NCBI GenBank assembly: GCA_030649735.1 | Contig: JAUSFL010000038.1 | Span: forward strand, 1 to 34,601 | Direction: 5' to 3' | DNA from: Candidatus Iainarchaeum sp. | Lineage (GTDB): Archaea > Iainarchaeota > Iainarchaeia > Iainarchaeales > UBA10191 | DNA length: 34,601 bases | In this document: piece after piece, positions 1 to 34,601 of the stretch | Layout of the letters: every line of letters begins with the position of its first letter | Position numbering within the stretch: position 1 is the first letter of the stretch | The notes under the pieces: generated by a model | Databases searched by the model: none | Seen by the model: only the letters and a program-made list of their open reading frames with translations | Told to the model about the DNA's origin: nothing | Made by a program: the position numbers and the translations under genes

Positions 1-2
1 GC

Positions 3-131
3 GAAATAATGGCAAAAGAGCTCTTGCGCAAAATCAGGGAAAAAAGCAAGGCAATAAAATACAGCACACAGCCATCAGCAGCAAGACTTGGCGAACTCCT
101 GGGGCACATAAAAGAAATCGAAGGAGTGTGA
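3..131 (+). CDS. 3' end of a small hypothetical protein (runs off the window start); paralog of the next ORF
   Basis: Hand translation of frame 3: ...EIMAKELLRKIREKSKAIKYSTQPSAARLGELLGHIKEIEGV*, TGA at 129-131; clearly similar to 137..334. Confidence 0.6.
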   Translation, partial: EIMAKELLRKIREKSKAIKYSTQPSAARLGELLGHIKEIEGV

Positions 132-136
132 CAAAA

Positions 137-334
137 ATGAACAAATCAAGACTGACGCCCCAAATGATTCTCGGATACTCTGGAGAGAGCTCAAGCAGCT
201 GCAGCGAAGTGCAAGCAAAAGCCCTATTGAAAAAGATAAAAGAAAAAAGCAAAGCAATAATCCAAATGCCACAGCCATCAGCAGCAAGACTCAACAAACT
301 GCATGAAAGCCTTAAAAAAATAGACGGCTTTTGA
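137..334 (+). CDS. Small hypothetical protein (65 aa), tandem paralog of the upstream partial ORF
   Basis: ORF track 128..334; ATG at 137 follows GGAG; shares AKxLLxKIxEKSKAI...QPSAARL with the upstream ORF. Confidence 0.65.
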   Translation: MNKSRLTPQMILGYSGESSSSCSEVQAKALLKKIKEKSKAIIQMPQPSAARLNKLHESLKKIDGF

Positions 335-391
335 AAAAAGCACAACGCAAAGCACGCAAACACTTATAAAACTCCACGCAATAATCATACC

Positions 392-1555
392 ATGGCATTC
401 AGCGGCTTAAGCAAGAGGATTCGCGAGCTTCCGAAAAGCAATTTTCCCGCAATCATTAAAATGGCTGAAGAAGACAAGAGCATTATTTCCTTAGGCATTG
501 GAGAGCCTGATTTTCCAGCCCCAAAAAAAGTGAAAGCAGCCTTGAAAAATGCGGTTGACAAAAATTTCACTCACTATTCCCCAACTGGCGGCAGGCATGA
601 ATTGCAGGAAGCAATTGCGAAAAAGCTCAAGAAAGAAAACAAAATCCGCGTTGAAGACATTCACTCTCAAATCATTGCAACTTCAGGAAGCAGCGAAGCA
701 ATAATGATGGCCATTATGGGAATCGTGGATGTTGGCGAAGAGCTCTTGGTCCCAAACCCCGGGTTCTTGACTTACAGGCCGACAGTCGAATTAATTGACG
801 CTGTTCCAGTCTCTTACAATTTGCACAGCGAGGACGGCTTTCAAATTCACGTTGAAGAAATCAAAAAATTGTGCACTCCAAAAACCCAAGGAATAATAGT
901 GAATACTCCAAGCAATCCGACAGGAACTGTGCTGAAAAAGAAGGTTTTGGAAGAGCTTGCAGACTTGGCAATTCAGAAAAACATTATTATAATCAGCGAT
1001 GAGGCTTACGAGCACTTGGTTTACGACAATGCAAAGCACTTGAGCATGGGAAGCTTGAATGGAATGGAAGAGCACGTGCTCTCTTTGTTCAGCTTCAGCA
1101 AAAGCTATGCAATGCCCGGCTTTCGCCTGGGGTATGCGGTAGGGCCTGAAAGGCTTGTGAAAGCAATGCAGCAATTTCACCTTTACACTACGCTGTCTCC
1201 AAACACAATGAGCCAGATTGCAGGCATTACTGCATTGTCCAAATGCGGCAAAGACATTGAAAAAATGCGGAATGAGTACAACAAGCGCCGCAAAATACTG
1301 ATTAAAGGAATTCAAGAAATTGACGGGTTGGAAATTGAAGTCGCGCCTGAAGGAGCATTTTACTTGTTTCCAAAGATCACTAATGGAATGTCAAGCGAAC
1401 AGGCTTCAAAAGCATTAATCCAGAAAGCAAAAGTCTTGACTGCTCCAGGAAACGAGTTCGGAACTCAAGGCGAAGGATTCTTGAGAATGAGCTATGCGAC
1501 AGCATTGCCAAAAATCAAGGAAGCAATTGAAAGAATGAAAAAAAACTTTCACTAA
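392..1555 (+). CDS. aspC: PLP-dependent class I/II aminotransferase (aspartate aminotransferase family)
   Basis: ISLGIGEPDF, NTPSNPTG, SDEAYE, SFSKSYAMPGFRLG (PLP lysine), FLRMSYA. Confidence 0.93.
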   Translation: MAFSGLSKRIRELPKSNFPAIIKMAEEDKSIISLGIGEPDFPAPKKVKAALKNAVDKNFTHYSPTGGRHELQEAIAKKLKKENKIRVEDIHSQIIATSGSSEAIMMAIMGIVDVGEELLVPNPGFLTYRPTVELIDAVPVSYNLHSEDGFQIHVEEIKKLCTPKTQGIIVNTPSNPTGTVLKKKVLEELADLAIQKNIIIISDEAYEHLVYDNAKHLSMGSLNGMEEHVLSLFSFSKSYAMPGFRLGYAVGPERLVKAMQQFHLYTTLSPNTMSQIAGITALSKCGKDIEKMRNEYNKRRKILIKGIQEIDGLEIEVAPEGAFYLFPKITNGMSSEQASKALIQKAKVLTAPGNEFGTQGEGFLRMSYATALPKIKEAIERMKKNFH

Positions 1556-1770
1556 TCCCCGAGAACCAAAACACCCCTTCGGCAATTGCCTTAAAAAACA
1601 AGGTTTTTTAAATTCCGGAAGCACCAATATTATTGTAAGCCAAAAAAAGTCTAGCCACCAAAACTAATTAACTAAAGAAAAAATGGCTTATTGCTGCCTT
1701 GCTTTACATTGTAAAAAAACCAGACATACCTAGACCTTAATGCCTGGATTTAATTTTTGAGGGATTCAAA

Positions 1771-2790
1771 ATGACAGAATCAATCATTGTTGAAAAATTG
1801 AACAAAAGCTTTCCAATAAAATCGACAAATGGAAAAGGCCTTTTCGGCATTTTCGCAAAAAACAAGCAACGCTTTCAAGCCTTAAAGGAAGTCTCTTTCA
1901 GTGTAAAGCACGGGGAAATTCTAGGCTACATTGGGCCTAACGGGGCAGGCAAAAGCACTACAATCAAAACATTGACTGGAATTTTGACTCCAGATTCTGG
2001 AAAAGTGAGTGTTGAAGGCTTTACTCCATGGCTTGACAGGATGGAATTCACAAAGCACATTGGAGTAGTGTTTGGACAGCGCAGCCTTTTATGGTGGGAT
2101 CTTCCGCCAAAAGACATTTTTCCACTGTACAAGGAAATTTATGAAATTCCAAAAGAACAGTTTGAAAACCGCGTGAATTATTTGGTTGAAAAGTTTGAAG
2201 CGCAAGACTTCGTGAACACTCCCACAAGAAAGCTTTCTTTAGGCCAGAGAATGCGCTGTGAAATCATTGCCGCATTAATCCACAAGCCAAAAGTATTGTT
2301 TTTGGACGAGCCGACAATTGGCCTTGATGCGATTGCAAAGGAAAAAATGCGCTCTTTCATTCAAGAAATCAACCAAAAGGAAAAAACCACCGTGGTTTTG
2401 ACAACGCACGACATGAACGACATTGAAGCCTTGGCTGACAAAATAATAGTCCTAGATCAAGGAAGCATTATTTTTGAAGGCAAACCGGAAACTTTCAAGA
2501 AAATGCACGTGAAAGAAGCAGTCATGAGCTTTGAAGTCTTGGAAGTCAAGGAAAGCAATGAATTCATAAGCCTGCTTGCAGAAACAAAGCAAGTCGTGCA
2601 GGAAGGAAACTATTACGAGGTCTCATTCAACCTTGACAAAATGACAGCACAGCAGGCAGCTTCAAGGCTTTTTGCATGCTGCAATACCTCAAGCTTTCAA
2701 ATCACAGAACCGACTTTAGAAGAAATAATAAAGGAATTTTATGAACGCAGTCAAAAACTACAGAATCCTTCGCGAAAGCCTAAAGCTTGA
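1771..2790 (+). CDS. ABC exporter ATP-binding subunit (DrrA-like)
   Basis: Walker A GPNGAGKST, signature LSLGQ, Walker B LFLDEPTIGLD, TTHD. Confidence 0.95.
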   Translation: MTESIIVEKLNKSFPIKSTNGKGLFGIFAKNKQRFQALKEVSFSVKHGEILGYIGPNGAGKSTTIKTLTGILTPDSGKVSVEGFTPWLDRMEFTKHIGVVFGQRSLLWWDLPPKDIFPLYKEIYEIPKEQFENRVNYLVEKFEAQDFVNTPTRKLSLGQRMRCEIIAALIHKPKVLFLDEPTIGLDAIAKEKMRSFIQEINQKEKTTVVLTTHDMNDIEALADKIIVLDQGSIIFEGKPETFKKMHVKEAVMSFEVLEVKESNEFISLLAETKQVVQEGNYYEVSFNLDKMTAQQAASRLFACCNTSSFQITEPTLEEIIKEFYERSQKLQNPSRKPKA

Positions 2791-3538
2791 AGCCAAAAGG
2801 CTTTGGGAATACAAGCTAAACCTTGCATTCGACCTATTGCTCAGAATAGTGGACGCTGCATTATTCTTCGGATTCTGGGCAATAATTCTCGGGGCAAGCA
2901 CTAGCTTTGCAGGCTGGACATTGCAAGGGTTTTTGCTGATTTTTGCCTTTGAATCATACTTCATCAGCCTTGTTTTAGGATTCGCGTACGCTGGAATTTT
3001 CGTGCACAAAAGCATTCACAGCGCAGAACTGGATTCTTTCCTTACAAAGCCTGCAAGCCCTTGGCTTTTGGCAATGTCAAAAAACATCAGCATCAGCTAT
3101 TCAGGATACATTATTGGAACAATCGCGCTAATCATTGCGGCAATGCAAGGAGTCAATTTCGAAATTGAAAAGCTTGCAATAATCGCGGCAATGATTATTG
3201 CTGGCGGAGTAATAACCTGCCTTTTCGGGCTTTGCCTCGCATGCTCGGCATTCTGGCTTGGAAGAATGGAAAGCCTTGAAACAATCTTTGAAAGCCTTTG
3301 GAACTTTCAAGGCAGGCCGACAAACATTTTCCCGCCAGCATTGCAATTGCTTGTCGCATTCACTTTTCCATTCATTTTCACGCAGACAATTCCGGCGCTT
3401 GCAATTCTCGGAAAAATCGGCACAGCACAATTGCTGGTGTCTTTCATAGTGGAAATTGCAGTTGTGATAATGCTGTACTTCATTTTCAAAACATTATGGA
3501 AAAACGGGTTGAGGAATTATGAAAGCGGCAGCGGCTAA
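2741..3538 (+). CDS. ABC-2 family exporter permease
   Basis: About 6 TM segments, ELDSFLTKP motif, W(K/R)xGLRxYESG C-terminus; overlaps the ATPase gene. Confidence 0.88.
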   Translation: MNAVKNYRILRESLKLEAKRLWEYKLNLAFDLLLRIVDAALFFGFWAIILGASTSFAGWTLQGFLLIFAFESYFISLVLGFAYAGIFVHKSIHSAELDSFLTKPASPWLLAMSKNISISYSGYIIGTIALIIAAMQGVNFEIEKLAIIAAMIIAGGVITCLFGLCLACSAFWLGRMESLETIFESLWNFQGRPTNIFPPALQLLVAFTFPFIFTQTIPALAILGKIGTAQLLVSFIVEIAVVIMLYFIFKTLWKNGLRNYESGSG

Positions 3539-4313
3539 GTTCTGGACAGTAGCAAAAACCAGCTTTAAAAACCTGGTTGCTGAAAGATTTGACATTCTCA
3601 TTCACTTGGCATACTTGCCACTATTGGCAATAATCCTGTACTACATTTGGGGCATTATTTTCACTGCCCAAGGAAACAATTTCGGGTTTTCATTCAATGA
3701 AATCATAGCGTACGTGCTTGTCGCAGTGCTTTTGAGAAGAATCATTCAAAACGCCCACGTTGTAGAAATGGTTGAAGAAGACATTACAGAAGGCAGGATA
3801 ATCACTTACCTTTGCAGGCCGTTAAATTACTTCAATTTCATCCTGGCCAGGAGAAGCGCGCAAACAATGCTTTTTGCGGCAATAATAATTCCCTTAATTC
3901 TTGCAGCCACGTTTTTTTTAAATGCCCATTCCCAAATAGTGGAATTTTTTCTCGCTATCCTGCTTACTGGAATTGCCGCCTTGTTTACTACTGTGGAATT
4001 TTATTGCCTGGGATTATTGGCATTCTGGATTGAGAGAGTTTGGGGAATAAAGCATGCAGTGGACTGGGCGCAAGAATTTCTTTCAGGAACCTTGTTTCCA
4101 ATAACATTGTTTCCGCTGATTGTACAGGATGCATTAGTATTCCTTCCATTCAAGTACTTGGTTTACACTCCGACAATGCTTTTCATTGGAAAAGCAGGCG
4201 CAATTGACGCTTTAGCCGGAATTGCAGTGCTTGGAATTTGGACTATTGCGCTAGTTTTGCTCGCAAGGCTTTTATGGAAGGCCGGCCTGAAAAAACATGA
4301 CGGGAAAGGATGA
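3519..4313 (+). CDS. ABC-2 family exporter permease (second subunit)
   Basis: EDITEGRIITYLCRP, FLSGTLFPITLFP, LPFKYLVYTP motifs; hydrophobic. Confidence 0.88.
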   Translation: MKAAAAKFWTVAKTSFKNLVAERFDILIHLAYLPLLAIILYYIWGIIFTAQGNNFGFSFNEIIAYVLVAVLLRRIIQNAHVVEMVEEDITEGRIITYLCRPLNYFNFILARRSAQTMLFAAIIIPLILAATFFLNAHSQIVEFFLAILLTGIAALFTTVEFYCLGLLAFWIERVWGIKHAVDWAQEFLSGTLFPITLFPLIVQDALVFLPFKYLVYTPTMLFIGKAGAIDALAGIAVLGIWTIALVLLARLLWKAGLKKHDGKG

Positions 4314-4323
4314 AGGTGGTTTG

Positions 4324-4644
4324 ATGCAAATTCGAGAAGCCCAAGAAACAGTGAAAAAGCACTTGAAAGAAATAGGCTATGACAAGATTGAAACAACCCC
4401 AAGCCAGGCATTCCTGCACTTGATTGAAGAAACCGGCGAAGTTGCAAGAATTCTACTGCATCAGGAAACCAACAGGTCAAGCCTTCCTTCAACTTCAAAG
4501 CATTCAGAATTGAATGACGAAATCGCAGACGTTTTTTGGCAGACTTTAAAGCTTGCGAGCTACCTGGACATTGACCTTGAGGAAAGCTTCATCAAAAAGT
4601 ACGAAAAAAACAAGCTGAAGAAAGAAATAATCAGTGAAAAATAA
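4324..4644 (+). CDS. MazG-like all-alpha NTP pyrophosphohydrolase
   Basis: LIEETGEVA...DEIADVF...LDIDLEE acidic motifs; ATG at 4324 after AGGTGG (ORF track start 4297). Confidence 0.88.
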   Translation: MQIREAQETVKKHLKEIGYDKIETTPSQAFLHLIEETGEVARILLHQETNRSSLPSTSKHSELNDEIADVFWQTLKLASYLDIDLEESFIKKYEKNKLKKEIISEK

Positions 4645-5354
4645 TGAGTGAAGAGAAAGAAATCAAAATTAGATTACGCGATAACATTCCATTAAACGCG
4701 GTTTTTGAAAGAATTGAAAAGCTCGGCTTCAAAAAAGCTGAAGAAAAAATTCAGGTTGACAGTTATTTTGATTATGAGAATTTTTACCTCTCAGAAAACG
4801 CGCAGGCATTAAGAATCAGAACAGAAAATGGTGCTGAAAAATGCTTTGAATTCAAGGCATTGTTTTATTTGGAATGTAAAAAATACCCTTGGTTTGTTGA
4901 AGAAATCTGCATTGACTTTCTAATAAAAGACCAGCAAAAATTAAAGGAAGTTTTCGGGCTCTTGGGGATTGAAAGCACGAGTTCAAACCAGCCGGAAACT
5001 CCAAAAGAGCTTGTTGAACTCCTTGCTGAAAGCAAGATTATGAAAATGTTTGACATTAAAAAGCATAGGACCAGCTTTCAAAAGGAAGGAACTACAATTG
5101 AAGTTGACCAAGTTGACGGCTTGGGAAACTTTCTGGAAATAGAGTCTGACTTGGAACCTCACGAGCTATTGCACGAGTTTGGCTTTGGGGAATTAGGAAG
5201 CGAAGTAAGGTTTGGCTATGTGAGCGCTTTCAGGGAAAAGTTTTACGGAATAGACTATTCAAGCCAAAAGGAAAAGTTTGAGAAACAGCCAGACTGGAAT
5301 GTGCTTGAAAGCGAAAGAGAATTTTACAAAAAGCTTTGCGAAAAAAACAAGTAA
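4644..5354 (+). CDS. CYTH-domain protein (class IV adenylyl cyclase / triphosphate tunnel metalloenzyme)
   Basis: EKEIKIR (ExExK), QVDSYFD, ALRIR, KKHR, DQVDGLGNFLEIE. Confidence 0.88.
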   Translation: MSEEKEIKIRLRDNIPLNAVFERIEKLGFKKAEEKIQVDSYFDYENFYLSENAQALRIRTENGAEKCFEFKALFYLECKKYPWFVEEICIDFLIKDQQKLKEVFGLLGIESTSSNQPETPKELVELLAESKIMKMFDIKKHRTSFQKEGTTIEVDQVDGLGNFLEIESDLEPHELLHEFGFGELGSEVRFGYVSAFREKFYGIDYSSQKEKFEKQPDWNVLESEREFYKKLCEKNK

Positions 5355-5356
5355 TG

Positions 5357-6058
5357 TCAAAGCTGAGTTGGCTTTGGGATTTCATTTTCACCAAAATATT
5401 GAATGCAGCTTTCCAGCAATGCATTAAAGGAAGGATTTGATTGCCACTGTTCAGTTATGAATTTTCTTAAATTCTTGTGGACTGGATAGCCATAATCATA
5501 GTCGAGAACCAAGTCATTGAATTCCAAATTCAACAGCACAGTTAAGGCTTCTTTCAAATGTCCAGTGTTTTCTTGTCCAATTTTTTCGGCAATTTCGCGC
5601 CAATAATAATTGTGGAATTGAAAATGCATTATTTCATGGGCTGCTGTTTTGGTTGCATTAGCTGTAGACCCAAAAAACTTGAACATGAACCACGTGTCAT
5701 TTGGAGCCATATTATAAGGGCAGGATTGCATTGTCGTAATATAGCCAGTAATCTTTGGGAATGCATTGGGCTTTTCCATTACTTTCTCAAGCCTTTTGAA
5801 AAACTCCAATTCTATTGACTGCCAAGCCTGATTCACTGCAGAAACTTGAATTGCAAGCATTGGGGAATTGTAAACTCTTTTGTTAAATTCTTCAATCAAA
5901 GGACTTGCCTGCTCCAAGGACTTGCCTTCGGCAATTTCAAAAATTTTAGGGCTGAAAGTCTTTTTGACATCCTGCCAGCCGCAATCATTCCAGTTTGCAA
6001 TTCTGTGAAAATTCCAAATGTCTTTTTCCTTGTCAAAAGCAAAAGAAACAATGCCCAT
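5357..6058 (-). CDS. Hypothetical protein with a gluzincin-like HEXXH...E motif (possible metallopeptidase)
   Basis: AAHEIMHFQFH followed about 20 aa later by LKEALT. Confidence 0.55.
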   Translation of the reverse strand: MGIVSFAFDKEKDIWNFHRIANWNDCGWQDVKKTFSPKIFEIAEGKSLEQASPLIEEFNKRVYNSPMLAIQVSAVNQAWQSIELEFFKRLEKVMEKPNAFPKITGYITTMQSCPYNMAPNDTWFMFKFFGSTANATKTAAHEIMHFQFHNYYWREIAEKIGQENTGHLKEALTVLLNLEFNDLVLDYDYGYPVHKNLRKFITEQWQSNPSFNALLESCIQYFGENEIPKPTQL

Positions 6059-6099
6059 AGTAAATTAATTGAAAAAATAAGCATAAAAAGGCATTTTAG

Positions 6100-6110
6100 T
6101 TAGGCACTAC
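6100..6110 (+). repeat. Boundary motif TTAGGCACTAC, copy 1
   Basis: ag-TTAGGCACTAC-t; intergenic between 5357..6058 and 6123..6755. Confidence 0.95.
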
Positions 6111-6122
6111 TTTTTTAAAAAC

Positions 6123-6755
6123 TCAGAACTCCAGGCTGTTTCCTAATCTAGTGCCCCATTTTTTCGTGGCTTTGCTCGAATACATTCCTAAAGCATAGTA
6201 TGCTGCGCTGAAAGCAAGCAAGGCAATCAAGTAAATTATTGAGAATCCTTGAAAGAACACAAAGTATGCCAAAACCAGCTTTAGGGTCAAGCGGTAGTAA
6301 AAAAAGTAGTAAATTATTGGGTGGACTGCGTCTTCAATTCCCAATTTGTCAAAAAAGTCGTTTCCTAACTCGTCAAGGAATGCCGCAATAACCAAGACAA
6401 CCAATGGAATTAGCAGGAATTCTGGAATTCCAAAAAAGAACAATACTGCGACAATGCTTACTCCAACAACCCAAAAAGCCAAATTGTCAAGCTTTCCGGA
6501 AATCAAGACTCCAATCATTATTGCAGCCAAAATAGTTGCAGAAATCGGGGTAGCCATCATTGCCAAAGCCCACAAAATGCCAGCAATAGGCGCTAAAACA
6601 ACAGCAACCTTCTTGTTGAACACTCCCTCATCAAAAGCATCATCAATAAACTTGATTAAAAAGCCCAGCAAGGCAAACAAGGCAATAAAGCCGACATAAG
6701 CCATGAACGGACTGCTGGCCTTCAAGCCTTCAAAAAAAACCGTGGGAGTAAACAT
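6123..6755 (-). CDS. Integral membrane protein of unknown function (about 6-7 TM)
   Basis: Strongly hydrophobic 210 aa with two acidic loops (KFIDDAFDE, FLDELGND); GGTGAATT upstream; only gene between repeat copies 1 and 2. Confidence 0.8.
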   Translation of the reverse strand: MFTPTVFFEGLKASSPFMAYVGFIALFALLGFLIKFIDDAFDEGVFNKKVAVVLAPIAGILWALAMMATPISATILAAIMIGVLISGKLDNLAFWVVGVSIVAVLFFFGIPEFLLIPLVVLVIAAFLDELGNDFFDKLGIEDAVHPIIYYFFYYRLTLKLVLAYFVFFQGFSIIYLIALLAFSAAYYALGMYSSKATKKWGTRLGNSLEF

Positions 6756-6838
6756 TCAATAATTCACCAAAAACTCTAGTATTGAATAGCGTTAAAAATT
6801 TAAAAGAACAACGCTGGCTTCGACATAAGGTAAAGGAG

Positions 6839-6849
6839 TTAGGCACTAC
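6839..6849 (+). repeat. Boundary motif TTAGGCACTAC, copy 2
   Basis: gag-TTAGGCACTAC-a; intergenic. Confidence 0.95.
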
Positions 6850-6877
6850 AAAGTTAGAAAAAGAAATAAGTTAGAAA

Positions 6878-7015
6878 CTAATCATCTGCGCCGCAGCCGC
6901 TTCCAGAACAACTAGTGCTGCAGCCGCCAGCACCGCCGCAATCACTGCCAACAAGATCTAATTTTGCTTGTTTTCTATTCCAATAATCATACTTCTTCAA
7001 AACAGTCGAACTCAT
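6878..7015 (-). CDS. Putative RiPP precursor peptide, 45 aa: MSSTVLKKYDYWNRKQAKLDLVGSDCGGAGGCSTSCSGSGCGADD
   Basis: Hand-translated (not in the ORF track). ATG 7015 with GGTG 6 nt upstream, TAG 6878-6880; charged leader plus Cys/Gly/Ser core; directly downstream of rSAM/SPASM-GT-GNAT. Confidence 0.85.
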   Translation of the reverse strand: MSSTVLKKYDYWNRKQAKLDLVGSDCGGAGGCSTSCSGSGCGADD

Positions 7016-7062
7016 TTTAAGCACCAATACAATTGCGTCATTTGTTGCTTTTAAGATTTACT

Positions 7063-7080
7063 TATTTAAAAAGCTTTTCA
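7063..7080 (-). promoter_or_regulatory. Putative archaeal BRE/TATA promoter for the precursor peptide
   Basis: Minus strand reads TGAAAAGCTT-TTTAAATA about 48 nt upstream of the precursor ATG. Confidence 0.5.
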
Positions 7081-7107
7081 AAGTTGCCTGAAAGAATGCT
7101 TTCTCTC

Positions 7108-7577
7108 TCAATCTTTCAAGTAATAGGCAATTAGTTTTTCATTAATAAATGTTCCTTTTCGGGAAAAAGATTTTTGCCTTTCGCCTTCAACCTCAAAACC
7201 AAGGCTCAAATAGAATTTTAGGGCTTTTTCATTATCTTCAACAACCGAGCTTTCAATTTTAATTTTATTCTTATATTTTGAAATTGGCAAAGACAATAAT
7301 GACTTTGCTATGCCTCGCCTCCAATAATCTGGGTGGGTTGCCAAAACAACCAATTCTAAAATGTGAAACTTTTTGCCAGAATAATCTGCAAAGACCAAAA
7401 AACCAACTACTTTTCCTTCTTCTTCAAAAACCAGGCAATTATTCCTCCAGTCAATCCATTTTTTTGCTTTGGCAGAATCTGGAATATAATAGCCAGTAAC
7501 AAGGAATTTGTTGACTTTGTGGTGTAATGCAATGTCAAAAACTTCTATAAAATCAGAATTTTTGCTGGGCGAATCAT
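7108..7577 (-). pseudogene. GNAT family N-acetyltransferase with a 1-nt frameshift near its 5' end (real, or an assembly error)
   Basis: ATG 7577 gives MIRPAK then stops. Adding one A to the A5 run (T5 at 7559-7563) joins it to an open frame NSDFIEVFDIA...GKVVGF...ATHPDYWRRGIAKSLL...NEKALKFYLSLGF, a complete GNAT of about 156 aa. Confidence 0.8.
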
Positions 7578-7606
7578 AATTACACAGAATCCAATTGTTT
7601 TCATTG

Positions 7607-8779
7607 TCAAATTAAAGATTTATAAACTCCAATTGTCTCATCAATGTATTTTTTGAAATTATTGTTCTTTTCAACCCATTCTCTACCATTTTTTCCAATT
7701 TTCTTCAAGACAATCCTGTTTGAAACAATGAAAGAAAGCTTTTCAATATACTCTTTCCTGTTTCCTGGATTCACTTTTATTATGCCGTCATCAAACTCTT
7801 CCAAAGAATGATACAAGTTTATCTCATTACTTACTAGAACGGGCTTTCCTACAGAAAGAACCTCCCGAGGCATTATTGGCCCATGAATTTCCACTCCAAA
7901 ATTATGCTCTACAGAAAGCAGACAGTCAGAAGCCTTGATTATCGAAGGCACAATCCAAGGCGGAACAAAATCATGAAAGAAAACCCTTGAAGACAATCCT
8001 TTATTTGCCGCGAATTTTTGAAAATCTGCCTTGTTTTTACCGGCGCCAAAAAATAATATTGAAAAATCACCCTTAACTTTTGAAGCAGAATCAATTAACT
8101 CATAAATTCCTTTAGATTTGTGAATTTTGCCAAAATGAGTTAAAATTGCACCGCCCGGCTTTTTTCCAAAAAACTTTGAGAGCCTTACTTTTACAACATT
8201 TGGAGAAAAAGCTTTTGAATTCAAGGCACTGCTTAATTCCACAATATTTTTTTTCTTGACGCCTAATTGAGTAAACATTGGGCTTCCGCCCTTGAAAGTA
8301 ATGATTCTATCGGCTGAATTAATGACTCGCTTCAAGGCTGGGTAATAATGTTCCGAATTCAAAATGCGCGTCATGTCGCTTCCAGCATGAGTTATAACAA
8401 GCGGCTTTTTGAATTCTTTAGCCAAATAATGAGCGGCAAAACAATAAGGCATCAAATAAGAGCCTTCAATCAAGTCAATATCATTGTTTTCAATAACTTC
8501 AATTCCTTTAGAAATCAGCTTTTCAGTCATTGGATTGAATGAAGGAAAAAAAGAAGGCATTTCAAACGGAGACGTGTTGAAAACTTTGACGTTTTTTGGC
8601 TGATACTGCTCCAAGTCTTTCCCAGTCAAGGCTATTCTGCAATTTTCTTCAACTTCAAAAGCATTAGTTACTAAAAATATTTTGTTTTTTCTTTCGCCAA
8701 TTGCTTTTGACCGCCAGTATGCCTTAGAGCTTTCGCCGCCTTCAATTGGCGGGTATTTTGAGAATTTTAGAATATTCAT
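7607..8779 (-). CDS. Glycosyltransferase, GT-B fold (GT4 family)
   Basis: KYPPIEGG N-terminus, THAGSD, FGKIHKSKG, PREVLSVGKPVLVS; overlaps the rSAM stop codon. Confidence 0.88.
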   Translation of the reverse strand: MNILKFSKYPPIEGGESSKAYWRSKAIGERKNKIFLVTNAFEVEENCRIALTGKDLEQYQPKNVKVFNTSPFEMPSFFPSFNPMTEKLISKGIEVIENNDIDLIEGSYLMPYCFAAHYLAKEFKKPLVITHAGSDMTRILNSEHYYPALKRVINSADRIITFKGGSPMFTQLGVKKKNIVELSSALNSKAFSPNVVKVRLSKFFGKKPGGAILTHFGKIHKSKGIYELIDSASKVKGDFSILFFGAGKNKADFQKFAANKGLSSRVFFHDFVPPWIVPSIIKASDCLLSVEHNFGVEIHGPIMPREVLSVGKPVLVSNEINLYHSLEEFDDGIIKVNPGNRKEYIEKLSFIVSNRIVLKKIGKNGREWVEKNNNFKKYIDETIGVYKSLI

Positions 8780-9813
8780 TCAATCACTTTCCAACATTGA
8801 GGGTCAAGCCCATAATAACTCCCAGTAACAGCAAATGCTACTGCTGGACAACCCCTGCAATAATTGAGCAAATCGCAGTCTTTGCATTTCTGCATTTTTT
8901 CTATTTTCCTTGCATTATTCAATTCTTTTGAATTAAGAAAAATATCAAACAGACTTTGCTCGGGGACTTTCCCAATTATCAAAGGCATTCTTCTGCAAGC
9001 CATTACTTGCCCATCAGAAAGGATTGACAAGTGCTTTATTCCCATTGAACAGCCGGATTGAACTAATTCGTTATCTTTTTGAGGCTGAAACAAGCCCAAA
9101 TCTTGGTATAATAGAGTCCACAAGTGGTCTTTTCTTCCAAATCTAGTGCTGGTTTTTCCATTCAATTTTAAGTATTCTTCCAATACTTTCAAAAGAAAAT
9201 CACGATATTCTAAAGGCTTAAATATTTGGCTTTTAAGTTGTTTTCCCCGCCCAGTTGGAACAAGCCTTGCAAAATCAAAAACATCGACTTTATCTTTTAA
9301 GAAATGAATTAAAAGAATCAAGTCTGGAGCATTCTTTTTGCTTAAAGTGAACATGCAAACTGTCCGGATTCTATTATTTTTGAGTATTCTGAAAGCCCTC
9401 AAACTGTCCTTAAAACTTCCTTTCTTTCTAAAGAAATCGTGGGTTTCTTCAAGCCCATCAATGCTTATTTGATAGCCTTTAATTCCTAGCAGTTTCAGCT
9501 TCTTTGCAACAGAATTAGTCACTAAGTAAGGATTTCCCAAAATGCTGAATGCGATCCTTCGTTTCTTGCATTCTTCCAGAATTTGAAAAAAATCTTTTCT
9601 TAAAAGCGGATCGCCGCCAGAAAAATTTATTATTGGCTCGGCATTTAACTTTCTGCAAGTTGCAACAAAATCATCTAATACTTTCAAGCAATCCTTGAAC
9701 GATAATTGATTCTTTAATTCAGACTCATAAGTTGCAGAATCATACATGTAGCAATGCTTGCATTTTTGCTCGCAATTTGCAGTAACATGCCATTGTATTA
9801 CAAAAGCAGGCAT
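8776..9813 (-). CDS. Radical SAM/SPASM peptide maturase (resembles the ACGX-system type)
   Basis: CEQKCKHC (CX3CX2C), FSGGDP, SPASM C..G....DG...C and CKDCDLLNYCRGC...DPQCW; ATG 9813 after GGTGA (ORF track start 9822). Confidence 0.92.
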   Translation of the reverse strand: MPAFVIQWHVTANCEQKCKHCYMYDSATYESELKNQLSFKDCLKVLDDFVATCRKLNAEPIINFSGGDPLLRKDFFQILEECKKRRIAFSILGNPYLVTNSVAKKLKLLGIKGYQISIDGLEETHDFFRKKGSFKDSLRAFRILKNNRIRTVCMFTLSKKNAPDLILLIHFLKDKVDVFDFARLVPTGRGKQLKSQIFKPLEYRDFLLKVLEEYLKLNGKTSTRFGRKDHLWTLLYQDLGLFQPQKDNELVQSGCSMGIKHLSILSDGQVMACRRMPLIIGKVPEQSLFDIFLNSKELNNARKIEKMQKCKDCDLLNYCRGCPAVAFAVTGSYYGLDPQCWKVIE

Positions 9814-9907
9814 AATTATCACCTAATGAATACCAACTGCGCAACCAGTTCACTAATACAATTTCCAAAACAACTATTTTTTACATATAAGCATATTTCA
9901 AACACAA

Positions 9908-9918
9908 TTAGGCACTAC
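9908..9918 (+). repeat. Boundary motif TTAGGCACTAC, copy 3
   Basis: aa-TTAGGCACTAC-a; intergenic between rSAM and trpS. Confidence 0.95.
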
Positions 9919-9958
9919 ACTAATTGAATGGCAAACCCACAAACATTACTACCCAACC

Positions 9959-11080
9959 TTAATCCCTTAAAATAAACTTATCTAGCCTCTTTTTTGCTTC
10001 TTCTCTTTTTTTCTGGTGGTCGTTTAGAAACTTTTTTATCTTATTTTCCAGTATTTTCTTGCAATCTCCACAGAGTATTTCTCCACACAAGCATCTTTTT
10101 CTTAAATCGCCTAATTCATTGTCATCCCACATAAATAATATGAAGTAATAATTGTAAACACTGCAAATATCTGGATTAGCTCCTGTTTTTCTTTGCTCTT
10201 CTGCGGTCGATTTTCCCCCAGTGAATGCATTTTTTACCTTTTTCTCAATTTGCTCGCCCGTATCAGTCGTGAATATTGCACTATCCATAATTGAAGAGCT
10301 CATTTTGCCTCCTTGTTTTAACCCCGGTAAAAACATAGAATGAATTGCTGCTGGTTTGTAATAGCCTAATTTTGGGAGAATGTCCCTGCAGACTCTAAAG
10401 TGAGGATCCTGGTCAATTGCATGGGGGATAAGGCAGGGAATGTTCTTTCCTTCTTTTATTGAAGGCAAAAATGCGGGGACTGATTGCATGCTTGTGAAGA
10501 AAATTTGGCCAACATTTGAGGATTCGTTAAAACCGAAAACTGCTCGGGCAGTTGAAAAAGTCAATTTTTTAGCAACTTTTGCAGCTTGCGGATAAAGAGT
10601 TTTAGCATAATCAAAATCGGAAAAAATGAATGTCTTTTTCTCATCAAACCCTAATGCTATAACATCAAGAGCGTTCTCATAAGCCATTCTATTAGTGAAT
10701 TCGGCAGTAAGCCCATCTTTAAAATAAAACTTTTCATCATCAGTCATTTGAAACCACAACTCAGCTCCAAACTTGTCCTGAAACCATTTAGTTAGAATCC
10801 AAGAGACTAAATGCCCCAAATGAGTATCTCCTGAAGGCCCTCTTCCAGTATAAAGAAAGAATTTATTTCCCTTCTCGTATTCACTCAAAAGCCAGTCAAG
10901 ATCCCTATGCGAAAAAAAGATTTTTCTCTTTATTAAAGGGTGAACTTCACCAGCGATCTGCTCAATTTTACTTATTATTTCATCACCAATCTTTTGAGTG
11001 CCAAAATCTCGAACTAGCTTATCATAATCTATATCCCCCTTAACTTCCCAAGGAGTCACAACAACTTCATCATTAACCAT
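9959..11080 (-). CDS. trpS: Tryptophanyl-tRNA synthetase, archaeal/eukaryal type, catalytically intact
   Basis: VTPWEV, YTGRGPSGDTHLGH (HIGH), QMTDDEK, AIDQDPHFR, KMSSS, CGDCK. Confidence 0.95.
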   Translation of the reverse strand: MVNDEVVVTPWEVKGDIDYDKLVRDFGTQKIGDEIISKIEQIAGEVHPLIKRKIFFSHRDLDWLLSEYEKGNKFFLYTGRGPSGDTHLGHLVSWILTKWFQDKFGAELWFQMTDDEKFYFKDGLTAEFTNRMAYENALDVIALGFDEKKTFIFSDFDYAKTLYPQAAKVAKKLTFSTARAVFGFNESSNVGQIFFTSMQSVPAFLPSIKEGKNIPCLIPHAIDQDPHFRVCRDILPKLGYYKPAAIHSMFLPGLKQGGKMSSSIMDSAIFTTDTGEQIEKKVKNAFTGGKSTAEEQRKTGANPDICSVYNYYFILFMWDDNELGDLRKRCLCGEILCGDCKKILENKIKKFLNDHQKKREEAKKRLDKFILRD

Positions 11081-11131
11081 TCAATCACCAATTAACATCA
11101 ATTATGCATTCGCTTCGTCCCATCAATCAAA

Positions 11132-12520
11132 TCAACTATTAACTATATTAAGAATAATCCCGGCCATTTTATTTTTACACCAACCACAATTAACTTCGCC
11201 CGAAACGCATTTTTCATAAATTTTTTCCAGAACATTGTCATTTGGCTCATTATATTTATAGAATTCAAAAACCTTACAATTTGAGATGTTATTTTTACAC
11301 GTAAAAGAATCGTTTATTTTCTTTATAATAATATCTTCAGAATCATCAAAGAATATGGTTGATTCTGGGTTGGCTGAACTTAATCTTCCTTTTCCTTCCA
11401 TTAAATTTTGCTCGTGCCTAAAATATAAGAACGATGGAATAACAGATTTGCTTGTTACTTTTCTTAAAAGATCTCGTATGATTCTGGCATGATCATCTTC
11501 TTCTATCCCGCCTATTCCAATAACTTTTTTATCGGATTTGGCATAACTAAAGAACATTGAATACATTAATAATGAAGAAAAAATGAACCCTAAATCAAAA
11601 TGGCCATAAGTATTATTAAATTTATTCAAAGTAAGTTTTTTTGCCAAGCAAAAAGCATCTATAAAATAGTCAATATCTTTTTGGCTTTGAATTATTATAT
11701 CTTCATCGCCCAAGCCAAGTTTCTTAAGCCATTTAACATAGTTATTTGTAAACGACCTAGATCGATCTAAAGAATCAACTCTTTTCCTGTCAATATATCC
11801 ATCAATGTCCAGTATCCAAACTTTAGCTGGAATCCCACAAGACTTTAGAAACTTCAATATTTCAACATCAGCCTTATTTCCTAATTGAAAGCCTCCAGAA
11901 GCAGCCAAACCAATTGCTGCTTCGACTTGTCTTTTCCCCATTAAACTTTCAATTATTTCATTAAAACCGCGCTGACCAATAAACATTCCGCGCCTAACTA
12001 AATAAAAGTCCCTAAAAAGAGTCTCTGCTTCCACTGGCATTTTTTCCACGCCAAAATGATTACTATCAGAAATAGTATCCCCAAAAAAGAGCGCATTTCT
12101 CCGTGAACCTTTATTTAGTGGCATTGTGGCTGAAGCTTTTAAGAAATTTGCATCAAAATCATTTAAGGTTTCACCATCATGAAAACAAAAATTTAATTCT
12201 CTGAGCTTATCCCTTGGAACATAAACGGCTTTTTGACCTTCAAATAGTTTAATCTTTTCCAAAGGGATATAATCCACAACATAGAATAAGAATTCTTCAC
12301 TATCAGAAAACTCCATTCGCTTATAAAAATGGAAAGTATCAATCTCTATTCCAGTTTCTTCTTTAAATTCTCTAAAAATAGCCTCTTCGGGAGTTTCAGA
12401 ACATTCAATTTGACCCCCAAAAAGCCCCCAAGTTCCGGGGAAAGAAATGTTTGGATTATCATCTCTTAACTGCAATAAATACTCATCTTTATATCTTACG
12501 ATTAGACTCGCGCATTTCAT
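11132..12520 (-). CDS. Fusion of an N-terminal Nudix hydrolase with a degenerate TrpRS-like class Ic domain
   Basis: Nudix box GGQIECSETPEEAIFREFKEETG; then RRGMFIGQRG, GLAASGGFQLGN (altered HIGH), GIEEDDHARIIRD (altered GxDQDPH), RLSSA (altered KMSSS), SGEVNCGWCK; likely ATG 12520. Confidence 0.85.
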   Translation of the reverse strand: MKCASLIVRYKDEYLLQLRDDNPNISFPGTWGLFGGQIECSETPEEAIFREFKEETGIEIDTFHFYKRMEFSDSEEFLFYVVDYIPLEKIKLFEGQKAVYVPRDKLRELNFCFHDGETLNDFDANFLKASATMPLNKGSRRNALFFGDTISDSNHFGVEKMPVEAETLFRDFYLVRRGMFIGQRGFNEIIESLMGKRQVEAAIGLAASGGFQLGNKADVEILKFLKSCGIPAKVWILDIDGYIDRKRVDSLDRSRSFTNNYVKWLKKLGLGDEDIIIQSQKDIDYFIDAFCLAKKLTLNKFNNTYGHFDLGFIFSSLLMYSMFFSYAKSDKKVIGIGGIEEDDHARIIRDLLRKVTSKSVIPSFLYFRHEQNLMEGKGRLSSANPESTIFFDDSEDIIIKKINDSFTCKNNISNCKVFEFYKYNEPNDNVLEKIYEKCVSGEVNCGWCKNKMAGIILNIVNS

Positions 12521-12525
12521 ACAAA

Positions 12526-13626
12526 TCAACTCACGGAGTTTCCCACAACTCTGCAAATTTCTTGGATTTCTTCACATTTAAGTTCTGAAAACATCGGCAA
12601 AGAGAGAACTTCGCCAGAAATTTTTTCGGTTATCGGAAACATTCCTTTCTTCAATCGTAATTCATTATATGCTTCTTGCAAGTGAATTGGAACTGGATAA
12701 TGAATTCCAAAAGCAATCCCCGCATTAGTTAAAGCAGCCATTAATTGTTGTCTCAGATTGGTCCTGATAATATACAAATGGTAAATGTGCTTTCTATTAG
12801 GCAGTTCTTTTGGAGTTATTACCCCATAGGGTTCTAATAACTCGTTATAAATTCTAGCGTTTTTTCGCCTAGCATTGTTCCATTTTTCCAAATGATTCAG
12901 CTTTACTCTTAAAACAGCGGCTTGCAGATTGTCTAAACGATTATTGAATCCAATACAGCTGTGATAGTATTTTATCTTACTTCCATAATTTCTTAATTCT
13001 CTGATTCGCTCTGCAAATTCATTATCGCTTGTTACAACAGCCCCACCATCGCCATAAGCCCCAAGATTTTTTCCAGGATAAAAAGAAAAGCAACCAACGT
13101 CAGTAACTGGCAACTTTTTTTGGCGATATTCTGCCCCATGAGCTTGACAGCAATCTTCAATTATTTTAATATCATGTTTATCTGCAATTTCTTTAATTTG
13201 CTTCATTTCAGCTGGTTGGCCATACAAATGCACAGGAATTATTGCCTTAGTCTTTTTTGTGATTGCCACCTCCAATTTCGAAACATCCAGATTATAACTT
13301 TCAGAGTCACAATCTACAAAAACCGGTTTTGCGCCAGAAAAGCTTATTGCAAGCGCGGTTGCAATGAAAGTATTTGGAGTTGTTATTACCTCATCACCGC
13401 GCTTTACCCCTGAAGCCTTAAGAGCCAAGTGTAGCGCTGAAGTCCCCGAATCAACGCTAACACAATTCTTTGCTCCACAAAAATTAGCATACTCTTTCTC
13501 AAACAACTCAACATCAGCGCCTAAAATGTAGTCAGCCCTTTGAACAGCTTCAGAAATCGCAGCATCGATTTCTGGTTTTATGCTCTCATACTGCCTTTTT
13601 AAGTCTACAAAGCTTATTTTCGCCAT
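12526..13626 (-). CDS. DegT/DnrJ/EryC1/StrS family PLP sugar aminotransferase
   Basis: SGTSALHLAL, PVHLYGQ, EDCCQAHG, FSFYPGKNLGAYGDGG, NRLD; likely ATG 13626. Confidence 0.95.
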   Translation of the reverse strand: MAKISFVDLKRQYESIKPEIDAAISEAVQRADYILGADVELFEKEYANFCGAKNCVSVDSGTSALHLALKASGVKRGDEVITTPNTFIATALAISFSGAKPVFVDCDSESYNLDVSKLEVAITKKTKAIIPVHLYGQPAEMKQIKEIADKHDIKIIEDCCQAHGAEYRQKKLPVTDVGCFSFYPGKNLGAYGDGGAVVTSDNEFAERIRELRNYGSKIKYYHSCIGFNNRLDNLQAAVLRVKLNHLEKWNNARRKNARIYNELLEPYGVITPKELPNRKHIYHLYIIRTNLRQQLMAALTNAGIAFGIHYPVPIHLQEAYNELRLKKGMFPITEKISGEVLSLPMFSELKCEEIQEICRVVGNSVS

Positions 13627-13670
13627 ATCACACAACTTTTGAAATGGTTTGAGTATTCTCTCAACCAAAT

Positions 13671-14660
13671 TTAAGAATTGATTTTGATCCGCATTCCGCC
13701 ATTTTTTAGAGACCTTTGCGCCGCTTCCATAACTTTCACAACATTATAACCATCAAGTCCGTTAGAAATCGGGTTTGAGCGTTCTTTAACGCAATTCAAG
13801 AAATGCTTAAATTCTTCTTTTAAAGGTTCAACTGGCCTAAATCTTTGAACAAGCAACGCCTCGTTTGTAAGTTGTTTTTTGGATGCTTCACGGCTAACTG
13901 CAAATTTATTAAGAATACTAATTGAATCAGCGGAAGTGCAATCAAAATAAACCGCCTTTTTATCTCCAATAATAGTAAGCTTTCTTGTTTTGCAAGGTTC
14001 CACCCAACTTAAATAAGTATTTGCAATGACATCATCTTCAAAATGAATACTCATTGAAGTAATATCTTCAATCCCGTCCTGCAAGAAACAACACCCTTCA
14101 GCAATTATGCTTATTGGCTTTTTATCAAACAAATACAAGAATATTGAGATGTCGTGGCTTCCTAAGTCCCATAATGCATTGACATCACACCTTACGGGCC
14201 CAAGCCCAGTCCTCAAAGAATTCGCATAAAGAATTTTTCCCAGCTTTTCAGTTTCAATTAGCTTTTTGATTTTATTTATTCCCGGGTTAAATTTGAAAAT
14301 ATGACCAACCATCAAAATCCGGCCTTTTTTCTCTGCAATCTTCACAAGTTCTAATGCTTCTTTTGAAGAAACAGTCATTGGCTTTTCAACAAGCACATCC
14401 TTCCCGGCAAATAATGCCTCTTTAACAATAGTATAATGTGCCGCTGCTGGCGTTGAAATAACAACAGCGTCAATTTTCTTATCATTCAAAACATCAGCAT
14501 AATCAAGGGTAGTTTTGACATTGTATTTAGCGGCGGGGGGAATAAGTGCTTCTGGATTTACATCGCAGCAGTATTTTAGCGAGCATGCATTATTTTCTTT
14601 TATTACCCGAAGATAATTAGGCCCCCAATAACCGCAGCCAATCAACCCAAAATTAATCAT
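13671..14660 (-). CDS. Gfo/Idh/MocA family NAD(P)-dependent oxidoreductase
   Basis: GLIGCGYWG, STPAAAH, VLVEKPM, MVGH, DLGSHD. Confidence 0.93.
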   Translation of the reverse strand: MINFGLIGCGYWGPNYLRVIKENNACSLKYCCDVNPEALIPPAAKYNVKTTLDYADVLNDKKIDAVVISTPAAAHYTIVKEALFAGKDVLVEKPMTVSSKEALELVKIAEKKGRILMVGHIFKFNPGINKIKKLIETEKLGKILYANSLRTGLGPVRCDVNALWDLGSHDISIFLYLFDKKPISIIAEGCCFLQDGIEDITSMSIHFEDDVIANTYLSWVEPCKTRKLTIIGDKKAVYFDCTSADSISILNKFAVSREASKKQLTNEALLVQRFRPVEPLKEEFKHFLNCVKERSNPISNGLDGYNVVKVMEAAQRSLKNGGMRIKINS

Positions 14661-14707
14661 TGCATAACCCCAAAAAATAATACTCTACAAAACCTGCATT
14701 CCCCAAG

Positions 14708-14751
14708 TTAATATTCCAGCGGTTGACTTTTTCTCAACCAATAGGTTGATT
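14708..14751. promoter_or_regulatory. TATA-like element plus palindromic operator GGTTGA-N7-TCAACC (1.5 copies)
   Basis: TTAATAT tccagc GGTTGACTTTTTCTCAACC aata GGTTGATT; near-identical block at 28524-28567. Confidence 0.75.
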
Positions 14752-14764
14752 ATTTCGAGGTTGG

Positions 14765-14775
14765 TTAGGCACTAC
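14765..14775 (+). repeat. Boundary motif TTAGGCACTAC, copy 4
   Basis: gg-TTAGGCACTAC-a; intergenic between divergent genes. Confidence 0.95.
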
Positions 14776-14849
14776 ACTTTCCTAAACTCATTGCTCCGCG
14801 CGCCTTTTGCTTGCAACATTTAAAAACCCAGAATTCCTGTTTTTCTTCT

Positions 14850-15659
14850 ATGAAAGCCAGTGGAAAAGACGCAGTCATTAAGGTTTTGAGCGAGGAGTGG
14901 CCTTTGACTGCAAGGCAGTTGCATTCCAGGCTGCAAAGGCAGCATTCTGTAAGCACTTCTTACCAGGCAACTCACAAGCTCTTGAAGCAAATGTTAACTG
15001 AAGGAATTCTGGAAAAGAAAGGAAAAGCTTACTCCATCAGGGTTTCTTGGGTTGAAAGCCAGCAAAAGAACGCTGAACAATTAACCAAGGCAGTAAAGCA
15101 GCAAACTCCTGAAGTTAACTTGGAAAGCCTGAAGGAAGGCCAGTCTTTGACTGTAAATTGCAAGGGAATTCCAGAAACCGGCTGGTTTTTGATAGACAAA
15201 ATCCTGCCGGCCCCAAATCCTGAAAAAAAGCCAGGAATTGCATTATGGCGTTTTTGCTACTCTATTGTGGGCTTGGAGTCAAAGCACTTGGAAGGCTTGA
15301 AAAAAGCAATGAAAAAGAACAAGTGGATAGTGTTTATTGAAGAAAAAAACGCTGTTGACAAAATGTTTGCTGAAACCTTGAAATCTTACGGTTTTAAAGA
15401 ATTCCATTTTGGAGTCAAATGCGCCACTCCCTTAAGCGACAAAATGGTTTTGGGAGACTTTATTTCAGAAATAACCTATCCTTCCTGGTTTAGGAAAGTC
15501 TGGGCAATCCAAAACCGCCTGCCAAAAAAAATAATCCAATTCAACCTGGCAAAGCACTTTCTCCTAATGCGCGAAATCCAACCAAATATAACAATAACCA
15601 TTACAAAAAATAAACAGCAAGCCAACGAGTACAGGAAAGAGTATTTGAAAGGAAAATAA
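14850..15659 (+). CDS. Winged-helix transcription regulator (EWPL family), paralog 1
   Basis: LSEEWPLTARQLH...SYQATHKLLKQM...W; C-terminal TITKN; likely ATG 14850. Confidence 0.75.
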   Translation: MKASGKDAVIKVLSEEWPLTARQLHSRLQRQHSVSTSYQATHKLLKQMLTEGILEKKGKAYSIRVSWVESQQKNAEQLTKAVKQQTPEVNLESLKEGQSLTVNCKGIPETGWFLIDKILPAPNPEKKPGIALWRFCYSIVGLESKHLEGLKKAMKKNKWIVFIEEKNAVDKMFAETLKSYGFKEFHFGVKCATPLSDKMVLGDFISEITYPSWFRKVWAIQNRLPKKIIQFNLAKHFLLMREIQPNITITITKNKQQANEYRKEYLKGK

Positions 15660-15816
15660 GCTACTTTTTTTTCTCCAATTTTTCAATAATCACGTCATAA
15701 TCCTTTCTCACTATAAACATGGCAAAAAACCCAACTAATAATCTTTATATATCGGGATATTTATTATACTATTAGACCCTTACAAAAGCTGGTTTAATAA
15801 CGAATTAGAGAATTAC

Positions 15817-16260
15817 ATGATTACAGAATTTTATGATGTTGTGTTAGTTGACTTTAGCGGTTTGCTTCCTTTTAAACTGGAAAAAACTGAAATATTGACA
15901 AGACAGGAAGAAGTTTCACAAGAAAACTTGGAACAGTTTCTGGTAGAGTTAGAGCGTGGCTTGAAAGATGAGTTCGTTTATATCGGCTCTGATTTGCTTG
16001 AAACAAAGCTCTTTCACAGAGCAATCTTAAAAACAGGCTTGCTAGAATTATTGATTGGAACGCCAGTAACCTTGCTGGGACATTTTAAAGAAAAAGACCA
16101 CGCCCAAAAGTTTAAGAACACCTTGCAAAAAACGCTTGAAGGAATTGTACCAAAACAAATAGCACCACTGCTTGAAGAATCAATTGAAATAAGGAAAGTA
16201 AAAAAAGAAATCATCACCAAAAAAGGGTTGAGAAAATTAGGGAGTGTTTTAAATGGCTGA
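15817..16260 (+). CDS. Hypothetical protein (147 aa), first gene of the FIST operon
   Basis: ORF with TTTATATA upstream; overlaps the start of the next gene. Confidence 0.7.
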   Translation: MITEFYDVVLVDFSGLLPFKLEKTEILTRQEEVSQENLEQFLVELERGLKDEFVYIGSDLLETKLFHRAILKTGLLELLIGTPVTLLGHFKEKDHAQKFKNTLQKTLEGIVPKQIAPLLEESIEIRKVKKEIITKKGLRKLGSVLNG

Positions 16261-17614
16261 AGGATTAATAAGCAAATGGACTAAACTCCAGAAAGTAAAA
16301 GAAGGAAAAACAGACAGAAAATTGTTGATTGGAACTGGAATATCAACAAAAGACAATGCTTTTGAAGCAGCGAAGGAAGCCGCAGAAAACGCATTGAAAG
16401 AACTAAATGGGAAAAAACCAACAATATCTTATGCTTTCTTCTCTGGAGACTACGACCCTTACAAACTAAGCGAAGGATTGCAAAGCATTTTGAAAGGAAC
16501 AGAATTTGTAGGCGGTCTAGGAGATAGAGTAATCTTTGGCAATCAAGTAATTGAAAAAGGCATTGTTGTTGCAAGCATACAGTCAGACTTTCTGCATGTC
16601 GGCGTAGCTTCTACAGAAAACGTTTCAGCAGACCCTTATGAGATAGCAAAAAAAACAACAAAAGAAGCACTAAGCAAACTAACAGTCGACAATTATGTTG
16701 ATCCATACCTGCAAGCCTTGAGAATGAAAGGCGGAGATATTCGAAGCATAGTGAAAATCCCCCCATACTACATAAATGTTTTCACAAAAGGCTTTCAATT
16801 GCCAAAAATGGGAGAAGAAACAAAAATAATTCTAGGGATATCTGATGTTGTTGGAAGACAAATTCCAATCTGGGGCGGAAGCTTTGAAACCGCATTAGAG
16901 AAAGTTATGACAAAATATGAAATATACTCACTACATTCTGGAAAAGTATTGAAGGATGGATTAATAATAGTCTTCAATAGCAGCAGTTTGCTGTATGGAA
17001 ACTCTATTGCGCACGGTTGCAAAAAGACCGGCGAAATCAGTGTAATCACAAAAACTTCCATGGGCGGATATGTGGTTGACGAGATTTCTGGACAAAAGCC
17101 AGTTGATTGGTATGCAAAAAGACTCAAAATGGACAAAAAGGACTTCTTGGGGAAAGTGATGGTATTGGGTTTAACTCAGCGATGGCCATTAGGAATGCCA
17201 GATAATTTAGGTAGATTTGTAATTAGGGGTGGAGGAGTACCAATAGGGGACAGTTTAGCTTATGTTGCGCCACTGATCGAAGGCGCACCAGTTTATTTGA
17301 TGGATGCCGACCCAAAAAACTTGTTTAGTGCAACAGAAGAAATAATAAAAAACATTCAAGAATACACTGAAGAAACACAAGCACCAGAATTATTGCTAAT
17401 TACCTCTTGCCTTTCAAGAAGAGCAGTTTTACAAAAAGACTTAGAAAAAGATTTGCAAAACATTAGCACGAGCTTTGGCAATGCTCCGCTTGTTGGTTTC
17501 ACTTGCTCTGGCGAGATTGGCTCAAAAGCAGGAGACCTAGCCACATTCCACCATGTATGCAATAATATCTTCGCATTCTATGACAAGCTATTAGCACAAC
17601 AAAAGAAGCCATAA
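16253..17614 (+). CDS. FIST sensory-domain protein (FIST_N plus FIST_C)
   Basis: AAKEAAENAL, FFSGDYD, PIWGG, IAHG, EISGQKP, SCLSRR, LVGFTCSGEI. Confidence 0.85.
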   Translation: MAEGLISKWTKLQKVKEGKTDRKLLIGTGISTKDNAFEAAKEAAENALKELNGKKPTISYAFFSGDYDPYKLSEGLQSILKGTEFVGGLGDRVIFGNQVIEKGIVVASIQSDFLHVGVASTENVSADPYEIAKKTTKEALSKLTVDNYVDPYLQALRMKGGDIRSIVKIPPYYINVFTKGFQLPKMGEETKIILGISDVVGRQIPIWGGSFETALEKVMTKYEIYSLHSGKVLKDGLIIVFNSSSLLYGNSIAHGCKKTGEISVITKTSMGGYVVDEISGQKPVDWYAKRLKMDKKDFLGKVMVLGLTQRWPLGMPDNLGRFVIRGGGVPIGDSLAYVAPLIEGAPVYLMDADPKNLFSATEEIIKNIQEYTEETQAPELLLITSCLSRRAVLQKDLEKDLQNISTSFGNAPLVGFTCSGEIGSKAGDLATFHHVCNNIFAFYDKLLAQQKKP

Positions 17615-17630
17615 AACAAAAAGTGATGCT

Positions 17631-18824
17631 ATGGATTTCTCCCAAAAGATGAATGAAGAATTTAAAACGTTCTTAGAAGAAACGCAAAATGAGAAATTCA
17701 AAACCCCATTAGAAATACCAATAAACATTTGGGGAAATCCCGGCTGGGAATTATTAAAGAAAAAACAAATTGAAGAAACAATGTTGCCTTTTATAAAACA
17801 TAATATTACGCGCGCACAAAAAACGATGCCTATCTATACTACCGCATATGCAAGAAGCAATTTTAGCAAAAATGCTTCAATTGAAGACTTTTACTCAATT
17901 CCATTGCTAGTAAAAGATGCAGCAGTTGGGGGAATTAGTTTTAGAGAAAAAATAAACAAAAATCCGTATTGCATGTTGCCAAAAGACATAAAAAAACCAT
18001 GTCAAATATACAAATCAGGGGGCACTAAAGGGGTAGCAACCCCAACATTCATAACTGTTTTAGATCGCGAAATAGAAAGCACTGCTTTTGCAAGGGGCAG
18101 TAGCTATCTTGGAATAGGTGAGGGGGATATAGTATTAAGCACTTACAATCCAACCCATAAAGGGGGAGAAGAAATCAAAGAAGCAATTCTAAAAAATAAA
18201 GCAAGTTTTATCCAACGAAGAACAACAGATTCGGCAGCGGAAACAATAAAAACAATCAAAATGTACCAAGTAAATTCTATAGTAACTTCTCAAGGCCCGC
18301 TAGATAAAGGGGATAAAGAAGCAAAAGGTGGGGGAGTTGACCTGCTTTCCTTGATTGAAGCAGGCAGCGATATACTAGAACAACAAATAGAAAAGATAAT
18401 TCTGGGTGGTTATCTGATAATTGACGAAGTAATCGAGTGGGCTGAAACATCTAAAAAGAACGTTGGTAGTTTGCTTGGGTCTTCAGAAGCAATCCCCCAA
18501 GCAGGCAGCACTTTTTTTTCAGAAGAAGAAAGATTATGCAAGTACAATAACCTGCATTTATTGAATGGCCCGCATTATATGGAAATATTAAAACATGAGA
18601 GCGGTGCGTGGATTCCGGTTAAAAAAGGCGAGACTGGAATATTAGTATATACTACAATTGCAAGAGAAGGCACAATTTATATAAGATATGCCCCAGGGGA
18701 CCAAGCAACATTACTTGCTAATGAATGTACTTGTGATTGCGGAATAAAAAGCCCAATTATTTCAAACATAAAACGAATTGATAATCCAAGCGATATTGCT
18801 TCAACAGGATGTTGTGTGGGGTGA
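17631..18824 (+). CDS. Adenylate-forming ligase (PaaK / coenzyme F390 synthetase / LuxE-like)
   Basis: SIPLLVKD, KSGGTKG P-loop, LGSSEA, GETGILVYTT, IRYAPGD, CTCDCG. Confidence 0.78.
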   Translation: MDFSQKMNEEFKTFLEETQNEKFKTPLEIPINIWGNPGWELLKKKQIEETMLPFIKHNITRAQKTMPIYTTAYARSNFSKNASIEDFYSIPLLVKDAAVGGISFREKINKNPYCMLPKDIKKPCQIYKSGGTKGVATPTFITVLDREIESTAFARGSSYLGIGEGDIVLSTYNPTHKGGEEIKEAILKNKASFIQRRTTDSAAETIKTIKMYQVNSIVTSQGPLDKGDKEAKGGGVDLLSLIEAGSDILEQQIEKIILGGYLIIDEVIEWAETSKKNVGSLLGSSEAIPQAGSTFFSEEERLCKYNNLHLLNGPHYMEILKHESGAWIPVKKGETGILVYTTIAREGTIYIRYAPGDQATLLANECTCDCGIKSPIISNIKRIDNPSDIASTGCCVG

Positions 18825-18828
18825 ATCA

Positions 18829-19740
18829 ATGGCTATTTTTGAATTGAAAAGATTTTGGAACTGGTTTATTTTATTGCGCCCTTATTCACTAGTTGACTTG
18901 TTTTTAGTTTTCGTTGCCGCCAGAACAATAGCACTAAAGAACATCTCAATTGGCTTAGATGACATTTACCTTTTTTTGCCGATTCTTTTTATCTGGTGCT
19001 ATATTACTTGGTTGCTTGAAGCAGAACATAAACACAAGTTTAGGGAAAATGTGCCATATTGGATTTCAACTGTTGCAATTTTAATTAGTGCAATTATTGG
19101 AGCAATAGTCAATTTTGAATCATTACTTTTTGTTTTAGTGGTAATAATATCAACAAACCTTTACATCAAAAAAGGCTCAATTCATTTTTTAGGCCGATAC
19201 TCATTTCTTTTTAGAGGGCTAATGGAAGTCGGAACATTTTTCTTCGCATTATCACTTTTTGAGAAAATTAGTGCTTTCTCACTAGAACACATATTATTTG
19301 GATTAGTGATTTTAATAATTTATTCAGTAAGAAACTTAATTGGAGACATCAGAGACACGCAATTTGACAAAATAACTTTCTCCGCAACATATGGAAACAC
19401 AAAAAGTTATTTATTAAGCATTTTCTTGTTTTTAATTGGTGCCTTGGTATTAGTAAGCATTTCAAGCATTGTTGTTATTTTCCCAATAATTCTCTTCGCG
19501 GTTACTTTAATACTCTACGATAATGGCTATGAACTGCATCGCGCAACCCTGTTACTAACGAGCATTGTTCTCCTAAATTACACTCTTTTTATTGTTGATA
19601 AAACACCCATAGTTTTGCTTAATGTTCTTTTTGTTGCGATAATGGCAAATTTCATATTTTACAATTATGTTCCAAGAGAATCAAATCCGATAGAAAAAGT
19701 GAAATCACGCTTTTCTTTCATTTTAACAAGAAAGAAATAA
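18829..19740 (+). CDS. UbiA-superfamily membrane prenyltransferase-like protein
   Basis: LLRPYS, NLIGDIRDTQFDKITFSATYG (second Asp-rich motif), many TM segments; first Asp-rich motif degenerate; ATG 18829 after GGTGA. Confidence 0.7.
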   Translation: MAIFELKRFWNWFILLRPYSLVDLFLVFVAARTIALKNISIGLDDIYLFLPILFIWCYITWLLEAEHKHKFRENVPYWISTVAILISAIIGAIVNFESLLFVLVVIISTNLYIKKGSIHFLGRYSFLFRGLMEVGTFFFALSLFEKISAFSLEHILFGLVILIIYSVRNLIGDIRDTQFDKITFSATYGNTKSYLLSIFLFLIGALVLVSISSIVVIFPIILFAVTLILYDNGYELHRATLLLTSIVLLNYTLFIVDKTPIVLLNVLFVAIMANFIFYNYVPRESNPIEKVKSRFSFILTRKK

Positions 19741-19753
19741 ATTCGCGATCCTG

Positions 19754-21205
19754 GTGAGTAATTTGAATGATCTAAATTTTTCCAATTTGGTTAGCGGAAA
19801 AGAAGTAATTCTAAGTGGAAAAAGGTTTGAAGTTGCTAGCCCATTTTATCCCGAGTTTGTAACAAAAGTTCCCGATTCTAACCTTTTTGACCTAAAAACC
19901 TGTGTTTCAAAAGCAAAATCTTCTGCAATAGAAATTTCAAAACTAAGTTTTGGAGACCGCGCAGAAATCCTTAGAAAAACCGCAAAAAACATCAGATTTG
20001 ATTCCGAAGACCTAGAATATGTCGTGAAGATGACTGGAATGCCAATAACATTCGTAGAAAAACAATTACAAGACATAAAAAACCTGCTTTTAGCTTTGCC
20101 AGAACTAATCGAAAACACGCTTGGAAACAGGCATGGAAGAATAGCTGGCAAAGTACTAGACAATCATGACCTTTTCAAGATATTGTACCCAATCGATGGA
20201 ATAGTTTATTCTGTGACTCCTGCAAATGATCCGCGAATCGTTTCCTTCATTAGCGCATGGTTAGTTTGTTTGGGAATTCCGGGGATAATAAAACCGGCAA
20301 AAACAGACTTTTTGATTGCACAAAAAGTAATCAAAAAAATAATTGAAAACGGATATCCTGCATCGGGATTAAATATTCTTGGATGGAATACTAGTGGAGA
20401 AAATGCTACAAAAATAAATTTTTCTTTGGTTGACGCAGCAAAAGCGGTCTGGGTATTCGGTGACGACACAACAGTTGACAATCTGTTAAGATTTGAAGAC
20501 ATTAACGGCCACAGAGTTGACCATTTTTCTGACAAAATTGTTTTAAGACATTCAACAGGCAGGGCAGCCGCAGTCTGTGATGAAAATATTGAATCCAAAA
20601 AAATAGTCAATATCATTACTGAATCTTGCCTCGAATGGCCAATTGGATGTAATTCACTAAAAGCAATCTTTGATGCAAGCAAACAAAGCAATGAATTAAC
20701 AGCAATGTTAAATGAAAGATTTTCAAGACTAGAAAAAGAAACAGGAAACCCATTTAAACACAAAACAAAAGTTGGTTTTGTTGACAAACAAACATTAACA
20801 AATGTTTCAAAAAGAATTAAAGAACTTGAAAGCCTTAGATTATTAAAGAAACTACAAGGAAAACAAATAAGTGAATTACAATCAACCCCATTTTTGTTAG
20901 CGACTGAGGATAAACACTCTGAATTCTTAGCAAAAGAATTTTCAATTTATGTTCTTGCATTAAAAAAATGCGCCTCTTTCGAAGAAGCTGTTTCCGAAGC
21001 AAACGAAAGCGCTGGTTCAAACAAAAGGTTGGCGATAAGTGTTTTTTCAGAGGATGGGGAGAAAGTATTGAAAACAAATTTACACGCACATCACATAAAA
21101 CGCATGAGGCATTCAACAGAGCTCGATATTTTGTTCCATGAAGGAAACGACTACTTACACAGACTTACAATCCCACAGATACATAGAGAGAAAACAAAAA
21201 GTTAA
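19754..21205 (+). CDS. Aldehyde dehydrogenase-superfamily protein, LuxC/acyl-CoA reductase-like
   Basis: VTPAND, KPA, VFGDDTTV, putative catalytic Cys in IGCNSLK, FEEAVSEAN, LAISVFS. Confidence 0.75.
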   Translation: MSNLNDLNFSNLVSGKEVILSGKRFEVASPFYPEFVTKVPDSNLFDLKTCVSKAKSSAIEISKLSFGDRAEILRKTAKNIRFDSEDLEYVVKMTGMPITFVEKQLQDIKNLLLALPELIENTLGNRHGRIAGKVLDNHDLFKILYPIDGIVYSVTPANDPRIVSFISAWLVCLGIPGIIKPAKTDFLIAQKVIKKIIENGYPASGLNILGWNTSGENATKINFSLVDAAKAVWVFGDDTTVDNLLRFEDINGHRVDHFSDKIVLRHSTGRAAAVCDENIESKKIVNIITESCLEWPIGCNSLKAIFDASKQSNELTAMLNERFSRLEKETGNPFKHKTKVGFVDKQTLTNVSKRIKELESLRLLKKLQGKQISELQSTPFLLATEDKHSEFLAKEFSIYVLALKKCASFEEAVSEANESAGSNKRLAISVFSEDGEKVLKTNLHAHHIKRMRHSTELDILFHEGNDYLHRLTIPQIHREKTKS

Positions 21206-21247
21206 ACTTTTATTATAGTTACAAGCTATTGTGTATAGGGAAGAATT

Positions 21248-21721
21248 ATGCATAAGAAAGCAGAAGATTTGATGTTTGCAGAGCTCTTAAGATTCAGCGA
21301 AGATGGAAAGATTAGCCTGTTCGCTGAAACTGCTTTTTTATTACCTTCAGAATACATCCTTCACTTAGAAGAAAAAAGCACCCCCGAGGAATTATACTTA
21401 GCAGCAAAGAAGATTCCAGAACCAATAATAACTACTCTGAAAGAGAAAGGAATGAAAGATATAGAATTATTAGATTTTTTATTAGAATTATTAGAAGTGT
21501 TAGGAATTGGAAATATCCAAGTCAAAAAGTTTGATCGAAATAAAAAAGAGTATCAACTAACGATAAATAATTCTTCAACAAATAAAATCAAGTGTCATAG
21601 AACTAGAGGATATCTCGCTGCTGCGTTTTCCCAAGCATTAGGACAAGAACTAAAATGCATTGAATCACAATGCATTTCAGAAGGCGCAAATAACTGTGAG
21701 TTCATTATTGCCCAGGAATAA
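21248..21721 (+). CDS. V4R (4-vinyl reductase) small-molecule-binding domain protein
   Basis: LGIG, CHRTRGYLAAAFS, ESQCISEGANNCEF. Confidence 0.85.
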   Translation: MHKKAEDLMFAELLRFSEDGKISLFAETAFLLPSEYILHLEEKSTPEELYLAAKKIPEPIITTLKEKGMKDIELLDFLLELLEVLGIGNIQVKKFDRNKKEYQLTINNSSTNKIKCHRTRGYLAAAFSQALGQELKCIESQCISEGANNCEFIIAQE

Positions 21722-22505
21722 TTCCAGAAATTTTTTCCCCTTCAAACACAGTCTCTGTTTTGACGACAACCCCGCTAGGAGTCATGTCAAATAATAAACT
21801 AGCTATAGAATGTGCAGTATTGCGCATTTTTCTAACCCTTACGCTTCTAACACTTTCTCTTGCAAGATCCCTCAATGCAACAATAATCACACCATCACAA
21901 ATAAATTCTGAGACTGCATCAGCACTTAAGCCTTTTTCTCCCTCAAGTAATTCCGAAGTCAGCATTACAGTTGCATTATCAATATCTCTTAACGCGCCAA
22001 TCAAGTGATAAAGTATTGTTTTTGCAATCATTCGTTCTGTCCTTGGGAATGGATTCACAGTTTCAGCAACTTGCACTACTGAAAAGGCAATATCATCCTT
22101 CAGGTCTGTAACCAACATAGTATCTGTCAAGGTTGTTAGAGAGTCAATTACAATGCGTTTTGGCTGAAAATCTTCAGCCTCCACTTTAATGTTTTTCAAA
22201 AAAGAGTCGCCTTTGAGAATGTTAAGGTAACGAATGCGAATCAAGCCAGCCTTTTCCAAATCCTCAAGCTTCCAGCCAAAAGTACTAGCAGCCTTACGCA
22301 ATTCCTGAACAGACTGTTCTGTAGAAATATAAAGTCCCTTTTCCCCAAACAATAAAGCGCCATTAATCAAAAACTGCAGTGAAAAAGTGGTTTTTCCAGT
22401 TCCGGCACCGCCAGACAACAAAACCAAGTTTCCTTTAGGAATGCCGCCATTCAAAGCCTTATCAAGCCCTTGAATGCCAAACTTTACTCTCTCAATCTCA
22501 GCCAT
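21705..22505 (-). CDS. KaiC/RAD55-like single-domain ATPase
   Basis: GIQGLDKALNGGIP, GGAGTGKT, YISTEQ, IVIDSL, EFICDGVI, KMRNTAH. Confidence 0.93.
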   Translation of the reverse strand: MAEIERVKFGIQGLDKALNGGIPKGNLVLLSGGAGTGKTTFSLQFLINGALLFGEKGLYISTEQSVQELRKAASTFGWKLEDLEKAGLIRIRYLNILKGDSFLKNIKVEAEDFQPKRIVIDSLTTLTDTMLVTDLKDDIAFSVVQVAETVNPFPRTERMIAKTILYHLIGALRDIDNATVMLTSELLEGEKGLSADAVSEFICDGVIIVALRDLARESVRSVRVRKMRNTAHSIASLLFDMTPSGVVVKTETVFEGEKISGIIPGQ

Positions 22506-22601
22506 AAAAAACAACCATCTCTCTAACCAAAAAGCTTTTGGAATTTAAAAAACTTGCCAGCAAAAGCACCAAAAAAAGGGTTTTTTGGGCAAACTAAAGA
22601 G

Positions 22602-22612
22602 TTAGGCACTAC
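22602..22612 (+). repeat. Boundary motif TTAGGCACTAC, copy 5
   Basis: gag-TTAGGCACTAC-a; intergenic between divergent genes. Confidence 0.95.
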
Positions 22613-22662
22613 ATAATTCAAGTTTTTATTCAGATGCCTAAAGAACTACTATTGGAAGAACA

Positions 22663-23520
22663 ATGATTAACGACATTTCAACAATAAATTTCAACATGGA
22701 ACTGTCCACAACAAAGCAAAAGACCATTGACTTGCTCAGCACAGAATGGCCTTTAAGCGCCAAGAAGATTCATGAAAGACTGCAAAAACTATACGCTTTA
22801 GAAATCTCCTACCAGGGAGTCCACAAAACACTTCAAGAAATGATTGAAGAAAAAATCATCAAAAAGAACGGCAACAATTACTTATTAAGCATTGAATGGA
22901 TTCAAAACACAAGAAAAATGCTTGAAAACGTTGAAAGAACCTATCTGCAAAACACAAAAATCACAATACCCAAGGACATCCAAAGCAGCATAGTGCTAGA
23001 ATTCGACAGTTTCACAGAAATGTGCGTTTCAACAGCCGAACTTTTACTTTCGAGACAGCTTGCCAAAGGAACAAACGACAAAACCTTCATCTGCACCCTA
23101 GAATACGGTTGGTGGACAATCAAATTCAGGTTTGAGCACATGAAACTGCTTTATGACATGTGTAGAGTGAATTTGAACCCAAAGAATATAATCAGGACAA
23201 AAACGCCATTTGGCGAATGGATCCGATCACAATATGTAGCGACTGGGGGAGTAAGCGCACCAATAGGAACCAAAGTAGACTTGAACGAAGACGTTTTCAT
23301 TCAAGGAGATTTCATAATAGAAGTGACTTTCACAGAAGAAGCAAAAAAAATAATAGAACACTATTATAACAAATGGAAAGGCTTGAATGATTCGCTGCTA
23401 GAATTTGGCATTAAAGACGAGCCGAAAATCCACGCAACAATGCGCATTACAAAAAACCCGGAAATGGCAAATTACTTGAAAAGACAATTAAACAAGGTTT
23501 TTGAGAAAACAGAGAATTAG
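22663..23520 (+). CDS. Winged-helix transcription regulator (EWPL family), paralog 2
   Basis: LSTEWPLSAKKIH...SYQGVHKTLQEM...EW; ITKNPEMA; its TAG stop lies inside repeat copy 6. Confidence 0.78.
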   Translation: MINDISTINFNMELSTTKQKTIDLLSTEWPLSAKKIHERLQKLYALEISYQGVHKTLQEMIEEKIIKKNGNNYLLSIEWIQNTRKMLENVERTYLQNTKITIPKDIQSSIVLEFDSFTEMCVSTAELLLSRQLAKGTNDKTFICTLEYGWWTIKFRFEHMKLLYDMCRVNLNPKNIIRTKTPFGEWIRSQYVATGGVSAPIGTKVDLNEDVFIQGDFIIEVTFTEEAKKIIEHYYNKWKGLNDSLLEFGIKDEPKIHATMRITKNPEMANYLKRQLNKVFEKTEN

Positions 23521-23527
23521 GCACTAC
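23517..23527 (+). repeat. Boundary motif TTAGGCACTAC, copy 6
   Basis: aa-TTAGGCACTAC-a; between two convergent stop codons. Confidence 0.95.
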
Positions 23528-23530
23528 AAA

Positions 23531-24409
23531 TTATTTAATTGCCTTTTTGCTTTCTGGAAAGTGGGAAAGAATCTGGTTTCTCATTAAGGCTGCAAGCTCT
23601 GGGTTTTTAGTTATTGTAACGTCAATGCTTGTTTTGCTCTTTTTCAAGGCCTGCTTGTAAAAATACTCCTTGAAAATGCCCAAAAGATTTGAGTTTCTTG
23701 CATAAACTCCATCAACAACAGCCTTTGTTTCCTTAGAATAATTGACTTGAATAATGCCGTCCCCGTGAATCATTACATCACCATCCAAGCCTTCAAAAGA
23801 AACACCCAATTTTACGGCAGAAAAACCACCACTAATCCACTGCTGCTTAATCCACCTATCCAATGGAGTGTCATTCAAAACCAAGGCATACATTCTAGAA
23901 ACATTCTTGGTCATTCTAATGAACAATTCAAAATCAGAAAAGCTAAAACGCAAAGGCCACAAAACATGACGAATAACACCAACCCCAACATTAGGCCCAT
24001 TGCCAACCAAAACTTTCTTTTCAAACAAGCCAGCAATCACAACAATAAAATTGCTGTAATCGTCAAAATGCATTGTGATTTTGCCAGTAAAGTCTGGCTT
24101 TATTTCATACTTTCCCTGGGTTTTAGAATACCTTTGATGAATCTCTTCAGAAAACTTTTTCAAGCCAGAAACCCAAGAATCACTCAACTTGTAATTCTTG
24201 CCAACCATTACAATAGTGCCAGAAGCCTCAAGATTCTTCAAAACCTTGTGAATTGCCTGATAAGACAAATTCTCGCCCTTAGAAACCTTGCTGTAAATCT
24301 GCTTTGCAGACAAAGGCCACTCATTGCTCAACAAAACAATGACTTTTTCCCTAGTTGAAGAATTCTCCAAATTCGAAAGCGAAAGAAAATCCAAAAGCCA
24401 ATCCCCCAA
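23531..24409 (-). CDS. Winged-helix transcription regulator (EWPL family), paralog 3
   Basis: LSNEWPLSAKQIY...SYQAIHKVLKNL...SW; ITKNPELA. Confidence 0.78.
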   Translation of the reverse strand: MGDWLLDFLSLSNLENSSTREKVIVLLSNEWPLSAKQIYSKVSKGENLSYQAIHKVLKNLEASGTIVMVGKNYKLSDSWVSGLKKFSEEIHQRYSKTQGKYEIKPDFTGKITMHFDDYSNFIVVIAGLFEKKVLVGNGPNVGVGVIRHVLWPLRFSFSDFELFIRMTKNVSRMYALVLNDTPLDRWIKQQWISGGFSAVKLGVSFEGLDGDVMIHGDGIIQVNYSKETKAVVDGVYARNSNLLGIFKEYFYKQALKKSKTSIDVTITKNPELAALMRNQILSHFPESKKAIK

Positions 24410-24445
24410 TTGAATTTGGGAGAAATTGGCTTAAAAAACCTAGAG

Positions 24446-24456
24446 TTAGGCACTAC
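24446..24456 (+). repeat. Boundary motif TTAGGCACTAC, copy 7
   Basis: gag-TTAGGCACTAC-t; intergenic. Confidence 0.95.
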
Positions 24457-24479
24457 TTACTCAAATCACACAATAACAA

Positions 24480-24836
24480 TCACAAGCCAATTACATGAAA
24501 GTGCAATTTTTTGTTTAATGCTTCAACACACAATTCTTTAATATGATTCAGATACTTTAGTGTTTTTTTATCAATAAATTGCTTTTCTAAAATAGTCAAT
24601 TCTAAAATAATTGGCTTAATTTGATCATATTCAAAGCCCACTCCGCCATGATATTGCAGTTTTGCAAGATTATTCAATTTTAACTTTTGGGCTTTTTCAT
24701 AAATTTGTTCGAAAATCGTTTCAGGAACTATTAATTCACTAATGCGCTTTTCATATTGACCAGGACCTATAAAAAAATTAAAACCTTGTTCCCCGTCAGA
24801 AAAATCAGACTTAATTTTTAGCAATTTAATGCGCAT
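24480..24836 (-). CDS. Small protein, probable immunity protein of the upstream toxin
   Basis: 118 aa, 11 nt downstream of the toxin-like gene on the same strand; function inferred from position only. Confidence 0.6.
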   Translation of the reverse strand: MRIKLLKIKSDFSDGEQGFNFFIGPGQYEKRISELIVPETIFEQIYEKAQKLKLNNLAKLQYHGGVGFEYDQIKPIILELTILEKQFIDKKTLKYLNHIKELCVEALNKKLHFHVIGL

Positions 24837-24847
24837 AATAATACCCC

Positions 24848-27800
24848 TTAATTACATGTTAAATTCTCGGCAGGTCTTGGATAGGCGGTCTTTATAGCCC
24901 CATTCTTTCCAAAACCAACTCCAGAATCTATTCCTTTGTCAACTACTACTATTATTCTATACCCATTTACTATGGCCTTAGAAAAATAACAATATACTTT
25001 GGATGATTCTTTTTTGATTGAACCTGAATCTCCCACAGTATCAAAAACTAACTTCTTAATATTACTTTCAGACACGTTTGATGTGACAGCCGAAAATCTT
25101 GTTCCGCCACTTATTTCTCCAGTAACATGTTTTTTCCATAAGTGTTGCCAACCCCAATCATTAGTGCCTTTTTCAATCCAACGCACTGCAGAACTAGAAT
25201 CTTTGCCAGCATATTTTACAACTTCAAGGTCTTTTCCACCATTTTTTATTACTCCTTCCAAAATCTCATTACTCGCTCCACTTCCTTTCAATCTGACTAT
25301 TGCGGATTCTCCTTTGGAAACAAACCATTCTGTTAATTTTGGGAACTTGCTTGTTATTTTACCGCTTGCAAAGTCTATTTTTAGCAAAGCCAATTCTGCA
25401 GCCCTGGCTACTTTACTGCCTTGCGTGGATTTTTTCGCGCCATTCAAAATCAAGTTAATCTTTCTGGTAGTGGTTGAAATCTTTTCAGCAGTTCCAATAA
25501 TTTTGATGATTTTGCTGCCTTTAGCCAAGACATTCAAGGCCTTGACAGCGCCAGTCTCTAGAGTTGCTGCAGGAACAATCATTAAGACAGTAGAGCCAGC
25601 GTCAAAAGCGCACCATACAGTAAACCAGCCATCATCAAGACAGCTTCCAATAGTGAAAAACTTGGCGCCTTCCCAACCAAGGCCAACCCAATCAACTTCT
25701 TCTATCGTAAATGGAATTTCATCCTGAACGCAAACATCAGAATTGTCATAACAAGTTGCGCTTGATAATCCTTGCTTTTGAACAAGAACACTTTTTGATA
25801 TTCCCGCACTTACTGCCACTGCTTTGGGAGTGCAAAATTCAACTAGAGAAACAGCCTTCCAATCACTGGTTTTTTTGGAATTGTCTTTTCCAACAGCATA
25901 TGCCCTAAAATACATTGCTCCAGATGCAGTGCAAGAGCGTAAGGCGAGGATTGAAGCATAATTTCCAGAAATGTTGATTTTAGGATAAGAAACTTTCGAA
26001 ATGCTAGTTCCATTAGTGTAAGGCGAATACTCCACTCCGGTTTCTTTAATGCTGCCTGAAACCTGCCATTCCAAACTGCCAATAAAATCCTTTTCAATAC
26101 TGTCTGTGAATTCTGTTACAGTGACAGAAACTCCCGAAGACCCACTGCAAGCCCCACCAGAACAACCATTAGAGCAATTTTCAACAAGCCTTGCGGCATT
26201 GCTTGAAGAACAGCTGGCGTTTGAACTGCCCGCATTATTGCAAGTAAAAGATTGGTAATTCTGGTAAACGCTTCCAGACTGGCAGAACTTGCTTCCAGCA
26301 AAAGCGTCAGTTCCGCATTGAGAGTTAGAAGAGCAAGTTATTGATTGGTTAACGCATTTTCCGCCAGAACAAGTTTGACTGGAACTGCAGGTTTGAACTG
26401 TTTTAGACTCAAGCTTTGAATTTGAAAAGCAAGAATTGCTCGAGCATCCTTTAGTGTAGCAATAACGCTCTTTCTTTACCTTATTGCCTTCACAATAATT
26501 GCTCCAAGAATCGCAAGAATTGCTTCCACAGTCTTCAGCCAATTCCTGCTTTTTCTTGCAAGAATCAAACCAATACAAGTCATTGTTAGAGCAAGACTGA
26601 TACGATTGAGGAATGCAAGCTGGTTGTTTGCATGCCCCATTAGAACAGCCGTTAAGGCACGACTCTACAAGGCGGTCGCTTGTGCTATTCGAGCATTTGG
26701 CGTTTTGTGTTCCGGAATTCTTGCAAGAGAATGTTTTGAATTTTTGGTAAACTTTATTGTTTTTGCAAAAAGGATTTCCGGTAAAGTCATTAGTTCCACA
26801 GTCAGAATTTGAACTGCAAAGCGGTGAATTACAGTTTCCATTAGAGCAGCCAAAACTGCAGTTCTCGTTTCCGACACTGGAAAGACTTGAAGGCCATTCT
26901 AAAAAAGAGTCAGAATCATAATTACTGCAAGTTTGCTTTACAGAACCGCTACATCTAGTCTGCCCGCTGTTGCATTCGTTTGAATTGCAAGAGCCATTAT
27001 AACAACCATTTGAGCAAGGGAATGCATTAGTGAGACCGCAATTGTCAGTCCTAAAAGCCATTGTACTGGCGTCAGAGCAAATCCAGCCGGGAGCACATTG
27101 ATTGCAAGACCCATTGGCACAACCATTAGGACAGGCCTCAATTACCCGATTTTCATCATTGTAAAAGCAAAATCCAGAATCGCAAGAGAAAGTTCGGAAA
27201 GTGTCACTGGCAGACCCAAAAGAACAAAAAGGCATGCTCAACCAACTATCTTGCCCGCAAGAACTGCTTGAAGAACAAGCTTTTTGTTGTTTAGTGCTAT
27301 AAAAAACTTCATTGAGTCCAGGATATCCTGTACTTCTGCCATTATCCCAAGAAGCGATAATAAATCCATTACCTGAAAGAATTCTTGGAAAATTAACAAA
27401 AGAATCAACATTAATCTCTTCAGGCAGGCTCCAAGAAAGCCCGTCAACGCTTTTGTAATAGTAAAACTTTGTGTCAGTGTTCAAAAAAGACCCAAAAACC
27501 ATGTGAAATCCTTCCGAATTAGAACTTATTGAAAACCGCCAAGGCGCAGTCCTTGAGAATATTATTCTTGAACTTTGCGACCAATTCAACCCAAAATCAA
27601 CTGATTTTCGCACAAAAATAGCATTTCCGCAAGACCAGGAAATAATCAAGCTTTCAGGGCTATCTTTCTTTCCCAAAACATTTTTTTCAAATACTGGCTG
27701 ATTATTGCCGCTCAACTCACAATTCAATCGACCATTATAGTCTGAAAGCTTCTGGATTGAACTCCAATTAGCGCCACTATCAGAGCTTAAAGTAGTATAA

Positions 27801-28501
27801 AGTCCGGTGCTAGTTGTAAAAGAAACCAAGATTTTAGAACCATTAGGCAGCATTGCAGGATATCTTGAACTGCTTGAAATCTGCTTTTTTGCAGACCAAT
27901 TCAATCCAGAATCAGAACTGTTAGAGTAATAAATTGTGCCATACTCGCCAGTATTGCCTTTCTCAAGCCAAACCAAATGCAATTTTCCATTGAAAAATGA
28001 AATAACCGGGGAAATAACATTAACATAATTTCCACTGTACAAAAGCTTCGCAGGACTCCAAGTGTTTCCCAAATCCAGACTTTTTATAAAATATATTTTG
28101 CCAAAATTTGAAACAAAGCCATCTTCCTGCCAAGCCAAATAAATGTTTTGTCCATCAGCAAAAACACTAAAATCCCCAGCTACATTCAAATCAGTTATCT
28201 TTCTTGGCATTGACCAAGAATTTCCTTTATCAACGCTTTGTGAAAAAACAATATTCCTCCGCTTTATTCCTTCTCGATAAGTTTCCTGCGTAGAAATCCA
28301 AAAAGCGGCCAAACCTTGCGAGGTTTTAACAATTCTTGAAGAACTCACAAAGTTAACATAAGTATTTCCCGAATCAACATTATTTGTAATTTGTCCTTGA
28401 TACCAGTTAATCAACGGTTGCTTTTCACTCGAAACAAAACAAGCAGACACCAGAACCAAAACTAGCAATAAAAAAAGTCTCCTCAAAGAAAACTCCCCCA
28501 C
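24848..28501 (-). CDS. Large secreted polymorphic-toxin-like protein: signal peptide, Asp-box beta-propeller, Cys-rich repeats, C-terminal nuclease-like domain
   Basis: RRLFLLLVLVLVSA signal; six SxDxGxxWS-type boxes; repeated CxNGCSNGxC; C-terminal WIEKG..GWQHLWKKH...F...IKTAYP. Confidence 0.75.
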   Translation of the reverse strand: MGEFSLRRLFLLLVLVLVSACFVSSEKQPLINWYQGQITNNVDSGNTYVNFVSSSRIVKTSQGLAAFWISTQETYREGIKRRNIVFSQSVDKGNSWSMPRKITDLNVAGDFSVFADGQNIYLAWQEDGFVSNFGKIYFIKSLDLGNTWSPAKLLYSGNYVNVISPVISFFNGKLHLVWLEKGNTGEYGTIYYSNSSDSGLNWSAKKQISSSSRYPAMLPNGSKILVSFTTSTGLYTTLSSDSGANWSSIQKLSDYNGRLNCELSGNNQPVFEKNVLGKKDSPESLIISWSCGNAIFVRKSVDFGLNWSQSSRIIFSRTAPWRFSISSNSEGFHMVFGSFLNTDTKFYYYKSVDGLSWSLPEEINVDSFVNFPRILSGNGFIIASWDNGRSTGYPGLNEVFYSTKQQKACSSSSSCGQDSWLSMPFCSFGSASDTFRTFSCDSGFCFYNDENRVIEACPNGCANGSCNQCAPGWICSDASTMAFRTDNCGLTNAFPCSNGCYNGSCNSNECNSGQTRCSGSVKQTCSNYDSDSFLEWPSSLSSVGNENCSFGCSNGNCNSPLCSSNSDCGTNDFTGNPFCKNNKVYQKFKTFSCKNSGTQNAKCSNSTSDRLVESCLNGCSNGACKQPACIPQSYQSCSNNDLYWFDSCKKKQELAEDCGSNSCDSWSNYCEGNKVKKERYCYTKGCSSNSCFSNSKLESKTVQTCSSSQTCSGGKCVNQSITCSSNSQCGTDAFAGSKFCQSGSVYQNYQSFTCNNAGSSNASCSSSNAARLVENCSNGCSGGACSGSSGVSVTVTEFTDSIEKDFIGSLEWQVSGSIKETGVEYSPYTNGTSISKVSYPKINISGNYASILALRSCTASGAMYFRAYAVGKDNSKKTSDWKAVSLVEFCTPKAVAVSAGISKSVLVQKQGLSSATCYDNSDVCVQDEIPFTIEEVDWVGLGWEGAKFFTIGSCLDDGWFTVWCAFDAGSTVLMIVPAATLETGAVKALNVLAKGSKIIKIIGTAEKISTTTRKINLILNGAKKSTQGSKVARAAELALLKIDFASGKITSKFPKLTEWFVSKGESAIVRLKGSGASNEILEGVIKNGGKDLEVVKYAGKDSSSAVRWIEKGTNDWGWQHLWKKHVTGEISGGTRFSAVTSNVSESNIKKLVFDTVGDSGSIKKESSKVYCYFSKAIVNGYRIIVVVDKGIDSGVGFGKNGAIKTAYPRPAENLTCN

Positions 28502-28523
28502 AAAACAATCCCGGCTTGCGGGC

Positions 28524-28591
28524 TTAATATGCCTGCGGTTGACTTTTTCTCAACCCCGTGGTTGATTTTTTTTCAACCTCAAGCATATTAA
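28524..28591. promoter_or_regulatory. Symmetric bidirectional promoter with two palindromic operators
   Basis: TTAATAT-N6-GGTTGACTTTTTCTCAACC-N4-GGTTGATTTTTTTTCAACC-N6-ATATTAA between divergent genes. Confidence 0.78.
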
Positions 28592-28679
28592 TGCACGAGA
28601 CAGGATTCAATGTAAGGTAAGCCAATACCCAATGGTTTCCCAACTAAAAGGAAAGCGCTTTTGAAAACAGCCTTTTGTT

Positions 28680-29039
28680 TTGGAAGCGCTTTCCCCACTT
28701 TCACAAAAAGCCCGGGATTTGAAAAAAATGACATTGCTTGAAGAATTCTGCAAAAAAATCATAAACCAACGCTTGATAGAATGGTTTGGCATCCGTCACG
28801 CGAAAGTGCTTTCAACAATAAAAAAGCACGAAAAACTACTGGCCTCTGAAATCATCCTAATAACCTGCATTGAAAAACAATACGCCCTGCAAGCGCTTCA
28901 AGAGCTACGCAAGGCAAAACTAATAGGCTTTAATGGAGAACAATACGTTCTGGACAACGAAATCGAAACAATGCAAAAACTAATGCAAATGAGTGAAAAA
29001 CAAGGAATAAAAGCAGTATCAAAGAGCAAATACTCATGA
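28680..29039 (+). CDS. Small winged-helix (TrmB/ArsR-like) DNA-binding protein
   Basis: KVLSTIKKHEKLLASEI...ALQELRKAKLI...Y pattern; start codon uncertain. Confidence 0.5.
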   Translation: MEALSPLSQKARDLKKMTLLEEFCKKIINQRLIEWFGIRHAKVLSTIKKHEKLLASEIILITCIEKQYALQALQELRKAKLIGFNGEQYVLDNEIETMQKLMQMSEKQGIKAVSKSKYS

Positions 29040-29770
29040 GCCAAATCAAATGCGTAATTTTTGATTTCGGGGACACTCTAGCGCAAAACTCTAAAGCTGG
29101 CTTTCAAGTCAGAAAAAACCCTGCAGAAATTGCAATTTTAAAAAAGCACGGTTTTGAATTTTCAAAAAAAGAGATTCTTGAAGCTTGGATTAGAATGCGA
29201 GAAAAAACCAAAGACATACCAGCCGCAATAAGAATGAAGGACAAGTACATTTATGCAAAGACACTACTGGTTGAATTAGGGCTAAAGCCAAACTTAAAGC
29301 TCGCTAAAGAATGCGAAAAAAGCTACTATAATGCCTTGGAAGAAAAAATCAAGCCAATGCCAAATGCCCTTAAACTCTTAAAATATTTGACAAAAAAGAA
29401 AATTATAATTTGCGTAGTCTCGAACACCAGGATTGGCTTTAACAGAAAAGCGGCAATTAAGCTCGGAATGAAAAAATACATCAAGCACTTCATTATGTCT
29501 CACTTGTTCGGAAGCGTTAAAAGCGACTTGAAAATATTCCGCCACGCTTTAGAAAAAGTTAACAAAAAAAGAAAAAACAGGATAAAACCAAAAGAATGCT
29601 TAATGATTGGGAACAATGTCGAGGAAGACGGGGCAGCAAAAATGATTGGAATGAAAACCGCAATACTAAAACCAACAATAATGCAAGAACACTTGCTAAA
29701 AAAAATAAAACCAGACTACTTGATTAAAGACTTGAAAGAAGTTGAAAAAATAGTGAAAGAAGTTGATTAA
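29036..29770 (+). CDS. HAD-superfamily hydrolase (paralog 1)
   Basis: CVIFDFGDTL, VVSNT, K..LKIF, ECLMIGNNVEEDGAA. Confidence 0.9.
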   Translation: MSQIKCVIFDFGDTLAQNSKAGFQVRKNPAEIAILKKHGFEFSKKEILEAWIRMREKTKDIPAAIRMKDKYIYAKTLLVELGLKPNLKLAKECEKSYYNALEEKIKPMPNALKLLKYLTKKKIIICVVSNTRIGFNRKAAIKLGMKKYIKHFIMSHLFGSVKSDLKIFRHALEKVNKKRKNRIKPKECLMIGNNVEEDGAAKMIGMKTAILKPTIMQEHLLKKIKPDYLIKDLKEVEKIVKEVD

Positions 29771-29787
29771 ACAATAAAGGAATTATT

Positions 29788-30246
29788 ATGGAATATGACT
29801 TTTCAAGACCAATCCACTACTGCGCTAGCGTTTTCGTAATTCACGAGAACAAGATTCTTTTTTTGAAACAATCGAGAAGCAACTACTTATTGCTTCCTGG
29901 AGGCCATGTAGAAGAGGATGAACTTCCCCACGAAACTGCGGTTAGAGAAACGTTTGAAGAGACTAGTTTGAAAATAGAATTACTGGAAAAGTCCAACGAA
30001 AAAGCAAGAACCAAAATAGTCGAACCATTGCCTTTGCCATTGTGCATGCGATTATTGCCTTGCAGGAACAAGAAAGACATTGATTTTTTATACACTGCAA
30101 AAATAATCAGCGGAGAACTCAAAATCAGCGAAGAATCAACAGAAGCAAAATGGTTGTCCGAGCAAGAAATCCAAAACAGCCAAGAAGTGGGTCCAAATCT
30201 GAAATATTACGCACTAAAAATATTAAATGAAAAAAGGGAACAGTAA
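29788..30246 (+). CDS. Nudix hydrolase
   Basis: PGGHVEEDELPHETAVRETFEETSL. Confidence 0.92.
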   Translation: MEYDFSRPIHYCASVFVIHENKILFLKQSRSNYLLLPGGHVEEDELPHETAVRETFEETSLKIELLEKSNEKARTKIVEPLPLPLCMRLLPCRNKKDIDFLYTAKIISGELKISEESTEAKWLSEQEIQNSQEVGPNLKYYALKILNEKREQ

Positions 30247-31041
30247 ATGCCAAAAAAAGTCAATTGCGCTTCCTTCATTTTTGTTAAAGGCAGCAAGTTT
30301 TTAGTTGAGAAAAGAGCAATGACTAAAGCTGTTGATCCTGGCGCTTTGGAGATTCCTGGAGGACATTTTGAAAAAGGAGAGACTGCAGAGCAAGCGTTGT
30401 TAAGAGAAGTTAAAGAAGAATTGAATGTAGTTCCTACAACATACAAACCATTATGCAAACTAGTTTACAAGCACCCTAAAGAAACCCAATTATGCCATTA
30501 TTTTGTAATTACAAAATGGACTGGAGAAATCAAGAATCAAGAAGCAGAAAGCCTGCAATGGCTGGACTTTAGCGAAACCGGCAAAATTGATGTTGCACCA
30601 GACAGAAATGCAGTGAAGATATTTATTGAAAGCAAAAAACACAAGGATGCAATTCTGGTTTTTATTTTTAATGAAGACTTTTCAAAAGTATTAATGCTTG
30701 ACAGAGTGAAAAAATTTGGCTTTGACTGGGGTTTTATGGTTGGCAAAGCCGAAAAAGGAGAAAAAACCCATGAAACAGCCAATAGAGAAGTCTTTGAAGA
30801 ATTAGGTTTGAAAGGATTAAAATTTAATAAAATTAAAGTCGTGGAATACAAAACCGACAATCAAAAATGGAGCCACCATTACTTTCTGGCGCAAATCCAA
30901 AAAAGCACCAGAATCAAATTTCAAAAGTCTGAAGTACACCAAATCAAATGGTTTTCATTAGACAAACTGCCAAAAAGCAGGGCGCCAGACAATCCAAAAG
31001 AAATACTTAAAATTTACTGGCAAAAAACTAAGAAAGTTTAG
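30247..31041 (+). CDS. Tandem double-Nudix hydrolase
   Basis: PGGHFEKGETAEQALLREVKEEL and GKAEKGEKTHETANREVFEELGL. Confidence 0.9.
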   Translation: MPKKVNCASFIFVKGSKFLVEKRAMTKAVDPGALEIPGGHFEKGETAEQALLREVKEELNVVPTTYKPLCKLVYKHPKETQLCHYFVITKWTGEIKNQEAESLQWLDFSETGKIDVAPDRNAVKIFIESKKHKDAILVFIFNEDFSKVLMLDRVKKFGFDWGFMVGKAEKGEKTHETANREVFEELGLKGLKFNKIKVVEYKTDNQKWSHHYFLAQIQKSTRIKFQKSEVHQIKWFSLDKLPKSRAPDNPKEILKIYWQKTKKV

Positions 31042-31073
31042 CATTTAAAACAAGAACAGCGCATTCTTACATT

Positions 31074-31802
31074 ATGGCTCAGGATTTCAAGTGTGTTATT
31101 TTCGACTTTGATGACACTTTGGCCGATACTGCTGCTGTTGTTAAAAAAATCAGGAGTGCGGTCATAGAGCAAAAGATATTGAAAAAACAAGGCTATGATT
31201 TCACGAAAAAGCAAGTGATTAAAGCTCTGGCTTTAATGGACAAGCAAGCAGCAAGAATGCAAGAGACTGAAAGAATCAAGAACCCGATAATTTTCGCGCA
31301 GTTTTTCCTAGAAAACCTCGGGCTAAAGCCAAGCTTAAAACTCGCGGAGCTTTGCGAAAAAAACTTCCAATTGGAAAAAAAGAAAAGAATCAGGCTATTT
31401 CCAAACGCAAAAAGAGTATTGGATTTCCTAAAGGCAAAAAAGAAGACACTGTGCGTGATAACAAACGCAAGCAACAACTCAAACAGGCGAATAGCGCAAA
31501 AGCTAGGCATTAAAAAATACTTCAAGCACTTTTATTCATCGCATTCTCACGGCGGGCTCAAAAGAGACTTGAAAATCTTTCAAAACCTGCTAAAACAATT
31601 AAATAAAAACGCAAAGCAAAAAATCAGGCCAGAAGAATGCTTGATGGTGGGAAATCACGTCGGAGACGACGGCGCTGCAAAGCTTGTTGGAATGAAAGTC
31701 GCGCTCTTAAAACCGACATTGAAGGGAAAAGAGCACTTGAAAAAACTAAAGCCAGACTTCATGCTCAATGACTTAAAAGACATTGAGAGAATCGTCAAAT
31801 GA
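31074..31802 (+). CDS. HAD-superfamily hydrolase (paralog 2)
   Basis: CVIFDFDDTL, VITNA, ECLMVGNHVGDDGAA; clearly paralogous to 29036..29770. Confidence 0.9.
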   Translation: MAQDFKCVIFDFDDTLADTAAVVKKIRSAVIEQKILKKQGYDFTKKQVIKALALMDKQAARMQETERIKNPIIFAQFFLENLGLKPSLKLAELCEKNFQLEKKKRIRLFPNAKRVLDFLKAKKKTLCVITNASNNSNRRIAQKLGIKKYFKHFYSSHSHGGLKRDLKIFQNLLKQLNKNAKQKIRPEECLMVGNHVGDDGAAKLVGMKVALLKPTLKGKEHLKKLKPDFMLNDLKDIERIVK

Positions 31803-31842
31803 ACAGCCAAGCTTAAATATCACTTTGTATACAATTTGTACC

Positions 31843-32109
31843 ATGGTTTTGAAGTCGAAATTAGTGCACTTGCGGCTTAATGCGTCAATGGTGAAGGAAA
31901 TCCAAAAGGCCTGCGTGGACTTTCATTACCAAAGCACTGCGGACTTTTTGCGCGAAAGCGCCCGCGAGAAACTGCGATTTTTAGAAAGGCAAAAAGCATT
32001 GAAGAAAATCAGCGGCAAGGAAGAAAAGGAAGAATTAAGCGAAAAAAAGCTCAGCGAAGCAGTTGATGAAACACAGCAGGAAAAGCACGAATTGCATTAC
32101 TTCAGCTGA
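31843..32109 (+). CDS. Ribbon-helix-helix (CopG-like) protein
   Basis: LVHLRLNASMVKEI...YQSTADFLRESAREKL; likely ATG 31843. Confidence 0.65.
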   Translation: MVLKSKLVHLRLNASMVKEIQKACVDFHYQSTADFLRESAREKLRFLERQKALKKISGKEEKEELSEKKLSEAVDETQQEKHELHYFS

Positions 32110-32210
32110 AGAATTTGGAAAAATAGTCAAATAATGCCAAAAACGCCAAAAAGAATAAAAATACACACTAATAACTATTAGTTATTGAATAATAATTAAA
32201 AGTGATTTTT

Positions 32211-32489
32211 ATGTCTAGAACTTCAGAAGTTTTGATTCAAAAGCCATCGCCAACACTAAACACTGTGCTAATGGTGGAAAATGTCTTGAAGAATTCCAAG
32301 GAAAGCGCAGTGTCAATTGCAGAAATCAAGAGAATGCTTCCAAAGCAAGTCAATCACTACACGCTAAAGGCAATTTTGGAATACTTAGAAGAAAGCAACA
32401 AGATTGCAGTAAGCCTGAAAGGAATAACTTGGATTCAAAACAATAACTCCAACTTGAAGAAAGCAATAGCCAAGGGACTGGAATTATGA
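32211..32489 (+). CDS. Small wHTH protein, probable antitoxin
   Basis: PTLNTVLMVE...EIKRMLPKQV...ILEYLEESNKI; ATGA overlap with the downstream RelE-like gene. Confidence 0.6.
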   Translation: MSRTSEVLIQKPSPTLNTVLMVENVLKNSKESAVSIAEIKRMLPKQVNHYTLKAILEYLEESNKIAVSLKGITWIQNNNSNLKKAIAKGLEL

Positions 32490-32833
32490 AAAAAGTCAGA
32501 GTAGTGCTTTCTCCAGAAGCTGAAGAAGTCTACAATTACTTGAACGCTCAAGCTCCAAAGTCAAAAATTGAAAAGTCAATTCTTTCAGCCCTAACCAAAA
32601 AGACAGAATTAATCAAGGCAAACCCGCATTACGGCAATCCAATATCGAAAGACAAAATCCCGCAAGAATACTGCAAAAAATATGGGATAACAAACTTGTT
32701 CAGGGTTGAATTGCCAAATTTTTGGAGAATGCTTTACTCATTGACAGACAGCGAAAGCAGGATTGAAATAATAGCTTTCGTGCTTGAGATTTCCGACCAC
32801 AATAAATACAGCAAGAGATTCAAGTATAATTGA
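32486..32833 (+). CDS. RelE/ParE-superfamily toxin-like protein
   Basis: VVLSPEA, LIKANPHYG, LFRVELPNFWRMLYSL, HNKY. Confidence 0.65.
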   Translation: MKKVRVVLSPEAEEVYNYLNAQAPKSKIEKSILSALTKKTELIKANPHYGNPISKDKIPQEYCKKYGITNLFRVELPNFWRMLYSLTDSESRIEIIAFVLEISDHNKYSKRFKYN

Positions 32834-32842
32834 TTCTTCAAA

Positions 32843-33328
32843 CTAGTCTTTCAGCTGAAGCACTTGAAAATAATCCTTTTCCTGCTGGCCAATAAACCCT
32901 TCATGCAATACTTCTGCATTCTCGAATTTTGGAAACTCGTGCAAGAAAGTGCCTGGAAGGCACACTAAAGCAAATCCCTTAGGCTTCAGGAATTTGAGAA
33001 TGTTCTTGTCTTCCAGCAAATGCAAGGAATCAATGCAAACAACCCAATCGAATTTTTCTTGGGTCTGGAAGTTTTTCGAAAACACATAATCTATCCAGGA
33101 AAGCTTTGGCTTTACTAAAAGCTCGTTAATGTCTACTCCGACAACTCTGCCCGGCTTGAAGCCCCGGTCGTACAGGAAGCATTCAAACCATGCCTTTCCA
33201 ATTCCCAAGTCAAGCATTGACTGCTTTTCTTTCAAGTGCATTTTCAGGAAAGGCAATGCCTGCTCGAATTTTTCCAATTGCTTTGGCTTCCAAGAGTCAT
33301 AGATTTTGTCAAAGAATTCTGCAGGCAT
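32843..33328 (-). CDS. Class I SAM-dependent methyltransferase
   Basis: MLDLGIGKA, VVGVDI, FDWVVCIDSLH, LKPKG; likely ATG 33328. Confidence 0.82.
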   Translation of the reverse strand: MPAEFFDKIYDSWKPKQLEKFEQALPFLKMHLKEKQSMLDLGIGKAWFECFLYDRGFKPGRVVGVDINELLVKPKLSWIDYVFSKNFQTQEKFDWVVCIDSLHLLEDKNILKFLKPKGFALVCLPGTFLHEFPKFENAEVLHEGFIGQQEKDYFQVLQLKD

Positions 33329-33477
33329 GCAAAAGTAATGCAATTGAGGTTTAAAAAAACTCCTGAAAAGCCAAAGCGCTGATTGCCGAAACCAACAGTG
33401 CAATTTTAAAGAATTAACGAAAGTGTAAAGCTTTTAACCAATTCTGGATTGCTAATGTTAAAAGCCCCAAAGGGAGA

Positions 33478-34551
33478 GTGTTGCATTTGGTTGATATTCA
33501 AAAGTATTTGGCGGAAAATTCAGGCATTGTAGACAAGGAAATCGACAAGTTGATTCCACACAAGATTTCTGAAGAATGGCTGAATGAAGTCTTGGGAAAG
33601 GCAGACTACAAGTATGATGTTGAAAGCATTCAAAGAGCGCTCATTGACCCATTATGGGATTTGATAGATAGGGGCGGAAAGCGCTGGAGACCAGTCTTAA
33701 TGCTATTGTGCGCCGAGGCAGTTGGCGGCAATCCAGAAAAAGTGAAAGAATTCACTGTACTTCCTGAACTAATCCATAATGCAACCTTAGTTGAAGATGA
33801 CATTGAAGACTGCTCAGACCTCAGGAGAGGAAAGCCTTGCACTTACAAGCTTTTCGGGCTTGATGTTTCAGTCAATGTCGGCAGTGCAATGTACATTTTG
33901 CCTAACATAATGATGTACAAGAACACGAAAAAATTGGATGATGCAACAAAATGCAAAATTTATGACATTACTTGGGAAGAGCTGCTCAGAGTTCACACTG
34001 GCCAGTCTTCAGACATTTACTGGCATAGGGGAAACAAGTTGAATGTTTCAGAAGCAGAGTATTTACAAATGTGCGTTAACAAGACGGGCGTGCTTGCGAG
34101 GTATTCCTGCAAGCTTGGAGCAATCTTGGGAAAGGGAAAGCAGGAGCAAATTGACGCTTTGGGAAAGTTCGGGGAAAGCATTGGAGTCGCTTTCCAAATA
34201 CAAGATGACATATTGAACCTTGTTGGAGAAGAGTTCCAAAAAGGAAAAGGCGTTGGGGAAGACATTCATGAGGGAAAAAGGACCTTGATGGTCATTAAGA
34301 CTTTGGAGAAGGCAGACCCTAAAGACAAAATCCGCCTTGCGGAAATAATGAACGACCATCCTGAAGACCAAAAGACAATTGATGAAGCAATTGCAATAAT
34401 CAAGAAGTACAAGACCATAGAGTACGCGCGGGAAAAGGCAAACAAAATCGTGAAAGACGCGTGGGTAAAAGTCGACAAGGTTTTGCCAGAATCAAAAGCG
34501 AAAGGAATCATGAAAGACTTTGCAGACTTCATGGTTGACAGGAAAATCTAA
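33478..34551 (+). CDS. idsA: Polyprenyl diphosphate synthase (GGPP synthase, IdsA-like)
   Basis: GGKRWRP, EDDIEDCSDLRRG (FARM), GQ, KTG, FQIQDDILN (SARM), EDIHEGKRT. Confidence 0.92.
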   Translation: MLHLVDIQKYLAENSGIVDKEIDKLIPHKISEEWLNEVLGKADYKYDVESIQRALIDPLWDLIDRGGKRWRPVLMLLCAEAVGGNPEKVKEFTVLPELIHNATLVEDDIEDCSDLRRGKPCTYKLFGLDVSVNVGSAMYILPNIMMYKNTKKLDDATKCKIYDITWEELLRVHTGQSSDIYWHRGNKLNVSEAEYLQMCVNKTGVLARYSCKLGAILGKGKQEQIDALGKFGESIGVAFQIQDDILNLVGEEFQKGKGVGEDIHEGKRTLMVIKTLEKADPKDKIRLAEIMNDHPEDQKTIDEAIAIIKKYKTIEYAREKANKIVKDAWVKVDKVLPESKAKGIMKDFADFMVDRKI

Positions 34552-34601
34552 ATGCAGCTTTTAGAGCTTTAAATCCAGCTGTTCCCTGACTTCCTGCTTT
34601 G

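Follow-up and report, generated by a model that had tools for sequence, protein, structure and literature searches.

We describe a set of three genes, encoding a short cysteine-rich peptide, a radical SAM/SPASM enzyme (rSAM) and a GT4-type glycosyltransferase (GT), that likely constitutes a RiPP-type system of three components, in which the peptide would be modified by the rSAM and then glycosylated. The set lies in a stretch of 34,601 nucleotides, which we refer to as the window, and the host is a DPANN-like groundwater archaeon with a small genome, probably a symbiont. Because the comparative evidence is strong, we regard the set as a real three-part RiPP-like system, a sister of canonical ACGX that is linked to a GT, whose product is most likely a chemically modified, sugar-decorated, Cys-rich peptide of a kind so far uncharacterized. 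The features involved are the following:

6838..6849, minus strand: intergenic motif GTAGTGCCTAAC, in a copy lying directly 3' of the peptide gene
6878..7015, minus strand: precursor peptide ORF, 45 aa from an ATG, MSSTVLKKYDYWNRKQAKLDLVGSDCGGAGGCSTSCSGSGCGADD; its leader is MSSTVLKKYDYWNRKQAKLDLV, with the motif L-x-K-Y-x-Y-W-N, and its Cys/Gly/Ser core contains four cysteines
7022..7025, minus strand: GGTG, a Shine-Dalgarno-like site 6 nt upstream of the start codon of the peptide
7063..7072, minus strand: TTTTTAAATA, a TATA-like box 47 nt upstream of the same start codon
7108..7604, minus strand: gene for a GNAT acetyltransferase, with an apparent frameshift where it crosses an A5 run (7559-7563)
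7607..8779, minus strand: GT4-type glycosyltransferase, BshA-like, 390 aa
8776..9813, minus strand: ACGX-like peptide maturase of the radical SAM/SPASM type, 345 aa when started at ATG 9813
9907..9918, minus strand: the same intergenic motif as GTAGTGCCTAAT, one mismatch to GTAGTGCCTAAC, ~95 nt upstream of the rSAM start

The rSAM/SPASM, GT4, GNAT and peptide genes are all co-oriented on the minus strand with the peptide gene last, as a preliminary description of this DNA had placed them, and the GT4 start overlaps the rSAM stop as ATGA. The two repeats said to flank the set are likewise present, as the GTAGTGCCTAAC copies at 6838-6849 and 9907-9918; this motif occurs 7 times in the window vs. 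0.03 expected, and 32 times genome-wide, mostly in intergenic positions, vs. 0 for a reversed control. Sugar-nucleotide genes, namely a DegT aminotransferase and a GFO/IDH/MocA oxidoreductase, are located 3-5 kb upstream.

The 45-aa ORF is real. The preliminary description had called the precursor hidden, but an identical 45-aa protein from this contig (P0121) is already in the protein collection. Both the GGTG ribosome site and the TATA-like box proposed for the ORF were found; the GGTG word also precedes the TrpRS and 210-aa membrane-protein genes at similar spacing, SD-like words stand before 10 of the 28 window genes surveyed, and a TTG at 7027, upstream of the peptide ATG, offers an alternative start that would give 49 aa. 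The identical 10-mer TTTTTAAATA lies ~50 nt upstream of the orthologous peptide ATG in a second genome (G125), and the box suggests that the precursor has its own promoter, from which the 45-aa peptide would be made. Short, of low complexity and without a match to any curated family among the NCBIfam and Pfam models, the ORF might be taken for an intergenic frame that is open by accident, a reading that has next to no chance of being right: homologues with the same leader motif are found in G125 and at least 25 other loci, the profile of an alignment of 26 relatives (A3) matches the window peptide at E = 4.3e-10 in a genome search, as the sole copy in the genome, and the ribosome site and conserved TATA-like box accompany it. 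The peptide from locus L095 even has the core segment GAGGCSTSCSGSGCG in common with the window peptide.

Conservation of the three genes as a set was assessed in genomes and metagenomes. Among 196 genomes belonging to the order of the host, the peptide, the rSAM (77% identity) and the GT (61%) occur together in one further genome, G125, where the peptide leader reads MSS..L.KYDYWN; in G127, a genome that is 83% complete, the rSAM is 60% identical, but no peptide or GT was found. Using the GT alone as query, we fetched 80 metagenome loci and counted an rSAM at identities of at least 42%. The rSAM is present in 34 of these loci, always on the same strand as the GT (34/34) and with an rSAM-GT gap of at most 1.5 kb in 31 of them. 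A Cys/Gly/Ser-rich small ORF was found in 30 of the 34 and not found in the other 4, and 29 of the 30 carry the leader L-x-[KR]-[YF]-x-Φ-W (27 by the strict pattern, plus L124 and L131 with YANW); no leader-bearing Cys-rich ORF was detected in any of the 38 GT loci without an rSAM match. Together with the small Cys-rich ORFs bearing the shared leader motif in G125, L016 and L059, these loci provide the conserved Cys-rich ORF beside homologous rSAM-GT pairs on which the preliminary description had staked its reading.

The co-occurrence of rSAM, GT and peptide holds despite shuffled gene order (rSAM-pep-GT in 13 loci, pep-GT-rSAM in 8, and others besides), with spacings that are often tens of bases or overlapping codons, and across 39 loci the GT and rSAM are the only widely shared genes. 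A second set, of 80 genome loci, was fetched with the rSAM as query. Three of these loci (L016, L018 and L059) have an adjacent GT homologue with 35% identity or more, and none of the three falls inside the 45-row canonical ACGX clade; in L018, which is archaeal, rSAM and GT are present and no peptide was found. Nine of the GT loci lack the rSAM even though 1.5 kb or more of sequence is available on either side. Some of the rSAM-free GT loci have other gene sets as neighbours, and the GT subfamily is therefore not confined to the rSAM-peptide system. We observed the three-gene system in archaea, CPR bacteria and unclassified metagenome contigs. ACGX-clade rSAMs also occur in archaea, such as one in a Methanobrevibacter MAG (L025), which tempers the earlier view of the combination as unfamiliar in this domain.

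Within A3 the Trp is invariant and the Cys columns are conserved. In the 26 cores the residue before Cys is Gly in 123 cases and Ser in 39, and the commonest Cys-Cys spacing is two residues (108/186 gaps). Such C-x-x-C repeats resemble metal-binding motifs and no leader peptidase or exporter is conserved, so that the peptide could be imagined as an unmodified Cys-rich metal- or Fe-S-binding mini-protein, or as an accessory or co-substrate of the rSAM, with no natural-product precursor involved. We consider this very improbable, as the conserved leader set against a hypervariable core, the tandem precursor copies in L102, L107 and L112, and the constant position of the peptide beside a peptide-maturase-type rSAM form the classic RiPP pattern. 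Weak matches to TIGR03601 (heterocycloanthracin/sonorensin) in 10 of the 26 peptides (best E 1.8e-4; none for the window peptide) arise because the cores are Cys-Gly/Ser repeats, a likeness that is compositional only. The ACGX precursor model TIGR04341 (target_ACGX, cut-off 28 bits) matches 0/26 A3 peptides vs. 13/13 canonical peptides in a positive control, and has no match in the whole genome at E up to 10.

The rSAM start at 9813 has AGGTGA 5 nt before it, with an alternative GTG at 9822 falling inside that ribosome site; the corresponding entry in the protein collection (P0001, 323 aa) was called too short and lacks the CX3CX2C motif. Superfamily membership is established by matches to Radical_SAM (PF04055, residues 13-165, 70.3 bits, cut-off 29.5) and SPASM (PF13186, residues 258-317, 37.4 bits, cut-off 21.5), and the architecture, a CX3CX2C radical SAM domain plus SPASM with no extra domains, is that of TIGR04340. 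TIGR04340 is also the best-matching family, at 339.5 bits over profile positions 2-340 of 341, which falls short of its curated 400-bit cut-off; scores range from 298 to 340 in GT-linked relatives and from 550 to 606 in canonical members (4/4), and the CPR type reaches 467. The motifs earlier likened to those of the ACGX maturase (QWHVT..C...C.HCY, KDHLW and DPQCW) are present, and are conserved across a 27-sequence alignment. The suggested ACGX relationship therefore held for best family and full-length match, but not for the cut-off or for TIGR04341, and because the rSAM falls below the former and the peptide is unmatched by the latter, we place the GT-linked set as a sister of the ACGX system and not as a member.

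The second-best family is SbtM (TIGR04082, 217.1 bits over profile positions 198-503); we rejected the rSAM as a member of it, as the score is below the 350-bit cut-off and the ~197-residue N-terminal extension is missing. Because SPASM enzymes of the heme pathway also score well (156 bits for AhbD), the SbtM similarity possibly reflects shared SPASM-group ancestry and not shared chemistry. MftC (TIGR03962) reaches 89.9 bits against a cut-off of 265.

These scores bear on the chemistry, for which the preliminary description had supposed that the SPASM enzyme makes sacti- or ranthipeptide thioether crosslinks, with the GT glycosylating and the GNAT possibly acylating the peptide. SPASM maturases of Cys-rich peptides often do make thioethers, sequence similarity to a solved structure was found only for the sactisynthase SkfB (6efn, E 1.4e-10) and for one further, unnamed rSAM, and the ranthipeptide maturase PapB (81.8 bits, cut-off 340) and sactipeptide maturase StsB (75.9 bits, cut-off 625) are among the weaker NCBIfam matches. 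SbtM is closer, however, at 217 bits vs. 82 and 76; a Pfam search revealed no recognizable RRE domain, and since the rSAM core already begins at residue 13, an N-terminal one would not fit. With scores below the cut-offs and no N-terminal RRE, we rejected assignment as a PapB/StsB-type maturase. Several relatives moreover have cores of nearly nothing but Cys and Gly (L141 and L160, e.g., CGGCGGGCGGCGGGC), which would leave only Gly C-alpha as acceptor, and the GNAT is frameshifted and not conserved, so that we find the combined crosslinking, glycosylation and acylation scheme doubtful. The radical step that we propose would be hydrogen abstraction at the Cys beta-carbon, giving an SbtM-type thiooxazole or related oxidized Cys at Gly-Cys sites. 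This comes close to an even chance, classical Cys-to-carbon thioether crosslinks are possible but unlikely, and other chemistry is less likely still.

The GT matches PF00534 Glycos_transf_1 (E 2.3e-16, 60.2 bits, cut-off 26.4), in agreement with the GT4 assignment first proposed, and PF13477 in its N-terminal half; its Pfam matches all belong to group 1/GT4 models, and none is to a GT2 family. BshA (TIGR03999) is its best NCBIfam match at 54.7 bits vs. a cut-off of 273.7, far too low for a BshA orthologue, and we describe the GT as BshA-like in fold and sequence only. A profile of 5 GT orthologues, in all of which the N-terminal motif KYPPIEGG is invariant (5/5), gives a full-length match (E 2.3e-22) to the BshA structure 5d00, a result that supports a predicted GT-B two-domain layout.

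Instead of the intact peptide, the GT might glycosylate a small molecule cut out of it, in the way MftF acts on the mycofactocin core, or might be a BshA-like neighbour making an unrelated thiol or glycan precursor: BshA, the closest characterized GT, uses L-malate as acceptor, mycofactocin provides a precedent (PMC9679996), no protease or exporter is conserved beside the rSAM, GT and peptide genes in the 39 loci compared, and the sugar-nucleotide genes lie upstream. We judge this improbable, since the GT stays with the rSAM and peptide through several gene orders, often tightly packed, the genes conserved around it in the 39 loci include none resembling MftB, MftD, MftE, BshB or BshC, and the BshA score is a fraction of its cut-off.

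The GNAT gene matches PF00583 (E 8.6e-15, 55.5 bits), and we rejected it as an intact single-frame acetyltransferase with a start codon, its N-terminus being in another frame. The ATG at 7604 sits in a frame other than that of the domain and runs into the A5 run at 7563-7559, the domain frame has no ATG, GTG or TTG before 7398, and the Acetyltransf_3 and Acetyltransf_4 matches begin at open-frame residue 16, directly after the A run. The same A5 run is present in a Logan contig of run X1, which may itself be the source sample. GNAT homologues occur in 4 of the 39 loci including the window, the other three being near-identical and on the opposite strand. A frameshifted, non-conserved gene puts acylation outside the conserved system, and acylation of the product, raised as a possibility beforehand, is unlikely; the GNAT would be a passenger.

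We infer that both enzymes take the peptide as their substrate. Its leader, L-x-[KR]-[YF]-x-Φ-W-(N), would target the precursor to them, the ACGX-like rSAM/SPASM maturase would modify Cys residues of the Cys/Gly/Ser core with its repeated C-x-x-C and Gly usually before Cys, and the BshA-like retaining GT4 would then add a sugar, probably HexNAc from a UDP-sugar, to Ser, Thr or Cys. A thiol-rich metal-binding or redox peptide is a plausible product. A broader proposal, which we think quite unlikely, is that of a new RiPP class common to ultra-small-genome archaea and CPR bacteria, in which an SbtM-like radical SAM enzyme would turn many Gly-Cys sites of a hypervariable Cys/Gly core into thiooxazoles (or related oxidized-Cys heterocycles) and a dedicated BshA-like GT4 would add a HexNAc, the product serving as a glycosylated poly-thiol metal-binding or redox peptide in the cell or at its surface and not as an exported antibiotic. 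If the thiooxazole and HexNAc reading is true, the product would represent a new chemotype, and no RiPP pathway would have been characterized from DPANN archaea before it. Because only three genes (~2.9 kb) are involved, the system is directly testable by co-expression, and the product would show how cysteine is altered by the ACGX/SbtM branch of SPASM enzymes, whether RiPPs can be glycosylated by a GT4, and for what purpose a genome-reduced, probably symbiotic archaeon needs the peptide.

Several known systems share parts of this layout. TOMM precursors (TIGR03601) differ in that the window set has no cyclodehydratase or dehydrogenase genes. Glycocins (sublancin, glycocin F), NAI-112 and cacaoidin are, like the predicted product, ribosomal peptides with cluster-encoded glycosylation on Cys, Ser or Thr, and for the cacaoidin cluster a GT4 is proposed to add a sugar (PMC8068269). 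The window GT, being PF00534/GT4 and BshA-like with no GT2 match, led us to reject glycocin membership. Glycocin transferases are GT2-type S/O-glycosyltransferases paired with a disulfide-stapled helical-hairpin peptide; no rSAM is involved, and the window peptide lacks the helical-hairpin disulfide pattern. The mycofactocin precursor MftA ends in Val-Tyr, whereas the window precursor is Cys-rich and does not. Mycofactocin is otherwise similar as a SPASM-made, peptide-derived cofactor that is glycosylated, with MftA as peptide, MftC as rSAM/SPASM and MftF as glycosyltransferase (PMC9679996), and needs no exporter because the product acts inside the cell. SbtM/SbtA is the nearest family with a known reaction, a thio(seleno)oxazole formed at Gly-Cys(Sec) via Cys beta-hydrogen abstraction (PMC9204691). 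Gly-Cys is also the commonest dipeptide context in the window-family cores, but the window peptide has no selenocysteine and the window rSAM no N-terminal extension. To our knowledge, SbtM systems have not been reported with a GT.

The ACGX system (TIGR04340 plus TIGR04341) was defined bioinformatically, with its maturase family in databases for more than 10 years, and our literature search found no published work on the system or on TIGR04340. The window rSAM resembles its maturase in the full-length match and in having no N-terminal RRE, the canonical clade is nested on the tree in the same larger group as the window rSAM, and the precursors are alike as short peptides with a Trp-containing leader and repeated Cys flanked by small residues; hhalign pairs VLKKYDYWN with the canonical ALSNLSGWN, a statistically weak match (probability 1.2%, E 0.042). 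The cores differ, with A-C-G and Pro/Lys/Glu linkers in canonical members (Ala before Cys in 70/75 cases) vs. G-C-x and C-x-x-C in the window family, and the dedicated GT4 of the window system is absent from the 45-row canonical clade. Together, these comparisons describe an ACGX sister system with its own precursor family, a leader motif that stands out clearly and a GT4 partner that looks obligate.

We identified a conserved trio of genes, co-oriented and in many cases translationally coupled, encoding a radical SAM (rSAM) enzyme of peptide-maturase type, a GT4 glycosyltransferase (GT) and a leader-core peptide, the last of which would be the substrate of both enzymes. In the window, the trio and an adjoining GNAT gene are arranged as follows.

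8776-9813, minus strand: radical SAM/SPASM protein; AGGTGA precedes the ATG, and this ribosome site contains the listed GTG at 9822
7607-8779, minus strand: glycosyltransferase; its ATG overlaps the rSAM stop codon (ATGA)
7108-7604, minus strand: GNAT gene with a broken frame
6878-7015, minus strand: small ORF of 45 aa, MSSTVLKKYDYWNRKQAKLDLVGSDCGGAGGCSTSCSGSGCGADD

The public call for the rSAM protein (P0001, 323 aa; window 8776-9822) starts at an internal Met and omits the CX3CX2C radical SAM motif, indicating that the gene start is mis-annotated in the protein collection. For the small ORF, the ribosome site noted in the preliminary description is present, with GGTG located 6 nt before the ATG and the same word at like spacing before two other window genes, those for tryptophanyl-tRNA synthetase (TrpRS) and a membrane protein; SD-like words precede 10 of the 28 window genes surveyed. 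Additionally, TTTTTAAATA is found 47 nt ahead of the peptide ATG, and in G125, another genome of the same archaeal order, an identical 10-mer precedes the orthologous peptide gene by about 50 nt. The window's own genome (1.28 Mb, 92.7% complete) carries an Archaea_SRP match above cut-off (135.7 bits) and is thus archaeal. The nearest named relatives of its TrpRS, at 66-69% identity, belong to Micrarchaeia, Micrarchaeota and Woesearchaeota, and we infer a DPANN-like host. Window DNA was found in groundwater metagenome runs, with no RNA run among the sequencing runs found to carry it.

Across 196 genomes of the archaeal order, a close rSAM occurs in two others, G125 (77% identity) and G127 (60%). 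G125 encodes peptide (MSSPKSILEKYDYWNKTDKSLKSAQTECGGCGGCGGGGTGD), rSAM and GT in a row, and neither peptide nor GT was found in G127 (83% complete). With the GT present in 3 of the 196 genomes, the cluster is rare and patchy in this lineage. We then fetched 80 species-representative loci by rSAM alignment. Here, the more distant rSAMs (38-41% identity; gut Firmicutes, Collinsella and Treponema) come after canonical ACGX peptides (MALxNLxxWN…ACGxACG…), and the closer ones (43-55%) lie beside peptides with a [YF]W leader and a Cys/Gly/Ser core (L016, L017, L019-L021, L024 and L059). Only L016, L018 and L059 have a neighbouring GT orthologue (at least 35% identity). In L059 (Candidatus Shapirobacteria MAG, 3962-6708), the rSAM ORF is only 282 aa long, matches query residues 6-244 and seems to be without a SPASM region; its end is overlapped by the peptide ORF, and an extended GT of 581 aa is present. 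In L018 (uncultured archaeon, 2059-8096), three more rSAM genes, one of B12-binding type, flank the rSAM-GT pair, and no Cys-rich precursor was found at the locus.

A further 80 metagenome loci were fetched by GT alone, and in 34 of these an rSAM is present at 42% identity or more, always on the same strand (34/34) and mostly within 1.5 kb (31/34). The preliminary description had proposed its own test, namely whether a small Cys-rich ORF is conserved beside rSAM-GT pairs; such an ORF is present in 30 of the 34 loci, as it is in G125. The strict leader pattern occurs in 27 of these 30, or 29 when L124 and L131 (…YANW…) are added. The 38 loci with no rSAM match contain two Cys-rich ORFs in total, neither with the leader, and one more, also leaderless, occurs in the 8 loci whose rSAM reaches just 28-34% identity. 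Since only 9 of the 38 rSAM-less loci have 1.5 kb or more of flank to each side of the GT, most of these rSAM "absences" reflect short contigs. Gene order varies (rSAM-peptide-GT in 13 loci, peptide-GT-rSAM in 8), with two tandem precursors in some loci, such as L102, L107 and L112, where two precursor genes with a common leader and different Cys-rich cores lie between rSAM and GT. The L095 peptide ends in …CGGGECGAGGCSTSCSGSGCGWD, and its core is almost the same as that of the window peptide. When 39 loci were compared, the GT (36) and the rSAM (31) proved the only widespread genes; a 191-aa protein without a Pfam family (11), a methyltransferase (6) and GNAT (4, window counted) occur less often. 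Note that the loci are mutually related, several of the metagenome ones being near-duplicates, so these counts are not independent events.

The preliminary description had also pointed to the ACGX system (TIGR04340 rSAM maturase with TIGR04341 ACGX-repeat peptide). This likeness held for the enzyme, whose best family is TIGR04340 across the whole profile, albeit at 339.5 bits against a curated cut-off of 400; it did not extend to the window peptide, which matched no curated family, TIGR04341 included. In Pfam, the enzyme comprises Radical_SAM and SPASM, with nothing N-terminal of CX3CX2C. Canonical rSAMs score 550-606 bits against TIGR04340 (4/4) and the CPR type 467, compared with 298-340 for the four GT-linked relatives tested and 350 for the GT-less L017. 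In a FastTree phylogeny of 113 rSAMs (local supports only), canonical and CPR rSAMs form a 45-row clade (support 100), none with a GT. GT-linked rSAMs fall outside it in three groups—the window with G125 and G127 (support 99), a clade of 20 rows (support 99), and L162/L120/L145—whose relative order the tree does not settle. No SbtM (TIGR04082) sequence is in this tree, because the Smithella and Desulfobacula loci considered for that role (L072-L094) were rejected on their N-termini (…IAWEVTRSCNLNC…), which are without the Q-W-H-x-T motif; from these N-termini, their rSAMs would seem to be of AhbD/NirJ type.

The precursors likewise form a family of their own. In an alignment of 26 related peptides (A3), an invariant Trp lies within E-x3-L-x-[KR]-[YF]-x-Φ-W, and next come a variable spacer and a core containing 3-17 Cys. 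In these cores, Gly stands before 123 of the Cys and Ser before 39, and the commonest Cys-Cys spacing is two residues (108 of 186 gaps). TIGR04341 matches none of the 26 peptides vs. all 13 canonical ones, and 10 of the 26 show weak, compositional matches to heterocycloanthracin-type precursors. Using hhalign, the leader VLKKYDYWN pairs with the canonical ALSNLSGWN over an expected 9 residues, with a probability of only 1.2%; a recognition motif L-x2-Φ-x2-W-N common to new and canonical leaders is plausible, and we take it as a lead that falls short of proving homology.

Among enzymes whose function is known, the nearest to the window rSAM is SbtM (217 bits, over the C-terminal two-thirds of the profile only; 196-225 bits for the window rSAM, L017 and the GT-linked relatives tested), followed in score by AhbD (156 bits). 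At a Gly-Cys motif, SbtM oxidises the beta-carbon of Cys to yield a thio(seleno)oxazole (-4 Da), and the product thiol can still be alkylated (PMC9204691). Thioether crosslinks, in keeping with the crosslinked product first proposed, seem the less likely outcome here: thioether-forming maturases do score against the window rSAM, but far lower (PapB 82, StsB 76 bits). This score gap between families, the predominance of Gly-Cys among the cores and the near-pure Cys/Gly cores of relatives together favour SbtM-like chemistry, and we tentatively prefer, from homology, a radical step that would be a Cys-centred oxidation or heterocyclisation, a reading that we hold at somewhat below even confidence.

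For the glycosylation step, a match to PF00534 bears out the earlier GT4 assignment. A profile of five GT orthologues aligns with BshA crystal structures over the full length (E 2e-22), which suggests that the enzyme may perform retaining HexNAc transfer, with a UDP-sugar as the putative donor; at 54.7 bits against the BshA model (cut-off 273.7), it is not a BshA orthologue. A complex prediction pairing the GT alignment (A2) with the peptide alignment scored 0.00 against a mark of 0.32 and was weighed neither for nor against. The GT subfamily, recognisable by its KYPPIEGG N-terminus, also occurs in other settings (L129, L132, L156; L144; L135), adjoining a ~955-aa TPR and metallo-beta-lactamase protein, adjoining Asn-synthase-like and SQHop-cyclase-like genes, or in a cluster with an HPr-kinase-like gene, two more rSAMs and a small Cys-containing ORF of another type. 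This GT may tailor peptides more generally.

Acylation by the GNAT protein, also raised in the preliminary description, now looks unlikely, as the gene appears frameshifted and GNAT lies outside the conserved system. The domain is recognisable by Pfam and has no start codon before 7398 in its own frame; the ATG at 7604, in another frame, opens 19 codons reading MKTIGFCVIMIRPAK and ending shortly after an A5 run (7563-7559), exactly past which the Pfam matches start. The lack of a start and the change of frame at this run make the gene look frameshifted, and it could be either a real pseudogene or a homopolymer error (7545-7611, minus strand). A Logan contig of sequencing run X1, possibly the source sample, is identical over 6800-9900 including the A5 run, and fragments from run X2, about 97-98% alike, cover neither the frameshift site nor the peptide.

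We found no protease or exporter conserved beside the trio across the 39 loci, which weakly suggests that the product acts in the cell or at its surface, for instance as a metal-binding or redox peptide. Downstream of the peptide on the minus strand (5357-6058 and 6123-6755) lie two genes, one for a 233-aa protein with HEIMH (HExxH-like) and the other for a 210-aa multi-pass membrane protein. These were rejected as protease and exporter, having no Pfam family and no homologues in related loci.

Copies of GTAGTGCCTAAC bracket the four-gene set, at 6838-6849 and 9907-9918 (the latter with one mismatch), among seven in the window, vs. 0.03 expected.

6099, 6838, 9907, 14764, 22601, 23516 and 24445, all minus strand: GTAGTGCCTAAC copies

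The set had been described as fitting exactly between repeats. The bracketing copies are indeed there, but the genome holds 32 copies (0 for the reversed control), mostly intergenic, marking a general genome feature and not a cluster boundary; mobile-element ends were rejected on the same lack of cluster specificity. The 12-mer is usually followed by T-rich sequence, with a TGCTCCGCAA-like word 30-45 nt downstream of several copies; candidate roles are a regulatory site, an RNA end and a small repeat element. At gathering scores, Rfam found nothing in the window. For an empty-site comparison, same-genus and same-family genomes offered little to work with: a TrpRS of just 33-52% identity and no match to the 210-aa membrane protein. 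Elsewhere on the minus strand, a 474-aa fusion of NUDIX with a divergent class-I Trp/Tyr-tRNA-synthetase-like domain (11132-12556) sits immediately upstream of the gene for the genuine TrpRS (9959-11080), and a 1217-aa ORF (24848-28501) has no NCBIfam match at E 1e-5.

To our knowledge, glycosylated RiPPs are few. In the parts of the literature available to us, a GT4 enzyme is proposed for one only in cacaoidin (PMC8068269), and mycofactocin offers a precedent for a SPASM enzyme combined with a GT (PMC9679996). Among titles and abstract openings, with few subscription journals covered, we found no report of an rSAM and GT RiPP combination in archaea or DPANN. Of known systems, ACGX comes closest, and its definition is purely bioinformatic; our literature search, thin on subscription journals, found no paper on it or on TIGR04340. 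Some of the rSAMs described here are already labelled "ACGX system" by JGI, and we regard the trio as a sister system to ACGX, linked to a GT and having a precursor family of its own.
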